Source of the DNA: Alphaproteobacteria bacterium
GTDB taxonomy: Bacteria > Pseudomonadota > Alphaproteobacteria > UBA6615
Direction of reading: 5' to 3'
NCBI GenBank assembly: GCA_049601915.1
Contig: JBMYRB010000001.1
Span: forward strand, 330,662-394,661
DNA: 64,000 nucleotides
Shown: positions 1-64,000 of the stretch, one piece after another
Numbering within the stretch: position 1 is the first letter of the stretch
Layout of the letters: the number at the start of each line of letters is the position of its first letter
Position numbers and translations under genes: made by a program
The notes under the pieces: model-generated
The model's database searches: none
What the model was told of the DNA's origin: nothing
What the model saw: the letters and a program-made list of their open reading frames with translations, nothing else

Positions 1-764
1 CGAGCACCGGCACACCGTCTTTCTACGTCCATCCAGGTGAAGCCAGCCATGGCGATCTCGGTATGATCGCGCACGACGATGTGGTGGTCGCGCTTTCCAA
101 TTCCGGCGAGACGCCGGAGCTGAGCGATGTGATCAACTATTGCCGTCGTTTCTACGTGCCGTTGATCGCCATCACCGGTCGCGACGGTTCGTCCCTGGCC
201 GAAAACGCGGATTGCACATTGCTCCTGCCGGCCATCACCGAAGCCTGCCCGATGGGTTTGGCCCCCACGACCTCGACCACGGCCATGCTTGCGGTGGGCG
301 ACGCGCTGGCCATTGCTCTTCTCGACCGGCGCGGATTCACAGCCGAAGATTTCCAGGTCCTGCATCCGGGCGGTCAACTGGGCCAAAATCTGTTGCGCGT
401 CTGCGACCTTATGCATAGCGAAGAAGCCTTGCCGCTGCTCGACGCAAACGCTTCCGTCGGCGATGCCATTCTGGAGATGACCAACAAGGGTTTTGGCTGC
501 GCGGGGATCATTGACGATCAGGGCCAGCTCACGGGCATCATCACGGACGGCGATTTGCGCCGCCATATGTCGGACACATTGCTGCAGCTAACTTGCTGTC
601 ACGTCATGACGCCTGACCCCAAGACCATACGCGCCCAGGCGCTGGCCTCCGAGGCTCTCGGCCTGATGAACGCGACACAGATCACCAGTCTCTTCGTGGC
701 CGAAGACCGGCAGCCGGTGGGAATCCTTCATATTCATGACTGCCTGCGCGCAGGAATCGCCTGA
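1..764 (+). CDS. kdsD: Arabinose-5-phosphate isomerase KdsD/KpsF, C-terminal part (SIS plus CBS domains); 5' end lies outside the window
   Basis: ORF 63..764 carries the SIS-domain motif VVALSNSGETPEL followed by tandem CBS-like segments. The frame stays open to the window edge. Its position upstream of lptC-lptA-lptB matches the yrbH-lptCAB synteny. Confidence 0.85.
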   Translation, partial: STGTPSFYVHPGEASHGDLGMIAHDDVVVALSNSGETPELSDVINYCRRFYVPLIAITGRDGSSLAENADCTLLLPAITEACPMGLAPTTSTTAMLAVGDALAIALLDRRGFTAEDFQVLHPGGQLGQNLLRVCDLMHSEEALPLLDANASVGDAILEMTNKGFGCAGIIDDQGQLTGIITDGDLRRHMSDTLLQLTCCHVMTPDPKTIRAQALASEALGLMNATQITSLFVAEDRQPVGILHIHDCLRAGIA

Positions 765-903
765 ACACGGCATGAACGACGCGGGAAACACGGCTCCACG
801 AACCGAAACATCCGGCGAAACACGCCGGCAACGCCAGACGCGTATGGGTGCCGTGCCGCGACGACGGCGCAGCGGGTTTGGTCGTTCACGCATTGTCTCG
901 ACA

Positions 904-1476
904 ATGAAGTACCTGCTGCCCGGCATTGCCTTTGCGCTGCTGGTTCTGGTCGCCGTCTGGCCGCGCCTTGCACCCGACGAGGACAGCTTTCGGATCGACC
1001 TGCAAGCCGTTGGCCCGGCCGGCGGGGCCAAACCCCAGGTGCTCAATCCGCGCCTGCAGGGAATTGACTCAGCCGCCCGGCCGTTTCAGGTCACGGCCGA
1101 TTTCGGCGCCCGCGGCGATGGCAAGGATGGCGGCGAGATTTACGACCTGACCAACCCAAAGGCCGACATCGTTCTGGCCGACGGGTCCTGGGTAGCGCTC
1201 ACGGCCATCGACGGCCGTTTCGAGGCCAACACCAACATTCTCCACCTCGCTGGTGATGTGAACCTGTTTCACGACCAGGGTTACGTGTTTCAAACCACCA
1301 CCGCCCGGGTCGAGCTGGTCACGAGTAACGCAGCGGGCGACGATCCGGTCCAGGGTCAGGGACCATTCGGGGTCCTCGATGCGAAGGGCTTCCGGGTGCT
1401 CGATTCGGGAGCACGGGTCCTGTTTCTCGGCCCGGCACGCCTGACCGTCTTCGAAGGAGCGACGCCACCGAAATGA
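904..1476 (+). CDS. lptC: LPS export system protein LptC
   Basis: ATG at 904 (MKYLLPGIAFALLVLVAVW) begins an N-terminal membrane anchor. The gene sits immediately upstream of lptA and lptB and is about 190 aa. Confidence 0.8.
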   Translation: MKYLLPGIAFALLVLVAVWPRLAPDEDSFRIDLQAVGPAGGAKPQVLNPRLQGIDSAARPFQVTADFGARGDGKDGGEIYDLTNPKADIVLADGSWVALTAIDGRFEANTNILHLAGDVNLFHDQGYVFQTTTARVELVTSNAAGDDPVQGQGPFGVLDAKGFRVLDSGARVLFLGPARLTVFEGATPPK

Positions 1477-2303
1477 TCCGGACACATCACATTCTGACCC
1501 TCGCAGCCCTGCTGTGGTGCATGGCTCCCGCAACGACCGACGCCCAGTCCCTTGGCTTCAGCCGGGGCGGTGACGGACCGATCCAGATCGAGGCGGATGA
1601 CGGGATCGAATGGCAGCGGGCCAACCGACTCTATGTCGCACGCGGGAACGCACGTGCGCGCCAGGGAGACGTGACGGTCGAGGGTGACGAACTGATCGCT
1701 TTCTATCGGCCCAACGCCGCGGGCGAGAACGAGATCTACCGCATCGATGCCAACGGAAACGTGCGCATCTTCTCGACGAACGAGGTCGCGCGATCCGACA
1801 AGGCGGTCTACGACATCGACAGCGGCGTTTTGGTGATGACCGGTGACAACATCCAGCTGGACACCGCGGAAGACACCATCACTGCGCGTGACAGCCTAGA
1901 ATATCACGAGACGCAGCAACTGGCCGTCGCGCGGGGCGACGCGATGGCCGTGCGGGGCGATCGCAGGGTGCGCGCCGACGTGCTGACGGCCCATTTTGGC
2001 GAGGGTAACCAGCAGGCCGAGATGGACCGCATTGATGCCGTGGGCAATGTCTTGGTTTCGACTCCGACCGATATCGTGCGCGCCGAGAAAGGCGACTATT
2101 ATCCCGCGCGGGGCATCGCCACGATGACAGGCAATGTCAAAATCACCCGCGGAGACACCCAATTGAACGGCGAGCGCGCAGAGGTTAATTTGGAGACGGG
2201 TGAGAGCCGTCTGCTCTCTTCGCCGTCGGGCGAAAGGGTGCGCGGACTTTTTCTTCCCAAGGCCAAAAGCCCGTCCAACCCGGGATCAAGTGGAAACCAA
2301 TGA
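1473..2303 (+). CDS. lptA: LPS transport periplasmic protein LptA (OstA-like)
   Basis: Signal peptide plus OstA-like fold. Four-nucleotide ATGA overlaps with lptC and lptB on either side. Confidence 0.85.
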   Translation: MIRTHHILTLAALLWCMAPATTDAQSLGFSRGGDGPIQIEADDGIEWQRANRLYVARGNARARQGDVTVEGDELIAFYRPNAAGENEIYRIDANGNVRIFSTNEVARSDKAVYDIDSGVLVMTGDNIQLDTAEDTITARDSLEYHETQQLAVARGDAMAVRGDRRVRADVLTAHFGEGNQQAEMDRIDAVGNVLVSTPTDIVRAEKGDYYPARGIATMTGNVKITRGDTQLNGERAEVNLETGESRLLSSPSGERVRGLFLPKAKSPSNPGSSGNQ

Positions 2304-3085
2304 CGGACCAAACATCCCCACGTGATATCGGCGCCGACGGAAAACCGCGGCTGGTCTCCAGTAATGAAGGGCTGGTCGTCCGAAATATCGGCAAGCGCTT
2401 CCGCAAACGCCCGGTCATCAGAGATGTATCGCTGGTCGTCAAACAGGGCGAGGCGGTGGGCCTGTTGGGGCCGAACGGCGCAGGCAAGACGACCTGCTTC
2501 TACATTATCACCGGCCTCCTTACCGCCGACGCGGGCTCGATCTCCCTCGACGGGCACAACATCACAGAACTCCCGATGTACCGGCGCGCACGCCTTGGCG
2601 TGGGCTACCTGCCGCAGGAAGCGTCCATTTTCCGTGGTCTGTCGGTCGAGCAGAATGTCCGCTCGGTACTCGAAGTGATCGAACCCGAGCGCGACCGGCG
2701 CGAAGCCATGCTCGACGACCTGCTGGCCGAATTCTCCATCAGCCACCTGCGCCGGACGCCGGCGCTGGCCCTGTCGGGCGGTGAACGCCGACGCGTCGAG
2801 ATCGCCCGCGCGTTGGCCAGCCAGCCGCATTTCATCCTGCTTGATGAGCCGCTCGCAGGCATCGATCCTATCGCGGTGGCCGACATCCGCGACCTCGTCA
2901 GCCACCTCAAGGACCGCGGTATCGGTGTATTAATTACCGATCATAATGTGCGTGAGACCTTGGATATCGTCGATCGGGCATATATTTTGCACGAGGGCAC
3001 CGTTCTGATGAGCGGCGCACCGTCCGAAATCGTATCCCATGCCGATGTAAGACGTGTTTACCTTGGCGAAAGATTCAGTCTGTAG
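2300..3085 (+). CDS. lptB: LPS export ABC transporter ATP-binding protein LptB
   Basis: Walker A GPNGAGKTT, ABC signature LSGGERRRVEIARAL and Walker B ILLDEP. Position is directly upstream of rpoN. Confidence 0.92.
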   Translation: MTDQTSPRDIGADGKPRLVSSNEGLVVRNIGKRFRKRPVIRDVSLVVKQGEAVGLLGPNGAGKTTCFYIITGLLTADAGSISLDGHNITELPMYRRARLGVGYLPQEASIFRGLSVEQNVRSVLEVIEPERDRREAMLDDLLAEFSISHLRRTPALALSGGERRRVEIARALASQPHFILLDEPLAGIDPIAVADIRDLVSHLKDRGIGVLITDHNVRETLDIVDRAYILHEGTVLMSGAPSEIVSHADVRRVYLGERFSL

Positions 3086-3097
3086 AAGACGTTAACC

Positions 3098-4573
3098 ATG
3101 GCTCTGACAACACGTCTCGACGTCCGACAGACGCAGGCGCCGGTCATGACGCCGCAGTTGCAACAGGCGATCAAGCTGTTGCAACTGTCAAATCTTGAAC
3201 TGGCGGCCTTCGTTGAAACCGAACTTGGGGAGAATCCACTCCTCGAGCGCGAAGATGCGGTTATTGAAGACGAGAGCGTTCCGGCCGAAACGGCCGCCAG
3301 TTCCGGTGACGACGGTGACGCGGCAACCCTGACCAGGAGCGACAGCCTGGGGTCGGACGAAGCCCCCCTCGATACCGATTATACGAATGTCCTGCAGGAC
3401 GACCCTTTCCGCGCGGCCGGTGCCAGCGCCCCCGCACCGCGCGGCGACAGCGATTCATTGCCCGGGATAGATCAGACGATGGCCAAAGAGGTAACGCTGC
3501 GCGAGCATCTGACCGACCAGCTGGATCTGTCGATCGCCGATCCGACCCGCAGGCTGATTGGCCGCGCACTTATCGATTCGCTCGACGATCGCGGCTTCCT
3601 GACCGCCTCGACCGAGGAGATGGCCGAACAGCTCGGTTGTGAAATCACGCTCGTGGACCAGGTCCTCGAGACGCTGAAGGCCTTCGAGCCGACCGGTGTC
3701 TTCGCGCGTGATCTGATTGAATGTTTCGCGCTGCAGCTGGCCGAACGTGACCGCCTCGACCCCGCGATGCGCGCCATGCTCGACAATCTCGACCTCCTGA
3801 CCAAGCACGACCTACCCGGCCTTCGCCGCACCTGCCGCGTGGATGAGGAAGATCTGGTCGACATGCTGGCGGAGCTGAAGACGCTGGACCCGAACCCCGC
3901 AGCGGAATTCGATTACGCGAGCACCGAATACATCACCGCAGATGTGATGATGCGCCCCAAGCAAGGCGTTGGCTGGGAGATCGAGCTCAACAATGACACC
4001 CTGCCGCGGGTGCTGGTGAACCGGGCCTATTACGCCGAGATCAACGCCGTGACACGCGAGAAAGACGACAAGGAGTTCGTGCAGGAACGTTACCAGGCGG
4101 CCAACTGGCTGGTGCGGGCGCTGGACCAGCGCGCGCGCACCATCCTGAAAGTGGCGACCGAGATCATTCGCCAGCAGGACGCATTCTTCCGTCTCGGCGT
4201 GGCGCATCTGAAACCGTTGATTCTGGCCGACATCGCCGAGGCCGTGAGTTTGCATGAAAGCACCATCAGCCGCGTTACGACGAACAAATACATGGCAACC
4301 CCGCGCGGGTTGTTTGAACTCAAATATTTCTTCACGACGGCAATCGGCAGCACGACCGACGGGGAAGCCCATTCGGCCGAATCGGTACGTCACAAGATCA
4401 AACTGCTGATCGACAACGAATCCGCCAAGTCCATTCTGTCCGATGACAAGATTGTGGATATGTTGCGCGGCGAGGGTGTGGAAATAGCCCGCCGAACAGT
4501 GGCCAAGTATCGGGATTCGCTGAAGATTCCGTCTTCTGTCGAACGCCGGCGCATGAAGCGAGCGGCAGGATGA
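3098..4573 (+). CDS. rpoN: RNA polymerase sigma-54 factor RpoN
   Basis: N-terminal QLQQAIKLLQLSNLEL region I and the C-terminal RpoN box ARRTVAKYRDSLKIPSSVERRR. Confidence 0.95.
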   Translation: MALTTRLDVRQTQAPVMTPQLQQAIKLLQLSNLELAAFVETELGENPLLEREDAVIEDESVPAETAASSGDDGDAATLTRSDSLGSDEAPLDTDYTNVLQDDPFRAAGASAPAPRGDSDSLPGIDQTMAKEVTLREHLTDQLDLSIADPTRRLIGRALIDSLDDRGFLTASTEEMAEQLGCEITLVDQVLETLKAFEPTGVFARDLIECFALQLAERDRLDPAMRAMLDNLDLLTKHDLPGLRRTCRVDEEDLVDMLAELKTLDPNPAAEFDYASTEYITADVMMRPKQGVGWEIELNNDTLPRVLVNRAYYAEINAVTREKDDKEFVQERYQAANWLVRALDQRARTILKVATEIIRQQDAFFRLGVAHLKPLILADIAEAVSLHESTISRVTTNKYMATPRGLFELKYFFTTAIGSTTDGEAHSAESVRHKIKLLIDNESAKSILSDDKIVDMLRGEGVEIARRTVAKYRDSLKIPSSVERRRMKRAAG

Positions 4574-4854
4574 TTTTCTTTTATTCCCAGACTGTTACTT
4601 GAAAAACAGGCACTTATTGCCATCTTGCCGATAAGGGCGGCTGCCCGTATTGACACTCACCCGGTGCCTGACTAAGTTCCGCGCCGCAATCTGAGACCGC
4701 GCGATAGACGGTCGGTACGAACAAAAGACAAACAGCGTCTCGACCAGCATTGATGCAGGTCACACGTACAACAGGAAACGAAGCGTTGAATAACGAGGCC
4801 ACCCAATGGCGGCCCCGAGATCAGTTTTTCTAACGACAGACGGCGTTCCAAACC

Positions 4855-5448
4855 GTGCAAATCAATGTGACAGGACAGCAGATCGACGTGGGCGACGCGT
4901 TGCGTTCCCATATCGAGGACGCGATCACCGACACGACGGATAAATATTTTGCTGACGCCATCGATGCGAGTGTCGTGCTGTCGCGCGAGTCCTATCGAAT
5001 CCGCGCCAACATCAACATGCATGTGGGCCGCGGCATCCACGTGCGCGCCCATGAGGAAGCCGACGACCCCTATGCGGCCTTCGACGTGGCGCTGGCGCAT
5101 CTTGCCAAACGGCTGCGGCGCCACAAGCGACGCCTGCGCAATCATCACCAGAATCGCGAAACCATAAGCTCCCCGACCATGCCCGAATATGTCATCGCAC
5201 CTTATGCCGGGGACGAGGACATGTCAGACGACGTGCCGACCGACGACAATCCGGTGATCATCGCCGAGAACCAGACCTCGGTCGAAAGCCTGACGGTCTC
5301 GGAGGCCGTGATGCGCATGGACCTGGCGGACGGGCACGCGCTGGTTTTCCGCAATGCCAAGCATGGCGGCATGAGCGTGGTTTTCCGCCGCGCAGACGGC
5401 AATTTCGGCTGGATCGATGCGCCGGACAGCCCGGACAATGAGGCCTAA
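4855..5448 (+). CDS. hpf: Ribosome hibernation promoting factor (long HPF, sigma-54 modulation protein)
   Basis: MQINVTGQQIDVGDALRSHIEDAI matches the HPF/RaiA family. It begins at a GTG start. Position is the conserved rpoN-hpf-ptsN slot. Confidence 0.88.
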   Translation: MQINVTGQQIDVGDALRSHIEDAITDTTDKYFADAIDASVVLSRESYRIRANINMHVGRGIHVRAHEEADDPYAAFDVALAHLAKRLRRHKRRLRNHHQNRETISSPTMPEYVIAPYAGDEDMSDDVPTDDNPVIIAENQTSVESLTVSEAVMRMDLADGHALVFRNAKHGGMSVVFRRADGNFGWIDAPDSPDNEA

Positions 5449-5458
5449 CGGACAGCTC

Positions 5459-5941
5459 ATGAATATCGAAGACATTCTCGAACCGGGCAGCGTCATCGCC
5501 GACCTGCATGCGACCAGCAAGAAGCAGGTCCTGCAGGAACTGTCGAAGGCCGCCGGCGATATCCTGAAAACCGATGCGCGCCGGGTATTCGACATCCTGG
5601 TCGAGCGCGAACGCCTGGGCTCGACCGGCGTTGGCGCCGGCCTTGCGATTCCCCATGGCAAACTGCCCGGGCTTGACCATCTGCAGGGCGTATTCGCGCG
5701 CCTTGAGAAGCCCGTGGATTTCGATGCCATCGACGACGAGCCGGTGGACCTTGTGTTTCTGCTGCTCGCGCCCGAGGGTGCGGGTGCGGACCACCTGAAG
5801 GCGCTCGCGCGGGTCTCGCGAAGCATGCGCGACCGGGCCTTTTGCGACAAGCTGCGGGGTTCCGACAGCCCGGATGCCATCTACGCCTTGTTGATCGAGA
5901 CCGGCTTTGCCGCCAACGAGACGCTTCGCGCCGCCAGCTAA
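5459..5941 (+). CDS. ptsN: PTS IIA-like nitrogen regulatory protein PtsN (EIIA-Ntr)
   Basis: ATG at 5459 opens MNIEDILEPGSVIADL. The EIIA(Fru/Ntr) fold carries the GLAIPHGK active-site His. The gene follows hpf. Confidence 0.9.
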   Translation: MNIEDILEPGSVIADLHATSKKQVLQELSKAAGDILKTDARRVFDILVERERLGSTGVGAGLAIPHGKLPGLDHLQGVFARLEKPVDFDAIDDEPVDLVFLLLAPEGAGADHLKALARVSRSMRDRAFCDKLRGSDSPDAIYALLIETGFAANETLRAAS

Positions 5942-5966
5942 ACCCGCCTATCGTCATTAAGCGCAA

Positions 5967-6176
5967 TCAGTGGACGCTGACGGGCTCCATGTCATGCTGC
6001 TTGACCGCCGCGAACGCGATGTCGCGCTCCGCCATCATGCCGATTTCATTGCCGTCGGCGTTGTGAATCGCATAGACGGTCCGACCATCGACCACGGCGG
6101 GGCGCACATAGGCAACACGATCGACACCCAGCGTTGCAAACTGATCGGGGCTGAATTTTTCGTCACGCATAATCAT
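5967..6176 (-). CDS. DUF1150 family protein (small Hsp20-associated protein)
   Basis: A 69-aa ORF (PDQFATLGVDRVAYVRP...VYAIHNADG) lies immediately downstream of hsp20 and overlaps it by 4 nt. This pairing is typical in alphaproteobacteria. Confidence 0.7.
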   Translation of the reverse strand: MIMRDEKFSPDQFATLGVDRVAYVRPAVVDGRTVYAIHNADGNEIGMMAERDIAFAAVKQHDMEPVSVH

Positions 6177-6625
6177 GACGCCTGTCCTTTCGTCTCCATA
6201 TCGAGCGCGGGGGAACCCTTGCCTTCGATCTCGATCTTGCGCACATTGCGTTCGGGCTGCGGGAGCGAGACATCGATGTGCAACAGGCCATTGTCGAGCG
6301 ACGCCGCCGTCACCTCCACGCCATCCGCCAGCACGAAACTGCGCTGAAACATGCGTGTCGCGATCCCGCGATGCAGATACTCACGGGTATCCTGTTCGGC
6401 CTGCCGGCCGCACACCGTGAGCTGGCTGTCTTCGAGCTCAATATCGAGATCGTCGCGCGCAAAACCGGCCACCGCGAGGGTGATGCGCAACAGATTCTCG
6501 CCGATGCGTTCGATATTGTATGGGGGATAGCCGTCCGAAGAGGCCTTCGAGATACGTTCGAGCGTGCGTTCGAATTCATCGAACCCAAGCATCAATGGGC
6601 TGTTGAGCGGAGACAAACGTGGCAT
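6173..6625 (-). CDS. Hsp20/alpha-crystallin family small heat-shock protein
   Basis: ATG at 6625 is preceded by AAGGAGGAG. The alpha-crystallin domain reads GYPPYNIERIGENLLRITLAVAGF...LDNGLLHIDV. Confidence 0.9.
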   Translation of the reverse strand: MPRLSPLNSPLMLGFDEFERTLERISKASSDGYPPYNIERIGENLLRITLAVAGFARDDLDIELEDSQLTVCGRQAEQDTREYLHRGIATRMFQRSFVLADGVEVTAASLDNGLLHIDVSLPQPERNVRKIEIEGKGSPALDMETKGQAS

Positions 6626-6762
6626 CGCCGTCACTCCTCCTTTCGAGCGAGTTTCGGGCCGTGACACCTTTCGGCCCTGCAGCCAGGGTCGGCATCACGG
6701 TCCTTGGGGCCCGATTACGGCACCCCGGATTTAGATCGCCATGCGCTCGCATGAGCCTCACA
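6626..6762 (-). ncRNA. ROSE-like RNA thermometer in the hsp20 5' UTR
   Basis: A roughly 135-nt multi-hairpin leader. Its final hairpin 5'-CUC(G)CUC-GAAAG-GAGGAG-3' sequesters the SD with a bulged G, as in ROSE elements upstream of alphaproteobacterial small HSP genes. Confidence 0.4.
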
Positions 6763-6764
6763 GC

Positions 6765-6802
6765 GTAGCCTTTAAATGGTTTCGAAACGGCAAATTTCAA
6801 GG
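6765..6802 (-). promoter_or_regulatory. sigma32 (RpoH)-type heat-shock promoter for hsp20-DUF1150
   Basis: The minus strand reads ccTTGAAa-N16-CCATTTAa, resembling the CTTGAA-N13-17-CCCCATNT consensus. Confidence 0.4.
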
Positions 6803-7195
6803 TGCCGACAGGCTGTGCCCGCGTCCCGCACCGGGAAACGCTCCGGCCCGCATCAATGTGAGAAACACCAGCGCGTCGCGGTCTCCGGATTCAGCCAGCC
6901 GCCGCAGCTGGTCCCAGCCCGCCCGGGTCCGGTCATGGCGGAATTCGGCCGCGGGCGGCGGTTTCCAGCTCACGACCGTCCGGGGCGTCTGGTCCGAGGC
7001 GTGAGTAGGGATGCCGGCAGGCGTCGCGAGGGCCGGTTGCCCTAGCCAGTCCGGCGCCACGCGGGCCGCGGCCGGCATCCCTGACCCTGCGGAAGGTGCG
7101 CTTACCGGTGCGCCGTCTGTCAAGGCGAGCGTCGCGGCAAACGCCACAACTGGCAAACCGCCAATGACCCATGCAACCACCGTTAACCCGCGCAT
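6797..7195 (-). CDS. Hypothetical secreted protein (signal peptide, Pro/Ala-rich)
   Basis: ATG at 7195 is preceded by GGGAGGAG. The signal-peptide-like N-terminus MRGLTVVAWVIGGLPVVAFAATLA stands out. No recognizable domain; it lies downstream of the gluconolactonase gene on the same strand. Confidence 0.4.
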   Translation of the reverse strand: MRGLTVVAWVIGGLPVVAFAATLALTDGAPVSAPSAGSGMPAAARVAPDWLGQPALATPAGIPTHASDQTPRTVVSWKPPPAAEFRHDRTRAGWDQLRRLAESGDRDALVFLTLMRAGAFPGAGRGHSLSAP

Positions 7196-7303
7196 CCGTC
7201 GCTCCTCCCTGACAGAGCTGATTGAAGGCTGACGGCGCAATGGGGCTGTCGGGTGTCGGGATTGAGGCAATTCCATGCCGATCTCGGCACGGGCTGTGGA
7301 CGG

Positions 7304-8224
7304 CTAACCCGGGAAAACGGCCTCGGGAAGCCCGGCGACCCCGGCGTCGATAGCGAACAGCGCCCCGGCGAGCGGTTCGCGCGCGAGTTCCTCCGGGCTC
7401 AACATGATTTTCGCCGTGGTGACGTAAAGCGTCGCCAGCTCCGGCCCGCCGAACATCGGACAGGTCACACGGCTCGCAGGCAGTGTGATCATCCGGTCAA
7501 CGTCGCCGTCAGGCGTGAGGCGCGTGACGCGGCTACCGCGAAACTCCGCCACCCAGACCCCGCCCTCGGCGTCGACGATCGCCCCGTCGGGCGTACCGCG
7601 CCCATCTTCCTCGGGGAATGTGGCGAACACGCGCTCTTTCTCGACATCGCCCGTCGCCGGGTCATAGTCCCACGCATGCATTTCGCGGGTCGGCGAATTC
7701 GCCGTGTACATGGTGGTACCGTCGGGTGACCAGCAGAGCCCGTTGGACACCAAAATCCCGTCGATCATCTGGTGCATGGACCCATCCAGATCGAGCCGGT
7801 GAAACGCGCCGACGGGTTCGCGCTCGAAATAGGTCGCGGGGGGACCATCCGGGTCATGCATGGACCCGGCCCAGAAACGTCCCTGGCGGTCCACGCGGCC
7901 GTCGTTGAGTCGATTCAGGGGCCTGTCGGGTTCGGGATCGCCGATCCAGTCGGGACGGATCATCTCGCCCGGCGCGCCCACCTCGAGGAACGCGAACCCG
8001 CTGCGCAGCGCACCGACCAGCCCGCCACCCTTGCGCAGCACGATCGAGCCGGTCTCCTGGGGCAGCGGCCAGCTGTCGTCGGTACCTGTCGCGGGGTCGT
8101 AGCGATGCAGCGCCGGCGCCTTGATGTCGAGCCACCAGAGCACGCCCTCCTCCGGCGACCAGACCGGGCTCTCGCCCAGGATGGCGCCGGTCTCGACGAC
8201 GTTCAGAATCCGCGCCTCTTCCAT
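7304..8224 (-). CDS. SMP-30/gluconolactonase/LRE family protein
   Basis: ATG at 8224 (MEEARILNVVETGAILGESPVWSPEEGVLWWLDI) matches regucalcin/gluconolactonase beta-propeller motifs. Confidence 0.85.
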   Translation of the reverse strand: MEEARILNVVETGAILGESPVWSPEEGVLWWLDIKAPALHRYDPATGTDDSWPLPQETGSIVLRKGGGLVGALRSGFAFLEVGAPGEMIRPDWIGDPEPDRPLNRLNDGRVDRQGRFWAGSMHDPDGPPATYFEREPVGAFHRLDLDGSMHQMIDGILVSNGLCWSPDGTTMYTANSPTREMHAWDYDPATGDVEKERVFATFPEEDGRGTPDGAIVDAEGGVWVAEFRGSRVTRLTPDGDVDRMITLPASRVTCPMFGGPELATLYVTTAKIMLSPEELAREPLAGALFAIDAGVAGLPEAVFPG

Positions 8225-8335
8225 GCAACAACTCCGTCTTTCAACCGCCGTCACGGCATGTCACGATACACCCATAAGGCCGGGCAGCAACCACGCGCGG
8301 CCCGCACAAGAAACGTTTCGCAGGGGGAAAATCCG

Positions 8336-8989
8336 ATGATCGTGGACGCGCGAACCTACACCGTCAGTCCGGGCCAGATGCCGGCCTATCTCAAGCATGT
8401 CGAGGAAAATGGCTACCCGCTGCAGAAGAAGCACGGCTACGAGCTGGCCGGGTATTTCACGGTCGAGACCGGTGAACTCAACAAGGCCGTCCACTACTGG
8501 AAGTATGAGAGCGCGGCCGCCCGCCAGGAGATTCGCGCCTCGCTGGCCGCCGACCCCGAATGGGCCGAATATCTCAAGGTCGGCCGGGCCATGCTCACCC
8601 ATCAGGAGAATCGCCTGCTGCAGGCGACCGACGTGGTCGAGCCCTTCGCCTTCATAGGCAATGGCAGCCCCCAAGGCTTCGTCGACGAGCGGACCTACTC
8701 GATCACCTACACCCAGGTGCCCAATTACGTAGAGGTCACCAAGGCGCTCGCAGCACCGGTCATCGCGGATTACAACTGGCAGCTGCTCGGCTACTTCTCG
8801 TCGGTCACCGGACGGATCGGCCAGGTCGTTCACCTCTGGTACTGGGACAGCCATGCCCAGCGCGAGGACGCTCAGGCCCGTGCGTCGGCGGACCCGCGCT
8901 GGCCGATCTACCAGGCCGCCAATGGCCACCGGGTAATCGACCAGCACAACCGGTACCTGCTGCCGACCTCCTTCTCGCCGATCAAATAG
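8336..8989 (+). CDS. NIPSNAP family protein (two tandem NIPSNAP domains)
   Basis: ATG at 8336 follows GGGGGAAAA. Two repeats of the pattern (YTVSPGQMPAYLKHVEENGYPL... and YSITYTQVPNYVEV...) are present. Confidence 0.75.
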   Translation: MIVDARTYTVSPGQMPAYLKHVEENGYPLQKKHGYELAGYFTVETGELNKAVHYWKYESAAARQEIRASLAADPEWAEYLKVGRAMLTHQENRLLQATDVVEPFAFIGNGSPQGFVDERTYSITYTQVPNYVEVTKALAAPVIADYNWQLLGYFSSVTGRIGQVVHLWYWDSHAQREDAQARASADPRWPIYQAANGHRVIDQHNRYLLPTSFSPIK

Positions 8990-9007
8990 TCGCAGGCCTG
9001 ACGCCCC

Positions 9008-9649
9008 ATGGCCGATAAACCCCAACGTTCACTACGTCCTGTCGACGCGGCGACCATGGTGGTCTGGCGCCGCCATCGCGATAAGGTCGAGGTGTTGATG
9101 GGCCGGCGCCACCACAACCATGTCTTCATGCCCCACGCCTATGTGTTCCCCGGCGGCCGGGTGGAGAAGAACGACGGCAGGCTGAAGCCCGTGACCCCTC
9201 TCCCGACCGATGTGCAGGCCCGGCTGGAACGCGCCGCCGCCAACCCGACTCGCGCGCGCGCCATCGCGGCGGCGGCCGTGCGCGAGACCTGGGAGGAAAC
9301 CGGCCTGGTCATCGGCGAGGCCGAGGACGGTGCGCTGCGGCCGGATCTGCAGGACCTCGACTATTTCTTCCGAGCGATCACCCCGCCGGGCCGCACCCGC
9401 CGCTTCGACGCGCGCTTCTTCCTGGTCGATGCGGAACACGCGACGGGAAAGCTCGCGGGCGACGGCGAGCTGGTCGATCTCGCTTTCCGAACCTTCGACG
9501 AGTCCCGCCTGCTCGACGTGGCCGGCATCACCCGCATCGCCATGGCCGAGGCCGAACGCCACATCCATAACCCACCGACGCCGGATCCGGACCGCCCGGT
9601 ACCGCTCTCGCGCTTTTTGCGCGGGCAGTACTACATCACACCGGAGTAG
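9008..9649 (+). CDS. NUDIX hydrolase
   Basis: Nudix box GGRVEKND...REtwEETGL (VFPGGRVEKNDG...AAVRETWEETGLVIG). Confidence 0.8.
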   Translation: MADKPQRSLRPVDAATMVVWRRHRDKVEVLMGRRHHNHVFMPHAYVFPGGRVEKNDGRLKPVTPLPTDVQARLERAAANPTRARAIAAAAVRETWEETGLVIGEAEDGALRPDLQDLDYFFRAITPPGRTRRFDARFFLVDAEHATGKLAGDGELVDLAFRTFDESRLLDVAGITRIAMAEAERHIHNPPTPDPDRPVPLSRFLRGQYYITPE

Positions 9650-9652
9650 GCG

Positions 9653-10540
9653 CTAGGCGCTAGCCAACCGGTACACATCCCCATCCGCCTTCACCCGCTC
9701 GGTTTCCAACATGTGGATCAGGTGCGCCAGCACCGACCGCGCGGCAGCCGGGTAGAGCTTCGGGTCCACGTCGACATACATGCGCGGGACCATCTCTTCG
9801 ACGGTTGCGGGGCCGGCGGCAAGTTCGGCCATGATCTGGTCCTCGCGCTCGTGGCGGTGGGCCAGCAATGCCTTCACATAGGGCTTCGGGTCGTCGATGG
9901 GCGCGCCATGGGTCGGGAAGTATCGCGCGGCCTCATGCCGCCCAACCTTCTCAAGTGAGGCCATATAGGCCGCCATGTCGCCGTCCGGCGGTGAGACGAT
10001 CGAGGTGGACCATCCCATGACGTGATCGCCGCACAGCAGCGTCGATTCCTCCCGCAGGGCAAAGCACAGATGGTTCGAGCAGTGGCCGGGGGTGTGCACC
10101 GCCTCGACCGACCAGCCGTTACCAGTGACCACGTCGCCGTCGCCGATCACGTGATCCGGCGAGAAATCATAGTCCGCCCCACCCTCGCTGGCGCCGTCCT
10201 CGGGCCGGGTGCCGTGGGGGCCGTAGGCATAGCTCAGCGCGCCGGTGGCGGCCTGCACGGCCTTCACGGCAGGCGAGTGGTCGTTATGGGTGTGGGTGAC
10301 CAGGATATGGCTCACCGTCTCGCCGCGGATGGCATCCAGCAGCGCGTCCACATGCTCAGCCAGGTCCGGGCCCGGGTCGACGATCGCCACCTGGCCATGG
10401 CCGACGATGTAGGTGCCGGTACCATTAAAGGTGAACGCGCTGGGGTTGTTGGCGATCACCCGGCGGATCAGCGGGGTGAGCGCGTCCACCCGGCCATACT
10501 CGAAGTCGAGCTCGCGGTTGTAGGGAATCTTCGTGGGCAT
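9653..10540 (-). CDS. MBL-fold metallo-hydrolase
   Basis: HxHxDH motif (ILVTHTHNDHSPA) with downstream His/Asp ligands. Confidence 0.85.
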   Translation of the reverse strand: MPTKIPYNRELDFEYGRVDALTPLIRRVIANNPSAFTFNGTGTYIVGHGQVAIVDPGPDLAEHVDALLDAIRGETVSHILVTHTHNDHSPAVKAVQAATGALSYAYGPHGTRPEDGASEGGADYDFSPDHVIGDGDVVTGNGWSVEAVHTPGHCSNHLCFALREESTLLCGDHVMGWSTSIVSPPDGDMAAYMASLEKVGRHEAARYFPTHGAPIDDPKPYVKALLAHRHEREDQIMAELAAGPATVEEMVPRMYVDVDPKLYPAAARSVLAHLIHMLETERVKADGDVYRLASA

Positions 10541-10684
10541 GGTGTTGCCGTCTCCTAACGGGTCCGTCCTTCGAGACGGCCTGTTTCTGTGAAACCGGCC
10601 TCCTCAGGACGTGGACAATGTGTGCCGCCCTCATGCTGAGGAGCAGGCCGCAGGTCTGCGTCTCGAAGCATCGGACAGACCACT

Positions 10685-11875
10685 TCAGCTTTCCTTCCGC
10701 CCGATCGCGCCCGCGGCCTTCAGCGCCACGATGTCGTCGGCTGGCAGGCCCCAGGCGGCGAGCGCCTCCTCGGTGTGTTCACCCGGCACCGACGGCGGCG
10801 AGTGGATCTTCCCCGGGGTGCGCGAGAATCTCGGCGCCGGGCCCGGCTGGGTGATCCCCGCCACCTCGACGAAGTTGCCGCGGGCCACGTTGTGGGGATG
10901 CGTATGCGCCTCAGTCATGGACATCACCGGCGCGAAGCACACATCGGTCCCCTCCATGATCTCGACCCATTCGTCGCGGGTCTTGGTCGCAATCACCTCG
11001 GCGAACCGCGCCTTGAGTTCGGGCCAGCGGTCCCGGTCCATCTGGTCGGGCAGGTCGGCGTCGGCGAGACCCAGCTTGTCGAGCAGGATCGCGTAGAACT
11101 TCTTCTCGATGGAACCGATGGAGACGAACTTGCCGTCTGCGCATTCGAACGCGTCATAGAACGGTGCGCCGCCATCGAGGATGTTCGAGGCGCGCTCGTC
11201 GGTGAAGTAACCCGACGCGTGCAGGCCGATCACCGGAATCATCAGGCTCGCCGCACCGTCGACCATGCCGACGTCCACAACCTGGCCCTCGCCGCTGCTG
11301 CGCGCCTCATAGACCGCCGCCATCACGCCGAACGCCAGATACAGCGCGCCGCCGCCATAATCACCGATCAGGTTGAGCGGCGGGGTCGGCTTATCCTTGC
11401 CGCCGATCGCGTGCAGCGCGCCCGACAGGGAGATGTAGTTGATGTCGTGGCCCGCCGCCTTGGCTAGCGTGCCCGTACCGCCGAACCCGGTCATGCGCGC
11501 GTAGACCAGTTTCGGGTTGCGGGCCATGCAGTCGACCGGGCCGAGGCCGAGCTTCTCGGTCACGCCGGGGCGATAGGGTTCGATCAGCACGTCCGCGTTC
11601 TCGACCAGCCGCAGCACCGTCTCGACGCCGTCCGGGTTCTTCAAATCGACGGCCACGGAAGGACGAGAACGGGTCGCCAGATCGAACTCCGCACCCCGCG
11701 GCACGCCGAGGCCCGCATCGGCCGGCCGGTCGATCTTGATGACGTCGGCGCCCAGATCGGCCAGCAGCATGGCCGCGAAGGGCCCGGGGCCGATACCCGC
11801 CAGTTCCACCACCTTGAGGCCTACCAAAGGGCCTGATCGTGTTCGCGTATCGCATTGGTCGGTTGCGTTCGACAT
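10685..11875 (-). CDS. CaiB/BaiF family CoA transferase (family III)
   Basis: ATG at 11875 is preceded by GGAGAAGAGG. Family III CoA-transferase motifs appear: LVGLKVVELAGIGPGPFAAMLLADLGADVIKID. Confidence 0.85.
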   Translation of the reverse strand: MSNATDQCDTRTRSGPLVGLKVVELAGIGPGPFAAMLLADLGADVIKIDRPADAGLGVPRGAEFDLATRSRPSVAVDLKNPDGVETVLRLVENADVLIEPYRPGVTEKLGLGPVDCMARNPKLVYARMTGFGGTGTLAKAAGHDINYISLSGALHAIGGKDKPTPPLNLIGDYGGGALYLAFGVMAAVYEARSSGEGQVVDVGMVDGAASLMIPVIGLHASGYFTDERASNILDGGAPFYDAFECADGKFVSIGSIEKKFYAILLDKLGLADADLPDQMDRDRWPELKARFAEVIATKTRDEWVEIMEGTDVCFAPVMSMTEAHTHPHNVARGNFVEVAGITQPGPAPRFSRTPGKIHSPPSVPGEHTEEALAAWGLPADDIVALKAAGAIGRKES

Positions 11876-11930
11876 GGTTCCTCTTCTCCCCCGTTTTGCC
11901 GTACCCTGCGGGGTAAGACAGCCGAGTGCA

Positions 11931-13244
11931 ATGGTCAACTCGGGCCTTCAATACACCCCAATCGAGCCACAGCGTTTCATGACCGATCAACCCGCCCCAA
12001 GGTCCTTCGCGGCGCTGCGCCACCCCGGCGCGCGGGCCTATCTGATCAGCACGGCGCTGGCGATGAACGCCGACGCGGTCGAGCATGTAATCAGCTACCT
12101 GATCATCTGGGAGAAATTCCAGTCGCCGACCCTGGGCGGCTTCGCGGTCGTCGCCCACTGGCTACCCTTCCTGTTTTTCTCGATCCATGCCGGGGCGCTC
12201 GCCGACCGGTTCGACCCGCGACGGGTGATCCAGGCGGCCATGCTCCTGTTCATGGCCGTCTCGGCGGCCTGGGGTCTGCTGTTCATGACCGACAGCCTCG
12301 AGATGTGGCACGCGGTTATCCTGCTGATCGTGCACGGGCTGGCGGGCGCGCTCTGGGCGCCGGCCTCCCAGCTCTTGATTCATGACATCGTCGGGCGCGA
12401 GCAGCTCCAGTCCGGCGTGCGCCTGCTGGCCACATCGCGTACCCTTGGTATCGTCCTCGGCCCCGCCGTCGGCGGCGGGCTGCTGCTCCTCGTCGGGCCG
12501 GTCTGGGGTATCTTCATCAACATCCTGATCTATGTGCCCCTGACCTGGTGGCTGATCGGGGCACCCTACGGGCCGGCGTTCCGCACGGGCGCGGAGGCCG
12601 CCGCGGCGACCGGCCGGCGTGCCATCAAGGGTTTCTCGGATATCGTTTCGACGATCCGCACGGTCTCGACCGACAGGGTGATCATGCCCATGACCATGGT
12701 GGTCGGCGTCGCCGCACTGATGGTCGGCAATGCCCATCACCCGCAAATGCCGGAGTTCGCGCTGGACCTGGGCAGCAGTGGCGACGGGTTCCTGTATTCC
12801 GCCCTACTGGCGGCGAACGCCGCCGGGGCGCTGGCCGCCGGGCTGATCCTCGAGACCCGCTCTCTGTTGCCCGCGCGGCGCAACACGGTGTTCATCCTGG
12901 TCATCCTCTGGTGCTTCGCCATGGGCGGCTTCGCCATCACATCCGACATCCGGGTGGCGATGGTGCTGCTGTTCGTCGCCGGCTTCCTCGATCTGTCCTA
13001 CAATTCCATGGCCCAGACCCTGGTCCAACTCCACGCCGCGCCCGAAATTCGCGGGCGGGTGGTGGGCCTCTATGTGATGGCGGCCTTCGGCCTGCGCGCC
13101 ATCTCCGGCGTCACGGTGGGCATGGCCGGCAGCCTGGTCGGCATCCACATGTCGCTTGCCATCAGCGCCGGCATCGTCTTCGTGGTGGTGATGGGCCTCG
13201 TCACACGCACCTATGTGACGGAGCCGCGTGGCAGCGCCACATGA
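11931..13244 (+). CDS. MFS transporter
   Basis: Twelve predicted TM segments. The gene is divergent from caiB. The start is uncertain: ATG 11931 or ATG 11979. Confidence 0.75.
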   Translation: MVNSGLQYTPIEPQRFMTDQPAPRSFAALRHPGARAYLISTALAMNADAVEHVISYLIIWEKFQSPTLGGFAVVAHWLPFLFFSIHAGALADRFDPRRVIQAAMLLFMAVSAAWGLLFMTDSLEMWHAVILLIVHGLAGALWAPASQLLIHDIVGREQLQSGVRLLATSRTLGIVLGPAVGGGLLLLVGPVWGIFINILIYVPLTWWLIGAPYGPAFRTGAEAAAATGRRAIKGFSDIVSTIRTVSTDRVIMPMTMVVGVAALMVGNAHHPQMPEFALDLGSSGDGFLYSALLAANAAGALAAGLILETRSLLPARRNTVFILVILWCFAMGGFAITSDIRVAMVLLFVAGFLDLSYNSMAQTLVQLHAAPEIRGRVVGLYVMAAFGLRAISGVTVGMAGSLVGIHMSLAISAGIVFVVVMGLVTRTYVTEPRGSAT

Positions 13245-14431
13245 CGACGGATAGCCCTCCCGCCCCGATCGCCCTGCTGGTCGCGCTGATGGTCGCCAGC
13301 CAGGTGGCCATCACGATCTTCCTGCCGTCGCTGCCGGCCATCGCGGAAGACCTCGAGACCAGCCAGGCGCTCGCACAGATGACCGTGTCGGTCTATCTCG
13401 GCGCCTTCGCGCTCGCCCAACTGGTGGTCGGCCCGCTGTCGGACGCGGTCGGGCGGCGCCGGCCGCTGATCACGGGCCTGGTCCTGTTTACCCTCGGCGG
13501 TCTTGCCTGTGCGCTGGCGCCGAACATCACCTTCCTGATCGCTGGCCGGGTGATCCAGGCCATCGGCGGCTGCACCTGCATCGTCATCTCCCGCGCCATC
13601 GTGCGCGACACCACCGACGGGCCCGCCGCCACACGGGCCATGGCCTATCTCGGCATGTCCCTCGCGGTCGCCCCCATGGTCGCGCCGCTGATCGGCGGGC
13701 AGCTCGAGGTACATTTCGGCTGGCAGTCGAACTTCCTGGCCACAGCACTGCTCGGGGCCGGCGCGCTCGTCGCAACGCTGATTACATTGCGCGAAACATT
13801 GCCGCCGGAGGCCCGCAAGTTCACCCGCGCCGGTGCTCTCGCGCGGACCTATCTGCGCCTGTCGCGCATGACCCGCTTCATGGGCTACAACCTGAGCACC
13901 GGCGCGATGGGCGCCACCTTCCAGGCCTTTATCGCCGGGACCCCCATCGCCTTCATCGTGGTCATGGGCGTCACCCCCGAGGCCTTCGGTTTCTTCATCC
14001 TGTCGACGCCGGCCGGCTACATCATCGGCAACTATATCGCCAGCCGGCTGGCGCAGCGGGTCTCGCGGGCCCGGATGATCTCGATCGGCGGCCTCCTGGC
14101 GATTGCCGGAACGGGCGCGACGGTGGTGCTGGCGCTCATGGGTCTCGACACGCCCTACACGCTGATCGTGCCGATGTTCATCTACTCCTGGGGCTCGGGC
14201 TTCCTGGTGCCCAATGGCCTGGCGGGCGCACTCACGGCGGTCGAGCCCGCGGCCGCCGGTTCCGCCGCAGCACTGGGCGGCTTCATCCAGATGAGCGCGG
14301 GTTTCCTGAGCACCCTGGCGGTAGCCAGCCTCGTCCAGACATCATTCCTGCAGCTCGGCCTGCTGATGCTCGGCTGCACGATCCTGTCCTGGCTTTTCTT
14401 TGTGGTGATGGTCCGGCGGGACGCCGCCTAA
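13241..14431 (+). CDS. Bcr/CflA family MFS drug-resistance transporter
   Basis: ATG at 13241 overlaps the upstream stop (ATGA). MTTDSPPAPIALLVALMVASQVAITIFLPSLPAIAEDL is typical of the Bcr/CflA N-terminus. The longer ORF from 12548 is a spurious extension. Confidence 0.8.
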   Translation: MTTDSPPAPIALLVALMVASQVAITIFLPSLPAIAEDLETSQALAQMTVSVYLGAFALAQLVVGPLSDAVGRRRPLITGLVLFTLGGLACALAPNITFLIAGRVIQAIGGCTCIVISRAIVRDTTDGPAATRAMAYLGMSLAVAPMVAPLIGGQLEVHFGWQSNFLATALLGAGALVATLITLRETLPPEARKFTRAGALARTYLRLSRMTRFMGYNLSTGAMGATFQAFIAGTPIAFIVVMGVTPEAFGFFILSTPAGYIIGNYIASRLAQRVSRARMISIGGLLAIAGTGATVVLALMGLDTPYTLIVPMFIYSWGSGFLVPNGLAGALTAVEPAAAGSAAALGGFIQMSAGFLSTLAVASLVQTSFLQLGLLMLGCTILSWLFFVVMVRRDAA

Positions 14432-14871
14432 CCCTCGCTGATGTCGTCGTCGGGAATCTCCGCGCCGACCGCAGCAAGCGCGGCCTTGGCCACCACGAGG
14501 TCCTCTTCGCCGGTGCCCGAGCCGCAGCCGATCCCGCCGACGCAGTAACCGTCGATGATGATCGGCACCCCACCTTTGAGCGGCAGCACCTTGCCTTGCG
14601 TCGAGACCGACAGGCCCATTCCGATATTGTAGTCGATGGCGTGGGTCGGCATCCGGTGGCTCGCCGCCGTCATCGCCTTGGCGCTGGCGGAGTCCTGCGC
14701 CAGCACCCGTGCACCGTCCATCAGCAGGTAGCCAACAATTCGCGCACCGTCATTGGCCACCGCGATACCCATGGGCACACCCATTTCATCCGCCTTTGCG
14801 ACAGCGGCATCAATAAGTGCACGGATGCCATCATGGGTAAGCTTGCGGGACGGGATCGTGTGGTCGGTCAT
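14428..14871 (-). CDS. GlcG/heme-binding (DUF336) family protein
   Basis: LTHDGIRALIDAAVAKADEMGVPMGIAVANDGARIVGYLLMDGA matches the GlcG family. Confidence 0.7.
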   Translation of the reverse strand: MTDHTIPSRKLTHDGIRALIDAAVAKADEMGVPMGIAVANDGARIVGYLLMDGARVLAQDSASAKAMTAASHRMPTHAIDYNIGMGLSVSTQGKVLPLKGGVPIIIDGYCVGGIGCGSGTGEEDLVVAKAALAAVGAEIPDDDISEG

Positions 14872-14963
14872 GTTGGGCTCCGGGTGTGAGAGTTCCCGGC
14901 AATGTTATCGCGGGCGGCCCCGTCTCTGCTATGATGCTGGTGAATACAACAAGGAATAAAACC

Positions 14964-15587
14964 ATGTCCGATCCTGTCGTTTTAGAGGTCTTTGCCGACT
15001 ACGTTTGACCCTGGTGCTACCTCAGCACCGTGCGTGTTGAAAAACTCCGCCAAACCTACGACGTCGACATCCAGACCGTTCACTTCCCGCTACACCCCGA
15101 CACGCCGCTTGACGGCCAGTCGCTGGAACAACTCTTCGCCGGTCGCGATGTCGATCTCGATGCCATGTATGAGGGCATGAAGGCGCGGATGGACGAGGAA
15201 GGCCTGCCCTACGGCAAGCGCACCCACACCTACAACAGCCGGCTGGCCCAGGAACTCGGCAAGTGGTCCGACACCCAGCCGGGCGGCGATGCGATCCACA
15301 TGAAGCTCTACGAGGCCTATTTCGTCGACGCCAAGAATATCGGCTATGTCGACCTGCTGGTGGAGATCGCGGAGGGGGTCGGGCTCGATGGTGCGGCCGC
15401 GCGCGAGGTGCTGGAGAAACGCACCTTCGAGGCGGCCATCGACGCCGACTGGGAGAAATCCCGCCTGTATGGCGTCACCGGCGTGCCGACCTACGTGGCC
15501 GACGCCAAGGGCGTCGTCGGCGCCCAGCCCTATGAGGTGCTGGAGCAGCTGATGGACGCAGCGGGGGCGCAGAAGAAGGGCGGCTGA
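14964..15587 (+). CDS. DsbA/FrnE-like thioredoxin-fold oxidoreductase with an in-frame TGA at the first Cys of CPWC (candidate selenoprotein, or pseudogene)
   Basis: ATG at 14964 follows AAGGAAT. The reading frame MSDPVVLEVFADYV-TGA-PWCYLSTVRVEKLRQ... stays continuous through the TGA at 15006..15008. The rest of the protein is FrnE/DsbA-like. The stop-bounded ORF 15030..15587 would lack the active site. Confidence 0.5.
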
Positions 15588-15606
15588 GCCGCCCGGTTTC
15601 CGTTCC

Positions 15607-16260
15607 CTACTTAATGTCCTCGGGGAAGTCCGGCTGGGCCTGGGGACGGGCGTCGAAGAAGGCCGGGTTCTCCATGCAGGTCTTGAAGATACGCACGCAG
15701 TTCGGATAGTCGTCGAGCGGGATCTTGAACAGGGTCGCCGCGCCGACCTGGGGCACCAGGCACAGGTCGGCCAAGGTCACCTGGTCGCCTTCGCAATAGG
15801 TGCCCGACGTGCCGTCCTCGACCAGATGCTTCTCGATCGCGGCGAGGCCGAGCTTCGTCCAGTTGCCGATCCACGCGCCGAGTTCTTCCTCGCTATGGCC
15901 CCAATCCTGGGTGATGTATTTGCGGATCCGCGGCACCACCAGCGGGTGCATGTCCGCCACCAGGATCATGCAGAGCGACCGCACCCGCGCACGCGCCATG
16001 GCGTCGGTCGGCATCAGGGCCGGCTCGGGATAGGTCTCGTCGAGATATTCAAGGATCGCCATCGACTGGGTCAGCGTGTCCCCGTCATCGGTCACCAGCG
16101 CCGGGACCACGCCCTGGGGATTGATCTTGAGATATTCCGGGTCGAACTGCTCGCCCTTGATCAGGTCGGTCGAGACGACCTCGAAGGGCTGGCCCTTGAG
16201 GTTGAGCGCGATGCGGACGCGAAACGCGGCGAGCGAGCGCCAGTAGCCGAATAATTTCAT
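15607..16260 (-). CDS. maiA: Maleylacetoacetate isomerase / zeta-class glutathione S-transferase
   Basis: MKLFGYWRSLAAFRVRIALNLKG is typical of GSTZ/MaiA. Confidence 0.75.
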   Translation of the reverse strand: MKLFGYWRSLAAFRVRIALNLKGQPFEVVSTDLIKGEQFDPEYLKINPQGVVPALVTDDGDTLTQSMAILEYLDETYPEPALMPTDAMARARVRSLCMILVADMHPLVVPRIRKYITQDWGHSEEELGAWIGNWTKLGLAAIEKHLVEDGTSGTYCEGDQVTLADLCLVPQVGAATLFKIPLDDYPNCVRIFKTCMENPAFFDARPQAQPDFPEDIK

Positions 16261-16338
16261 GACATCTCCCCGGGGGACGTTGATTGCTGGTTGGCCGCAG
16301 TGGGCCTGTACAAAGGTCGGCCTGTCAAGCGGTGACCG

Positions 16339-18036
16339 TCAGGCCGTAACCGCAAGGCCACGCCGGTTTCGGAACAGCCAGGCCGGGGCCGCCGCCGCCA
16401 ACCCGAAGGCGATGAGCGGCAGGATCATCTGCAGCAGCGCGTAGGCGCCGATAGCGCGCCTGTCCGCGCCCGACGCCAGGGACACCGCCTCCGTGGTTAG
16501 CGTGTCGAGCCGACCGGCGCCGGCGAAGAGCGTCGGCAGGTACTGGCCCATGGACACGGTGAACCCGACGGCGGTCGCCACGAGAATGGGCCGCAGCAAC
16601 ATCGGCAGCTTGACCCGGCAGAACACGCGCAGCGGCGACGCGCCGAGACACAAGGCCGCCCGCGCATAGCGCACGTCCCAGGTCCGGTAGGGATCGGCGA
16701 GGGACAGAAAAACATACGGCAGGACGAACACCAGATGGGCCCAGGCGACCGCGATCCAGGCGCCGTCGAGATCACTCATCACCAGTAAGATCTGCGTGCC
16801 GAACAGAAACGCGATCTGGGGCACCAGCAATGGTACATACAGAAGCCATAGCGCCCGGTTCGTGGCCCGTTTGCCGAACCGTGCTTCATTCTCCAGACAA
16901 CCCACCGTTAGCACCAGTCCCACCAGCGCCGCGGCGATCCCGATGGTTGCGGTGTTCAAAGTCGCATTCGCCAACCGGTCGGCGTTGGCCGTCCAGGCAT
17001 TGAGGGAAAGCGTCGACGGCAGCGGGTCGGGGAACCGCCAGCGCCCGGCGATCGACCACAACGCCATGCTCGCCAGCCCGAGGAATGCGGCCATGAAACT
17101 CGCCGTCAGCGCCGTCGCCGCCGCGATACGCAGTGGGAAATCGCGACGTCCGCGGCTGCCGGCACGGATCCAGACGCGGCCGAGACAGGCCACAACGCGC
17201 TCGCCGAACCACCAGACAAGAATCGCCGCGACCACCAGGCCGAGCTGCACCAGCGCGCCGGCAGACGCCACGAAGCGCAAGGCCAGATCGGGATCGTTGA
17301 ACCAGCGCACCAGCTGCACGGCCAGCGGCGGCGGGGTCGAGGGGGCGAGCACCACCGAGACATCCACCACCGAGGAGGCAAACGCCAGGACGGCGAAGAC
17401 CGGCAGGCGAATTTGCCGGTAGACCAGCGGGAACACCGCCTTCAGCCAGGCCGCCGTGGTGCCGTATCCAAGGGTGCGCGCCATGGTGCGCACCCGTGCT
17501 GCATCCACTTGCCCGATTGCCGCCAGAGTCATCAGGAACAGGAACGGGATTTCCTTGACCACCAGCCCCGCGATCAGTGCCAGCCCGTCCGGGTCCTGCA
17601 CGATGATCAGGTCCGGCGGCCGGTCATAGCCGGTCAGCCAGGGCGAGGTCAGGCGGAAAATCCATCCCGACGGGGCCAGCAGGAAAGCGAGGCCGAATGC
17701 GACGGTCACATGGGGTACGGACAAGAGCGGCGAGAGCAGCTTCTGGACCCGCGCGAAGGAGCGGGTGCCGTGCCAGCCAGCGACGAACAGGATGACCACG
17801 GCAAACGATACGACCGTCACGGCCAGCCCGGTCACGAAGGACAACCGGATCGATTCCGCCACCCCGGGTGCGGCAAACAGGGCCCGCCACGGCTCCAGGC
17901 TGGACGTCGCGCGGCCCAGGGCCGGCAGATAACCGAAAGCGGGAAACAGCGTCCCGAGCAACCCGGCGACGACCGGCCCGAGCAGCAGCAGCAGGGTCAC
18001 CACGGGCACCCAGCGCAAGGGCGAGGACACCCCCAT
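16339..18036 (-). CDS. ABC transporter permease, fused two-domain type (ThiP/FbpB-like)
   Basis: About 565 aa with two BPD-transporter membrane domains. Start set at 18036 (GGGAAG RBS), 5 nt downstream of the SBP stop. Confidence 0.8.
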   Translation of the reverse strand: MGVSSPLRWVPVVTLLLLLGPVVAGLLGTLFPAFGYLPALGRATSSLEPWRALFAAPGVAESIRLSFVTGLAVTVVSFAVVILFVAGWHGTRSFARVQKLLSPLLSVPHVTVAFGLAFLLAPSGWIFRLTSPWLTGYDRPPDLIIVQDPDGLALIAGLVVKEIPFLFLMTLAAIGQVDAARVRTMARTLGYGTTAAWLKAVFPLVYRQIRLPVFAVLAFASSVVDVSVVLAPSTPPPLAVQLVRWFNDPDLALRFVASAGALVQLGLVVAAILVWWFGERVVACLGRVWIRAGSRGRRDFPLRIAAATALTASFMAAFLGLASMALWSIAGRWRFPDPLPSTLSLNAWTANADRLANATLNTATIGIAAALVGLVLTVGCLENEARFGKRATNRALWLLYVPLLVPQIAFLFGTQILLVMSDLDGAWIAVAWAHLVFVLPYVFLSLADPYRTWDVRYARAALCLGASPLRVFCRVKLPMLLRPILVATAVGFTVSMGQYLPTLFAGAGRLDTLTTEAVSLASGADRRAIGAYALLQMILPLIAFGLAAAAPAWLFRNRRGLAVTA

Positions 18037-18041
18037 CGCGG

Positions 18042-19244
18042 CTACTTCCCGCTGGCGTAGCGCTTCGCCCACTCGGCCTCGAGCGCGGCGACCCAGGACG
18101 GGTGCGGCTCCAGCTGGGTGATGCCGAGCTCGCCGGGCGACAGGGTCGCGACGCCGAGATCGAGGCTCTGGAACGCCGCCTTGGAGTCCTCCGGCAGCCG
18201 GTTCACATCGAGCACCGTGAAGCTGCCCCAGACTTCCGGGTTCTGTTTATGGGCCTGGGCTTCGGGCGACATCAGGAAGTTGGCCATTACCATCGCCCCT
18301 TCCCGGGCGTTGGCGTTGAAGGGAATGGCGACGAAATTGGTGTTGCCGATGGTCCCGTTGTTGAGCACGAAGGTGCGCACCGTGTCGGGCAGTTTGCCCT
18401 GGGCGATCAGGCCCGACGCCTCGGCCGGCTCGAATGACAGCGCGATCGAGATTTCGCCATCGTCGAGGAGGCGCATCAGGGCCGGGCCGTTCTGCGGGTA
18501 GACCTCGCCGCGCCGCCACATCAGCGGATGCAGCGCATCGAGATAGGCCCACAGCGGCGCCGTGTTCTCGGCAACGTCCGCAGCCGGCGCCTGGAGCGCA
18601 GACGGACTGACGACGAGCTCGATAAGCGCCTGCTTCAGGAAGGTGGTGCCGAGAAAGTTCGGCGGCTGGGGATAGGTGAAACGACCAGGGTTGTTTTTCG
18701 CCCATTCCAGCAGCCCCAGGATGGAGTCCGGCGGCGTTTCGACATGTGCAGTGTCATGCATGAACACGAACTGGGCCATGCCCCAGGGTGCCTCAAGATT
18801 GTCCACCGGCACCGTGAAGTCCACGGTCGTGGTCTTCTTGTTCACCGTGTCGACGAAGCGGTAATTCGGCGCACGTTCCGTCCACGGGCCGAACAGCAGA
18901 TCGTTCCGCTTCATCGCCGCAAAATTCTCGCCGTTGATCCAGATGAGATCGACCGAACCGCCGTCCAGTCGGCCCGCGGCCTTTTCCGCCACGACCCGGG
19001 CCACCGCTTCAGCCGTATCGGCTAGCTTCACATGCTGCACCGTCACGCCGCAGCGGGCCTGCACCTGGTCGCCCGCCCAGGCGATGTAGGCGTTGATGCG
19101 TTCATCACCGCCCCAGGCATTCCAGAAGACAAGCTGTCCGCGCGCCTTGTCGACCACCTCATCCCAGCTCTGGGCCAACGCCGGGCTTGTGGCGAACGGC
19201 GCAAGCGCCAGGAAACCGGCCAATGCCGCTGTCAGGATACGCAT
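18042..19244 (-). CDS. ABC transporter periplasmic substrate-binding protein (ThiB/FbpA-like class)
   Basis: ATG at 19244 follows AAAGAGGA. Signal peptide MRILTAALAGFLALAPFATSPALA. The mature protein starts QLVFWNAWGG. Confidence 0.8.
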   Translation of the reverse strand: MRILTAALAGFLALAPFATSPALAQSWDEVVDKARGQLVFWNAWGGDERINAYIAWAGDQVQARCGVTVQHVKLADTAEAVARVVAEKAAGRLDGGSVDLIWINGENFAAMKRNDLLFGPWTERAPNYRFVDTVNKKTTTVDFTVPVDNLEAPWGMAQFVFMHDTAHVETPPDSILGLLEWAKNNPGRFTYPQPPNFLGTTFLKQALIELVVSPSALQAPAADVAENTAPLWAYLDALHPLMWRRGEVYPQNGPALMRLLDDGEISIALSFEPAEASGLIAQGKLPDTVRTFVLNNGTIGNTNFVAIPFNANAREGAMVMANFLMSPEAQAHKQNPEVWGSFTVLDVNRLPEDSKAAFQSLDLGVATLSPGELGITQLEPHPSWVAALEAEWAKRYASGK

Positions 19245-19266
19245 CTGTGGTCCTCTTTCATGTTGG

Positions 19267-20331
19267 TTAGACCGCAACGGCGGCCGGTGTCGTTGGCGCC
19301 CAGTCGGCGCGAACACGCGTGATGGTGTCGGGATCGAGGTAATCGGCGACGCGGCCGGCCACATGGGCGACGAGCGCATCTTCGCTGAGTTCGGCCGACC
19401 AGTTCTCGGTGGACTTATTTTCTTTCGGTTCGCTCGCCGCGGTCTCGCCTGACTCGACCCGCCATTTGGCACACCAGGTCACGGACCAGAGCCACATCAT
19501 CCGGCGCAACGGCAGCAGCCAGGGCGCGGTCGCCGCCGCGAGATCACCGGGCACCGCATCGAGCCACGCCTGATGAAATGCGCTCACCTGGCCGCGATCC
19601 AGCACGGCGTGGCTGTCCACATCCCAAGTGGTCGAGGTGTAGAGGGTGGCGTGCGCCAGATCGAAGGCCGCCGCGCCATAGCGCGCCTTCTCCAGATCGA
19701 CTAGGACCGCGCGGCCATCAGACGTCATCAGGTAGTTACCCGGATGGGCGTCGAACGCGATGAGTGTCCGGGGCGGGCGGGCATCCCGCGCCAGGGTCGC
19801 GCCAGCCGCCTGCAGTTCCTCGCGAATCTGGGCTTCGGCATCCGGGTGCAAATCCGCCGCCGCGACATAGGCCGCCTGGGTCATGATCTCCATGAACGTA
19901 TCGGCCATCGGATCGACCGGGTCCTTCAGGGGCGCGCGTTCGTTGGCATCCGGCAACGGCAGCGCATGGATCGCGGCCAGGCATGCCGCCATCGCCGCCA
20001 AATCATTCGGCAACGACAATGCCCGGCCGTCGATCAGGTCGACGATCAGCGCGCCCATGGGAAACTGGTCATCCGGCGTCAGTTTTTCACGCAGGTTCGG
20101 CACATGCCCGCTGGCCGACGCACGTGCGAAACAGGCGGCCTGATAGTCGAGATTCTCCGCCGCCGCGAGGCCGAGCTGGCTCTGCTTGGGCACCCGCGCG
20201 AGTGTACCCGTGTCGCCGATCCGGACATGGTCATGGGCGAGGCCCGTATCCGGCAATGGGTGCAAATCCGTGACCGGCACGCCGAGGCGCGCAGCCAGCG
20301 CCGCGCACACGACTTCTATGCGGCTGCTCAT
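19267..20331 (-). CDS. Phosphotransferase (APH/choline-kinase-like) family kinase
   Basis: ATG at 20331 overlaps the radical-SAM stop (ATGA). Catalytic-loop-like LIAFDAHPGNYL and Mg-binding LVDLEKARYG are present. Confidence 0.75.
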   Translation of the reverse strand: MSSRIEVVCAALAARLGVPVTDLHPLPDTGLAHDHVRIGDTGTLARVPKQSQLGLAAAENLDYQAACFARASASGHVPNLREKLTPDDQFPMGALIVDLIDGRALSLPNDLAAMAACLAAIHALPLPDANERAPLKDPVDPMADTFMEIMTQAAYVAAADLHPDAEAQIREELQAAGATLARDARPPRTLIAFDAHPGNYLMTSDGRAVLVDLEKARYGAAAFDLAHATLYTSTTWDVDSHAVLDRGQVSAFHQAWLDAVPGDLAAATAPWLLPLRRMMWLWSVTWCAKWRVESGETAASEPKENKSTENWSAELSEDALVAHVAGRVADYLDPDTITRVRADWAPTTPAAVAV

Positions 20332-21368
20332 GCGGCCGTCCGCCGGCTCAGGCGCGCCTGGCGCAGCCCCTCGATGAGCGGGCCCAGCACCTGCTCGTGG
20401 AACCGGTCGCAGCCGATACAAAGATTGCGGTAGGTCTCGCCCGAAGGCGTCCTGGTTTCGCTGTTCTGCCGGAACGTATCTTCGTCCCAGCCAAAGGCCA
20501 GGCCCATGCGTTCGGGCGCGCCGTCGTTCAGCGCCTCGAACGCCGGATGGCCGACGAGGCTGTCCAGAATCTCCGTGAGCGGCTCCTCGGTCAGGTTGCC
20601 GAGCGGCGCCTTGGTCTTGAGGCAGCAGGGATAGACGTTGCCGTTGGGCTCGATCGAGACCTCGGAGCCGAGCTTTACGTGGTTCATGAAATTGAGCCCG
20701 CCCGACCAGCGGTTGCAGAAATTATCGTCGAGGGTGGCGCCGGAAAGCTCATTGTCCCAGGCCCGCCCGCGCGGCCAGATCGGCCCGATCCACTCTTCCG
20801 GGTTCGCCCCCATGAAGGAATAGACCGGCGGCTCGGTGCCCCGCCCGTCGGTGCCGTCATGGCGCCGACCCGTCGGTAACAAGCCTGCCGCCTCAACCAG
20901 GCCCGTCAGATGTTCCATCAGGGGCACGCGCTTGTCGCCTTCATGGCCGACGTGGAAGTCGTCCATGCCCGTGATCGAGAGTTGCCACATGCCGTGGGCC
21001 AGCAGCTCGTCGAGAATTTCCGCGGTCACCAGGTCGCCCGTCGTCTGCACCACCACCCGCACCCCGCCCGCGTCGGCGTATTTGTCACGCAGCATGTCCA
21101 TCACCGGATAGAGCACCGGCTCGCGAATCTCGTCGAGCAGCACCTCGCCCCCCGACAGGATGACACGCCCGGGCTTCTCGGGGCCGCCGTCGCTCTCGCG
21201 ATAGGTCATGCGATCGGGCAGATTGGCCACGATCCGCGCATGATTCTCTACCGCCTCATTAACCACGGCGTCGCGTTCGTCGCGCACATAGGGGCGAAAG
21301 CGCGTGTCGTAGCAATGCGCACAGCGCCGGTGACAGAGCCACGAGATGACGTAGTAGATCGATTCCAT
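20328..21368 (-). CDS. Radical SAM / Cys-rich domain protein (TIGR04167-like, ArsS-type)
   Basis: CxxxCxxC motif (CHRRCAHCY) near the N-terminus. C-terminal Cys-rich segment reads VYPCCLKT...NLCIGCDRFH. It lies adjacent to the DUF2064 and GT2 genes. Confidence 0.75.
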   Translation of the reverse strand: MESIYYVISWLCHRRCAHCYDTRFRPYVRDERDAVVNEAVENHARIVANLPDRMTYRESDGGPEKPGRVILSGGEVLLDEIREPVLYPVMDMLRDKYADAGGVRVVVQTTGDLVTAEILDELLAHGMWQLSITGMDDFHVGHEGDKRVPLMEHLTGLVEAAGLLPTGRRHDGTDGRGTEPPVYSFMGANPEEWIGPIWPRGRAWDNELSGATLDDNFCNRWSGGLNFMNHVKLGSEVSIEPNGNVYPCCLKTKAPLGNLTEEPLTEILDSLVGHPAFEALNDGAPERMGLAFGWDEDTFRQNSETRTPSGETYRNLCIGCDRFHEQVLGPLIEGLRQARLSRRTAA

Positions 21369-21450
21369 GCTTTCCCCGCTGGGACCGCGATTGTAGCGGT
21401 CACCATGTCATACGGAACAGTCCGGAAGTCACGTCACGGTTTGTTGACAA

Positions 21451-22062
21451 CTATTCCCGGCGGCGGCGCTGGCGCCACGCGGTCCAGGCCGCACCATCGT
21501 CCACATCATCGAGTTCGTCCAGCGTCGCCACACGGGCGTTTCCCGGCAGACCAGCCAGGGTATCGGCCAGGGCATATTCGGTGCTCCAGCGGACGTCACG
21601 AAACAATCCACGGGGTAAGGTCGGGCGGCGGCGCGCACCGACGAGCCAGTACCCGCCGTCGGCTGCCGGGCCGAACACATAATCACGGGCGCCCAGCGCA
21701 GCAAAACCATCTGCGATATGGCCACGGGTGACATCGGGGATATCCGTTCCGACGACGATCACCGGGCCCGGCGGAAGAGTTCTCATCGGCCGGGCCATGC
21801 GCACCCCCAGATCACCCTTTCCTTGCGGGATCAACCTCACGCCGGGCACAGCCGGCCACAGACCGGTGCGTGCCGCATCCACATCCGGCGTCACGGCCAG
21901 CCAGGTTTGCCAGCGGGGATCCGTGCCCAGCCGCCGTGTCAAATCGTGCAGGGTCTGGCGATAGAAGCCGAGCGCCGGGCCATCACCGATGTCCGCCGCG
22001 AGCCGCCGTTTGACTGCGCCACGCCGGGGCGCCCGGGCGAAAATGACAAGATGGGGCCTCAT
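21451..22062 (-). CDS. DUF2064 (TIGR04282-like) nucleotidyltransferase-fold protein
   Basis: The hallmark N-terminus VIFARAPRRGAVKRRLA matches the DUF2064 pattern FxKxPxxGxVKTRL. Confidence 0.75.
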   Translation of the reverse strand: MRPHLVIFARAPRRGAVKRRLAADIGDGPALGFYRQTLHDLTRRLGTDPRWQTWLAVTPDVDAARTGLWPAVPGVRLIPQGKGDLGVRMARPMRTLPPGPVIVVGTDIPDVTRGHIADGFAALGARDYVFGPAADGGYWLVGARRRPTLPRGLFRDVRWSTEYALADTLAGLPGNARVATLDELDDVDDGAAWTAWRQRRRRE

Positions 22063-22745
22063 CGATAAATCCGGTCAATCATCCGGGCCGGCATGCCCAT
22101 GAGATACAGGAACAGGCAGAACAGATTTCGCATCGGGCGCCGCCAGTAGCCGCCCTCGCGGTAGCGTTTGGCGGAGGTCAACGCCGCCGTTTCCAGGCTC
22201 ATCAGACGGCTGCGACCCATCCGCCGGGCGAGATAAACATCCTCCATCAAGGGTTGATCCGGATATCCGCCGAACGCCGTGTAGAGATCACGCGGGATCG
22301 CCAGGCCCTGATCGCCATACGGCAGGCCCAGCACCCGGCAGCGCCATGCCGCCATACGCTCAATCCGTCGCGCACCGGGCGTGTCATCGTCGAGCTGGAA
22401 ACGAAAATAGGCGGCGCGGTGGCGCTCGTTGATCATAAACGCCGCCAGTTCGACCGCCCAGCCCGCCTGTAAAACCGTGTCGGCATGCAGGAACAACAGC
22501 CAGTCGCCACGCACTTCCGCGGCCCCGGCCGCAAGCTGGGTGCCGCGGCCCCTCGGTGCCTCGATCACCCGCGCACCTTGAGATTCAGCGACCGCGACGG
22601 TGTTGTCGCCGGAGCCACCATCGACGACGAGGATATCGAGATCGAAGATCGCCCGCGCATGCTCGAGCGCCCCCAGCGCGCGCGCGAGGCTGGCCCCCGC
22701 GTTCAAAGCGGGGATGACGACACCGAGGCTCGTGTTAACCGACAC
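22059..22745 (-). CDS. Family 2 glycosyltransferase (TIGR04283-like)
   Basis: GT2 core: LGVVIPALNAG...LDILVVDGGSGDNT...GDWLLFLHADT. Start tentatively the GTG at 22745. The ATG at 22817 would overlap the upstream MFS gene by about 80 nt. Confidence 0.7.
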   Translation of the reverse strand: MSVNTSLGVVIPALNAGASLARALGALEHARAIFDLDILVVDGGSGDNTVAVAESQGARVIEAPRGRGTQLAAGAAEVRGDWLLFLHADTVLQAGWAVELAAFMINERHRAAYFRFQLDDDTPGARRIERMAAWRCRVLGLPYGDQGLAIPRDLYTAFGGYPDQPLMEDVYLARRMGRSRLMSLETAALTSAKRYREGGYWRRPMRNLFCLFLYLMGMPARMIDRIYR

Positions 22746-23901
22746 GGGCTTCTCGCCACTGCAGACCACGCAACGCCCCCAGCGCGACAATCGCCAGCGC
22801 CATCGTGACGCCTCCATAAAACATGGCCGACGCCGGGTCACCGGTCCGGTCGACGATCCAGCCCGCCAGTGCCGGACCGACGAACAGGCCGGCATGGTTC
22901 CAGGTGTGATAGAGGCCCGTGCCCGTGTTGCGATGTTCCGCCCGCACCGTCTCGACCGTCAGCGCCATCACGTTGCCGGTCGGGATGCCGATGAAAATCG
23001 CGGCCAGTATGAACAGCGCCAGCGGTGCATCGACCAGGGGTATGAGGCCGACCATCAGCGCCCCGAGCGCGAAGCAGCTCACCATGACCAAATTTGGCCG
23101 GGCCAGCTTCTCGGACATCCAGCCCCCCAGCGGAATTGCAAACATGTAGACGAAGGTGGCGTTGGCGAGCAGAAGACCTGCGGCGGCAACATCCATGCCG
23201 CGCAACACCAGCATGGCGGGCCCGAAGGACAGCACCATCAGATAACCGGCGTTGTAGAGCACCCAGATGATCCCCGCGAGAGAGACCTTGGTGGCCTCGG
23301 CCCGGGTGATTGCCAGGCGCTGTACCGGCCGCGCAGGACCACGCCCCGCCGGCCGATAAAGAATGGCGACCAGCAGCATGCCAACGAAGGAGCCGATCCC
23401 CGCCGTCAGGAACACCGCCTGCCAGCCCCAGGCTTCCGCCATGGCACCCTGGGTATAGAGGCCGATGGCGATACCGACCGGCCAGCTGTTCATCAGGACA
23501 GCCATGGCAGTGACGACCTCCCGGCCCTCGAACAGGTCGCCGACAATCTTCACCATCACGACCGTGATCACCACGCCGCCCGTCCCCGCAACGACCCGGC
23601 CCACGCCAATCAGCGCAAAATCATCGGCGAGCCACATAATGAAACCGCCGGCCGCCATCATCGCCAGGCCGAACAGGCACATGCGGCGCTCGCCGAAGCG
23701 CTGGGCGAGGAATCCCGACGGCAGGGCCGTCAGCACCCCAAGCAGGCTGAATAGGCCGATCAGGGTGCCGACCTCGGTAAAGTCGATCCCCAGATCTTCG
23801 ACCAGCAGCGGCGAGACCGACGCAACGGACTGGAAATGATAGCCGAGTGCGGAACGCGCCAGGAAAAGCGCCCCGAGCACCATCCACCGGTTGGCGGTCA
23901 T
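22735..23901 (-). CDS. MFS transporter
   Basis: Twelve TM segments. It is the first gene of the minus-strand operon. Confidence 0.8.
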   Translation of the reverse strand: MTANRWMVLGALFLARSALGYHFQSVASVSPLLVEDLGIDFTEVGTLIGLFSLLGVLTALPSGFLAQRFGERRMCLFGLAMMAAGGFIMWLADDFALIGVGRVVAGTGGVVITVVMVKIVGDLFEGREVVTAMAVLMNSWPVGIAIGLYTQGAMAEAWGWQAVFLTAGIGSFVGMLLVAILYRPAGRGPARPVQRLAITRAEATKVSLAGIIWVLYNAGYLMVLSFGPAMLVLRGMDVAAAGLLLANATFVYMFAIPLGGWMSEKLARPNLVMVSCFALGALMVGLIPLVDAPLALFILAAIFIGIPTGNVMALTVETVRAEHRNTGTGLYHTWNHAGLFVGPALAGWIVDRTGDPASAMFYGGVTMALAIVALGALRGLQWREARVG

Positions 23902-23927
23902 GCTCGTGCCTTCCCTCTAGCGCCACT

Positions 23928-24061
23928 CCCTCTCTGCCCCATGGGGGCGGAGAGGGTCGGGGTGAGGTGGGGTAGGTCCGGAAGGTAGATCAAAATAGGG
24001 CACCCACCTCTCCCGGCTCACATACGTTCGCCACCCTCTCCTCCCTCAAGGGAGGAGAGGG
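23928..24061. repeat. Two strong palindromic hairpins with related arms (CCCTCTC...GAGAGGG)
   Basis: 23928..23956: ccctctctgcccc-atg-ggggcggagaggg. 24034..24061: ccctctcctccc-tcaa-gggaggagaggg, a perfect 12-bp inverted repeat. Confidence 0.6.
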
Positions 24062-24079
24062 AATTTCGATCGTTAGGTG

Positions 24080-25450
24080 TCATTCAGCCGCCGCCTTCAT
24101 CACGCCGGCGGCATCGAGGATGCGGCGGCCGGAGTCGGCGAGCTTGCCCAGGGTCTCGCGGAGCGCCGCCTCGGGATAGACCAGCTTGCCGTCGCGCTTC
24201 TTCACCTTGCCGTTGACGAAGACCGTGTCCACATTGTGCGGTGTGGCCATGAAGACCAGCGTCTGAATGGGGTCATGCACCGGGCAGGTGTTGAGATCGT
24301 CGCCGCGGGTGAGGATCATGTCGGCCTTCTTGCCCGGCGTCAGGGAGCCGATCCTGTCGTCCATGCCCAGCGCGCGGGCATTCCCGATCGTGGCCCATTC
24401 CAGCGCCACGCGGGTTTTCAAATGTTCGGGCATGGTCTTGGTCGGGCGCGGACGCGCATCTGTGTACATCCCGCGCTCCAGCTGCAGGGAGAAACGCACG
24501 ACGGAGAACATGTCGCCGGAAATGTTCGATTCGAGATCGACGCCAAAGGACGGCGTCCCGCCTGCCGCCAATACCCGCCCGGTGGCCGGGTTGCCGTGGC
24601 CGAAGTTGCACTCGCATTCGGGCGCCACGGTGATCGAGCCGCCCCGGTCAACGATCAGCTGGATTTCCTCGTCGGAGAAATTATTGGCGTGGACGAAATC
24701 CGCATCGGGGCCGAGCAGGCCGAGTTCGTCCAGCCGGTGGATCGGCTTGTCGGCAAACAGGGGAATGCCCTGGGCGCCGGTGTGGTTGGACCAGCGCAGG
24801 CCCATATCCCTGGCCAGCCGCACGTCATGCTCGATGCAGTCCCAGACCGAGAAGCCCACGCCCTGGATGCACATGGCCATGGTGATCAGCGCATCGTCGG
24901 ACGCGAGTCGCCCCTTGCGCAGGCGCTCAACGCGCTCACGCGAATGGGGCCGCTCGTTGAACGGCGCCTCACCGGGCTTGGGGTCCGTCTTGGTCTGGCC
25001 GTGGCCGTAAATCGCGCGGATACCGGCTTCTTCCAGGCTGTCGATCGCCGCGTCCGTGTGGTCTGTCGTGGCGTTGCAATGGTGCCAGTCGAACAGCGTG
25101 GTCGTGCCGCAATTGAGCTGGTTCAGCGCGCCGCAGAGGTTGGCGAGGCGGATGTCGTCGGGAGTGAAATGGGGCACCGCCGTCGCATGCATCAGCTGGG
25201 AGTATTCGAACATCGTCCAGTCGGCGACCACGCCGCGCACGCCGGTCTGCCAAGTGTGTTCGTGCATGTTGATCATGCCCGGGCTGACGATCATGTTCAA
25301 CGCGTCGATCACCTGCGCATCGCCACCGTCGATGTTGCGGCCGACCTCGACGATCCGGTCGTCCTCAATCAGCACGTCGCCGCCGCGAATGTCGCCGATC
25401 GCATCGTCCATGGACACGACCCAGCCGCCCTTGATCAATGTGCGCGCCAT
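24080..25450 (-). CDS. Amidohydrolase, ATZ/TRZ/MtaD-like deaminase family
   Basis: ATG at 25450 follows GGGGAGAG. MARTLIKGGWVVSMDD...IVSPGMINMHEHTW carries the metal-binding HxH of the cytosine/adenosine-deaminase-like amidohydrolases. Confidence 0.8.
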   Translation of the reverse strand: MARTLIKGGWVVSMDDAIGDIRGGDVLIEDDRIVEVGRNIDGGDAQVIDALNMIVSPGMINMHEHTWQTGVRGVVADWTMFEYSQLMHATAVPHFTPDDIRLANLCGALNQLNCGTTTLFDWHHCNATTDHTDAAIDSLEEAGIRAIYGHGQTKTDPKPGEAPFNERPHSRERVERLRKGRLASDDALITMAMCIQGVGFSVWDCIEHDVRLARDMGLRWSNHTGAQGIPLFADKPIHRLDELGLLGPDADFVHANNFSDEEIQLIVDRGGSITVAPECECNFGHGNPATGRVLAAGGTPSFGVDLESNISGDMFSVVRFSLQLERGMYTDARPRPTKTMPEHLKTRVALEWATIGNARALGMDDRIGSLTPGKKADMILTRGDDLNTCPVHDPIQTLVFMATPHNVDTVFVNGKVKKRDGKLVYPEAALRETLGKLADSGRRILDAAGVMKAAAE

Positions 25451-25582
25451 GATTATCTCTCCCCGGAGACGGATGTTCTTGATTACACGGAGACTAGCGC
25501 GCCCGTGCCGCCCAAGGAAACGCCTCGAATGAGGTTCGCGTTCACAATGCGCCGTACGTCGGGTCAAGAAACGGGCTTACCG

Positions 25583-25972
25583 TTACTCCGTCTTCCAGCC
25601 GCCCTCGTTGATGTCGAAGATCACCCCGTCCGGGTCCCGGTACTTGATCTCGTAGAACGCGCCCGCGTCCTTCGCCTCGCCCATCAGCCAATTGCCGCCG
25701 GCCGCCTCGATCTCGCCCTGGGTGGCTTCCACGTCATCGACGATGAAGCCGATATGATGCACGCCGAACTTGTCCGGATCGCCGCCCGCGGCCTCCTCGG
25801 TCTTGTAGCGCAGCAGCGCCAGATTGACCGTTCCATCGGTGAGATACACCGCCGTCGCACCCGGATGGTCGTTCTCACCGACCCTGGTCATGCCCAGCGC
25901 CTTCTCATAGAACGCCGCGGCCTTCTGCGGGTCGGGCACGGACAGGGCGAAATGGCGGAGTTTGGCGGTCAT
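25583..25972 (-). CDS. VOC (glyoxalase/bleomycin-resistance) family protein
   Basis: LRHFALSVPDPQKAAAFYEKALGM. Confidence 0.75.
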   Translation of the reverse strand: MTAKLRHFALSVPDPQKAAAFYEKALGMTRVGENDHPGATAVYLTDGTVNLALLRYKTEEAAGGDPDKFGVHHIGFIVDDVEATQGEIEAAGGNWLMGEAKDAGAFYEIKYRDPDGVIFDINEGGWKTE

Positions 25973-25992
25973 TGAAAAATCCTTTTCCCCAC

Positions 25993-26076
25993 GTCATGGC
26001 CGGACTTGATCCGGCCATCTCAACACCGACCCGTCCGGGCCACGCAAGATATACCCGGATCAAGTCCGGGCATGAC
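25993..26076. repeat. Pair of inverted REP-like elements (GTCATGSCCGGA-CTTGA-TCCGGS)
   Basis: gtcatggccggacttgatccggcc at 25993.. and its inverted copy cccggatcaagtccgggcatgac at 26054..26076. Confidence 0.65.
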
Positions 26077-26084
26077 AGTTGGTG

Positions 26085-26609
26085 CTAGTTACGCGGTTTT
26101 GCGCCGATCAGCACAAACGCAATCGCCGCGTTCTTGGCCGACCGGTTGGACCAGGCGTGGTTGGTGCCGCGCTGGACCAAAACGTCTCCCGCCTTGAGCA
26201 GCGTCTCGCCCTCCTCCATGACCGCCCACATCTCTCCCTCGAGCACGATGGCGAAGTCGGTGGTCTGGGTCTCGTGCATGCCATCCGTCTCGGAATCACC
26301 GTCATGGGCCGCACCACTGCCCATCTCGTCGAAGGCCGCGCCGACATCGGCGCCCTTCCAGACCTCGTCGGGCGGGAAATCGACGACCCGGAAAATTGTC
26401 CCGTTGGGATCATGGGGCTCGATGGAGTTCTCGCGGATCGCGGTATCCGTCTCGCCGGTGTTATCGGCGGGCGCGGTCGTCTCCCAGTATTCGTGCAGGA
26501 ACAGCCCCGGCAACGGCTCGATAGTCTGGGGGGCGTCCCCGTCCTTCCAGATGATGGATTTGCCGGCTTCGTTGTGGCCCGTAACCACGCGGCGGAATGT
26601 ACGTGCCAT
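26085..26609 (-). CDS. Cupin domain protein
   Basis: ATG at 26609 follows GGAGGA. Cupin beta-barrel motifs (GETLLKAGDVLVQRGTNHAW). Confidence 0.7.
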   Translation of the reverse strand: MARTFRRVVTGHNEAGKSIIWKDGDAPQTIEPLPGLFLHEYWETTAPADNTGETDTAIRENSIEPHDPNGTIFRVVDFPPDEVWKGADVGAAFDEMGSGAAHDGDSETDGMHETQTTDFAIVLEGEMWAVMEEGETLLKAGDVLVQRGTNHAWSNRSAKNAAIAFVLIGAKPRN

Positions 26610-26773
26610 GTTGTGTGTCCTCCACTTTTTGTGCCGGACCAGCTTAGCCGGGAACGCCCGCGGGCGGAACCATGCCCCCGGCGAACGCCTGATCACCGGC
26701 AAGGAGGGTTGCACCCAAACGCGCCGGCGGCGACCATATGCCCAACAACATTCGTTCAGGGGGAACCAACACG

Positions 26774-27481
26774 ATGTCCGATCCCAACAATCCGTCCGGC
26801 GCCCTGCCCGGCGATCCGCGCTACGGCCTGTCCGAGGCCGAACTCGAGGAATATTACCGCACCAAGAGCCCCAGCTGGATCTGCAAGGGCTACTTCAAGG
26901 CAGATGGCGGCCTCGAACTGCGTGAATCGGCGATGGACGCCCACCAGGCCTATCTGCGCGCCCACCAGAACCAGATCCGCTTCTCCGGGCCCCTGCTGGC
27001 CGACGACGGCAAGACCCCGGCCGGGGCGATGGCGCTGATCGACGCGCCGGACAAGGCGGCGGCCCAGGCCTGGATGGACAATGAGGGCTATTGCCAAGCG
27101 GGCGCCTTCGGCAAGATTTCGATCACCCGCTGGTCGTCATCGATGGATCTGCGCTGGAGCGACTATCCGCGCACCGAAGGCTGGGAGCAGTTCGTGGTCA
27201 CCGCCATGGACGGCGACGATGCCGAGGCGAAGCGCGCCGCGGTCGCCGAGGCCCACCACAAGTATCAGGCCTCGGTGATGGACCGCTATGTGGCCCGCGG
27301 GCCCATGTTCAACGACAACGGCAACCAGATGATCGGCTCGATGATGATCATGGAATATCCCGACCGTGCGGCCTGCGACGAATTCTGGGCCGGCGAGCCG
27401 CTCAACTATGGCGGCGTGTTCTCAGACGTGACCATCGAACGCTGGCGCTACGGCATCACCCTGCCGGGGCCGTCCGCCTGA
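26774..27481 (+). CDS. YciI-like (DGPF) tandem-domain protein
   Basis: ATG at 26774 opens two YciI-like halves: ...MALIDAPDKAAAQAWMDNEGY... and ...MMIMEYPDRAACDEFWAGEP.... Confidence 0.65.
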   Translation: MSDPNNPSGALPGDPRYGLSEAELEEYYRTKSPSWICKGYFKADGGLELRESAMDAHQAYLRAHQNQIRFSGPLLADDGKTPAGAMALIDAPDKAAAQAWMDNEGYCQAGAFGKISITRWSSSMDLRWSDYPRTEGWEQFVVTAMDGDDAEAKRAAVAEAHHKYQASVMDRYVARGPMFNDNGNQMIGSMMIMEYPDRAACDEFWAGEPLNYGGVFSDVTIERWRYGITLPGPSA

Positions 27482-27495
27482 GGACGGCGCACACG

Positions 27496-27603
27496 GGCGG
27501 GTTTAAAACCCGCCCCTATAGCCAAATACGTCACGCCCGGACTAGATCCGGGCACCTCCTCGCGTTCGGAGACGAGATACGCGGGTCAAGCCCGCGTATG
27601 ACG
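27496..27603. repeat. Cluster of REP-like palindromic elements
   Basis: gggcgggtttaaaacccgccc is a perfect palindrome at 27496..27516. gtcacgcccggactagatccgggc (27530..27554) and the inverted copy cgcgggtcaagcccgcgtatgac (27581..27603) share the GTCAYR-stem-CTWGA-stem design with the 25993..26076 pair. Confidence 0.6.
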
Positions 27604-27699
27604 GATGGGTTCCATCTGCCGCCGGTGCGTCACCACACGATAAGTTGAGTCCCCGCCCCCGTGGGCGGTCGCTACATAAGCCTCGTTCGATGACCCGCA

Positions 27700-27855
27700 T
27701 CAGGGCTTGAGATAACGGGCGACGCGATGAGTTTCCTCGGGCCTGAGATACTTGATGTCGGGGCCGAAGATGTTCGCCAACCCCTGCATGGCGGGACTGA
27801 CAAGTTCGCGGTTTCGGGAATCGATGGGGCGGGTGAGATCGACGAGCTGGGGCAT
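27700..27855 (-). CDS. Small hypothetical protein (51 aa)
   Basis: ATG at 27855 is preceded by AGGAGGA. Sequence: MPQLVDLTRPIDSRNRELVSPAMQGLANIFGPDIKYLRPEETHRVARYLKP. No recognizable domain. Confidence 0.45.
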   Translation of the reverse strand: MPQLVDLTRPIDSRNRELVSPAMQGLANIFGPDIKYLRPEETHRVARYLKP

Positions 27856-28004
27856 TTTTGGTGTCCTCCTGTTTGCCGGATACACTAGCCCAGGTTGAGA
27901 ATCCATTCCCGGGTCTTCTCGCCGCACATACGCGGATCATATCGGGTTTGCGCGACTGATCCACGGTTCGTACAAAAGATCAACACGAACAGGAGAGACC
28001 CGCC

Positions 28005-28322
28005 ATGCCCACACCCCAGCTGACCCCGCCCTACGCCGTCGAGATCGTGAACTACAAGCTCAACGACGGGGCCGACCCGGATGCTTATCTTGCGCTCTGC
28101 CGACAGGTGGGCGCGGAGTTCACCAGCGCCCAGCCCGGATTCCTGCACCGCGAGATCGGCCGCGGCGAGGACGATATCTGGGCCATCATCGTCACCTGGA
28201 AAACTGCCGACGATGCGCGCAATTCGATCAGCAACATCGACACGATCCCCGACGTGGTGAAGGAATACATGGCGATGATCAATCGCGAGACCCTGACCCG
28301 CGCCATGTTCGACGTGGTGTGA
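28005..28322 (+). CDS. Hypothetical protein (possible ABM/Dabb-like alpha+beta barrel)
   Basis: A 105-aa ORF lies 13 nt upstream of a GST gene. Weak resemblance to ABM-like folds only. Confidence 0.5.
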   Translation: MPTPQLTPPYAVEIVNYKLNDGADPDAYLALCRQVGAEFTSAQPGFLHREIGRGEDDIWAIIVTWKTADDARNSISNIDTIPDVVKEYMAMINRETLTRAMFDVV

Positions 28323-28334
28323 CAGGCGCGCGCC

Positions 28335-28949
28335 ATGATGAAGATATATCATGCACCCGAGACCCGCTCGACCCGGATCATCTGGCTGTTCGAGGAGCTG
28401 GGCCTGCCCTACGAGCTGGAGACCTTCAAGCTCGGCAGCCCGGATATGCGTGCAGAGGACTATCTGAAGGTCCATCCGATGGGCCGGGTCCCGGCGCTGG
28501 ACGATAGCGAGGTGACGATCTTCGAATCCGGCGCCATCGTCGAATATGTGCTGGCCAGATACGGCAACGGCGCCCTGGTCCCCGACCAGGCCTCGCCGGA
28601 CTTCGCCGAATATCTGCAGTGGCTGCACTATGCCGAGGGCATGCTGATGCCGCCGGTGAACACGATCGTGGTGGAGAAATTCTTCCTGTCCGAGGCGCGG
28701 CGCAACCAGGTCAATATCGACCGGGCGACCAAACTGCTGACCCGGATGCTGGGTGCCGTCGAGCAACGGCTTTTCGACCGGGACTATCTGGCCGGAGACT
28801 TCTCCGGCGCCGACATCATGTCCGGCCATGCCACGATCGTGGCAGCCCGCCTGGGCGCCGACATCACCGACAAGCCGAACGTCGCCGTCTACATCGAGCG
28901 CCTGAAGGCCCGCCCGGCGCTCCAGGCCGCCTACGCGGCGGCGGCCTGA
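28335..28949 (+). CDS. Glutathione S-transferase
   Basis: MMKIYHAPETRSTRIIWLFEELGLPYELE...HPMGRVPAL shows the GST N-terminal thioredoxin-like motif. Confidence 0.85.
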   Translation: MMKIYHAPETRSTRIIWLFEELGLPYELETFKLGSPDMRAEDYLKVHPMGRVPALDDSEVTIFESGAIVEYVLARYGNGALVPDQASPDFAEYLQWLHYAEGMLMPPVNTIVVEKFFLSEARRNQVNIDRATKLLTRMLGAVEQRLFDRDYLAGDFSGADIMSGHATIVAARLGADITDKPNVAVYIERLKARPALQAAYAAAA

Positions 28950-28974
28950 CAATTCCCGCGATCCGGACCATCTC

Positions 28975-30672
28975 GTGACCGACAGCTTCGACTACATCAT
29001 CGTAGGCGGCGGGTCGGCCGGCTGCGTGCTCGCCAACCGGCTGTCGGCGCGCAGCACGAATGCGGTGCTGCTGCTGGAGGCCGGACGCGACACCGCGCCC
29101 GGCGCGGAGCCGGCTGACGTCGCCGACACCTACCCCGTCTCCTATTACAACCGCTCCTACATGTGGTCGACACTGACCGGCCATCTGGATCAGCGCGACA
29201 GCTCTCCGGACACGCCGGTCACCCAGGCGAAGATTCTCGGCGGCGGATCGTCTCTCATGGGCATGGTCGCACTGCGCGGCACGCCCGACGACTATGACAC
29301 CTGGGCCGCGATGGGCGCGGACGGCTGGGGCTGGCAGGACGTGCTGCCTTTCTTCCGCAAGCTTGAGACCGACACCGATTTCGGTGCCGAGACTGACGGC
29401 GAGCTACATGGCAAAAGCGGTCCCGTCCCGATCCGCCGACTGCCAGAGGCCGACTGGCCGCCCCTGATGCGCGCGGCCGCCGACCATGCCCGCAACGGTC
29501 AGTATCCCCGGATCGACGATTTCAACGGCGACTTCCGCGACGGGTTCGGCGCGCTGCCGATCAGCAAGTTCCCCGACAAGCGGGCCTCGAGCGCGATCTG
29601 CTATCTTGATGCCGCGACCCGGGCTCGGCCCAATCTGACGATCGTCACCGACGCTCCGGTCGAACGTCTGGACCTCGACGAAAGCAAGACCCGCGTGTCC
29701 GGCGTCACCGCCCGGATCGACGGCCGGGCACAATCCTTCAACGCCCGCGAGGTCATCGTCGCGGCTGGTGCCTTGCAGTCCCCGGTGATGTTGTTGCGCG
29801 CCGGTATCGGTCCGGCCGACGAGCTGCGCGAACACGGCATCGACGTCGCGGCCGATCTACCAGGGGTCGGCGGCAATCTGCAGAACCACCAGACGGTCTA
29901 CCTGCTTGCCCATATGCGCCGCGCCGCCAGCCACCGGGGCCGGGAACGCCTGCACACCATGGCGACCCTGCGTTACTCGTCCGGCATCGCCGACTGCCCG
30001 GCCACCGATATGTATATCTCCCTCGTTGGCATGTCCGGCTGGCATGCCCTGGGACGGCGGTTGAGCGCCGTCACCACGTCCCTGCTGCAGCCCGCCGCCC
30101 GCGGCCGAGTGTCCCTGCGCTCCGCCGAGCCGGACGAACGCGCGCGCATCGAGTTCAACTTCCTGTCCGACGCGCGCGACCAGGCGCGTCTTGTCGACGG
30201 AGTGCGCCGCGCCGCAGAGATGCTGCTATCGCCGGGAGTGCGCAAGCTATGGCATCACGCCGTCCCCGTGAGCAACGCGCGCCGCATGCGCGAACTCAAT
30301 GATGTCACCGCCTACAATTCGATGCGCGCGCGAACCCTGGCGAAGCTGCTCGATATAGTCCCGGCTGCTGGCGGGCCTGTCCTGGGCATGCTGTCGGAAC
30401 CGGGGGTCGATGTCGCCGCCCTGCTCGCCGACCCGGCCCGGATCGAAGCGTTCATAGCCACCAGCGTCTCGGGCATGGCCCACCATGTGGGCACCTGCCG
30501 TATGGGCGCGGCGGGTGATCCGCTGGCGGTGGTCGACAGTTCCACGCGGGTGCGCGGCGTGGCCGGACTGCGTGTCGTCGACGCCTCGATCATGCCGGTC
30601 GTCCCACGGGGCAACACCAACCTGCCGACACTGATGATCGCCGAGAAGGTCGCCGCGGCGATGCTGGGCTAG
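28975..30672 (+). CDS. GMC family oxidoreductase (choline-dehydrogenase-like)
   Basis: N-terminal FAD motif DYIIVGGGSAGCVLANRLS plus a C-terminal GMC signature. Confidence 0.88.
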   Translation: MTDSFDYIIVGGGSAGCVLANRLSARSTNAVLLLEAGRDTAPGAEPADVADTYPVSYYNRSYMWSTLTGHLDQRDSSPDTPVTQAKILGGGSSLMGMVALRGTPDDYDTWAAMGADGWGWQDVLPFFRKLETDTDFGAETDGELHGKSGPVPIRRLPEADWPPLMRAAADHARNGQYPRIDDFNGDFRDGFGALPISKFPDKRASSAICYLDAATRARPNLTIVTDAPVERLDLDESKTRVSGVTARIDGRAQSFNAREVIVAAGALQSPVMLLRAGIGPADELREHGIDVAADLPGVGGNLQNHQTVYLLAHMRRAASHRGRERLHTMATLRYSSGIADCPATDMYISLVGMSGWHALGRRLSAVTTSLLQPAARGRVSLRSAEPDERARIEFNFLSDARDQARLVDGVRRAAEMLLSPGVRKLWHHAVPVSNARRMRELNDVTAYNSMRARTLAKLLDIVPAAGGPVLGMLSEPGVDVAALLADPARIEAFIATSVSGMAHHVGTCRMGAAGDPLAVVDSSTRVRGVAGLRVVDASIMPVVPRGNTNLPTLMIAEKVAAAMLG

Positions 30673-30756
30673 GCTCCACACCCCGGGCACGAAAAAGCCA
30701 GGCCCCGTGTATGACTGGGTGCCGGGCTTCCCCGTGGATCGGTTTGGCAAATCCGG

Positions 30757-31131
30757 CTAGCGATGCAGCGCGCAGATCTTGTTGCCGAACGGGTCGAGCA
30801 AATAGGCCAGATAGACCTGGCCGGCAGCACCTTCACGCCAGCCCGGCGGGTCCTCCACGCTCGTGCCGCCATTCGCGACACCGGCAGCGTGCCAGGCATC
30901 TGTCTGTTCCGGGTTCTCGCAGGTGAAACCGATGGTTCCGCCATTCGCGCCGGTCGCCGGCTCCCCGTTGATCGGCACCGAAACGGCAAACACGCCGGCG
31001 GGGGTCCGATAGAACAGGCGCCCCTTCGGATCGAACGTGCCCTCCGGCACCCCAACGGCGGCCAGCACCGCGTCATAGAATTTTTTCGCCACGGCCAGAT
31101 CATCTCCGCCGATCATGATGTGTGAAAACAT
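30757..31131 (-). CDS. VOC family protein
   Basis: MFSHIMIGGDDLAVAKKFYDAVLAAVG is a glyoxalase-like fold. Confidence 0.7.
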   Translation of the reverse strand: MFSHIMIGGDDLAVAKKFYDAVLAAVGVPEGTFDPKGRLFYRTPAGVFAVSVPINGEPATGANGGTIGFTCENPEQTDAWHAAGVANGGTSVEDPPGWREGAAGQVYLAYLLDPFGNKICALHR

Positions 31132-31220
31132 TGCTTACTCCGCCGTCATGTGTGCGCCACCATTATTGACCGCGCACGATGCGAGGCTAAAGCTTATTGC
31201 ACCGGCGGCAAAGCGCACGA

Positions 31221-31610
31221 TCACGAACGAATGGCGGTCGCCTCTATCTCGACACGAGCGTTCGGCATGGCCAGGAATGTGACGCCAACGGTCGAGCGCG
31301 CCGGATAGGGTTCCGAGACATAGCTCGAATAAACCCCATTCATCGCTATCACGTCATCCAGATCGGTCATGAAGATCGTGACCTTGACGATGTCAGCGCA
31401 AGTCAGACCCTCGGCGGCCAGCAGCGCACTGATGTTTCCCATGATCGACTTGGTCTGGGCAGCTGCATCCATGTCGTCGGGAATGCCACCGGCATCCGGA
31501 TCGAAGGCCATCTGGCCGCTCAGGATGACCTGGTCGCCGACCGCCACGCCGCCCGTCAGTGCCGGGCGCGGCGGGATGCTCACGTCCGGTGATGAAACTG
31601 TTTTACGCAT
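31221..31610 (-). CDS. RidA/YjgF family protein
   Basis: ATG at 31610 follows GGGGAGAA. RidA fold: ILSGQMAFDP...VKVTIFMTDL. Confidence 0.8.
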   Translation of the reverse strand: MRKTVSSPDVSIPPRPALTGGVAVGDQVILSGQMAFDPDAGGIPDDMDAAAQTKSIMGNISALLAAEGLTCADIVKVTIFMTDLDDVIAMNGVYSSYVSEPYPARSTVGVTFLAMPNARVEIEATAIRS

Positions 31611-31711
31611 CGAAATTCTCCCCGTTTGCAGGAACCAGCGTTTCAACCGGGCTTCCCGCAACCTGCGCCCTCTGCAGGTACGCGACAAACACAACAACGT
31701 GACAGCCCAAA

Positions 31712-31742
31712 GAAAAAGCCCGGCGCAAAGCCGGGCTTTTCT
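31712..31742. terminator. Bidirectional rho-independent terminator
   Basis: AAAAA-GCCCGGC-GCAAA-GCCGGGC-TTTTCT. On the minus strand it follows tRNA-Ala. Confidence 0.7.
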
Positions 31743-31748
31743 GGAATT

Positions 31749-31824
<76 letters not shown>

Positions 31825-31926
31825 CTAACTCTTGAACTCTAACTCTGTGGCGTCCGGCCTCTGGGCCGGGCGGCGCGAAGATACTGGACCCGACGATCAA
31901 CGCAAGTGTTTTTCCCCGCGGACCGT

Positions 31927-32277
31927 CTAGTTCTCGTCGTCGTCGCTCTTGACCACGACGACGGGCTCATCATTCTCATCGTCGTCGAGGTCCGGCGCGA
32001 GCGCGGCGTCATCATCGTCGTCGTCATCCTCGACCTCGACGTCGCTTACCAACGCCTCGACCTCATCCTCCGCGGTGGCGGCTGGCTTGGCGGCATCGTC
32101 ATTCGCCGGTGCAGGTGCCCCGGCATCAGACGCGCGATTGCGCCGCGGGCGGAAGATGGCCTCTGGGTCGAACTCGGCCTCGCAGCTCGGGCATACAATC
32201 GGTGATTTCTGCATGTCATAGAAGCGTGCGCCGCATGCCAAGCATGTCCGCTTTACGCCCCATTCGGGTTTTGCCAC
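31927..32277 (-). CDS. TIGR02300 (FYDLN_acid) family protein: Zn-ribbon with acidic low-complexity tail
   Basis: GTG at 32277 follows GGAGGG. VAKPEWGVKRTCLACGARFYDMQKSPIVCPSCEAEF is followed by an Asp/Glu-rich tail. Confidence 0.7.
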   Translation of the reverse strand: MAKPEWGVKRTCLACGARFYDMQKSPIVCPSCEAEFDPEAIFRPRRNRASDAGAPAPANDDAAKPAATAEDEVEALVSDVEVEDDDDDDDAALAPDLDDDENDEPVVVVKSDDDEN

Positions 32278-32469
32278 TGGTGGTACCCTCCGGTGTGTTT
32301 CGGACGCGCCGTGTGCCATGAACGGGACGGCCTGTCAAAAGCAAATCTGCGGTCCACACTCACTTTGTCGCAACGCGGCGGCGCCAAATATGCCGGAAAG
32401 GCCCACCAGCTTCATGGCCCGGCACCGAAACTTGTGCTAATCGGTCGCCGCCCGGACAAGATAGAAGCC

Positions 32470-33849
32470 ATGACCGCCAACGCCACAACCCAATCTCCCG
32501 CCCCCGCAACCGCGCGCCACAGCACGGCCCTCACAGGCGAGGTGCGCGTGCCAGGCGACAAGTCGATCTCGCATCGCGCACTGATGCTGGGGGCGCTCGC
32601 CGTCGGGACCACCCGCGCGGAAGGGTTGCTCGAGGGCGAGGACGTGCTGGCCACGGCGGCGGCCCTGCGCCGCATGGGTGTCGGCATCACGCGCAGCACT
32701 GACGACAGCGAGAACGGTAGCTGGGAAATCCACGGCGTCGGTGTGGGTGGCCTGCACGCACCCGACGACGTGTTGGACATGGGCAACTCCGGCACCGCGG
32801 CCAGGCTGCTGTGCGGCCTGCTCGCCGGCCATGATTTCACGGCCATCCTGACCGGCGACGATTCACTGCGCGCCCGGCCCATGGGCCGGGTCATCGAACC
32901 GCTCGCCGAGATGGGCATACAAACGACGTCGCGTGATGGCGGCCGGATGCCCCTGTCGATCACCGGCACCGCCGACCTGTTGCCTATGGAATATGCGCTG
33001 CCGGTGCCGTCGGCCCAGGTGAAATCCGCCATTCTTCTGGCCGGGCTCCACGCGCCCGGAAAAACGACAGTGATCGAAGCCGCGGCAACCCGCGACCATA
33101 CCGAGCGCATGCTCGCCCATATGGGTGCGGAGCTCGAGATCAGGGAAACGGATGAAGGCCGCCGGATCACGATCACCGGCCTGCCCGAACTGAACGCGGC
33201 GGAGATAAAGGTTCCCGCCGACCCGAGTTCGGCCGCCTTCCCCGCCGTCGCCGCGGCGATCGTGGCGGGCTCCGATGTGTATTTGCCGGCGGTCGGCATG
33301 AACCCGGCCCGCATCGGTTTGTTCGACACGTTGATCGAAATGGGTACCGATATCTCTCGCGATAATCCCCGCGATGTCGGCGGCGAGCCCGTCGCCGACC
33401 TGCGCATCCGTGCCGGATCCCTGAAGGGCGTAATCGTGCCGGCAGAACGTGCACCGTCCATGATCGACGAGTATCCGGTGCTGGCCGCCGCGGCCGCCTG
33501 TGCGTCGGGCACAACGGTGTTTGAAGGGGTCGGCGAGTTGCGGGTCAAGGAAAGCGACCGACTGGCCGCCGTCGAGGCCGGGCTGGCCGCATGCGGCGTC
33601 GCGGTCTGGACGGAAGACGACCGGATGGTCATCCAGGGCTGCGACGGGCTACCACGAGGAGGTGGCGAGATCGCCGCCAATCTCGACCACCGGATTGCCA
33701 TGAGCTTCCTGGTCCTCGGCCTCGCGACGGAGAACCCGGTCACGATTGACGATGTCCGCACCGTCGAGACCAGTTTTCCCGGTTTCATCGAGACCATGGC
33801 CGGCCTCGGCGCGGATATTTCGGAAGTCGGCACGGAACAAAGCGCATGA
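32470..33849 (+). CDS. aroA: 3-phosphoshikimate 1-carboxyvinyltransferase (EPSP synthase)
   Basis: ATG at 32470 opens LTGEVRVPGDKSISHRALMLGALAVGTT. It is followed by cmk and rpsA, the conserved synteny. Confidence 0.93.
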   Translation: MTANATTQSPAPATARHSTALTGEVRVPGDKSISHRALMLGALAVGTTRAEGLLEGEDVLATAAALRRMGVGITRSTDDSENGSWEIHGVGVGGLHAPDDVLDMGNSGTAARLLCGLLAGHDFTAILTGDDSLRARPMGRVIEPLAEMGIQTTSRDGGRMPLSITGTADLLPMEYALPVPSAQVKSAILLAGLHAPGKTTVIEAAATRDHTERMLAHMGAELEIRETDEGRRITITGLPELNAAEIKVPADPSSAAFPAVAAAIVAGSDVYLPAVGMNPARIGLFDTLIEMGTDISRDNPRDVGGEPVADLRIRAGSLKGVIVPAERAPSMIDEYPVLAAAAACASGTTVFEGVGELRVKESDRLAAVEAGLAACGVAVWTEDDRMVIQGCDGLPRGGGEIAANLDHRIAMSFLVLGLATENPVTIDDVRTVETSFPGFIETMAGLGADISEVGTEQSA

Positions 33850-34478
33850 TCATCGCGATCGATGGGCCGGCCGCCGCCGGCAAGGGTACACTGGCTAGGC
33901 GGCTCGCGGCGCATTTTGATTTCGCCTTTCTGGATACCGGCCGTCTTTATCGGTCAGTTGGCTACCTCGTGCTCGCTGATGGCGGCGATCCGTCCAACGA
34001 AAAAGATGCCGTGCGTGCCGCCAAGGCGCTCGACCCTGCGAAACTGGAATCCGTCGACCTGCACACTGAAACGGCGGCCGACGCGGCCTCCCAGGTGGCG
34101 GCGATTCCCGACGTGCGCGCGGTGCTGCTCGACTTCCAGCGCGGCTTCGCGCAAACGCCGCCCGACGGCAAGGCCGGGGCCGTCCTGGATGGGCGCGACA
34201 TCGGTTCGGTGGTCTGCCCGGATGCGGATGTAAAACTCTTTGTAACGGCCCGCCCCGAAATCCGGGCGGAACGGCGCCATAAAGAGTTGCAGGAAAAGGG
34301 CTTAGAGAGTACATATCCCGCCGTCCTGGCCGAGATAGAAGCGCGTGACGAGCGCGATCGCACTCGAGAGGTCTCCCCATTGCTGTCGGGAGACGCACGC
34401 GAGATCGATACTTCAGATAAAACGCCCGATGCCGTCTTCGAAGAGACACGGGCCTATATCGAGGATCTATCCAGTTAA
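33846..34478 (+). CDS. cmk: Cytidylate kinase
   Basis: P-loop MIIAIDGPAAAGKGTLARRLA. Overlaps the aroA stop by 4 nt. Confidence 0.92.
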   Translation: MIIAIDGPAAAGKGTLARRLAAHFDFAFLDTGRLYRSVGYLVLADGGDPSNEKDAVRAAKALDPAKLESVDLHTETAADAASQVAAIPDVRAVLLDFQRGFAQTPPDGKAGAVLDGRDIGSVVCPDADVKLFVTARPEIRAERRHKELQEKGLESTYPAVLAEIEARDERDRTREVSPLLSGDAREIDTSDKTPDAVFEETRAYIEDLSS

Positions 34479-34610
34479 TCTCGGCTGGAATTTTTGCGTA
34501 TCCAGCACCGTTTCCATGTCCGGAATGGCCGGACAGACGTGTGGATGCGAAAGACCGCCGGAACCAACCGGTTGGCATGACAAGTTTGACCCGAAAGGAC
34601 GTATCGTCCC

Positions 34611-36485
<1,875 letters not shown>

Positions 36486-36509
36486 GGCTTCCGCGCCTGA
36501 CCGGCCGCC

Positions 36510-37421
36510 ATGTCCTACGAAACGGACGCCCTGCTTGACCGCCGCCGGCTGAAACGCCGGCTGCGTGTCTGGCAGGCCATCACGTTGCTGGTCTTGGTCG
36601 CTGCGGTTCTGGCCTATTTGCAGGCCCAGGGCACGTTGTTACGCGGCGAACGGATCGTCCGCATCCAGATCGAAGGGGTGATCGTCCGCGATGAAGCCCG
36701 CAGCCGGCTCCTGGCCCGGTTAGCCGAGGAAGACGACGTGCGCGGCGTGATCGTGCATATCGACAGCCCCGGCGGCAGCGTCGTCGGCGGCGAGGATCTG
36801 TACAACAGCCTGCGCGCCATCGCGCAAGCCAAGCCGGTCGCCACCGTGATGGGCACTGTGGCCACGTCTGCCGCCTATATGACGGCCATTGCCACCGACC
36901 GGGTGTTCGCCCGCGAGGGCACGATCACCGGCTCCATCGGGGTTATCCTGCAAACCGCCAATGTGAGCGACCTGCTCGACCGGATCGGCGTCGAGCCCGT
37001 CACCATCAAGTCGAGCGAGCTGAAAGGCGTCCCCTCGCCCGTCGAACCCCTGACACCTGAGGGCCGGGCCGTGACGGAGCAGGTGGTACTCGATCTCTAT
37101 GATTTTTTTGTCGATCTGGTGACCGACCGCCGACCTATCGATACCGAGGCCGTCCGCCGTCTGGCCGATGGCCGCGTGTTTTCGGGGCGTCAGGCGGTAG
37201 AGAATAATCTGATCGATGCCATCGGCGACGAGGCGGCGGTAATCGACTGGATGGTTCGCGAGCGCAATGTCCCCGGCGGACTTCCGGTCGAATCCGTGCG
37301 GACCAACGCCGACTCGGACAGTTTCCTAGAGAAGATAACAGGGCTTGCAGGAAAATCGTTGTTTTCCAATGCATTAACACTTGACGGTCTGGTTTCACTT
37401 TGGCAACCTTCGGCGCGCTGA
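36510..37421 (+). CDS. sppA: Signal peptide peptidase SppA (36K type)
   Basis: An N-terminal TM segment precedes a ClpP/crotonase-like domain with catalytic Ser ([12 protein letters not shown]). Confidence 0.85.
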
Positions 37422-37494
37422 CGTTAACAGAATGGCAGCTGAGCCTTCGGGGGAAGGCGAATATGCGGGATTGGCGAATCCCCGGGGGAATAGG

Positions 37495-37776
37495 ATGACA
37501 AAGTCAGAATTGATACAGCGGCTGGCCGAGCGCAACCCACACCTGCTGCAACGCGACGCGGAACGTGTCGTGGCAACAATCCTGGAAGAGATCACCGCTG
37601 CCCTGGCGCGCGGAGACCGGGTCGAACTGCGCGGTTTCGGCGCCTTTTCGGTGAAACAACGCGCGGCACGAACCGGCCGCAACCCACGCACCGGCGCCGC
37701 GGTCGATGTCGACGCAAAGGTTGTTCCCTACTTCAAGACCGGCAAGGAACTGCGCGAACGCCTCAACGGCGAGTAA
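37495..37776 (+). CDS. ihfB: Integration host factor subunit beta
   Basis: ATG at 37495. [33 protein letters not shown]...GRNPRTG shows the HU/IHF fold. Confidence 0.93.
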
Positions 37777-37954
37777 TACGTAGCCTGACGCCATCGGCGG
37801 ACTTCCAGACGCCAACGTCCACGCACATCATTCATTCGCACGACGAATAGGGTAAACTCGGCCCCATTGTCCGGCATGGGTGCTGGTCGCACCCCGCCGA
37901 CGACAATGTATTGCACCAACTGGCAGAATCCATGACCGACTCTGGAGATGCGCC

Positions 37955-38275
37955 GTGAACCGCCTGCGCTTGCTGATTACCGTTCCGGTCGCGATCATTG
38001 TGGTCGTCTTCGCGGTCAACAATCGCGGTTACGCCGGTGTTAGTCTCTGGCCGCTCGATCTGGTCATCACATGGCCTCTGTTCATTTTCGTGTTCATCGG
38101 TCTCGGGGTTGGGTTTGCCCTCGGCGCAACATTGATGTGGATCACCGCCGCACCGACACGAAGACGTGCGCGTGAACGAGTAGGAAAAATCCGCGAACTC
38201 GAACGCAAGGTGGATGCCGCCGAACGCGCAACCCCGCCGGCGCCAGTGGCACAACCACCAGCGCGCACGGACTAG
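37955..38275 (+). CDS. lapA: LapA family (DUF1049) inner-membrane protein
   Basis: GTG at 37955 follows GGAG. Two TM segments with a basic coiled C-terminus. The position after ihfB matches the E. coli ihfB-lapA arrangement. Confidence 0.65.
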   Translation: MNRLRLLITVPVAIIVVVFAVNNRGYAGVSLWPLDLVITWPLFIFVFIGLGVGFALGATLMWITAAPTRRRARERVGKIRELERKVDAAERATPPAPVAQPPARTD

Positions 38276-38282
38276 TCCCGGA

Positions 38283-39239
38283 TTGCAAACCATCGACCCG
38301 GCAACCGTTGACGCGTTAATCGACGCGCCCAGCCTCGTGGCGGCGTTGCACGCGGCGTTTCGCGATGGCGCCGTCGCACCGGTCCGCCATCATCACAACA
38401 TACACATGGGCGCACGCGACGACGCAACATTGCTGTTGATGCCCGCATGGGACAATAGGCTGCCGCCACGCCATATCGGTGTGAAAACGGTCACGGTTCA
38501 TCCTGACAACCCGTCACAAGGCACACCTCAACCCTCCGTCCAGGGCGCCTATCTGTTACTCTATGGACAAACAGGCGCGCCACGCGCGCTGATCGACGGA
38601 CCTGCTCTGACCGCACGACGCACAGCGGCTGCGTCCGCGCTCGCCTCGCGGTTTCTGTCGCGACCGAATTCACAGCGGCTTGTCATGATCGGCACCGGCC
38701 GGCTTGCACCGGACCTGATCACGGCCCACCGCGCCGAGCGCCCGATCGCCCATGTCGCCGTGTGGGGACGCGAGCAAAAAAAGGCCGAAAACCTCGCCCG
38801 CCGGATGTCCGGTCAGGGGTTCGACATCGTGGCCTGCGACGATCTCGAGGGCGCAATTGCCGATGCCGACATTGTCAGCTGCGCAACCACGTCACGCCGG
38901 CCGTTCTTCGATGGCGAATGGCTCGCACCAGGCACACACGTCGATCTGGTGGGCGGATTTCGCCCGGACATGCGCGAGGCCGACGACACGGTCATCAGCC
39001 GCGCACGTGTTTTTGTCGACACCCGCACGGGTGCAATGTCCGAGGCCGGCGACATCACCCAGCCCCTGGCTGCCGGCCTGATCGCGGCGGATGACATCGT
39101 CGCCGAGCTATCCGAACTATGCCGGGATGAGCATATCGGCCGCTCTTCCATCACCGAGATCACCATGTTCAAATCCGTGGGAACGGCGCTCGAGGATCTC
39201 GCGGCCGCAGAACTTTTGATCGACCGGATAGGACCATGA
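38283..39239 (+). CDS. Ornithine cyclodeaminase / mu-crystallin family protein
   Basis: Rossmann motif VMIGTGRLA and the OCD-family core. The start is uncertain: a TTG at 38283 is proposed to avoid overlap with lapA. Confidence 0.7.
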   Translation: MQTIDPATVDALIDAPSLVAALHAAFRDGAVAPVRHHHNIHMGARDDATLLLMPAWDNRLPPRHIGVKTVTVHPDNPSQGTPQPSVQGAYLLLYGQTGAPRALIDGPALTARRTAAASALASRFLSRPNSQRLVMIGTGRLAPDLITAHRAERPIAHVAVWGREQKKAENLARRMSGQGFDIVACDDLEGAIADADIVSCATTSRRPFFDGEWLAPGTHVDLVGGFRPDMREADDTVISRARVFVDTRTGAMSEAGDITQPLAAGLIAADDIVAELSELCRDEHIGRSSITEITMFKSVGTALEDLAAAELLIDRIGP

Positions 39240-40435
39240 CCATCGACGCGGCCCATATCCACGAATGGCTGACCCGCCAGGCGCTGCCGCTCTGGTCCCA
39301 TGCCGGGTATGACGATATGGCGGGCGGCTTCGTCGAATGCCTGACCCTCGACGGCAAACCGCTGTTCGACCGCGACAAGCGCATGCGCGTGCAGGCGCGG
39401 CAAATTTATGTCTACAGCCACGCGCACCGGCTGGGCTGGACCCCGCCTGCCGGCGGCCCGAGCGCCCTCGATGTCGCACGTGGCGGCTATGAGTTCCTCA
39501 CCCGGCATTACTGGCGCGTGGGTAGCGGCGGATTTGTTTTCTCGACCACCCGCGACGGCACCCCGGCCGACACCCGGATCGAGGCCTATGAGCAAGCCTT
39601 CGCCCTGTATGCCTTTGCCTGGTACCACCGCGCCAGCGGCGATCCCGATGCACTGACCTGGGCTGAACGCACGCTTGCCTTTCTCGACGAAAACCTCGCC
39701 GACCCTGCACATGGCGGGTATTTCGAAAACCCGGCACATGATCTGCCGCGCCGCCAGAACCCCCACATGCATCTGCTGGAAGCATTACTCGCGCTTCACG
39801 GCGCCACCGCCGACACCGCCTATCTCGACCGTGCGCGGGTGATCATCGATCTGTTCCGCACCCGCTTTCTCGACCCCGGCACCGGCACCCTGGGCGAGTT
39901 CTTCGCGGCGGACTGGGCGACCGCACCCGGCACGGCCGGACAGACCGTCGAACCCGGACACCATTTCGAATGGGTGTGGTTGCTCCGGCGCTACGCCGAG
40001 GCCAGCGGCGCAGATATGCGAGTGGAAGCAGACGCGCTTTACGCGTTCGCCATGGCCCATGGCAGCGATCATGTACCCGGGCCGGCCCAGGGCCTAGCGT
40101 TCGATTCGGTGCTGCGCAGCGGAGAAGACGTCCGGCTCGGCCACGGTACCTCGCTCGACGACAACAAGCGCCTCTGGGTCCAGACCGAGGCCATCAAGGC
40201 ACAGTTGGCACGCCTAGAGGATGGCCACGACACCAATGCAGCCGGGCATCTCGAGTTGCTGCTGGATCGGCTGTTCGGACTGTATCTCGCCGTCGGGCGC
40301 GGCAACTGGCAGGACCATCTGGACACCAACGGTCGCGGATTCGCCGAAACGGTGCCCGCATCGAGTTTCTATCACCTGTTTCTGTGCCTCACCGAGGTGC
40401 TCCGGGTACGTGACCAGCGGACGGACCTCTGCTAG
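39236..40435 (+). CDS. AGE family epimerase/isomerase (N-acylglucosamine 2-epimerase-like)
   Basis: (alpha/alpha)6-barrel motifs. Overlaps the upstream gene by 4 nt. Confidence 0.8.
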   Translation: MTIDAAHIHEWLTRQALPLWSHAGYDDMAGGFVECLTLDGKPLFDRDKRMRVQARQIYVYSHAHRLGWTPPAGGPSALDVARGGYEFLTRHYWRVGSGGFVFSTTRDGTPADTRIEAYEQAFALYAFAWYHRASGDPDALTWAERTLAFLDENLADPAHGGYFENPAHDLPRRQNPHMHLLEALLALHGATADTAYLDRARVIIDLFRTRFLDPGTGTLGEFFAADWATAPGTAGQTVEPGHHFEWVWLLRRYAEASGADMRVEADALYAFAMAHGSDHVPGPAQGLAFDSVLRSGEDVRLGHGTSLDDNKRLWVQTEAIKAQLARLEDGHDTNAAGHLELLLDRLFGLYLAVGRGNWQDHLDTNGRGFAETVPASSFYHLFLCLTEVLRVRDQRTDLC

Positions 40436-40448
40436 AAGCTGCGCTGTC

Positions 40449-41168
40449 ATGACGAACCAGCCGCAATTGCCCGCGAACCCCGTATTCGCGGCCCTCGATA
40501 CCACCGATCTCGACCAGGCACGCGCCTGGGCCGATGTGCTGCGCGGCCATGTGGGCGGTGTGAAGACCGGGCTCGAATTCTTCTCGGCGAACGGTGCAGA
40601 CGGGGTCCGCGCCATCGTCGATCTCGGCCTGCCGGTTTTCCTCGATCTCAAGTTCCACGACATCCCCAACACGGTGGCCGGCGCTGTCCGCGCGGTCGCC
40701 GATCTCGGCACCGCGATCGTCAACGTCCACGCCGCGGGTGGCCCGGCGATGCTGGCCGCGGCACGCGAGTCGGCCGAGCAATCCAGCGGGTCACAACGGC
40801 CTCTCGTCATCGCCGTGACGGTGCTGACCAGCCTCGATGATGCGGACCTGACAGCGGTCGGCCAATCCACCCCGGCACGCGACCAGGTCGTTCGCCTGGC
40901 GCAGCTCGTCCAGTCCGAGGGGCTCGACGGGGTGGTGTGTTCGCCGGCCGAGATCAGCGCCATCCGCGCGGCCTGCGGCCCCGACTTCAAGCTGATCGTG
41001 CCGGGCATCCGCCCCGAATGGGCGGCGACCGGCGACCAGAAACGCATCACGACCCCCGCCCAGGCCCGCGACGACGGCGCCGACGTGCTGGTCATCGGCC
41101 GACCCATCACCGGCGCCGACGATCCCGCCGCCGCCGCCGCGCGAATTTCGGACGAGCTGGCCGGATGA
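40449..41168 (+). CDS. pyrF: Orotidine 5'-phosphate decarboxylase
   Basis: ATG at 40449. Active-site DLKFHDIPNTV. Confidence 0.92.
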   Translation: MTNQPQLPANPVFAALDTTDLDQARAWADVLRGHVGGVKTGLEFFSANGADGVRAIVDLGLPVFLDLKFHDIPNTVAGAVRAVADLGTAIVNVHAAGGPAMLAAARESAEQSSGSQRPLVIAVTVLTSLDDADLTAVGQSTPARDQVVRLAQLVQSEGLDGVVCSPAEISAIRAACGPDFKLIVPGIRPEWAATGDQKRITTPAQARDDGADVLVIGRPITGADDPAAAAARISDELAG

Positions 41169-41812
41169 ACGTGACCGCCAAGATTTGCGGCATTAACGAT
41201 GAAACCGCGATGCGCACGGCCATCGAGGCGGGCGCGCGCTATGTCGGCCTCGTCTTCTATCCGCCGAGCCCCCGCGCGCTCGACCCCGACGCCGCCGCAA
41301 CGCTGGCCGCGCTCGTACCGGCAGGCGTGACCAGGGTCGGGCTGTTCGTCGACCCCGACGACGCCCTGCTCGATACGGTGCTGGCGAAGGTGCCGGTCGA
41401 CCTGATCCAGTTACATGGCGCGGAGAGCCCCGATCGCTGCCTCGACATCCGTGAGCGCGCGGGGCTGCCGGTTATGAAAGTGATCAAGGTCGCAAACGCC
41501 GACGACATCGAGGCGACCCACGCCTATGCCGGCGCGGTCGACTGGCTGATGTTCGACGCCAAGGCGCCGAAGGAAATGACCGACGCCCTGCCCGGCGGCA
41601 ACGCGCTGGCCTTCGACTGGAACCTATTGTCGGCCCATGAATGGCCGGTCCCCTGGATGCTCGCGGGTGGGCTCAACGCAGATAACGTGACCGAGGCCGT
41701 TCTCGCGTCGGGGGCCACCATCGTCGATGTATCATCGGGGGTGGAGGCCGCGCCGGGTCGCAAGGATCCGAACCGGATCAGGACATTCCTGGAGGAGGTG
41801 GAAAGCCTGTGA
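41165..41812 (+). CDS. trpF: N-(5'-phosphoribosyl)anthranilate isomerase
   Basis: ATG at 41165 overlaps the pyrF stop. MNVTAKICGIND. Confidence 0.9.
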   Translation: MNVTAKICGINDETAMRTAIEAGARYVGLVFYPPSPRALDPDAAATLAALVPAGVTRVGLFVDPDDALLDTVLAKVPVDLIQLHGAESPDRCLDIRERAGLPVMKVIKVANADDIEATHAYAGAVDWLMFDAKAPKEMTDALPGGNALAFDWNLLSAHEWPVPWMLAGGLNADNVTEAVLASGATIVDVSSGVEAAPGRKDPNRIRTFLEEVESL

Positions 41813-41858
41813 CGGGCTTCCTATTGAGCAGACCAACAACAATGTATAAGCAGCGACG

Positions 41859-43073
41859 ATGAGTGCGGAACCCAACAGCTACCAGAACGGCCCGGATGAA
41901 CACGGGCATTTCGGCATATTCGGCGGCCGGTTTGTCGCCGAAACGCTAATGCCGCTGATTCTCGAAGTCGAACAGGCTTACGAGGCCGCCAAGGCCGACC
42001 CGAGCTTCCAGGCCGAGCTGGACGAATATCTGACCCACTATGTGGGACGGCCGAGCCCGCTCTATTTCGCCGAGCGGATCACCGAGCATTTCGGCGGCGC
42101 GAAAATTTATTTCAAGCGCGACGAGCTGAATCATACCGGCGCCCACAAAATCAACAACTGCATGGGCCAGATTCTGCTCGCCAAGCGCATGGGTAAGAAG
42201 CGGATCATCGCCGAAACCGGCGCGGGCCAGCACGGCGTCGCCACAGCCACGGTCTGCGCGCGCTTCGGCCTGCAATGCGTGGTCTATATGGGCGCGACCG
42301 ACATTGAGCGGCAGGCCCCGAACGTGTTCCGGATGAAGCTCCTGGGTGCGGAGGTCATACCCGTCACCAGCGGCACCGCGACCCTCAAGGACGCGATGAA
42401 CGATGCCCTGCGCGACTGGGTCGCGAATGTCGAGGATACCTACTATCTGATCGGCACGGTGGCGGGCCCGCACCCCTACCCGGCGATGGTGCGGGATTTC
42501 CAGAAGATCATCGGCGAAGAGACGAAGGCGCAAATGCAGGCAGCCGAAGGCCGCCTTCCGGATTCGCTCATCGCCTGCATCGGCGGCGGGTCCAACGCGA
42601 TGGGTCTTTTCTATCCCTTCCTCGACGACAAGGACGTGCGCATCATCGGCGTCGAAGCCGCGGGCCATGGCATCGAGACCGGCGAACACGCCGCCTCCCT
42701 GACCGGCGGGCGCCCGGGCGTGCTGCATGGCAACCGGACGTTCCTGCTGCAGGATGACGACGGTCAGATTCTCGATGCCCATTCGATTTCCGCCGGGCTC
42801 GACTACCCCGGTATCGGCCCGGAACATTCCTGGCTGCATGAGTCCGGCCGGGTCGAATATGTCTCGGTCACCGACCAGGAAGCGCTCGACGCCTTCCAGC
42901 TCTGCTCGCGCCTGGAGGGCATCATCCCCGCGCTTGAGCCATCTCACGCGCTGGCCCATATCGGCAAGATCGCCGGCGACCTGCCCGCCGATCATCTGCT
43001 GGTCATGAATATGTGCGGGCGAGGCGACAAGGACGTGTTCACCATCGCCGACGCGCTGGGAGTGGAGCTGTGA
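41859..43073 (+). CDS. trpB: Tryptophan synthase beta chain
   Basis: PLP-lysine motif [11 protein letters not shown]. Confidence 0.96.
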
Positions 43074-43912
43074 GCCGGGGCGAGACCAGCGGCCGCATCG
43101 AGGCGCGATTCAAGAAGCTCGCGGACGAAAACCGTGCGGCCTTCATCCCGTTTGTCATGGCGGCCGACCCGGACATCGAGACCAGTTTCGAGATATTGCA
43201 GGGTCTGCCCGGCGCGGGCGCCGACCTGATCGAGCTGGGGGTGATGTATTCCGACCCCATGGCCGACGGGCCCGCGATCCAGGCGGCCGGCCTTCGCGCC
43301 AAGGCCGGCGGTGCGCGCCTCGACCGGACCCTCGACATGGTCCGACGGTTCCGGGCCGACGACGACGAAACACCGATCATCCTGATGGGCTACTACAACC
43401 CCATGTATATCTACGGCGTCGACAGGTTTCTCGCCGACGCACGCGACGCCGGCGTCGATGGCCTGATCGTGGTCGACCTGCCGCCCGAGGAAGACGTCGA
43501 GTTGTGCCTGCCGGCGCTGGCCGCCGGCATGCACTTCATCCGCCTCGCCACACCGACGACCGACGATGTGCGCCTGCCCGCCGTGATCGCGAACACGTCG
43601 GGCTTCGTCTATTACGTCGCGATCGCCGGGATCACGGGTACGAAATCGGCCGACGCGGCAGATATTCAGGCCTCGATCGAGCGCCTGCGCAAACACACCG
43701 ACCTGCCGATCGCCGTGGGGTTCGGCATCCGGACAGCGGAGCAGGCCGGCACGGTCGCACAAATCGCCGACGCCGCCGTGGTCGGGTCGGCCATCGTGCA
43801 GATGGTCGCGGAAAATCTGGATGCAAACGGCAAAGCAAAGCCGGAACTGGTAACGAACGTACTCGACCTCACCCGGTCGCTCGCCGATGGCGTGCGCGAG
43901 GCGGCGAAATGA
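43070..43912 (+). CDS. trpA: Tryptophan synthase alpha chain
   Basis: GTG at 43070 overlaps the trpB TGA (GTGA). ...[13 protein letters not shown]... [19 protein letters not shown]. Confidence 0.9.
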
Positions 43913-43931
43913 TCACGCAAGCGAGGGTCCA

Positions 43932-44873
43932 ATGAGCTGGCTGACCGATTTCGTACGACCGAAAATTCAAGCGCTGGTCGGCAAGAAGGACGTCCCGGAC
44001 AATCTCTGGCACAAATGCCCGTCGTGCGAGCAGATGCTGTTCCACCGCGAACTCAGCGACAATCTGCATGTCTGTCAAGCTTGCGGACATCATATCCGCC
44101 TGCCCGCCGCGGCGCGCATGGGTTTCCTGTTCGACAATGGCGAGTTCACCCGGGTCGAATTTCAGGCCGTCAAACCAGACCCACTCAAGTTTCGCGACAG
44201 CCGGCGCTACACGGATCGCCTCAAGGACGCGCAAAACAAGTCCGGCGAGAAGGAAGCGATCGTCGTCGGCCATGGCACGATTGGCGGCCGGAAGGCCGTC
44301 GTCGCGGCCTTCAATTTCGGCTTCATGGGCGGCTCCATGGGCCAGGCCGTGGGTGAAGGCCTTCTCGCGGCCGCGCGGGAAGCCATCGCGCTGGATGCGG
44401 CCCTGATCGCCATCCCCGCATCGGGCGGCGCGCGGATGCAGGAAGGCATGCTCAGCCTGATCCAGATGCCGCGCACGGTGCTGGCGGTCGAGCAGGTCCG
44501 CGAGGCGGGCCTCCCGTATATCGTTATCCTGACCGACCCGACCACGGGCGGTGTCTCCGCATCCTTCGCAATGCTGGGGGACATTCAAATTGCCGAGCCT
44601 GGCGCTACCATCGGCTTTGCCGGCAAACGCGTCATCAAGGACACCATCCGCGAGGAGCTTCCCGAGGGCTTTCAGACTGCGGAATCCCTTCGCGAGCACG
44701 GGATGGTCGACATGGTCGTCCCGCGCGGCGAAATGCAGGCGACCATCGCGCAGATGCTGAATCTGCTGCGCAAAGGCCGCGACGACGCGGCCGACGGCGA
44801 TCCGGCACCCATCGCCCTGACGGCACCGGCCCCTGCCGAAAACCCGGCCGCCAGTTCCGCAAATGGGGACTAG
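43932..44873 (+). CDS. accD: Acetyl-CoA carboxylase carboxyltransferase subunit beta
   Basis: Zn-ribbon CPSCEQMLFHRELSDNLHVCQACGHH followed by a carboxyltransferase domain. Confidence 0.95.
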   Translation: MSWLTDFVRPKIQALVGKKDVPDNLWHKCPSCEQMLFHRELSDNLHVCQACGHHIRLPAAARMGFLFDNGEFTRVEFQAVKPDPLKFRDSRRYTDRLKDAQNKSGEKEAIVVGHGTIGGRKAVVAAFNFGFMGGSMGQAVGEGLLAAAREAIALDAALIAIPASGGARMQEGMLSLIQMPRTVLAVEQVREAGLPYIVILTDPTTGGVSASFAMLGDIQIAEPGATIGFAGKRVIKDTIREELPEGFQTAESLREHGMVDMVVPRGEMQATIAQMLNLLRKGRDDAADGDPAPIALTAPAPAENPAASSANGD

Positions 44874-46182
44874 CGTCCCCGGCGCAAACGAAAGCGCCAT
44901 CGCGGATATTCTCGCGCGGTTTGTCACCTACCACCCGGACCGTATCGATCTGTCCCTCGACCGGATGCACCGGCTGCTGTCGGACCTCGATAACCCGCAA
45001 GCCAGCCTGGCGCCGGTCATTCACATCGCCGGCACCAACGGCAAGGGGTCAACGACGGCCTTCCTCGACGCTTGCCTGACGGCCGCTGGCCTGAGAGTCA
45101 GCGCCTATACGTCGCCGCACCTGCAGCACTTCGCCGAACGTTACAAGATCGCTGGCGAAATCATCTCCGATACGGCATTGCGCGTGCTGCTGCAGGAGGT
45201 CGAAGATCGCAACGCCGGCAGGCCCATCACGGAATATGAGATCACCACGGCCGCGGCTTTCCTCGCCATGGCCCGCGCGCGCGCAGATATCGTGCTGCTG
45301 GAGACAGGGCTGGGCGGCCGGTTCGATGCTACCAACGTTGTCGCCAGGCCCGCCGCGACCATCATCACACCGATCGGCTACGACCATATGGGGTTCCTCG
45401 GGAACACGCTGGCCGAAATCGCGAACGAGAAGGCCGCTATCCAGAAACGCGGCGTGGCGTCCATCGTGGCCCCCCAACACCCTGACGCCACCGCCGTGAT
45501 CAACCGGTACGCGGATGATATCGGCGCTGAGCTCTATCGCGCCGGCCGCGAATGGAAAGTCTCTGCCACAGCCGATGGCGGCGGCAGCTACACACGCGAC
45601 GGGACCCATTGGAACCTGCCCCAACCCGGCCTGCCAGGGCGCCACCAACTCGACAACGCGGCCCTCGCCGCGGCCTGCCTCGACGTCTGCGCGTTCCCCG
45701 GCGTGCACGATGACGCCATACAAGCCGGCCTCGCGCAGGTGCGGTGGCCGGGTCGGATGCAGCGGCTGACATCGGGCCCGCTCCCAGCATTGCTTCCCGA
45801 CGGGTCCGAACTGTGGCTGGACGTGGCGCATAACCCGATGGGCGCCGCCGCGTTGGCAGATGCCTTTGGCGATCTTCAGGCGCAAAGCGCGCGCCCATTT
45901 CACCTCGTCTTGGCCATGCTGGACGACAAGGATGCCACCGGGTTTCTAGCCCCGTTCACGGCACTCGCAACCAGCATCACGGCCATCCCTCTCGACGACG
46001 AGCCCCGCGCGATGCCGGTACCCGAGATCATCGCCGCCGCCCGACGCGCCGGCCTGACAGCGGATGTGGCAGGATCGGTCGAGGACGCCCTGTCACGAAT
46101 CACCCAAGAATTCGTATCCCCGCGCGTGCTCGTCACAGGGTCGCATCTTCTCGTGGGTACGACATTGCGCGCGAACAACTGA
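44863..46182 (+). CDS. folC: Bifunctional folylpolyglutamate synthase / dihydrofolate synthase
   Basis: P-loop IHIAGTNGKGST. Position is the conserved slot after accD. Confidence 0.92.
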   Translation: MGTSVPGANESAIADILARFVTYHPDRIDLSLDRMHRLLSDLDNPQASLAPVIHIAGTNGKGSTTAFLDACLTAAGLRVSAYTSPHLQHFAERYKIAGEIISDTALRVLLQEVEDRNAGRPITEYEITTAAAFLAMARARADIVLLETGLGGRFDATNVVARPAATIITPIGYDHMGFLGNTLAEIANEKAAIQKRGVASIVAPQHPDATAVINRYADDIGAELYRAGREWKVSATADGGGSYTRDGTHWNLPQPGLPGRHQLDNAALAAACLDVCAFPGVHDDAIQAGLAQVRWPGRMQRLTSGPLPALLPDGSELWLDVAHNPMGAAALADAFGDLQAQSARPFHLVLAMLDDKDATGFLAPFTALATSITAIPLDDEPRAMPVPEIIAAARRAGLTADVAGSVEDALSRITQEFVSPRVLVTGSHLLVGTTLRANN

Positions 46183-46264
46183 ACACCGCTTGGACCCGGG
46201 GCCGGACCGGCAGCACTGTAGACAGGGTCACGAATGCGAATCGGTCGTCAGGAGCATCAGGCGC

Positions 46265-47137
46265 ATGAGCACACCCAGGCTTGAAGACCTGCTCGAACGG
46301 GGCGACCGCGCGCCGAATTTCTTCCTGCCCGATCAGCGCGACATCATCATCAATCTGAACGACAAGGCCCGCGGCGGGCCGCTGTTTGTCCCGCTGTATC
46401 CGACCCAGAAGGACCCGGGCGCGCTGGGCGAGTTGCAGGCGATGTTCCGCGCCGCACCCGCCATGCTGGAGGCCAGCGCACATCTGTTCGCGATCAGTGC
46501 CGACCCGATACCCCTGGTGCAGAAAATCGCCGCCAAGAACGACCCGGGGGTTTTTCTCCTGTCCGACGCCGACAAGAAAGTCGCGAGACGGTTCGGCGCC
46601 CGCGGCAAGCTGATAGGCTTCGTCTTCGGGCCCGATCAGAAGGTCCGCACAGTGCTCCGGCCCGGCGACACCCCGATCGCCGAACGCGCCGTAGCCAAAA
46701 TCGCCGCCATGCCCCCCGGTTCCCTCGCCCGCAAAGCTGCACCCGCCTATCCTGGGTATCCCCGAAGTCTTCTCGCCTTCCTTTTGCCAGTGGCTGATCG
46801 AACAGTTCGAGAGTCGGGGCAACGAGCCATCCGGCACGCTGCGCATGGAAGAAGGCAAGATGGTTCACGTCACCGATGGCGTGACCAAGCGACGACGGGA
46901 ACATCATGTGGTCGACAAGGATTTTCTCGACGCGATCGGCACCCGGATCGAACGCCGTGTGCTGCCGGAGATCCGGAACGCCTTCCACAGCGACATTCGT
47001 TTCGTCGAGGAGTTCAAGATCGTGCGCTACGACGCCGACGTCGGCGGGTTCTTCCGCCCCCATCGCGACAACACCACGCTGGGCACCGCGCATTGACGCT
47101 TCGCCATGACCCTCAACCTCAACACCGAGGATCATGA
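46265..47137 (+). CDS. BCP/peroxiredoxin-like thioredoxin-fold protein lacking all Cys; open frame runs on over a decayed downstream gene
   Basis: ATG at 46265. The first roughly 155 aa align with the BCP topology, but the peroxidatic motif is PGA instead of PGC and the sequence has no Cys at all. No stop codon occurs in this frame until 47137, so the C-terminal third is probably spurious read-through. Confidence 0.45.
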   Translation: MSTPRLEDLLERGDRAPNFFLPDQRDIIINLNDKARGGPLFVPLYPTQKDPGALGELQAMFRAAPAMLEASAHLFAISADPIPLVQKIAAKNDPGVFLLSDADKKVARRFGARGKLIGFVFGPDQKVRTVLRPGDTPIAERAVAKIAAMPPGSLARKAAPAYPGYPRSLLAFLLPVADRTVRESGQRAIRHAAHGRRQDGSRHRWRDQATTGTSCGRQGFSRRDRHPDRTPCAAGDPERLPQRHSFRRGVQDRALRRRRRRVLPPPSRQHHAGHRALTLRHDPQPQHRGS

Positions 47138-47339
47138 GGGTGGAGAATTATGGTTCCCGGAATATGGCCAGGCGAGCTAACGCCCGGCGACCGGAGAAGC
47201 GGCGATATTCTCGTACAACCTGCTGCACGAGGCGACCGATGTGACCAAGGGGCAGCGATATTTTTTGCTGTCGTTCATGAATGACGAAAGCGGCCGTCAG
47301 TTTCTGGAACGCAACCGCAACAGAGGACAGGCCACCTAG
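46709..47339 (+). pseudogene. 2OG-Fe(II) oxygenase (P4Hc/PKHD-hydroxylase-like) relic with a frameshift and two in-frame stops
   Basis: Frame-0 translation from 46695 reads ...ILGIPEVFSPSFCQWLIEQFE...VGGFFRPHRDNTTLGTAH-TGA(47094)-RFAMTLNLNTEDHEGGELWFPEYGQAS-TAA(47178)-RPATGEAAIFSYNLLHEATDVTKGQRYFLLSF...TAG(47337). It carries the HxD...H and RxS-type oxygenase motifs. No in-frame start exists, which implies a frameshift near 46709..46740. Confidence 0.6.
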
Positions 47340-47425
47340 GTTCGTGGTGACCGGCTCAAAGCTGCCCGACGCAAAGAAAAACCCCGCCAACAGGGCGGGG
47401 TTTCCTATGTCGTGCCGGGGAGGGT

Positions 47426-47752
47426 CTAGAGGACCGAATCGACCCAGTCATAAATCTGGCTCTTGGGCAGGCTGCCGACTTTCATCGAAGCTACCTGACC
47501 ATCCTTGAACAGCAGCAATGTCGGGATGCCGCGAACACCGTATTTCGACGGCGTCATCGGATTGTCATCGATGTTCAGCTTCGCGACGACCACATCTCCA
47601 TCCTTGTCATCGGCCAGCTCTTCCAGGGTCGGGCCGATCTGCTTGCAGGGGCCGCACCATTCGGCCCAGAAATCTACCAGAACGGGCTTGTCCGACTGCA
47701 AAACGTCAGTCTCGAAGGAATCATCCGTGATTTGTTTGGAAGGCATGCTCAA
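47426..47752 (-). CDS. trxA: Thioredoxin
   Basis: WCGPCK active site ([18 protein letters not shown]). Confidence 0.95.
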
Positions 47753-47860
47753 TCCTTTTCAGCGGTCCGGGCGCGGGCAGGCGCCACTGTGTAACTCTCG
47801 TTGGAACCGAAGGTAGGTTCACATCAATGCGTCGTCAAGAATTCGGACCTCACCGAACGA

Positions 47861-50800
47861 TCACACAGGCGTGCGACCCGCGGGGGCATAAAGATCGAGC
47901 ACATCGCCCGGCAACGACATCAGGCGTGGCGCATCGGTCCAGAGCAGGTACGCATCGACCTCCCGGTCGGGCCAGGTTTCCCGGATAACATGCCGGTAAG
48001 CCGCCATCTGGCGCAGATAAATCGGGGCTACATCCGTTGCTTGCGCCGGTGGTGGTCGGTTCGACTTGTAGTCCACGATCGCCACCCGCCCGTCGGACAG
48101 CACAAGCCGGTCGATTTGCCCGGAGATCACAAAGATTGTGCCGTCCGGCGCGGTCGCCGTACCTGTAATCGACACCTCGGCAAGGCTATCCGGTCCAAAC
48201 AAATGGGCAAAATCGCCCGCGCCCAGAACCCCCATCACCTCGCCAGCGAGTGCAGCCTGCGCGGCGGGGTCGAGAGCCAGTCCGGGCCGGGCGAGATACC
48301 GCAAGGCGGCATCGAGGCGCGAATCCGGCGTCAGTGACGGCAACCATTGCAGCAGCCGGTGCAGGATGTTGCCGCGCGCGAAACGCGCGCCGTCCTCGTC
48401 GGGCCCGACCGGCGCACGCACCGGTGGATCCTCGCCGGGGTCGGACGGCGCCAGCGGCTGCGGCGGGGCGGGTTCGGGTGGTGCGGTCTGCCCGAGCCAG
48501 ACCGGCGGTGCTGCCGCCGGCGCTGGCAACTCGGTTTCAGCCTGCGCGACCGCCCCGCGCTGCGGTGCAGACAACCGAAGAATCGGCGTCTCTTCCGACA
48601 CAATCGACGCCAGGACGGGGTCTTCGACAACCCGTGCCACCGACGCCATCGCCGGGCGGATGAGGTCGTACCAGGAACCCTCAGCGGGTGCGTTCCAGCC
48701 ACAGATATAGAGGCGCTCCTCGGCCCGGGTCATAGCCACATAGAGTAGCCGTCGATACTCCTCATCGCGCCGCGCACGAACCCGTTCGCGTAGCGACTGG
48801 GTGCGGGCATCCGTATCTTCGGCCCGCGGCAGCCAGAGGAAATACGCCCCCTGGTCGTCCTCGTCCCAGAGAATGTTGGGCAGCATGCGCGGCAGGCGCG
48901 TCGTATCCGGCAGGAACACGATCGGAGCCTCCAGTCCCTTAGCGCCATGCACCGTCATCACCCGCACCGCGCCGCCAGTCTGGTCGAGGTCGCGTTTGAC
49001 CTCCGCCTGCCCCGCGGCAACCCAATGCAGGAATTCCTGCAAGGTCGGGGCGTGGCTGCGCTCATAGGTCAATGCGAGGGAGAGAAACTCATCGATCGGG
49101 TCTGCCGCATCGGGTCCGAGGCGCGAAAACAGCCGCGCCCGGCCGCCGCGCGCCAGCACGCCGGCATAAAGCTCATAGGGGCGTTCGAAATCGACCCGCG
49201 CCAGCAAATCGACTAACAGGTCATGCGCTTCGGCAAATCGCGCATCCGTGTCACGGCGCCGGGCGAGCGTCCGCCAGAGGCCGTCGTCGCCCCGGTCGTG
49301 GGCCAGCTTGAATAGAAGATCCTCGTCGAAACCGATCAGCGGGCTCTTGAGCAAGGTCGCAAAGTTCAGATCATCTTCGGGCAACAGCAGGAACGCGCCC
49401 AGGGCCAGCAGATCCATGACGGCGATCTGCTCGCTGAGGATCATGCGGTCGACGCCCGCAACCGGTACGCCGCGGGCCTTGAACGCCCGGACCAACGCCT
49501 CAACGAATTCACCGCGCTGGCGCACCAGCACCATGATGTCACCGGCCTCGATCGGCCGCCCTTGGCTTTCGAGCAATTCGCCAGAGGCGAGCCAGTCGGC
49601 CGTGCGGGTCGCGATCAACTCGGCCAGCTGCTCCATCGCACCGGTCCTGGTGACCGGATCGACAGGCGGCTTCCACGGTTCGGGTTCGTCGAGCTTGTCG
49701 ACGAGAAGCGGCGGCCAGATCTCGACGCGTCCCGCCGCCTTGTCCCGCAACGGTGTGTGTTGGACGGGCGCATCGGGATCGACCACCCCCGCCCCGCCCC
49801 GGGGTTCCGCAAACACCCTGTCGACCGCCTCGAGCACGGGACGAGACGAACGGAACGAAAAATCGAGCGCGACGTTTTTCCACGCCCGCCGGGCTTCCGT
49901 CGCACGGGCTTCAAGGAACTTCCGAACCGCCTCGAACCGGCTCAGATCGGCGCCCTGGAAACTGTAGATCGACTGCTTCACATCGCCGACGGCAAACACG
50001 CTACGCGCGGGCAGCCCCGCGGCCGCGGCCGCTTCATCTCCGGCACCCATCCCGGCAAAAAACTCCTCCACCAGGGCCAGCACGACGTCCCATTGTTCCG
50101 GGTTGGTATCCTGCGCCTCATCGATCAGGACATGATCGATGCCGCCGTCCAGCTTGAACAACACCCAGGCCGCCGCACCGTCGCCGCGCAACAAGCTGCG
50201 CGTGCGCGCGATCAGGTCATCATAGTCCAGCCGGCCGCTCATGGCCTTGCGCGCTTCGTAGCGCGCCACGAGCTCTGCCGCGAGCCGGATCAGGGCACTG
50301 TTCGCCCGAAACAGATCGGCTTTCCGCAGCAGTTCGCGTACCGCCAACAGGCGTTCACGCTCGGCCTGCAACGCCGCGTCGACATCCGGGTACTTTTCCC
50401 GGATCGCCTTGGTCGCGAGCTGCTTGCGGGGCTCTCCCTGCTGCGTGAGATAAGCCAGCGCATAGGCATTGAAGCTTTCGCCACGCGTCTCGGCATCTCC
50501 CGCCAGCCAGTCACCTATCAGGACGGCGCGCTTGCTGTCGCCAGAAGACCCCCCGGCAAGGATCTCCACCGCGTGGCGCAGGGCGGCACCGTCGAACGCG
50601 CTTTCCGCACAGGCGTCTTCGAGAACCGCTGCCGGGTCGGTGTCCGGCGCCACGTCGAGGGTTCCGGCGATCCGCGCGCGAACACCGTCAACGCCACCAA
50701 AATTCTGCAGCATGTCAGCGAAGGGCGCACGGGCCCGGGATATTTCGTTGAGGAGATCGGGGAACCGCATCTCATGTACCCGTTCGGCCACATTGGCGAC

Positions 50801-51352
50801 GGACATCCCCAGATCGCCATCGTCCATATGCGCACTGGCCAGCAACTCTGCCTTGGCGTCTTCCAGAAATTCAACTGCGTCGCGCTCCTCCATGACCTGA
50901 AAATGAGGCACAACGCCCGCCTCGAGCGGAAACCGTCGCAATACCGACTGGCAGAAGGCATGGATGGTCATAATCTTCATGCCGCCCGGCGCTTCGAGCA
51001 CACGCGCGAACAACTGACGGGCCCGGCGGGCCGCGTCGTCAGGCGGTTCGGCGCCGAGCAAGTCCGACAGCCGCTGGTGAAGCGCGCCATCATCCAGAAC
51101 CGCCCAATCGCCCAGCTCGGCATTGATCCGCCGCGCCATTTCCGCCGCGGCCGCCTTCGTGAAGGTCAGGCACAGCACACGCTGGGGCGCCACGCCCGCG
51201 AGCAACAGCCGCAACACCCGGTCGCGCAGGACCCGGGTCTTGCCCGCGCCCGCCGAGGCCGACACCCAGGCACTCACCGCAGCATCCGCACCATCGCGTT
51301 GCCGCGTGCTGACCCGGTCGAGCAGATCGGAATCGAAATCGGTGAGGCTCAT
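47861..51352 (-). CDS. addA: Double-strand break repair helicase AddA
   Basis: UvrD-like helicase with Walker A (SASAGAGKT) and a C-terminal RecB-type nuclease. ATG at 51352 overlaps the addB stop. Confidence 0.92.
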   Translation of the reverse strand: MSLTDFDSDLLDRVSTRQRDGADAAVSAWVSASAGAGKTRVLRDRVLRLLLAGVAPQRVLCLTFTKAAAAEMARRINAELGDWAVLDDGALHQRLSDLLGAEPPDDAARRARQLFARVLEAPGGMKIMTIHAFCQSVLRRFPLEAGVVPHFQVMEERDAVEFLEDAKAELLASAHMDDGDLGMSVANVAERVHEMRFPDLLNEISRARAPFADMLQNFGGVDGVRARIAGTLDVAPDTDPAAVLEDACAESAFDGAALRHAVEILAGGSSGDSKRAVLIGDWLAGDAETRGESFNAYALAYLTQQGEPRKQLATKAIREKYPDVDAALQAERERLLAVRELLRKADLFRANSALIRLAAELVARYEARKAMSGRLDYDDLIARTRSLLRGDGAAAWVLFKLDGGIDHVLIDEAQDTNPEQWDVVLALVEEFFAGMGAGDEAAAAAGLPARSVFAVGDVKQSIYSFQGADLSRFEAVRKFLEARATEARRAWKNVALDFSFRSSRPVLEAVDRVFAEPRGGAGVVDPDAPVQHTPLRDKAAGRVEIWPPLLVDKLDEPEPWKPPVDPVTRTGAMEQLAELIATRTADWLASGELLESQGRPIEAGDIMVLVRQRGEFVEALVRAFKARGVPVAGVDRMILSEQIAVMDLLALGAFLLLPEDDLNFATLLKSPLIGFDEDLLFKLAHDRGDDGLWRTLARRRDTDARFAEAHDLLVDLLARVDFERPYELYAGVLARGGRARLFSRLGPDAADPIDEFLSLALTYERSHAPTLQEFLHWVAAGQAEVKRDLDQTGGAVRVMTVHGAKGLEAPIVFLPDTTRLPRMLPNILWDEDDQGAYFLWLPRAEDTDARTQSLRERVRARRDEEYRRLLYVAMTRAEERLYICGWNAPAEGSWYDLIRPAMASVARVVEDPVLASIVSEETPILRLSAPQRGAVAQAETELPAPAAAPPVWLGQTAPPEPAPPQPLAPSDPGEDPPVRAPVGPDEDGARFARGNILHRLLQWLPSLTPDSRLDAALRYLARPGLALDPAAQAALAGEVMGVLGAGDFAHLFGPDSLAEVSITGTATAPDGTIFVISGQIDRLVLSDGRVAIVDYKSNRPPPAQATDVAPIYLRQMAAYRHVIRETWPDREVDAYLLWTDAPRLMSLPGDVLDLYAPAGRTPV

Positions 51353-54300
51353 ACGTCTCCCTCTCCGCTCGCCCATTCCTTAACCCGCGCCAGATGCTCA
51401 TAGTCGGAATAAGCCGGTGCGTGATCGGGGCGCGGTCGCGCCTCATAGGCCGTGGTCGGGTCGTCAAACCGCGCCACCAGTGCCTTCACACCGACCAGAG
51501 CCTCGGCAGCGACCTGCGCCGGATCATCGGCTGCATCGCGCACCTGCCCCGGGTCGCGCCCGCCCGACAGGCGCCAGAAGGCCAGTTCCTCGACCGGCTT
51601 GGCCGGAACACCCGCGAAACCGCCCTCGGCGACCATTGCCGCCTCCAGAGGCAACTGCGGCGCGAATCCTGCCTGTACTTCACGCTTTGTCGGCGGCGCC
51701 CCGGTCTTGAAATCAATCACGGCAATCCCGCCACCGATCAGCTCGTCGATGCGGTCGGCGCGCGCCGTCAACCGGAACCGGCCGCCCGGCGCGTCGAATT
51801 CTATCGCACCATCGACCTCCATATGGGTCGCCTCAAGGCGCACCCGACGCCCTGCCTCGACCGACAGCACCCAATCGGCAATGCGCTGGAATCGCGGCCA
51901 CCAGAATGTCCAGACCGCCGGGATGCTGCGATAGGGTGCAAGGGCCGCGGCACCATGAGCGTGCAACCGGGCGCCCGCATCAGCCGGCAACGGGCCCGGC
52001 GGCAATTCAGCCAGAAACCCGTCCAGGATATCGTGAATCAAGGAACCATAGATCGCCGCGTCCGCATTCTGATCGAGGGGCGGCAGGGCGCGCAGTTTGA
52101 GAATTTCGCGCGCGTAGATGGCATAAGGGTCGCGCATCCACGTTTCGATTTGGGTCACCGACAATCGGCGCGGGCGCGCGGCCACGGGCGGCGACGGGCG
52201 CGGGCGAACCGCGAGCTGTGCTTCCGGCTCAGCATCGTCGCCCGGTCCATCCAGCTCCTGCCACCAGTCGCGGTAGGCGCGCGCGCGGATCTCGGCGTCG
52301 GGGTCGGGTTGCAGGTCCAGGGCCCGCGTCGCCACATCGAGCCGGGTCAGCCAGCGCGACGGCATGCTCGGCGCCCCGTCGACACGCGCCGAGCGGGTCA
52401 GGACAACTTCTCCCGCACAGAACGCCTGGGCAAAATCATGCGCGCTCAACCCGATGCGGCGTTCGGGTGACGGCAGTCCGAAATCGGCCCGCATCATGCG
52501 ACCCATCCAGGGATCGACAGACGGATCGGGCGGCCAACTGCCTTCGTTCAGGCTACCCAGGATGGTCACATCGAAATGCTGAAGCCGCGCCTCCAGGGGC
52601 CCGAGTATCGCCAGGCGCGGATGCGCGCCATACCGCGGTCGCACCATGCGCCCGGCCAGAAGTGAATCGAGCAGCGCGGGATATCGCGCCGGCGGCACCG
52701 GCCCGAGGCTTTCGCCCGCCTCCAGCAACTCCGAGACAAACGTCGCCAGGGCTTCCCCGGCATCGCCGCCCCACAGGCGCGCCGCCCCCGGCATCTCGTC
52801 GCTCGCAGCCAGCGCCTCGCAGAACGCGATATGAGCCCGCACATAGTCCGGCAACATCACCGTCGAGGTCTGCCGCAACTCTGTTATCGGCGCCCCGATC
52901 TCGGCAATCCTGTCTATCAGTGCCAGCACATCGCCATAGTCTTGCGGGTCGGCATTGTTGTGCGCCGACAATCCTTCCGCCGCCCGGGCAAGTGCCTGCT
53001 CATGGCGCGCGTGCGCCGCGGTCCGCAACCCCGCGATGCCCCTCGCCGGGCGCGGGCCGCGCAAGACCAGCCGTTCCAGCTCCCGGGCCGAGGCCCGGAA
53101 TGCCGCCTGGGCGCGGCCACCGGCCGCAAGCGGATGTTTGAGAACCGACAGAAGCGGGATCGGTGCCACACCTTCATGCAGCGCCCGGATCGCGAGCCGG
53201 AGGAAAATCCCCGGTGGTGTCTCGGCCAGCGGTGTACCCGCGCTGTCGTCAATATCGACACCCCAGCGACCCATGATCGATGCGACGCGCCGCGCGAGAT
53301 CGCGGTCCGGCGTGATCAAAGCCGCCGTGCGGCCGTCACACTCCAGCACCTCGCGCAGCACCAGGGCGATGAGGCCGGCTTCTTCATGCGGTTCCTGCGC
53401 TTCGATCTGTACGACCCCCTGCAGGGCATCCGCACCGATATTGCCGCGCTCATCGCGCCAGGCCTCGGTCGTGGCCGCAGGGCGAAGCGCCTCGCCGATA
53501 AACCGCTCGCGCGCGGGCCCGTTGCCGCTTACCTCCGCGGCAGACGGCCACTCGCCGACGTCCATGCGATCCGTTTCCAGATGTTGCAGCAATTGCCGAA
53601 GACCAAATTGCGGGTGACCGGAATCAAGATTGGCCCATGAGGCCGCATCGAGAATGCGGTCGAGCCCCGGCAGCACGACATAACCCGACGGCAATCCCGC
53701 GACCGTCGCCAGCAGGTCCGCGGTCGCGGGGATGCTCCCCGTGCTGCCGGCGGCGATCACCGGATCGCGCGGCGGGTCACGGCGCCATGCCTCGCCGCGC
53801 GCGTGCAACAGGCGGTTACGCCGCTCCGCCGGGTCGACCGCCCCCTCGCCGTCCAGCACGGCCGGCCATGTCTCGGTTAGAATCTTCAGGAAACCCAGGG
53901 TTTCCTGCCAATGAGAGGCATAGGCATCGGGCACCAGTTTTTCCAGCGCGCCGAAATCGAGCCGCTCGGTCTGCACCTGGTCCAGCAGGCGACCGAGCTC
54001 ACCCGCCAGTTCCATCGCATGATCCACCGGCAGATTCTGGGTGCGGCTAATCGGTTGGGCCATCAGCAGCCGCGCCAACAACACACGCCGGCGTAGTTCC
54101 GGCACCGCCAGCGGCACCTCGCCACCGACCCCCAGCAACGCGGCCGGCTCACCCGTTAGCAACATCTCGTCTTCATCGATATCGCCGATCGGAATCAACC
54201 GCGGCAAGACCAGGGGCGCACCATCGGTCAGGCGGAGAAACACATCCTGCATCGTGCGGCATGCGCGCCGGGTCGGCAGCAAGACCGTCATCCGCGCCAG

Positions 54301-54435
54301 CGCCAGGGGGTCTTCATCGGCGCTGGACGTGGAGAGAATTCCGCTTGCCAGTTCCGCAAGGAACGGACGGTGTGCCGCGATCGAATAGAGGCCCGGCGCA
54401 GGAAGCGCGCCGGATTCGCGCGCGGAGGAGGTCAT
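51349..54435 (-). CDS. addB: Double-strand break repair protein AddB
   Basis: ATG at 54435 overlaps the tsaE stop (ATGA). A large AddB-family protein preceding addA. Confidence 0.88.
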   Translation of the reverse strand: MTSSARESGALPAPGLYSIAAHRPFLAELASGILSTSSADEDPLALARMTVLLPTRRACRTMQDVFLRLTDGAPLVLPRLIPIGDIDEDEMLLTGEPAALLGVGGEVPLAVPELRRRVLLARLLMAQPISRTQNLPVDHAMELAGELGRLLDQVQTERLDFGALEKLVPDAYASHWQETLGFLKILTETWPAVLDGEGAVDPAERRNRLLHARGEAWRRDPPRDPVIAAGSTGSIPATADLLATVAGLPSGYVVLPGLDRILDAASWANLDSGHPQFGLRQLLQHLETDRMDVGEWPSAAEVSGNGPARERFIGEALRPAATTEAWRDERGNIGADALQGVVQIEAQEPHEEAGLIALVLREVLECDGRTAALITPDRDLARRVASIMGRWGVDIDDSAGTPLAETPPGIFLRLAIRALHEGVAPIPLLSVLKHPLAAGGRAQAAFRASARELERLVLRGPRPARGIAGLRTAAHARHEQALARAAEGLSAHNNADPQDYGDVLALIDRIAEIGAPITELRQTSTVMLPDYVRAHIAFCEALAASDEMPGAARLWGGDAGEALATFVSELLEAGESLGPVPPARYPALLDSLLAGRMVRPRYGAHPRLAILGPLEARLQHFDVTILGSLNEGSWPPDPSVDPWMGRMMRADFGLPSPERRIGLSAHDFAQAFCAGEVVLTRSARVDGAPSMPSRWLTRLDVATRALDLQPDPDAEIRARAYRDWWQELDGPGDDAEPEAQLAVRPRPSPPVAARPRRLSVTQIETWMRDPYAIYAREILKLRALPPLDQNADAAIYGSLIHDILDGFLAELPPGPLPADAGARLHAHGAAALAPYRSIPAVWTFWWPRFQRIADWVLSVEAGRRVRLEATHMEVDGAIEFDAPGGRFRLTARADRIDELIGGGIAVIDFKTGAPPTKREVQAGFAPQLPLEAAMVAEGGFAGVPAKPVEELAFWRLSGGRDPGQVRDAADDPAQVAAEALVGVKALVARFDDPTTAYEARPRPDHAPAYSDYEHLARVKEWASGEGDV

Positions 54436-54941
54436 GGTTTCAGGTCTTGCAGCCGGTCCGCCCATCCCTGCGGGCCCGACAGGTGGGCCACCCGTGTGCT
54501 GCCCGACGCTGAGTATTCGAGTTCGATATTCAGCCGTGTCGCCGGCAGGTCCGCCCCGAGGCGTTCCGCCCATTCCAGCAGGACGATCCCGCCGGCCCGG
54601 GCGTCATCATAGCCGAGCTCGATCACCTCCGCGGGGTGGCCGATGCGGTACAGGTCGAAATGCCAGACCAGCACCGGATCGGTTTCATAATGCTGCACGA
54701 GCGTAAATGTCGGGCTCGGCACCGCACCCGGATACCCCATGGCACCGATCAGCCCCCGTGCCAGCGTGGTCTTGCCGGCGCCGAGGTCGCCGGCCAACGC
54801 CAACAGATCACCCTGTCGCAGACAGGGCGCCAGCGCCGCCCCCAGTGCGGCGGTCGCACTGGCGTCAGGCAGATCGATGCGCCTTGTATATCGCGCCGCA
54901 GGCGTCCGGTTCGGTTCGACCGCCGATCCCCGCGTGGTCAT
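54432..54941 (-). CDS. tsaE: tRNA threonylcarbamoyladenosine biosynthesis protein TsaE
   Basis: P-loop LAGDLGAGKTTLARGL. Confidence 0.88.
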   Translation of the reverse strand: MTTRGSAVEPNRTPAARYTRRIDLPDASATAALGAALAPCLRQGDLLALAGDLGAGKTTLARGLIGAMGYPGAVPSPTFTLVQHYETDPVLVWHFDLYRIGHPAEVIELGYDDARAGGIVLLEWAERLGADLPATRLNIELEYSASGSTRVAHLSGPQGWADRLQDLKP

Positions 54942-55201
54942 ACCTCATCGTCCTCAGGTTCAGCGGCGACCGCGCGGCGGGGCAAACGGCAGACAATGGC
55001 CGTGCCTTCATCGGGTTCCGAATCGATCTCGACGCCGCCGTCCAGCCAGGTCACGAACCCGCCGGGAACGGTTGCGAGCGTTGCCCCGAGGCGCGCGCGC
55101 AATGCCTCGGTATAGCGCAATCTGCGGCCGCCGAAGAACCGGCCGAATGCATAGCCGACGATGGCGGACGCCCCCGCAACCGCGGCGATCATCAAGATCA
55201 T
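54938..55201 (-). CDS. Small hypothetical membrane protein
   Basis: One TM helix (MILMIAAVAGASAIVGYAF). Overlaps the tsaE start by 4 nt. The start codon choice is uncertain (55252, 55201 or 55192). Confidence 0.4.
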   Translation of the reverse strand: MILMIAAVAGASAIVGYAFGRFFGGRRLRYTEALRARLGATLATVPGGFVTWLDGGVEIDSEPDEGTAIVCRLPRRAVAAEPEDDEV

Positions 55202-55363
55202 TAATTGTGTCGACACGCGCTGCAGTCTCGCACAGTCATACCAGCCGACCACAAAGGCGGCAGGCCGCCTCGAATCGGGCGGAACGATCCGAGTTTAGTG
55301 ACTTGTCGGCCCGGTTTGAACCGCTTCCTTGCCGTCCCGGCCCGCGTCCGCCAAACCCGCCCG

Positions 55364-56791
55364 CTAGTAGCGATAGGCCTTGGGTTTATAGGGGCCGGCA
55401 ACCGGAATTCCGAGATACTCGGACTGCTTTTCAGTGAGCGCGGTCAGATTGGCCCCGACCTTGCCCAGATGCAGGGTGGCCACCTTTTCATCGAGATGCT
55501 TGGGCAGCACATAGACATCCTTGCCGTACTTGCCGTCGTCGTTGTTGCTCCACAGCTCGATCTGGGCCAGCACCTGGTTGGTAAAGGACATGCTCATCAC
55601 AAAGCTCGGATGGCCCGTGGCGTTGCCGAGATTCACCAGGCGACCTTCCGATAGCAGGATCATCTTCTTGCCGTCGGGAAACTCGATCTCGTCGACTTGG
55701 GGCTTGATGTTTTCCCACTTGAAGTTACGCAGACCGCCGACCTGAATTTCGGAATCGAAGTGACCGATATTGCACACGATCGCCCGATCCTTCATCGCCC
55801 GCATATGGTCGACGGTGATGACGTCAACATTGCCTGTCGCGGTGCAGAAGATGTCGCCCTGTTTGGCGCCTTCTTCCATCGTGACGACTTCGTAGCCTTC
55901 CATCGCGGCCTGCAGGGCGCAGATGGGATCGATCTCCGTGACCATCACGCGGCAGCCGGCGTTGCGCAGGGATTCGGCAGACCCCTTGCCAACCTCGCCA
56001 TATCCCGCGACGACCGCGATCTTGCCCGACATCATCACGTCGGTCCCGCGGCGGATGCCATCAACCAGGCTTTCGCGGCAACCATAGAGATTGTCGAACT
56101 TCGACTTGGTCACGGAATCATTCACGTTGATCGCCGGAAACAGGAGCGTGCCCGCCTTCGCCATGTCGTAGAGGCGATGCACGCCGGTGGTCGTTTCTTC
56201 GGTCACACCTTTCAGGCTCTCCGCGACCTTCGAATACCAACCGGGCTGTTCCGCGAGCCGCTGCTTGATCGAGGCGTAAGCCGCCTCTTCTTCCTCATTC
56301 TCCGGATTGTCGAGCACCGACGGGTCGGTCTCGGCCTGCTTGCCCAGATGGATCAGCAATGTCGCATCGCCCCCATCGTCCAGAATCATGTTGGGAACGC
56401 CGCCGTCGGACCAGTCGAAAATCCGGTGGGCATAGTCCCAATATTCCTCGAGCGTCTCGCCCTTGGTGGCAAAGACGGGCGTACCGGTCGCGGCAATCGC
56501 GGCGGCGGCATGGTCTTGCGTGGAGTAGATATTGCACGACGCCCAGCGAACATCGGCGCCGAGCGCCTGCAGCGTCTCGATCAGCACGGCCGTCTGGATG
56601 GTCATATGCAGCGAGCCTGCAATCCGAGCACCTGCAAGCGGCTTGGACTCGCCATATTCGTCACGCAGCGCCATCAGGCCCGGCATCTCCACCTCGGCAA
56701 GATCGAGCTCTTTTCGGCCCCAATCGGCCAGCGAAATATCAGCGACAATGTAATCGCCATCGCCGGCAGGTGTATCGGCATCGGAAGCCAT
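55364..56791 (-). CDS. ahcY: Adenosylhomocysteinase
   Basis: ATG at 56791 follows [42 protein letters not shown] carries the NAD-binding motifs. Confidence 0.96.
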
Positions 56792-57229
56792 GCTTTCTCT
56801 CCAATAGAATTTATTCGACGGGTACGCCCGTCCGCGAGCGGCGTATAGCAGAGCAACTGGGGCCGCCACAACCGATCGGCAGTCAGGAGAATGTCGTCGC
56901 CGACGCAGGCAACATTGTAACAAGTGATTAAAGTGCAACAGTGTGACGAAAACCGACAAAAGCATTTGATTCATCCATCGCTGACACTGCGCTGTAACAC
57001 GTCCGCCCTAAGCGGCTTTTGATCCAGATCAATACGCCTTTGCCGATTGCAATTAAGAATGACTTGCAATTAACCGCGAGGGGTAATACCGTTCCCTGCA
57101 GTTGCGACTAGTTCTCATTCGCAGGTTCATCTCAGGAGAAGAAAATACGTAAACGTCTGCGAAGAGACAGAACGAGGCCGAACCCGGCCATATTTTCCCA
57201 ACCAGCACCGCTTCGGAGGTATTTGAGCG

Positions 57230-58363
57230 ATGGTTAAGAAAGTTCTACTTGGGGGCACGGCCCTCGCAGGTATCGCCGCGCTGGCGCTGCCGGCAAGCGC
57301 GGGCCAGGTCGGTTCCAAAGACCTGATGAGCGTGACCCTTGGCGGCGAACTCCGGTCCAACGTCGCCTTCATCGACCAGGACGTGTCGGCGGCCGCCGGG
57401 CGCGGCTACACCTTCTCGGTGGATGAATCCGAGATCAAGATCGGTGCCAAGGCAACTGCGGACAACGGCCTCAAATATGGCGTGAATGTCGAATTGAACG
57501 CCGGCGCCGGCGATACGGCCAATGCCGACGAGGCATATGCCTCCATCGACAACGACGGCTGGGGGCGCGTTGAAATGGGCGATCAGGACGATGCGACCGA
57601 TCGCATGCACGTCGCTTCGCACAATATCCTCGTGGGCCGGGCCGGTGCCGACGGTGACGCGGCTGATTACATTGCTTTCGGCGGTACGGCCATAGATGCA
57701 CCGGGTGTCGATTCTACCAGTGACGACACGAAGATCAGCTATTTCTCGCCGCGCTTCGGCGGCATCCAGATCGGTGGTTCGCTGACCCCGGACTCGGGCG
57801 AAGTCTCGGGTGGTGCGGCCACGTCCGATGCCGATAATGACGGCGATTTCGAAAATGTCTTTGGCCTGGCCATTAACTACAAGGGCAAGTTCGACGATGT
57901 CGGGATCGAGGCAGGCCTCATCGGCGAGTTCGGCGACAGCGAGACTGCGACCGGTGCCGACACCGAAGGCGAGATCGAGACCATCGGTGTGGGTATCAAT
58001 GTCACATTCGCCGGCATCGGGCTCGGGGCGGAATATGTCGACTTCGCCGAAAAGGGCATCGCTGCGGCGGCCCGCACTGCCGGCCGGGACGCGGGCAATT
58101 ACTATCAACTCGGCGCGTCGTACCAGACCGGCCCCTGGGGAGTCAGCCTCGGCTGGTTTGAAAGCTCGGTCTCGAACGCGACGGGCAGCGGTGGTGATAC
58201 CGATGTCACCATCATCTCGCTTGATGCCGCCTACAAGGTGGCGCCGGGCTGGGAACTGATGGGGTCCCTGCATTTCGGTGAAGTGGACAACATGGATTCG
58301 ACGGCCGTCGAAGTGAACAACGATGGCACGGCCTTCATCATCAGTAACCAGTTCAACTTCTAG
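57230..58363 (+). CDS. Outer-membrane porin (alphaproteobacterial general porin family), paralog 1
   Basis: Signal peptide, alternating amphipathic beta-strands and the C-terminal NQFNF (terminal Phe). Confidence 0.85.
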   Translation: MVKKVLLGGTALAGIAALALPASAGQVGSKDLMSVTLGGELRSNVAFIDQDVSAAAGRGYTFSVDESEIKIGAKATADNGLKYGVNVELNAGAGDTANADEAYASIDNDGWGRVEMGDQDDATDRMHVASHNILVGRAGADGDAADYIAFGGTAIDAPGVDSTSDDTKISYFSPRFGGIQIGGSLTPDSGEVSGGAATSDADNDGDFENVFGLAINYKGKFDDVGIEAGLIGEFGDSETATGADTEGEIETIGVGINVTFAGIGLGAEYVDFAEKGIAAAARTAGRDAGNYYQLGASYQTGPWGVSLGWFESSVSNATGSGGDTDVTIISLDAAYKVAPGWELMGSLHFGEVDNMDSTAVEVNNDGTAFIISNQFNF

Positions 58364-58402
58364 TCCCCAACGGCCCCCCGGGTCCGCAAGATCAACCTCC
58401 CG

Positions 58403-58434
58403 CGCGGCATCCCTGTTGGATGTCGCGTTTCTTT
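58403..58434 (+). terminator. Rho-independent terminator after porin 1
   Basis: CGCGGCATCC-ctgtt-GGATGTCGCG forms a 10-bp stem with one G.U pair, followed by TTTCTTT. Confidence 0.7.
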
Positions 58435-58760
58435 AGCCTGTTCTGCGCGATGTTTAGGCACGACTGCTCAAATATCGTGCAAGTCATTAATTTCATTGAT
58501 GTATTTTTGCAACGGAACTGAAAAAATAACGACAACAATTGCCGTTCTGGATTGCGGTCCGGACATCTCTGAATAGGATGTCTTCAATTCCACTGCCAAA
58601 AATCAATAAGCAAAATCCCAGCAAAGTGGAGGACGCAGCGCAAAGAATTCGGGCCCGGTCAGGTCCGTCATATTCGGATGTTGTGTCTGATATGTGTAAT
58701 GTTATAACAATATTATCTTGCGCATGATGCGCGAGATCCACTTGCTGGAGATTGATTCCC

Positions 58761-59897
58761 ATGAATACGAAGAAACTTTTACTGGGCACAAGTGCACTCG
58801 TCGGTGTTGCCATGCTCGCGACCCCGGCGATTGCCGGCCAGGTCGGATCGAGAGACGCGCTGGCAGTCACACTGGGCGGTGAACTCCGCTTCCAGGTCGG
58901 CCTGGTCGACCAGGACGTATCTGCAACCGCAGGTCGCGGTTACCAATTCAAGGTCGATGAGTCTGAGATCGTCGTTGGCGCGGAAGCTACGGCTGACAAC
59001 GGCATCAAGTACGGTGTGAGCATCGAGCTGAACGCCGGTGCCGGCGACGTTGCAGCCGCTGATGCTGCTTGGGCTTTCATTGAGAGCGATGCGTTAGGCC
59101 GTATCGAAATGGGTGACCAAGACGATGCTACCGACCAGTTGTTCGTAGAGAGCGACGATATCCTTGTCGGTCGCGCCGGCCCCGATGGGGACGTGGCCGA
59201 CTATATCGCCTTCGGTTCAGGCGGTGGTATCTCTGCTACCGGCAACGCCTCGACTGGCGGAGCAACTAAGCTGATCTATCTCACGCCGCGAATCGGTGGC
59301 TTCCAGCTGGGCGGCTCGCTCACGCCGGACGTCGGAGAGACCTCCGGCGGTGCGGCCACGGCCGATGCCGACAACGACGGCGACTACGAAAACGTGATCG
59401 GTCTCGGCGTCAATTACGAAGGCAAGTTCGATGACGTCTCCTTCGTCGTCAGCCTGACCGGCGAGTTCGGCGACAGCGAGACGGCAGCGGGTGCCGATAC
59501 CGAGGGCGATCTCGAGACGATCGCCGTTGGTGCCACGGTCAACTTCGGGGCGTTCAGCCTCGGCGCCGGCTATGTCGACTTCGCAGAGGCGGGCCAGACC
59601 GCTGCGGCCATGGCCGCGGGCGCGGATTCGGGCTCCTATTACTCGATCGGCAGCTCTTACACGACCGGCCCCTGGGGTGTCAGCCTGAACTGGTTCGACA
59701 GCACCAAAAGCAACACCACGGGCATCAGCGATACCGACATCCAGATCATCTCTCTCGACGTCGCCTACTCCGTGGCGCCAGGTTGGGAGGTCAACCTGTC
59801 GGCCAATGTCGCCGAAGTCGACAACATGAACGCTACCGCCGTGCCGGTTAACAATGACGGCACCGTCGTGATCCTGTCCAACCAGTTCAACTTCTAG
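58761..59897 (+). CDS. Outer-membrane porin, paralog 2 (about 65-70% identity to paralog 1)
   Basis: ATG at 58761 follows GGAG. It has the same architecture as paralog 1 and the same NQFNF C-terminus. Confidence 0.85.
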   Translation: MNTKKLLLGTSALVGVAMLATPAIAGQVGSRDALAVTLGGELRFQVGLVDQDVSATAGRGYQFKVDESEIVVGAEATADNGIKYGVSIELNAGAGDVAAADAAWAFIESDALGRIEMGDQDDATDQLFVESDDILVGRAGPDGDVADYIAFGSGGGISATGNASTGGATKLIYLTPRIGGFQLGGSLTPDVGETSGGAATADADNDGDYENVIGLGVNYEGKFDDVSFVVSLTGEFGDSETAAGADTEGDLETIAVGATVNFGAFSLGAGYVDFAEAGQTAAAMAAGADSGSYYSIGSSYTTGPWGVSLNWFDSTKSNTTGISDTDIQIISLDVAYSVAPGWEVNLSANVAEVDNMNATAVPVNNDGTVVILSNQFNF

Positions 59898-59921
59898 TCC
59901 CACGGGACCGGAAGTCGGGAG

Positions 59922-59951
59922 AACGGCGCCCCTCGGGGTGTCGTTTTTCTT
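59922..59951 (+). terminator. Rho-independent terminator after porin 2
   Basis: GGCGCCCCTCGGGGTGTC hairpin followed by GTTTTTCTTT. Confidence 0.55.
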
Positions 59952-59955
59952 TGGG

Positions 59956-60234
59956 CTAACCCTCGCCAAAACCGTCCGAGACAAGCGCCACCAGTGTGTC
60001 CAGCGCAGCCTGCGCACCCGCACCCGACGCGCTGATCGTGATTCGCGAACCCGGCGCCGCGGCAAACATCATCAGGCCCATAATCGATGTGCCCGGAACC
60101 GACGTTCCGTCCTTCTCAACGAAAATGTCGGCATCGAATGTCTCTGCCAGACGCACAAATCGCGCGGCAGCGCGCGCATGCAGGCCCCGGCTATTTGTAA
60201 TTTCGACCACCCTTGAAAGTGAGCCGGCTGTCAT
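59956..60234 (-). CDS. ptsH: Phosphocarrier protein HPr
   Basis: The active-site region ITNSRGLHARAA contains His15. Confidence 0.9.
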   Translation of the reverse strand: MTAGSLSRVVEITNSRGLHARAAARFVRLAETFDADIFVEKDGTSVPGTSIMGLMMFAAAPGSRITISASGAGAQAALDTLVALVSDGFGEG

Positions 60235-60239
60235 CGCGA

Positions 60240-60659
60240 CTAGGCCTGCTTCGAGCCCAGCAGCGCAGACGCAACGCTGATGTATTTGCGTCCTGCGGCC
60301 TGCGCGGCCTCAACGAGCGCTGAAAACTCCATGTCGCCACGCGCCTGCGCCAGCTTGATCAGCATCGGCAGGTTCAGCCCGGCGATCACCTCCACCGGTC
60401 CGCCCTCCTGCTTGGTGTCCATCACGGAAATGGCCAGGTTCGAGGGCGTCCCGCCGAACATATCCGTCAGGATGACAACACCCTCGCCACTCGCGACCCG
60501 TGCCACCGCGTCAACGATGTCCTGCTGGCGTTGCCCCATATCGTCATCGGCATCGATGGAGACGGCCTCGATCTGATCCTGCGGCCCGACGACATGCTCG
60601 AGGGCGGCAAGAAACTCATCGGCAAGCCGGCCATGAGTCACAAGCAGCAATCCGATCAT
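60240..60659 (-). CDS. manX: PTS EIIA component, mannose/fructose family
   Basis: MIGLLLVTHGRLA matches the EIIA-Man fold with His10. Confidence 0.85.
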   Translation of the reverse strand: MIGLLLVTHGRLADEFLAALEHVVGPQDQIEAVSIDADDDMGQRQQDIVDAVARVASGEGVVILTDMFGGTPSNLAISVMDTKQEGGPVEVIAGLNLPMLIKLAQARGDMEFSALVEAAQAAGRKYISVASALLGSKQA

Positions 60660-61588
60660 GACGATTCTTGATCCGCATTGGCGTCAAAGGACAACTCCCG
60701 ATGGCGCAATTCCACATAGTTCATGCGTTCCGCGATCCAGTCCCGCAGGCGTTCGGCCACATAAACCGAACGGTGGCGACCTCCCGTGCAGCCGATCGCG
60801 ATCGTCAGATAGCTCTTGCCCTCCTCGTTGAAGCGCGGCAGCAGCAGCGCCAGCAGGTCGGTCTGGCGGGCAAAAAAAACATCGAAATCCGGGTCCGCCG
60901 CGACATAGGCACCAACCCCCGGGTCGCGCCCCGTAAGCGCCCGCAGCGCCGAGTCGTAATGCGGATTGCGAAGAAACCGCACGTCGATGACCATATCCGC
61001 ATCCCGCGGGACGCCGTGACGATAGGAGAAGGACGTCACCAGCACATTCGCCTCTCCCGTCGCAGCGCCGACCATGCGGTCGCGCAACAAGCGTGCGAAC
61101 TCATGAATGTTCGAGTGGCTGGTATCGATGACGAAGTCGGCCGCCTCGCGAAGCGGCGCCAGCAGACGCCGCTCGGCGGCGATGCCGTCGGCAAGCGGGC
61201 GATCACTCGCCATGGGGTGTACCCGGCGGGTCTCCGTATAGCGTCGCTCGATGACGTCATCATCGCTGTCGAGGAACAGCATCTCGACCGGCGAATCGAC
61301 GGCCGCGCGCAAGGCATCAATCTCCTGGGCAAATCTGTCGGCATTGAAATCGCGGGTGCGCACATCAACGCCGATCGCCAGCCCGCGCCCCTTCGCGGAG
61401 CCCTGGCGCACGAGGGTTCCCATCAGCCGCACCGGCAAATTGTCAACCGCCTCGCAGTTCATGTCTTCCAGCGTCTTGAGTGCGGTCGTCCGGCCGGCCC
61501 CCGACAAGCCCGTCACCAGCAGCACCCGGCCGGCCAGCGACAGCGGCGGGACAGGATTTTCGCTTTCGGTCTGATTCTCTTCTGACAT
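60656..61588 (-). CDS. rapZ: RNase adapter protein RapZ
   Basis: P-loop LLVTGLSGAGRTTALKTLED. Confidence 0.9.
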   Translation of the reverse strand: MSEENQTESENPVPPLSLAGRVLLVTGLSGAGRTTALKTLEDMNCEAVDNLPVRLMGTLVRQGSAKGRGLAIGVDVRTRDFNADRFAQEIDALRAAVDSPVEMLFLDSDDDVIERRYTETRRVHPMASDRPLADGIAAERRLLAPLREAADFVIDTSHSNIHEFARLLRDRMVGAATGEANVLVTSFSYRHGVPRDADMVIDVRFLRNPHYDSALRALTGRDPGVGAYVAADPDFDVFFARQTDLLALLLPRFNEEGKSYLTIAIGCTGGRHRSVYVAERLRDWIAERMNYVELRHRELSFDANADQESS

Positions 61589-61619
61589 GACAGGTCGGCA
61601 GCTCTGTTGGACGAACGAA

Positions 61620-62072
61620 CTATACCTTGAGGCGCGTCCCGAACACCAAACGAAGCTTGGCCGGCGCCGAGGCCTCGAACGGCGCCAACACGATCAGTGG
61701 GAGTTCGATGCCCGCCAGGCGCACCACGCCGGGATCGGGAAGCCGCGCGACCCAGTCTTCGCCAGGGGCTACCAGATCACAAACGAGCCGCAGCGGCACC
61801 GCGTCCATATGAGGCAATTCGACGATGTCGATGCCGCGCGCCTCTATCTTCCCGGCGATGGTTTCCGGTGCACACGCCAGGAGCGTGTCGCCGACAGGGC
61901 GGAGCTCCGCCTGATCATCGGTCACGAGGCGCGCACCCTCGTCGATCAGGCGCAGCGCCAGGTCCGATTTCCCCACGCCGGACGGGCCACGTAACAACAC
62001 GCCCGACCACACACCGTCCACGTCTAGCAGGGCAACGCAGGTCGCGTGAACTCGAATATTATTCTTTGTCAT
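61620..62072 (-). CDS. hprK: HPr kinase/phosphorylase, short alphaproteobacterial form (C-terminal catalytic domain only)
   Basis: ATG at 62072. P-loop GVLLRGPSGVGKSDLAL. Confidence 0.85.
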   Translation of the reverse strand: MTKNNIRVHATCVALLDVDGVWSGVLLRGPSGVGKSDLALRLIDEGARLVTDDQAELRPVGDTLLACAPETIAGKIEARGIDIVELPHMDAVPLRLVCDLVAPGEDWVARLPDPGVVRLAGIELPLIVLAPFEASAPAKLRLVFGTRLKV

Positions 62073-62270
62073 GGACCTGTTCCCGGCTCCGCCGCGCACC
62101 ACATGCAATCCGTTCTAGCGCGCCCTTGCGCAGGTCTCCACAAGCGCGTGTAAGTTTTGCCCAAGCGGAACAACCGGATGCCGCAACACATGCTATATCA
62201 GCACCCGAACAAGGCCGGTGATCGGCCGGACAACCGCGTGTGACAACGCGTGCAGTGGAGAAGAGCAACA

Positions 62271-63392
62271 ATGAGCGACGAAAAGAAAACAATCGGCCTG
62301 GCGGTCATCGGCTGCGGTACGATCGGTCGAATCCGCGCGGAGTTTGCACGCGACTATCCCGGCATCGGCTGGCTCGGCCTGTGCGACATCAAGGACGATC
62401 TGCGCGAGCGGCTGGCCAACGACACCAACGCCGACTTCCACACCGCCAGCTTCGAGGAGCTGATCAAGCGACCCGAGGTCGACGCCGTGATCATCGCGAC
62501 CGATGAGAACCACCACATGGGCCCGACAGTCATGTCTGCGGACCTGGGCCATGCACTCTTCATCGAGAAGCCGCTGGCCACCGACGTGCGCGAATCCCTG
62601 GCGGTTCTCGGCGCGATCGAGACCAACGGCGTCGATGCCGTGGTCGGCTACACCCAGCGCTTCCGACGTCGCTTCCTGACCGTCAAGGAACGCCTCGTCA
62701 CCGGCCAGATCGGTGAAGTCACCGGCGTGGTCACCCGTGCGATCATGAACCGGATGGTTCCCATAGCGACGGTCGCGCGCACAAACCAGCGGGAGAATCT
62801 GACGCCGATGGTGGTGTCGGGCACCCACGCGCTGGACATGTGCATGTGGCTGATGGAGAACAAGACCCCGGTCTCGCTCTACGCCCAGTCGAACGACAAG
62901 GCCATGGCGCAATACGGCACCAAGGATTCCACCTTCGGTATCTTCACCATGGACGATGGCACGATGTTCTCCATGAACATCTCCTGGGCCGCCCCGATCA
63001 TCTGGCCGGGGGCCGTATACGGACTGGAGATCGGCATCATCGGCGATAAGGGCGTGATCGACATCGAGGACACCCATCGCGACATGATCATTGCGTCCGA
63101 GATACCTCAAGGTGCGGGCTATGCGCCGGACGGGTTCGAGCCCGAGTTCCAGCGCCATGTGGATTTCATGACCAGCTATCCGCCGGGAGATATCTACAAC
63201 AACCAGCTCTGGGGGCCGATGCGCGAGGAGACCTTCTCCTGGTATCAACGCCTGTGCGCAGGCCTCGACACACCCCACGCCACAGCCCAGGACGGCCACC
63301 GCAACCTCCTGCTCACAATGGCCATGGACAAATCGTCCCAGCTCGGCGAGAGAATCGACCTGCCGCTGGAAATCGACGACTATTACAAGTAG
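62271..63392 (+). CDS. Gfo/Idh/MocA family oxidoreductase
   Basis: N-terminal Rossmann motif IGLAVIGCGTIGR. Confidence 0.85.
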   Translation: MSDEKKTIGLAVIGCGTIGRIRAEFARDYPGIGWLGLCDIKDDLRERLANDTNADFHTASFEELIKRPEVDAVIIATDENHHMGPTVMSADLGHALFIEKPLATDVRESLAVLGAIETNGVDAVVGYTQRFRRRFLTVKERLVTGQIGEVTGVVTRAIMNRMVPIATVARTNQRENLTPMVVSGTHALDMCMWLMENKTPVSLYAQSNDKAMAQYGTKDSTFGIFTMDDGTMFSMNISWAAPIIWPGAVYGLEIGIIGDKGVIDIEDTHRDMIIASEIPQGAGYAPDGFEPEFQRHVDFMTSYPPGDIYNNQLWGPMREETFSWYQRLCAGLDTPHATAQDGHRNLLLTMAMDKSSQLGERIDLPLEIDDYYK

Positions 63393-63434
63393 CGCGTACA
63401 AAATACGCGCGACCGCTCATCTAAGGAATAAGTC

Positions 63435-63830
63435 ATGTCGGACACGCGAACCTGGGAGCATATGCTCGAACGGGCGAAGAACAACAACTTCCTCGGTAAG
63501 CAATTGTTCGTCGTCTTTACCTACCCCGCCAATGGGATGGAACCGATCATGGAGAACATCACCGAGCATCTCGCCTACCAGCGGATGCTCGAGGATACCG
63601 GTGTGATGTTTGCCGCCGGCCCCATGGGCGATCGCGGCGGCGAGACTTGGTCCGGTTCGGGCATGGTCGTTATCCGTGCGGAAAACTTTGCCGAGGCCGA
63701 GAAAATCGCCGCCGCAGATCCGATGCACGCATCCGGTGCACGCAACCATCATGTGCAGCCCTGGCTGGTGAATGAGGGCACCATCACGGTCAAGGTCGGC
63801 TTCGCATCGGGGTCGCGCGAACTGGACTGA
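63435..63830 (+). CDS. YciI family protein
   Basis: ATG at 63435 follows AAGGAATAAG. A 131-aa YciI-like alpha+beta fold. Confidence 0.65.
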   Translation: MSDTRTWEHMLERAKNNNFLGKQLFVVFTYPANGMEPIMENITEHLAYQRMLEDTGVMFAAGPMGDRGGETWSGSGMVVIRAENFAEAEKIAAADPMHASGARNHHVQPWLVNEGTITVKVGFASGSRELD

Positions 63831-64000
63831 CGTCACTGCGGCCACGGCAGATTGACGCCCTCAACACCGACACGTATTAAAAACGGGCTGACGACGCGCA
63901 TGTCCCGCGCTGCGGGACCCCCGGGGTCCTGTATGTCGACAGCGGGGAGGCGGATCGGTTCATGGCGAGAAAAGCCAAGTCCGAAAACACGGCAAAGCCG

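Follow-up and report, generated by a model that had tools for sequence, protein, structure and literature searches.

A probable FrnE/DsbA-type selenoprotein with an in-CDS SECIS element encoded in an alphaproteobacterial genome

The 64-kb stretch of alphaproteobacterial DNA analysed here (the window) very probably encodes a cytoplasmic FrnE/DsbA-type thiol-disulfide oxidoreductase of 207 residues, in which residue 15 is selenocysteine (Sec, U15), inserted with the help of a SECIS element located within the coding sequence. The in-frame UGA is conserved among relatives of the gene, both of its flanks show coding conservation, and the structure of the downstream element covaries. A first-pass annotation, made from the letters of the window alone, had proposed a Cys-to-Sec exchange at this codon, and the conserved TGA followed by a near-invariant, covarying element bears this reading out. 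As the TGA is deeply conserved and accompanied by its own RNA insertion signal, the gene appears to code for a real selenoprotein. The coordinates of all features are collected in Table 1.

Table 1. Location of the DsbA-like gene, its redox-motif codons and associated sequence or RNA elements (positions in the window)
Feature	Position	Strand	Description	Basis
Shine-Dalgarno-like AAGGAAT	14951..14957	+	6 nt (14958-14963) ahead of the start codon	direct reading
Probable selenoprotein CDS	14964..15587	+	207 codons including Sec15; FrnE/DsbA-like	translation, PF01323, PDB 5CNW
Probable Sec codon UGA	15006..15008	+	U15 of the U-P-W-C redox motif	aligned with Cys of full-length homologues
Hairpin GGUGCU-ACCUC-AGCACC	15013..15029	+	alternative fold, mutually exclusive with the SECIS	first-pass annotation
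Resolving Cys18 codon TGC	15015..15017	+	its last base provides column 12 in the lower stem of the SECIS	
Whole predicted bacterial SECIS	15016..15045	+	lower stem, internal loop, upper stem, apical loop	RNAalifold, pairing, covariance model
SECIS lower stem, 5' arm G11 C12 U13	15016..15018	+	partner 15043-15045; C12/A39 mismatched in the window	
SECIS upper stem, 5' arm UCAGCAC	15022..15028	+	7 bp	99.2% of cells paired
SECIS apical loop CGUGC	15029..15033	+	starts 20 nt after the UGA	columns 24-28 nearly invariant
GTG in the SECIS loop	15030..15032	+	false start for gene callers; gives the 185-aa database 'protein'	ORF list
SECIS upper stem, 3' arm GUGUUGA	15034..15040	+		RNAalifold and covariation
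SECIS lower stem, 3' arm A38 A39 C40	15043..15045	+		RNAalifold and slid-partner control
Conserved cis-Pro-loop proline codon	15486..15488	+	P175 in GVTGVPT; third thioredoxin-fold active-site element	
7-bp GC inverted repeat GGGCGGC-TGA-GCCGCCC	15578..15594	.	spans the stop codon; terminator-like	consensus scan

The gene, its product and the in-frame UGA

The ribosome binding site and the ATG named in the first-pass annotation are both present, and the frame given there as MSDPVVLEVFADYV-TGA-PWCYLS... is indeed open as far as a TGA stop codon at 15585-15587. When U is read as C, the product matches the Pfam DSBA domain (PF01323) end to end (positions 2-190/191, E=6.8e-32), and its best match among solved structures is FrnE of D. 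radiodurans (PDB 5CNW, E=4e-21), with the CPWC motifs aligned. The 207-aa protein has no signal peptide; strand beta-1 forms its N-terminus, its C-terminus reads ...AGAQKKGG, and its only Cys is C18. Residues T172, G173, V174, P175 and T176 are invariant in the homologue alignment (A1), and P175 is presumably in the cis conformation typical of the family.

The GC inverted repeat at the end of the gene sits between it and a convergent GST gene, and might serve as a terminator.

The TGA takes the place of the first Cys of the CPWC motif, as previously recognised, and homologues have Cys there. The step from TGC to TGA is a single base, also as stated in the first-pass annotation, and this is one of three observations that would suit a pseudogene, i.e. 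an ordinary DsbA/FrnE gene hit by a recent nonsense mutation. The other two are the genuine pseudogene with two stops in the same window and the fact that no Sec machinery is seen within the window. The former (the gene at 47094, correctly reported earlier to carry nonsense mutations) has TGA 47094 and TAA 47178. With at least one real pseudogene in the window, gene decay evidently occurs in the source genome, which counts against the Sec reading.

Comparison with relatives, however, gives a picture opposite to that expected of a nonsense mutation. The genome set comprised 80 species-representative loci from several phyla, the 80th of which ends before the codon; TGA is found in 78 of the 79 loci covering it and TGC in one. 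All 78 TGA loci read xFxDY[VI]-TGA-PWC, and their carriers belong to the Alpha-, Beta- and Gammaproteobacteria, Methylomirabilota, Dormiibacterota and other groups, the isolate Desertibaculum subflavum SYSU D60015 being among them. The codon is also TGA in 120 of 120 metagenome contigs, collected with a search pattern that admitted TGA, TGC or TGT and any Y21/R31 combination. The comparison of orthologues for TGC versus TGA, suggested in the first-pass annotation, thus favours TGA in relatives at 63-93% protein identity. An orthologue with 85% identity (L003) is encoded on the 3.9-Mb chromosome OZ244931.1. Moreover, an identical TGA-bearing sequence is present in assemblies from two independent sequencing runs (L081 and L082), so the codon does not result from an assembly error.

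The flanks of the codon tell the same story. Over the 14 codons 5' of the TGA the frame is kept, F10, D12 and Y13 are invariant, V14 is retained in 97% and third positions vary; residues kept in the presence of synonymous variation indicate that the 5' segment is translated in the same frame. Protein-level purifying selection is seen on both flanks, a covarying structured element follows the TGA in TGA forms only, and, apart from TGA 15006-15008, the gene carries no other lesion. On these sequence comparisons the pseudogene explanation, which the first-pass annotation had retained as its alternative, is refuted at the level of the family, and for the gene in the window it seems very improbable.

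The SECIS element and the overlapping hairpin

A two-stem SECIS was predicted independently by RNAalifold from 79 sequences. Its pairing holds in 98.1% of cells (79 sequences), and sliding the partners by 1-3 columns lowers this value to 28-44%. A covariance model scores 75.7 bits at the locus, which is its sole strong match in the 64-kb window. Covariation is observed at three pairs. Pair 21-31 is UA in 65 and CG in 14 sequences and broken in none (79/79), with at least three independent switches on the tree; pairing is kept even though the two states encode different amino acids (Ile/Val). The metagenome contigs (120) show the same two states at this pair, U-A in 109 and C-G in 11, and nothing else. 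At pair 19-33, AU is replaced by GC or UA. Pair 12-39 joins two synonymous third positions, each of which has changed at least ten times; it is CG in 35, UA in 31, UG in five and broken in eight members of the family. In the window sequence itself the lower stem carries a C-A mismatch, which speaks against the Sec reading.

The stretch is also unusually constrained at the nucleotide level. Hardly any variation is seen in columns 1-41 after the TGA (Leu CTC in 78/79, Thr ACC in 78/79 and Arg CGT in 79/79 sequences), and third-position entropy is 0.67 in these columns versus 1.05 in the rest of the gene (p=0.008). The second loop position is G, followed by U (G instead in 17 relatives). Published criteria for bacterial SECIS elements include an apical loop of 3-9 nt, an upper stem of 4-16 bp, a G within the first two loop positions, a UGA-to-loop distance of 16-37 nt and an MFE of -7.5 kcal/mol or lower (PMC13188914). 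The predicted element falls within each of these limits, with a 5-nt loop, G at position 2, a 7-bp stem, a spacing of 20 nt and -7.8 kcal/mol. Cys-form homologues are devoid of the element: they have CGC for CGT, no loop G and a weak or positive stem energy, and they reach 21-52 bits with the covariance model versus 69-79 bits for held-out Sec forms. No Rfam family fits the SECIS, either over the whole window at the gathering threshold or over 14900-15200 at a permissive one; this negative was given no weight, as no bacterial SECIS family was seen among the Rfam results.

The first-pass annotation had assigned the SECIS role to a different hairpin, at 15013-15029. This hairpin is indeed present, the single-sequence MFE contains it, and its loop has no G, in agreement with the caveat raised at the time about a non-canonical loop. 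Judging from the alignment, the true SECIS is a stem-loop located further 3', which overlaps the hairpin, cannot form together with it and has the loop CGUGC at 15029-15033. The downstream nucleotides are near-invariant with compensatory changes, and these changes belong to the 3'-shifted stem-loop.

It is unlikely that the 15013-15029 hairpin is itself the SECIS, or that it acts as a functional partner in a ribosome-gated switch, hiding the SECIS 5' arm until the ribosome melts it. It is pairable in 99.3% of cells across the 79 sequences and is the stabler of the two in the window, where it reaches -9.2 kcal/mol versus -7.8 for the SECIS upper stem, a difference that counts against the SECIS here; in 67 of the 79 family sequences the order is reversed. 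However, none of the hairpin's pairs changes on both sides, shuffles match its observed pairing, and the fold of this stretch is unremarkable (z = -1.55; 15 of 200 shuffles fold equally well). The complementarity of its arms may be a by-product, since the Trp-Cys-Tyr codons dictate the 5' arm and the true SECIS dictates the 3' arm. From what ribosome footprints suggest, we assume that the 5' arm would lie within the ribosome with the UGA in the A site. Just 10 nt separate the UGA from the loop, short of the 16-37 nt of the published model (PMC13188914). Column 12 covaries with column 39, as befits the SECIS lower stem; G20, the partner of column 12 in the hairpin, never varies and can pair with both C and U, and thus provides no evidence either way.

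If the two exclusive hairpins did constitute a ribosome-gated switch, which we consider improbable, the hairpin at 15013-29 would mask the 5' arm of the SECIS (15022-40) and thus the SelB site. The ribosome would melt the 5' hairpin a few codons before the UGA, and SECIS folding would be timed to its arrival. A related and equally doubtful suggestion is that of a 'portable' SECIS on a horizontally mobile Sec gene, whose mobility could be marked by a 40-nt SECIS that is almost the same in five or more phyla and by occasional selB-selC linkage.

Database products, UGA decoding and the Sec machinery

The closest database homologues (70-90% identity) are all 184-185 aa long and begin just past the TGA, at MRVEK or MRIEK, while more distant ones (59-69% identity) are full length with CPWC. 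The uniform truncation of the entries for close relatives, together with an in-frame GTG or ATG at this place in most of them, could mean that the real product is a 185-aa protein starting at GTG 15030 and that the 22 upstream codons are an untranslated leader. Such a protein would, however, be deprived of strand beta-1 and of the entire redox motif of the thioredoxin fold (the Pfam match is from residue 7). Furthermore, start codon, frame and invariant F/D/Y residues are preserved over the 14 codons upstream of the TGA with synonymous variation, the supposed start is GGG, i.e. no start, in 17 relatives, and the GTG lies within the SECIS loop with no RBS noted there. We therefore regard the short product as highly improbable.

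The UGA might also be decoded in another way, by genome-wide reassignment or by read-through with a near-cognate Trp or Cys tRNA. Nothing specific points to this, although some Cys insertion under selenium scarcity is possible. The same gene terminates at UGA (15585-15587), and many genes of the window end at TGA, which indicates that UGA is a stop codon here. Since, in addition, the conserved downstream stem-loop matches a SelB-type SECIS and the gene adjoins selB and tRNA-Sec in four contigs, any such decoding in place of Sec insertion is extremely improbable.

No SelA, SelB or SelD domain was detected in about 50 Pfam-scanned ORFs of the window, in line with the reservation expressed in the first-pass annotation, and tRNA-Sec (selC) was not found in the 64 kb. 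In the four related metagenome contigs (L141, L154, L157 and L173) the gene is located 0.5-6 kb from selB, the 3' end of which is overlapped by tRNA-Sec; L141 additionally has selA. This corresponds to the alphaproteobacterial selB with tRNA-Sec nested at its 3' end (Mukai 2021, PMC8124441), with the difference that the nesting is seen in the related contigs only and not in the window. The neighbouring genes (HbpS-like, GST, MFS and ABC-permease) are common to the closest relatives only, and no deep functional context emerges from the gene neighbourhood.

A scan of the window for TGA read-through ORFs with a coding-like GC pattern on both sides revealed no further selenoprotein gene; its matches were adjacent genes sharing a frame, none with a redox motif. 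The scan also missed the DsbA-like gene itself, in which just 14 codons precede the TGA; its sensitivity is therefore low and its negative result weak. TGA 47094 was considered as a second Sec codon and rejected, as the same ORF has TAA 47178. The only NCBIfam match was partial and sub-threshold (33 bits versus a cut-off of 190), to a different (seleno)lipoprotein family.

Relation to known systems, proposed mechanism and significance

A 'DsbA-like protein' selenoprotein family (COG2761, UxxC) was described from the Sargasso Sea by Zhang, Fomenko and Gladyshev in 2005 (PMC1088965). It appears as 'DsbA 1' (pfam01323, UxxC) in the GOS analysis (PMC2398784) and as 'DsbA-like protein form 1' (PF01323, UxxC) in a 2026 review (PMC13188914). 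The window gene shares with it PF01323, Sec in UxxC and a SECIS directly downstream, and the carriers of the family, like those of the relatives of the window gene, are marine and soil Proteobacteria. Homologues are named 'predicted DsbA family dithiol-disulfide isomerase' at JGI, which we take to be the COG2761 name. The gene is a member of the family described in 2005, with no difference in kind; from motif, domain and habitat we infer that it falls into the same subfamily as the published AACY01178397 and NIP15863.1.

Residues 3-195 of the window protein align to 10-213 of D. radiodurans FrnE (PDB 5CNW, 5CP1), with UPWC on CPWC. Both proteins are cytoplasmic without a signal peptide, and alignment to 5CNW predicts a thioredoxin fold with a helical insertion. 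FrnE differs in having Cys instead of Sec and in its length of 260 aa, with a C-terminal tail past aligned residue 213 that the 207-aa window protein does not have. The tail of FrnE bears a second CxxxxC motif used for recycling. Periplasmic E. coli DsbA has a signal peptide and CPHC, whereas the window protein has no signal peptide and UPWC.

The predicted SECIS resembles that of E. coli fdhF and the bacterial consensus in being an in-CDS stem-loop just 3' of the UGA, with a small loop containing G followed by U or G. The distance between the UGA and its 17-nt core hairpin (15023-15039) is about 13 nt, compared with about 11 nt in fdhF. The sequences are not similar, the upper stem has no recognisable bulged U, and, unlike in fdhF and the consensus, the lower stem is just 3 bp long and mismatched in the window.

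On the most probable reading, the UGA at 15006-15008 is recoded as Sec by the stem-loop inside the coding sequence, which makes selenocysteine the attacking residue of the redox motif (U15-P-W-C18). By analogy with E. coli fdhF, SelB-GTP-Sec-tRNASec would bind the loop and upper stem. The complex, about 13 nt 3' of the UGA, would still be folded outside the ribosome as the UGA enters the A site, and Sec would be delivered in place of release factor 2. The second UGA (15585), without a SECIS, would end the protein. Once mature, the enzyme would alternate between a selenol/thiol and a selenenylsulfide state. SelB binding, selenium incorporation, the Sec machinery of the source genome and the physiological substrate are what we infer beyond the conserved features of the gene; functions in the family remain largely uncharacterised (PMC13188914).

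Neither the family nor the mechanism is new (both known since 2005), and the gene opens no new biological question. What is added here is a two-stem SECIS model backed by covariation, the near-invariance of the SECIS across phyla and the selB-selC linkage in some contigs. For annotation, the result means that the close database homologues are all 184-185-aa fragments without an active site, the correct product being a 207-aa Sec enzyme. The family is also an unusually clean natural case in which a bacterial SECIS restricts the coding sequence: the rare codon CGT is retained for Arg, and Ile and Val alternate at one residue so that a base pair is preserved. The DsbA-like SECIS family could thus help to train SECIS predictors, and the presence of the gene implies that the source organism, a marine Rhodospirillaceae-like alphaproteobacterium, uses selenium.

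The window gene and its product

The frame that opens at the ATG reads MSDPVVLEVFADYV-TGA-PWCYLSTVR... and stays open until the TGA stop at 15585-15587, and the ribosome-binding site, start codon and in-frame TGA before PWCYLS, from which the first-pass annotation had proposed a selenoprotein, are all present. With the internal TGA taken as Cys, PF01323 (Pfam DSBA) covers the 207-aa product over profile positions 2-190 of 191 (E=6.8e-32). Among solved structures, Deinococcus radiodurans FrnE comes closest (5CNW/5CP1, E=4e-21); its CPWC is aligned with the U-P-W-C of the window protein, which lacks the C-terminal tail of FrnE. No signal peptide was found in the window protein, and Cys-type residues occur in it at two places only, position 15 (TGA) and Cys18. 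An assembly artefact was ruled out as the source of the TGA, since the identical TGA-bearing sequence occurs in the assemblies of two independent sequencing runs (L081 and L082).

Features of the window gene and of the selB-linked metagenome contigs
Feature	Location	Strand	Basis
Shine-Dalgarno-like AAGGAAT	14951-14957	+	read from sequence
Start ATG	14964	+	read from sequence
SECIS lower stem	15016-18/15043-45	+	RNAalifold
SECIS upper stem	15022-28/15034-40	+	RNAalifold
SECIS apical loop	15029-33	+	RNAalifold
selB ORF region, tRNA-Sec overlapping 3' end	L141 4613-8588		
selB ORF region, tRNA-Sec overlapping 3' end	L154 3-1397		
selB ORF region, tRNA-Sec overlapping 3' end	L157 43-2004		
selB ORF region, tRNA-Sec overlapping 3' end	L173 6410-8404		

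The surroundings are those of an ordinary chromosome (rpoN-hpf-ptsN, rpsA, trpFBA, accD, folC, trxA, addAB, ahcY, porins). The locus is preceded by a tandem pair of MFS transporter genes (11736-14431, +), and a tandem pair of Porin_4 genes follows further downstream (57227-59897, +); in each case the two genes look like paralogues. A perfect 7-bp GC inverted repeat, GGGCGGC-TGA-GCCGCCC (15578-15594), whose 3-nt loop is the stop codon of the window gene, separates it from a convergent GST gene and resembles a terminator acting in both directions.

Two further interrupted frames were noted. The 2OG-Fe(II) oxygenase-like ORF at 46695-47339 (+; PF13640, E=1e-10 with stops masked) is broken by TGA 47094 (context H*RF) and TAA 47178, so that a second Sec codon was rejected and the nonsense mutations already ascribed to this gene are genuine, making it a pseudogene. 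At 27960-28949 (+), a 120-aa ORF without Pfam match shares the frame of the following GST gene, with TGA 28320 as the sole separator; since the GST gene starts from a separate ATG within a few codons (MKIYHAPE...), these look like two abutting genes rather than a case of recoding.

Conservation of the TGA codon

Close homologues (70-90% identity, more than 25 clusters) are all 184-185 aa long and begin with MRVEK or MRIEK just past the TGA, whereas more distant ones (59-69% identity) are full-length and carry CPWC, which is the signature of gene callers halting at a conserved TGA. In public protein collections (P0001-P0020 and others), the close homologues are likewise all 184-185-aa fragments, with a GTG or ATG start inside the SECIS loop (window counterpart 15030-15587); this Sec family of DsbA-like proteins is systematically mis-annotated in protein databases.

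With each species represented by one genome, a scan yielded 80 loci, 78 of which contain xFxDY[VI]-TGA-PWC; one has TGC (L033) and one is cut short. The carriers belong to Alphaproteobacteria (Rhodospirillaceae, Stellaceae and the isolate Desertibaculum subflavum), Beta- and Gammaproteobacteria, Methylomirabilota and Dormiibacterota; marine MAGs of Rhodospirillaceae-like affiliation are nearest (93, 87 and 85% identity). The segment preceding the TGA keeps its start codon and reading frame, and in it F10, D12 and Y13 are invariant (V14, 97%) while third positions vary (TTC/TTT, GAC/GAT, GTC/GTT/GTG/GTA), which indicates that translation runs through it in the same frame as the remainder of the gene. 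Such a pattern across phyla cannot be the product of a recent nonsense mutation that made a pseudogene of the window gene. The comparison of relatives suggested in the first-pass annotation therefore favours TGA over TGC, with a conserved downstream element: a conserved UGA occupies the attacking position of a CxxC oxidoreductase, with translated sequence on both sides.

The SECIS element and the first-pass hairpin

Over the 41 nt from the TGA, the 79 aligned sequences are nearly invariant, synonymous sites included (Leu CTC 78/79, Thr ACC 78/79, Val GTG 61/62, Arg CGT 79/79, Ile ATT 60/64), and the entropy of third positions is lower here, at 0.67, than in the conserved codons of the rest of the gene (1.05; Mann-Whitney p=0.008). 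RNAalifold, without any hint, returned a lower stem (columns 11-13/38-40, counted from the TGA), a 7-bp upper stem (17-23/29-35) and a 5-nt loop, CGKGC. Paired cells amount to 98.1%, versus 28-44% after sliding the partners by 1-3 columns, and none of 500 shuffles attained the observed covariation score. Pair 21-31 is U-A in 65 sequences, C-G in 14 and broken in none, although the switch changes the amino acid (AGU...AUU, Ile; AGC...GUU, Val), and a neighbour-joining tree of the remainder of the protein implies three or more switches. Pair 12-39 joins the third bases of the Cys18 codon and of a Lys codon 27 nt apart (C-G 35, U-A 31, U-G 5, mismatched 8; at least 10 changes on each side), and pair 19-33 turned from A-U into G-C in locus L051 and into U-A in locus L080. 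In locus L061 (3043-3102; alignment A2, columns 24 and 27), the loop CGUGC became GGUCC by C24 to G together with G27 to C, both synonymous.

The element agrees throughout with the published bacterial SECIS model (PMC13188914): apical loop of 5 nt (published 3-9 nt), upper stem of 7 bp (4-16 bp), G at loop position 2 followed by U or G (G required in the first two positions, usually then G/U), UGA-to-loop spacing of 20 nt (16-37 nt) and upper-stem free energy of -7.8 kcal/mol (<= -7.5 kcal/mol). A covariation-supported SECIS is thus found at the canonical position.

The first-pass annotation had assigned this role to another hairpin, GGUGCU-ACCUC-AGCACC, which does exist at 15013-15029 and excludes the SECIS. 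Its stem (15013-18/15024-29) can pair in 99.3% of cells and in the window is the more stable of the two (-9.2 versus -7.8 kcal/mol); family-wide, the SECIS is the more stable in 67 of the 79 sequences. However, no pair of this hairpin is altered on both sides, shuffles match the observed values, and the local fold is unexceptional (z=-1.55). Its 5' arm consists of Trp-Cys-Tyr codons and its 3' arm is the SECIS 5' arm, while its loop, AYCUC, lacks a G, a weakness already conceded, and begins 10 nt past the UGA, closer than the published model allows. In E. coli fdhF the spacing is about 11 nt, and a ribosome with its A site on the UGA would probably cover the 5' arm. On these grounds we regard the hairpin as a by-product, and a gating role as improbable. 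The expectation of a SECIS just 3' of the TGA stands, but at 15016-15045.

Cys forms, Sec machinery and the known family

A metagenome scan used a 35-nt pattern in which the Sec codon could be TGA, TGC or TGT and columns 21 and 31 could take any Y/R combination; among the matches listed (at least 120 contigs), all 120 have TGA, and pair 21-31 is U-A in 109, C-G in 11 and nothing else. Five Cys-form genes (L033, L203, L205, L207, L208) lack the element: they have CGC in place of CGT, no early loop G, 4-8 of 10 pairs and weak or positive stem energy. When a covariance model was trained on the 79 sequences, held-out Sec forms scored 69-79 bits, Cys forms 21-52 bits and the window 75.7 bits, the last being its sole strong match in 64 kb. 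The closest Cys form (L203, 2001-2609) keeps YLST and 8 of 10 pairs, but its loop G is lost; this looks like an incipient SECIS or one in decay. Next to it are genes for a pyridine-nucleotide-disulfide oxidoreductase and MerB (organomercurial lyase), a hint of a connection, in that lineage, with mercury or thiol detoxification.

As first remarked, SelA, SelB and SelD are missing among the approximately 50 window ORFs scanned with Pfam; no tRNA-Sec was found in the 64-kb window. Four of the 120 listed contigs give the presence of Sec machinery indirect backing: in them, an orthologous UPWC gene (63-65% identity to the window protein) lies 0.5-6 kb from selB, whose 3' end overlaps a tRNA-Sec with anticodon UCA; L141 also has selA, upstream of and overlapping selB. 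This is the arrangement of selB with nested selC described by Mukai 2021 (PMC8124441).

We consider the window feature very probably real and a true selenoprotein gene, the residual doubt concerning Sec machinery in this genome; for the family, the Sec reading is near-certain. SelB-GTP-Sec-tRNASec would bind the CGUGC loop and upper stem and deliver Sec upon UGA reaching the A site, and translation would end at the terminal UGA 15585, which has no SECIS. The product would be a cytoplasmic FrnE-type thiol-disulfide oxidoreductase/isomerase with a selenenylsulfide U15/C18 redox centre and the usual cis-Pro loop (GVTGVP175T).

By domain, motif, SECIS position and habitat, the gene fits the known 'DsbA-like protein' family, reported from the Sargasso Sea in 2005 (COG2761, UxxC, 9 sequences, predicted SECIS; PMC1088965), as 'DsbA 1' in the 2008 GOS analysis (pfam01323, UxxC, 63 Sec sequences, 704 Cys homologues, enriched in marine samples; PMC2398784) and as 'DsbA-like protein form 1' in a 2026 review (PMC13188914). 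To this, the present analysis adds a two-stem SECIS refined by covariation, and shows that the element hardly varies across phyla, that the gene is occasionally linked to selB-selC, and that family members are systematically shortened in protein databases.

Follow-up and report, generated by a model that had tools for sequence, protein, structure and literature searches.

A radical SAM enzyme (rSAM) and a binding-protein-dependent ABC importer of the YnjB/YnjC(/YnjD) type appear, from sequence and gene neighbourhood, to form a conserved unit, and it is this unit, rather than an association of the rSAM with a GT2 glycosyltransferase and a DUF2064 protein, that seems to underlie a seven-gene operon at positions 16339-23901 of the window, the 64-kb stretch of alphaproteobacterial DNA analysed here. 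The genes that complete the operon, for the kinase, for GT2 and DUF2064 and for the MFS transporter, are lineage-specific additions, and the rSAM itself represents a new, unnamed family of the Twitch/SPASM type. The reading that we favour, to which we give slightly less than an even chance, is a pathway of import, radical modification, phosphorylation, nucleotidyl activation and transfer built around the YnjB/YnjC(/YnjD) and rSAM module.

Organization of the locus

The seven open reading frames are tightly packed on the minus strand and encode an MFS transporter, GT2, DUF2064, the rSAM, an APH kinase, a substrate-binding protein (SBP) and a fused permease. A sequence-only reading of this DNA had proposed a seven-gene minus-strand operon, and open reading frames, junctions and an independent gene call all agree with it: on an identical 6.9-kb public contig, the six genes from GT2 to the permease were recovered identically, with products of 236 aa (GT2), 203 aa (DUF2064), 346 aa (rSAM), 354 aa (APH), 400 aa (SBP) and 565 aa (permease). 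The spacing of -4 to +82 nt given there holds for the ATGA overlaps of GT2 with DUF2064 (22059-22062, read from the sequence) and of the rSAM with the kinase (20328-20331, where the kinase ATG overlaps the rSAM stop codon), as well as for the 82-nt gap from DUF2064 to the rSAM, but not for the overlap of GT2 with the MFS stop (22735-22737), which spans 35 nt from a GTG start at 22769 or 11 nt from one at 22745, and not 4 nt. The kinase and SBP genes lie 22 nt apart, and the SBP and permease genes 5 nt. The gap between the GT pair and the rSAM is one that we count against the favoured pathway.

Terminator-like sites in the region are no more numerous than expected from shuffled sequence, and those within the array fall in coding sequence; since genes overlap and none of these internal sites is convincing as a terminator, the evidence favours co-transcription. 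A 7-bp all-GC hairpin (15578-15594, no strand assigned) lies between convergent genes for a glutathione S-transferase (GST; 15607-16260, minus strand, co-directional with the operon) and a DsbA-like protein, and is likely a bidirectional terminator at the end of the transcription unit. Because this hairpin sits 3' of the GST gene, the unit may comprise at least eight genes, GST included.

A radical SAM family distinct from ArsS

What kind of enzyme anchors the module? The rSAM (20328-21368, minus strand) carries the cysteine motifs C12-x3-C16-x2-C19, YPCC (248-249) and LCIGC (317-320), and its family is sharply delimited and highly conserved, with eight invariant cysteines and long motifs of its own (WIGxLWPRGRAW and GMDDFHVG). 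In fold the rSAM comes closest to EpeE, BtrN and anSME, and it has no significant sequence similarity to solved structures. In profile searches it rose above the cut-off only for the generic SPASM domain of Pfam and fell short of the threshold in all specific NCBIfam models. Literature searches returned no description of the rSAM family, of YnjBCD or of DUF2064, nor of the architecture as a whole, in line with the earlier view that this is not a characterized system.

The motifs that the sequence-only reading quoted for the rSAM, DUF2064 and GT2 are all present. Its assignment of the three proteins to TIGR04167, TIGR04282 and TIGR04283 stands for GT2 (205.9 bits against a cut-off of 182) and, marginally, for DUF2064 (136.7 against 134), but the rSAM gave no match to TIGR04167, the ArsS model, even at E<=10; one third of the family assignment, which that reading had let stand or fall with these profiles, is thus refuted. 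Genuine ArsS, run as a control, scored 436 bits against TIGR04167, so the model was present in the library. On the missing profile match, and on a BLASTP E value of 1.1 against genuine ArsS, we rejected the identification of the rSAM as ArsS, and with it that of the locus as the ArsS arsenosugar trio, the rSAM being from an unrelated family.

Other top matches of the rSAM include ChlB, SkfB, CteB and anSME, and one source labels a homologue 'sulfatase maturation enzyme AslB', as would suit an enzyme whose target is a peptide (RiPP) or a protein, with the SBP itself as one possibility, and not a small molecule. We consider such a maturase highly improbable: no small open reading frame upstream of the rSAM is conserved beyond close relatives, and the gap from rSAM to SBP is about 100 nt; the transporter, which depends on an SBP, imports rather than exports; the locus has no gene for a protease or a RiPP recognition element; and the sole cysteine of the mature SBP from the window is not conserved across the family.

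The YnjB/YnjC importer

The SBP (18042-19244, minus strand) is a periplasmic protein of the YnjB family with a Sec signal peptide ending ALA-QS; it scores 534.9 bits against NF008633 (cut-off 203) and is 45% identical to E. coli YnjB over its full length (E 3e-105). Its AF2 model resembles FbpA/FutA, PhnS and PotD, binding proteins for Fe3+, phosphonate and polyamines, with binders of Fe3+, phosphonate, polyamine and metal-citrate matching about equally (TM 0.55-0.61). The permease (16339-18036, minus strand) is a fused double ABC permease of the YnjC family, with about 12-14 hydrophobic segments, PF00528 in its C-terminal half and 31% identity to E. coli YnjC across residues 3-561 (E 2.5e-45). 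Because of this homology and the signal peptide, YnjB/YnjC is predicted to be an importer.

Gene-neighbourhood comparison found both the kinase and the ABC genes beside the rSAM in other genomes, as the earlier reading had anticipated. Where genome loci offer enough flanking sequence, a YnjB-type SBP follows the rSAM in 62 of 74, a YnjC-type permease is present in 49 of 62, and an ABC ATPase follows in at least 28 of 59. Such rSAM-transporter loci occur in Alpha-, Beta- and Gammaproteobacteria (including SAR86 and Pseudohongiella), Verrucomicrobiota, Acidobacteriota and one Bacteroidota MAG. A distant Bacteroidota branch of the rSAM (31% identical) retains all eight cysteines, and in five of five contexts it belongs to an operon of fixed order: DUF2064, a TonB receptor, a YnjB-like SBP (33% identical), two permeases, an ATPase and the rSAM. 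Nineteen of 53 fully flanked loci consist of the rSAM and YnjBCD alone, so that activation and transfer steps would either not be universal or be encoded elsewhere in those genomes. The rSAM stands without an adjacent YnjB in 11 of the 53, and in 15 of 80 genome loci overall (Parvibaculaceae, Nisaea, Kordiimonas). An ABC ATPase adjoining the module is absent from the window and its 14 closest relatives, and the 64-kb window holds no cognate ABC ATPase. The loci reduced to rSAM and YnjBCD, those without an adjacent YnjB and the missing neighbouring ATPase all weigh against the favoured pathway, as do the near-equal matches of the SBP model.

Accessory genes

Profile searches upheld the earlier assignments of the APH kinase, SBP, fused permease and MFS transporter. 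The kinase (19267-20331, minus strand) is an APH-fold small-molecule kinase (PF01636, 52.6 bits) with only weak NCBIfam matches, such as homoserine kinase II (25.5 against a cut-off of 255.9), and this lack of a specific family also speaks against the favoured pathway. It accompanies the rSAM in 13 of 53 fully flanked genome loci. In 23 of 81 loci its gene separates those of the rSAM and the SBP; among these are four distant loci (L038, L040, L064 and L071) that have the kinase and lack the GT pair.

GT2 (22059-22769, minus strand, for the 236-aa form) is a small, soluble GT-A glycosyltransferase with the motifs VIPALNAG, VVDGGSGDNT and LFLHADT; it scores 63.7 bits against PF00535, is 55% identical to the copy in Bosea, and weakly matches two enzymes that act as glycosyltransferases on small molecules, glucosyl-3-phosphoglycerate synthase and MftF. 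DUF2064 (21451-22062, minus strand), marked by VIFARAPRRGAVKRRL, has a CofC/MobA-like nucleotide-diphospho-sugar-transferase fold and is a putative nucleotidyltransferase: it scores 105.9 bits against PF09837 and matches PDB 3cgx, a 'putative nucleotide-diphospho-sugar transferase' (E 3e-12), and its Bosea orthologue weakly matches F420 CofC.

The pair accompanies the rSAM in 15 of 53 fully flanked genome loci, with GT2 alone in one more. Its position varies: in the window lineage and in Hyphomicrobiales the pair stands upstream of the rSAM, Bosea and Beijerinckiaceae have it inserted between ynjB and ynjC, and in Rhizobiales GAS113 it is found 1.4 kb upstream. Might the amidohydrolase and MFS genes, the GT2-DUF2064 pair and the rSAM-APH-YnjBC genes then be separate units that share only a strand? 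The pair is missing from most rSAM loci and occurs elsewhere without this rSAM family, the 82-nt gap separates DUF2064 from the rSAM, and synteny of the MFS, amidohydrolase and GST genes is confined to close relatives. Yet in two phyla and at least four different gene orders DUF2064, with or without GT2, is found next to the rSAM/YnjB module, as in the ynjB/ynjC insertion and at the head of the Bacteroidota operon, and with the gene overlaps and no convincing internal terminator as well, we regard chance juxtaposition as improbable.

The MFS transporter (22735-23901, minus strand; 388 aa; PF07690 MFS_1, 190.6 bits; about 11 hydrophobic segments) is encoded first of the seven genes; of 81 loci, 11 have it upstream of GT2, and all of these are from close relatives of the window. 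The GST, of the maleylacetoacetate-isomerase type (TIGR01262, 241.2 bits, cut-off 171), is encoded 78 nt beyond the permease gene, in the slot that other genomes give to ynjD (the ATPase), and is kept there in 14 close relatives; it is probably co-transcribed with the operon, and its membership of the pathway is doubtful. It shows no similarity to the GST near Thiodictyon ArsS. An amidohydrolase of the nucleobase/nucleoside-deaminase group (24080-25567, minus strand) is encoded 178 nt upstream of the MFS gene and co-directional with it (PF01979, 96 bits; NF006056, 522.7 bits; 156 bits, below cut-off, against a 5'-deoxyadenosine deaminase model). Its cluster (c26) occurs at 10 loci, with synteny only in close relatives, and its place in the operon is uncertain.

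A possible uptake and modification pathway

In the pathway that we favour, the importer and its dedicated Twitch/SPASM-type rSAM would form a base module conserved across phyla, to which the marine alphaproteobacterial lineage of the window may have added the APH-fold kinase, the TIGR04282 (DUF2064) and TIGR04283 (GT2) pair and the MFS transporter. A small compound, polar or charged, would be bound in the periplasm by YnjB and passed by YnjC into the cell, where the rSAM, with a single auxiliary cluster beside its SAM cluster, may carry out a radical step on it, most likely an oxidation or rearrangement through hydrogen abstraction, by fold analogy with BtrN, SpeY, DesII and anSME. The kinase could then phosphorylate a hydroxyl group, DUF2064, given its CofC/MobA-like fold, could convert the phosphate ester to a nucleotide-activated form, and GT2 could pass the activated group on to an acceptor, either a small molecule or a lipid, a role for which the CDP-alcohol phosphatidyltransferase YnjF is a candidate in Bosea and E. 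coli. We would guess that the MFS transporter carries the product or a co-substrate. By analogy, the logic would be that of kinase, nucleotidyltransferase and transferase coupled to uptake and a radical step.

An arsenosugar-like pathway with a non-orthologous rSAM would assign the same proteins differently: the 5'-deoxyadenosyl group of SAM would be transferred to a heteroatom nucleophile taken up by the importer, for instance a methylated arsenical, adenine removed, C1 of the resulting 5-substituted ribose phosphorylated by an APH kinase resembling 5-methylthioribose kinase, and the sugar converted by DUF2064 to an NDP-sugar from which GT2 makes a riboside. MtnK has the APH fold, but the kinase in the window has no MtnK match in NCBIfam. 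The TIGR04282/TIGR04283 pair occurs with genuine ArsS in Thiodictyon; it is annotated beside S-methyl-5'-thioadenosine phosphorylase (MTAP) on a Burkholderia thailandensis plasmid, and GT2 and MTAP homologues occur together on a Cupriavidus plasmid, which points to 5'-substituted 5'-deoxyadenosine chemistry. The pair in the window is about equally near to the ArsS-linked copies (35-36%; GT2, 35%) and the MTAP-linked ones (34-37%; GT2, 37%), and the amidohydrolase encoded upstream is a member of the 5'-deoxyadenosine/MTA deaminase group. ArsS itself is an rSAM that transfers an adenosyl group (Cheng et al. 2021, as cited in PMC12159101), but the rSAM in the window has no sequence similarity to it, and most rSAM loci have no GT pair. 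Neither ars genes nor a methyltransferase motif turned up in the 64-kb window, where a crude regular expression for methyltransferase motif I gave nothing in any frame, consistent with the earlier statement that no arsM-like gene is present, or in six annotated contexts. We consider this pathway unlikely.

Comparison with known systems

The ArsS neighbourhood of Thiodictyon syntrophicum plasmid pTs417 has the order GT2, sterol desaturase, ArsS, TIGR04282. The window resembles it in the two proteins that pass the family models and in the adjoining rSAM gene, but neither arsM nor any further ars gene lies close by; the constant partner of its rSAM family, an ABC importer, is missing from the ArsS cluster.

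The SBP and permease instead recall the orphan cluster of E. coli K-12, in which ydjX-ydjY-ydjZ-ynjA-ynjB-ynjC-ynjD-ynjE, with two DedA proteins, run on one strand and ynjF is convergent. That cluster has no rSAM, GT2, DUF2064 or APH kinase, and carries instead the 4Fe-4S ferredoxin-type YdjY, the AhpD-like YnjA and the sulfurtransferase YnjE, whereas the window lacks ynjD, ynjF and DedA genes. Bosea links the two: a single run encodes a DedA-FAD fusion with a YdjZ-like DedA domain, an orthologue of E. coli YnjF (50.5% identical), the rSAM, YnjB (42%), GT2, DUF2064, YnjC and YnjD (50%), and the position of GT2/DUF2064 between ynjB and ynjC, beside the YnjF orthologue, ties the system to the ydjXYZ-ynjABCDEF cluster. 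A variant of the favoured pathway would be salvage of membrane-lipid head groups, with YnjBCD importing an amino-alcohol or polyol precursor, YnjF, or here the kinase, DUF2064 and GT2, attaching it to lipid, a DedA-family protein flipping the product and the rSAM tailoring the head group. Phosphatidylcholine synthase (Pcs) likewise uses imported choline and CDP-diacylglycerol as substrates, and in Pontibacter an APH/EcKL kinase and an inositol-monophosphatase-family gene adjoin DUF2064 on its upstream side. A preprint (10.1101/2023.01.04.522824) and other titles implicate DedA proteins in the transport of lipids and of undecaprenyl phosphate. We hold this variant to be quite unlikely, since YnjF and DedA genes accompany only 2 of 80 rSAM genome loci, both in Bosea, with neither in the window, and GT2 is predicted to be soluble.

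Among radical SAM enzymes, the rSAM differs from the BtrN/SpeY dehydrogenases and from the SPASM/Twitch class (anSME, EpeE, DesII, BlsE) in an extra invariant cysteine, C249, and in its long family-specific motifs. Salvage pathways that join a kinase, a nucleotidyltransferase and a transferase include LicA/LicC/LicD phosphocholine decoration, the Kennedy pathway and AmgK/MurU; the operon matches their outline, with an APH-fold kinase, a GT-A-like candidate nucleotidyltransferase, a transferase and an importer, although no protein of the window scores against those families and a radical SAM step is added. Importer-linked rSAM systems for salvage or catabolism are known as well: the C-P lyase PhnJ with PhnCDE, ChuW with a heme importer, and queuine lyase with an ECF transporter. 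Although its rSAM family, transporter family and presumably substrate are different, the window is like these systems in encoding its rSAM within an uptake operon, to which the Bacteroidota operon adds a TonB-dependent receptor.

A seven-gene array on an ordinary chromosome

The seven co-directional minus-strand genes that the sequence-only reading had drawn together as an operon (16339-23901) are borne out by the ORF listing, in the order MFS transporter (PF07690), GT2, DUF2064, radical SAM enzyme (rSAM), APH kinase, YnjB-type substrate-binding protein (SBP) and fused YnjC-type permease, and family membership is established for six of the seven proteins. A public 6.9-kb contig of identical sequence carries the same gene calls (GT2 236, DUF2064 203, rSAM 346, APH 354, SBP 400 and permease 565 aa). 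Both ATGA overlaps that had been described are present, GT2/DUF2064 at 22059-22062 and rSAM/APH at 20328-20331, and the gaps are 82 nt between DUF2064 and rSAM, 22 nt between APH and SBP and 5 nt between SBP and permease. The GT2/MFS junction required correction: GT2 starts at GTG 22769 or GTG 22745, overlapping the MFS stop by 35 or 11 nt. A terminator search within the array found nothing convincing, and a strong hairpin lies at 15578-15594, beyond the next co-directional gene, a maiA-type GST (15607-16260).

Further co-directional genes stand upstream, namely an amidohydrolase (24080-25567, minus strand), a glyoxalase and a cupin. The amidohydrolase belongs to the 8-oxoguanine / 5'-deoxyadenosine / MTA deaminase group (NF006056, 523 bits) and its synteny is restricted to close relatives; judging by its family, it could be relevant to recycling SAM by-products. 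A plus-strand ORF at 24077-25975 (632 aa) was considered as a divergent gene and rejected as the antisense shadow of this amidohydrolase. Long antisense or extended shadow ORFs that are not genes, such as the N-terminal part of 12548-14431 (+), are numerous because of the 64% GC content. The window is ordinary chromosome, in which N-terminal sequence and position point to lptB, rpoN, hpf, ptsN, rpsA, trpBA, accD, folC and addAB; a tRNA gene at 31752-31824 (-) is its sole Rfam gathering-level match. The host is an uncultured marine alphaproteobacterium, and the closest loci come from Alphaproteobacteria and Rhodospirillaceae MAGs, with 88-96% identity in the rSAM.

A compact radical SAM family outside ArsS

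The protein encoded at 20328..21368 (-) is a member of the radical SAM superfamily: it shows the CxxxCxxC cluster motif together with the fold typical of rSAM enzymes, a partial TIM barrel. The sequence-only reading had taken it for the ArsS member of an arsenosugar-type trio completed by DUF2064 and GT2, an assignment that the profiles refute: TIGR04167 (cut-off 300 bits) gives no match even at E<=10, in a search where 17 other rSAM models match weakly. As a positive control, the PGAP-annotated ArsS from a Thiodictyon syntrophicum plasmid, where it sits in a cluster of GT2, sterol desaturase, ArsS and TIGR04282, scores 436 bits against the same 300-bit cut-off, and BLASTP between this ArsS and the window rSAM yields E=1.1 with a longest match of 12 residues. 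Because the profile and BLASTP tests fail while the control passes, the supposed trio is a pair plus an unrelated rSAM; the arsenosugar gene neighbourhood is not present here, since the rSAM beside the pair is not ArsS. We are much more confident of this point than of the pathway as a whole that we propose below.

What family, then, does the enzyme belong to? It scores below the cut-off of every specific NCBIfam model; the one model that it passes is the generic Pfam SPASM domain (PF13186, 33.0 bits, above cut-off), and a sequence search of the PDB detected no solved structure for it. More than 1,800 homologues were found among 8,000 candidates scored, and the source records give them no name beyond 'radical SAM/SPASM domain protein'. 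Conservation within the family is unusually high: members from Alpha-, Beta- and Gammaproteobacteria and Verrucomicrobiota share 57-63% identity, and the overall figure across phyla is about 57-60%. The family also has a sharp boundary: of 1.84 billion cluster representatives searched by profile, just 432 fall at E<=1e-3, and many of these are below full length. Eight cysteines are invariant, the SAM-cluster triad C12/C16/C19 together with C218, C248, C249, C317 and C320, and all eight are kept even in a Bacteroidota branch at just 31% identity. By their number, the five C-terminal cysteines would suffice for one auxiliary cluster of the Twitch-like kind and would be too few for the full seven-Cys SPASM motif. 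Their spacing, C...G-x4-C...C-x2-C, matches the one in BtrN, which has a single auxiliary cluster.

That the enzyme is a peptide or protein maturase is very improbable: no conserved precursor peptide gene was found in the 700 nt upstream of the rSAM gene, where any conservation of small ORFs is confined to close relatives.

Conserved linkage to a YnjB/YnjC importer

We fetched 80 genome loci around rSAM homologues, located the window proteins in them with tblastn and clustered all ORFs; loci with too short a flank were left out of the linkage counts. The rSAM is followed by a YnjB-type SBP in 62 of 74 loci, by a YnjC-type permease in 49 of 62 and by an ABC ATPase in at least 28 of 59; the median gap between rSAM and SBP is about 100 nt. 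Among 53 fully flanked loci the most frequent architecture is rSAM-SBP-permease-ATPase only, as in SAR86 (19/53), followed by the window's own architecture and by loci with no YnjB adjoining the rSAM (11/53 each). The others carry rSAM-SBP-permease only (4/53), the GT pair, that is GT2 and DUF2064, without the kinase (4/53), the kinase without the GT pair (2/53), GT2 without DUF2064 (1/53), or SBP and ATPase with the permease match absent (1/53). The association of kinase and ABC genes with the rSAM, which the sequence-only reading had pointed out in this single context, is thus found in other genomes as well, the linkage being conserved for YnjB/YnjC and recurrent for APH, as it is for DUF2064 and GT2.

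In Parvibaculaceae and relatives (loci L055, L065, L066, L067 and L073), an rSAM without YnjB beside it is preceded by a gene for a TauD/TfdA-family dioxygenase, and the flanks were read by eye as RND/MMPL-type transporters and a LolA-like protein. One locus titled 'MAG: Klebsiella pneumoniae' (59% GC) matches a lake gammaproteobacterial MAG in gene order and ORF clusters, and its taxonomic label looks wrong or its bin contaminated.

A tblastn search of plasmids brought up a distant rSAM in Chondrinema litorale, which belongs to a Bacteroidota operon of DUF2064, TonB-dependent receptor, YnjB-like SBP, two permeases, ATPase and rSAM. This operon is fixed in all five contexts, from Chondrinema litorale, Pontibacter, Flavobacteriales, Lewinellaceae and Cytophagales (L087, L091, L092, L093 and L094/L095), and in Pontibacter an APH/EcKL kinase gene and an inositol-monophosphatase-family gene stand just upstream. 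We take the rSAM, the importer and DUF2064 to work together chiefly because they recur side by side in several gene orders and in two phyla, and we regard it as improbable that the neighbouring modules are unrelated to each other. We place much more confidence in the rSAM and the importer being a single module than in the full pathway.

Transporter and kinase

The SBP is a YnjB by profile (NF008633 / COG4134, 534.9 bits, cut-off 203) and by its 45% identity to E. coli YnjB over 377 aa (E 3e-105), and its N-terminus, MRILTAALAGFLALAPFATSPALA-QS, reads as a Sec signal. The permease is of the fused YnjC type, with 31% identity to E. coli YnjC over residues 3-561, PF00528 on its C-terminal half and about 12-14 hydrophobic segments. 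A YnjD-like ATPase gene is absent at the locus and across the 64 kb, leaving YnjBCD incomplete in the window. The GST gene at 15607-16260 stands where other genomes have ynjD, in the window and its 14 nearest relatives. The sole ABC ATPase match within the window, at 2300-3085, is 34% identical to the YnjD type; we rejected it as the missing YnjD, as it reads as lptB from its place beside rpoN, hpf and ptsN. The GST was likewise rejected as a feature common to the ArsS cluster, the window protein being maiA-type and unrelated to the Thiodictyon GST. In one sub-lineage (L013-L018), a gene for a TauE/SafE-family (TSUP) membrane protein (PF01925, 90 bits) lies between ynjB and ynjC.

An AF2 model of the SBP (pLDDT 81) resembles in Foldseek FbpA/FutA (Fe3+), PhnS (2-aminoethylphosphonate), PotD/PotF (polyamines) and MctA (metal-citrate), all at TM 0.55-0.61, values that do not discriminate between ligand classes. 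Sequence searches of the PDB gave no meaningful match for either the SBP or the kinase. A riboswitch search at Rfam gathering level, covering the whole window and seven diverse loci, returned only tRNAs, and therefore no regulatory clue to the ligand. JGI and KEGG label the SBP 'putative thiamine transport system', by annotation only. The kinase passes PF01636 alone (52.6 bits), which places it in the APH superfamily and nothing narrower; the best specific NCBIfam model is that of homoserine kinase II, thrB_alt, at 25.5 against a cut-off of 255.9, with no MtnK, ThiK or LicA at E<=10.

The DUF2064 and GT2 pair

Both glycosyltransferase-pair assignments of the sequence-only reading hold, DUF2064 by a marginal pass of TIGR04282 (136.7 bits, cut-off 134) with PF09837 at 105.9 bits, and GT2 by a full-length match to TIGR04283 (205.9 bits, cut-off 182). 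The position of the pair varies: in the window lineage it precedes the rSAM, as it does in Hyphomicrobiales at about 35% identity; in Rhizobiales GAS113 it lies 1.4 kb upstream; and in Bosea and Beijerinckiaceae it has been inserted between the ynjB and ynjC genes.

The pair also occurs without an rSAM. On a B. thailandensis plasmid (locus L085, 5946-12316) an annotated TIGR04283/TIGR04282 pair adjoins S-methyl-5'-thioadenosine phosphorylase, near a DedA (TVP38)-FAD oxidoreductase fusion of the same type as in Bosea. Genes for DoxX, a DNA-binding-domain protein, DUF692 and DUF2282 lie beside the DedA-FAD gene (12318-14582), and the opposite flank of the GT pair carries a sigma/anti-sigma pair; the arrangement resembles bufferin-type clusters for copper-binding peptides. 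In Cupriavidus, tblastn places homologues of GT2, the phosphorylase and the DedA-FAD fusion together on an unannotated plasmid (locus L089, 3657-8094), and 49 of 55 plasmid records matching GT2 are from Burkholderia.

Could the window still encode an arsenosugar-like pathway, in which a non-orthologous rSAM transfers the adenosyl group? The pair's other partners, ArsS and MTA phosphorylase, and the deaminase group of the upstream amidohydrolase would fit such a pathway. However, the rSAM has no similarity to ArsS or MqnE, and the GT pair is absent from most rSAM loci. No ars genes were found either: methyltransferase motif I does not occur across the 64-kb window, in agreement with the earlier remark that it holds no arsM-like gene, and the neighbours scanned between 7.3 and 30.7 kb of window contain no ars-like Pfam match. 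We therefore consider an arsenosugar-like pathway unlikely.

A link to the orphan E. coli ydj-ynj cluster

In Bosea (locus L082, 2344-11158) a single run of genes encodes a DedA-FAD fusion, YnjF, rSAM, YnjB, GT2, DUF2064, YnjC and YnjD. Its YnjF, a CDP-alcohol phosphatidyltransferase, and its YnjD are orthologues at 50.5% and 50% identity, and a YdjZ-like DedA domain is fused to the FAD oxidoreductase. E. coli K-12 (locus L096, 1834000-1846000) has ydjX-ydjY-ydjZ-ynjA-ynjB-ynjC-ynjD-ynjE with ynjF convergent, and four gene families are common to the Bosea cluster and this ydjXYZ-ynjABCDEF cluster. The searchable literature describes no function for the E. coli cluster: YnjBCD is termed 'uncharacterized' (PMC9207381), and we found no functional study in the literature on YnjBCD, DUF2064, the TIGR numbers, arsenosugar genes or ynjF/ydjXYZ. 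The presence of YnjF and DedA raises the alternative that the module serves lipid head-group salvage, which we think has a small chance of being right.

A proposed uptake-coupled pathway

What might such a module do? It is real and widespread, and we infer its function from its parts. YnjBC would import a small polar or charged compound, on which the putative Twitch-type rSAM would carry out a radical step, most likely an oxidation or rearrangement initiated by H-abstraction. The APH kinase would then phosphorylate a hydroxyl; DUF2064, whose fold resembles 3cgx and CofC, would activate the phosphate ester with a nucleotide; and GT2, a small GT-A enzyme with GpgS and MftF as weak relatives that glycosylate small molecules, would transfer the activated group. 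Taken as a whole, we give this import, radical, activation and transfer scheme a little under an even chance.

More broadly, it is possible, though we would sooner doubt than assert it, that the rSAM and YnjBCD with recurrent DUF2064 and GT2 constitute a previously unrecognised uptake-coupled pathway, in which a scarce compound, once taken up, would undergo radical remodelling and nucleotide activation and end up in a lipid or glycoconjugate. The pathway would be common to marine Alphaproteobacteria, SAR86 and Pseudohongiella, soil Bosea and Burkholderiales, Verrucomicrobiota and Bacteroidota; in Bacteroidota it would be fed by a TonB-dependent receptor. If so, the orphan E. coli ydj-ynj cluster would gain a function, and TIGR04282 and TIGR04283 would prove too narrowly named as 'arsenosugar biosynthesis' families. 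These names already set an annotation trap, as pipelines would call two genes of the window 'arsenosugar biosynthesis' though it has no ArsS or arsenic gene. The module is present in abundant marine groups, and its substrate may therefore be an ecologically relevant dissolved compound.

The analysis defines a compact rSAM family and offers a first way into YnjBCD from the genomic side, tying this E. coli ABC transporter, long an orphan, to YnjF, DedA, DUF2064 and a radical enzyme. Cultured carriers, among them Bosea vaviloviae, Lutibaculum baratangense, Limobrevibacterium gyesilva, Oceaniglobus roseus, Pontibacter sp. G13 and Chondrinema litorale, allow direct tests.

Comparison with known systems

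The closest named system is the ArsS/TIGR04282/TIGR04283 neighbourhood, from which the window differs in a defining member, the rSAM. Among homologous gene sets the orphan ynj cluster of E. coli comes closest, and in enzymology the Twitch rSAM dehydrogenases do. Pathways that couple an rSAM enzyme to an importer are known already, exemplified by C-P lyase, ChuW and queuine lyase; set beside these, the window module would be a variant built around an unnamed rSAM family.
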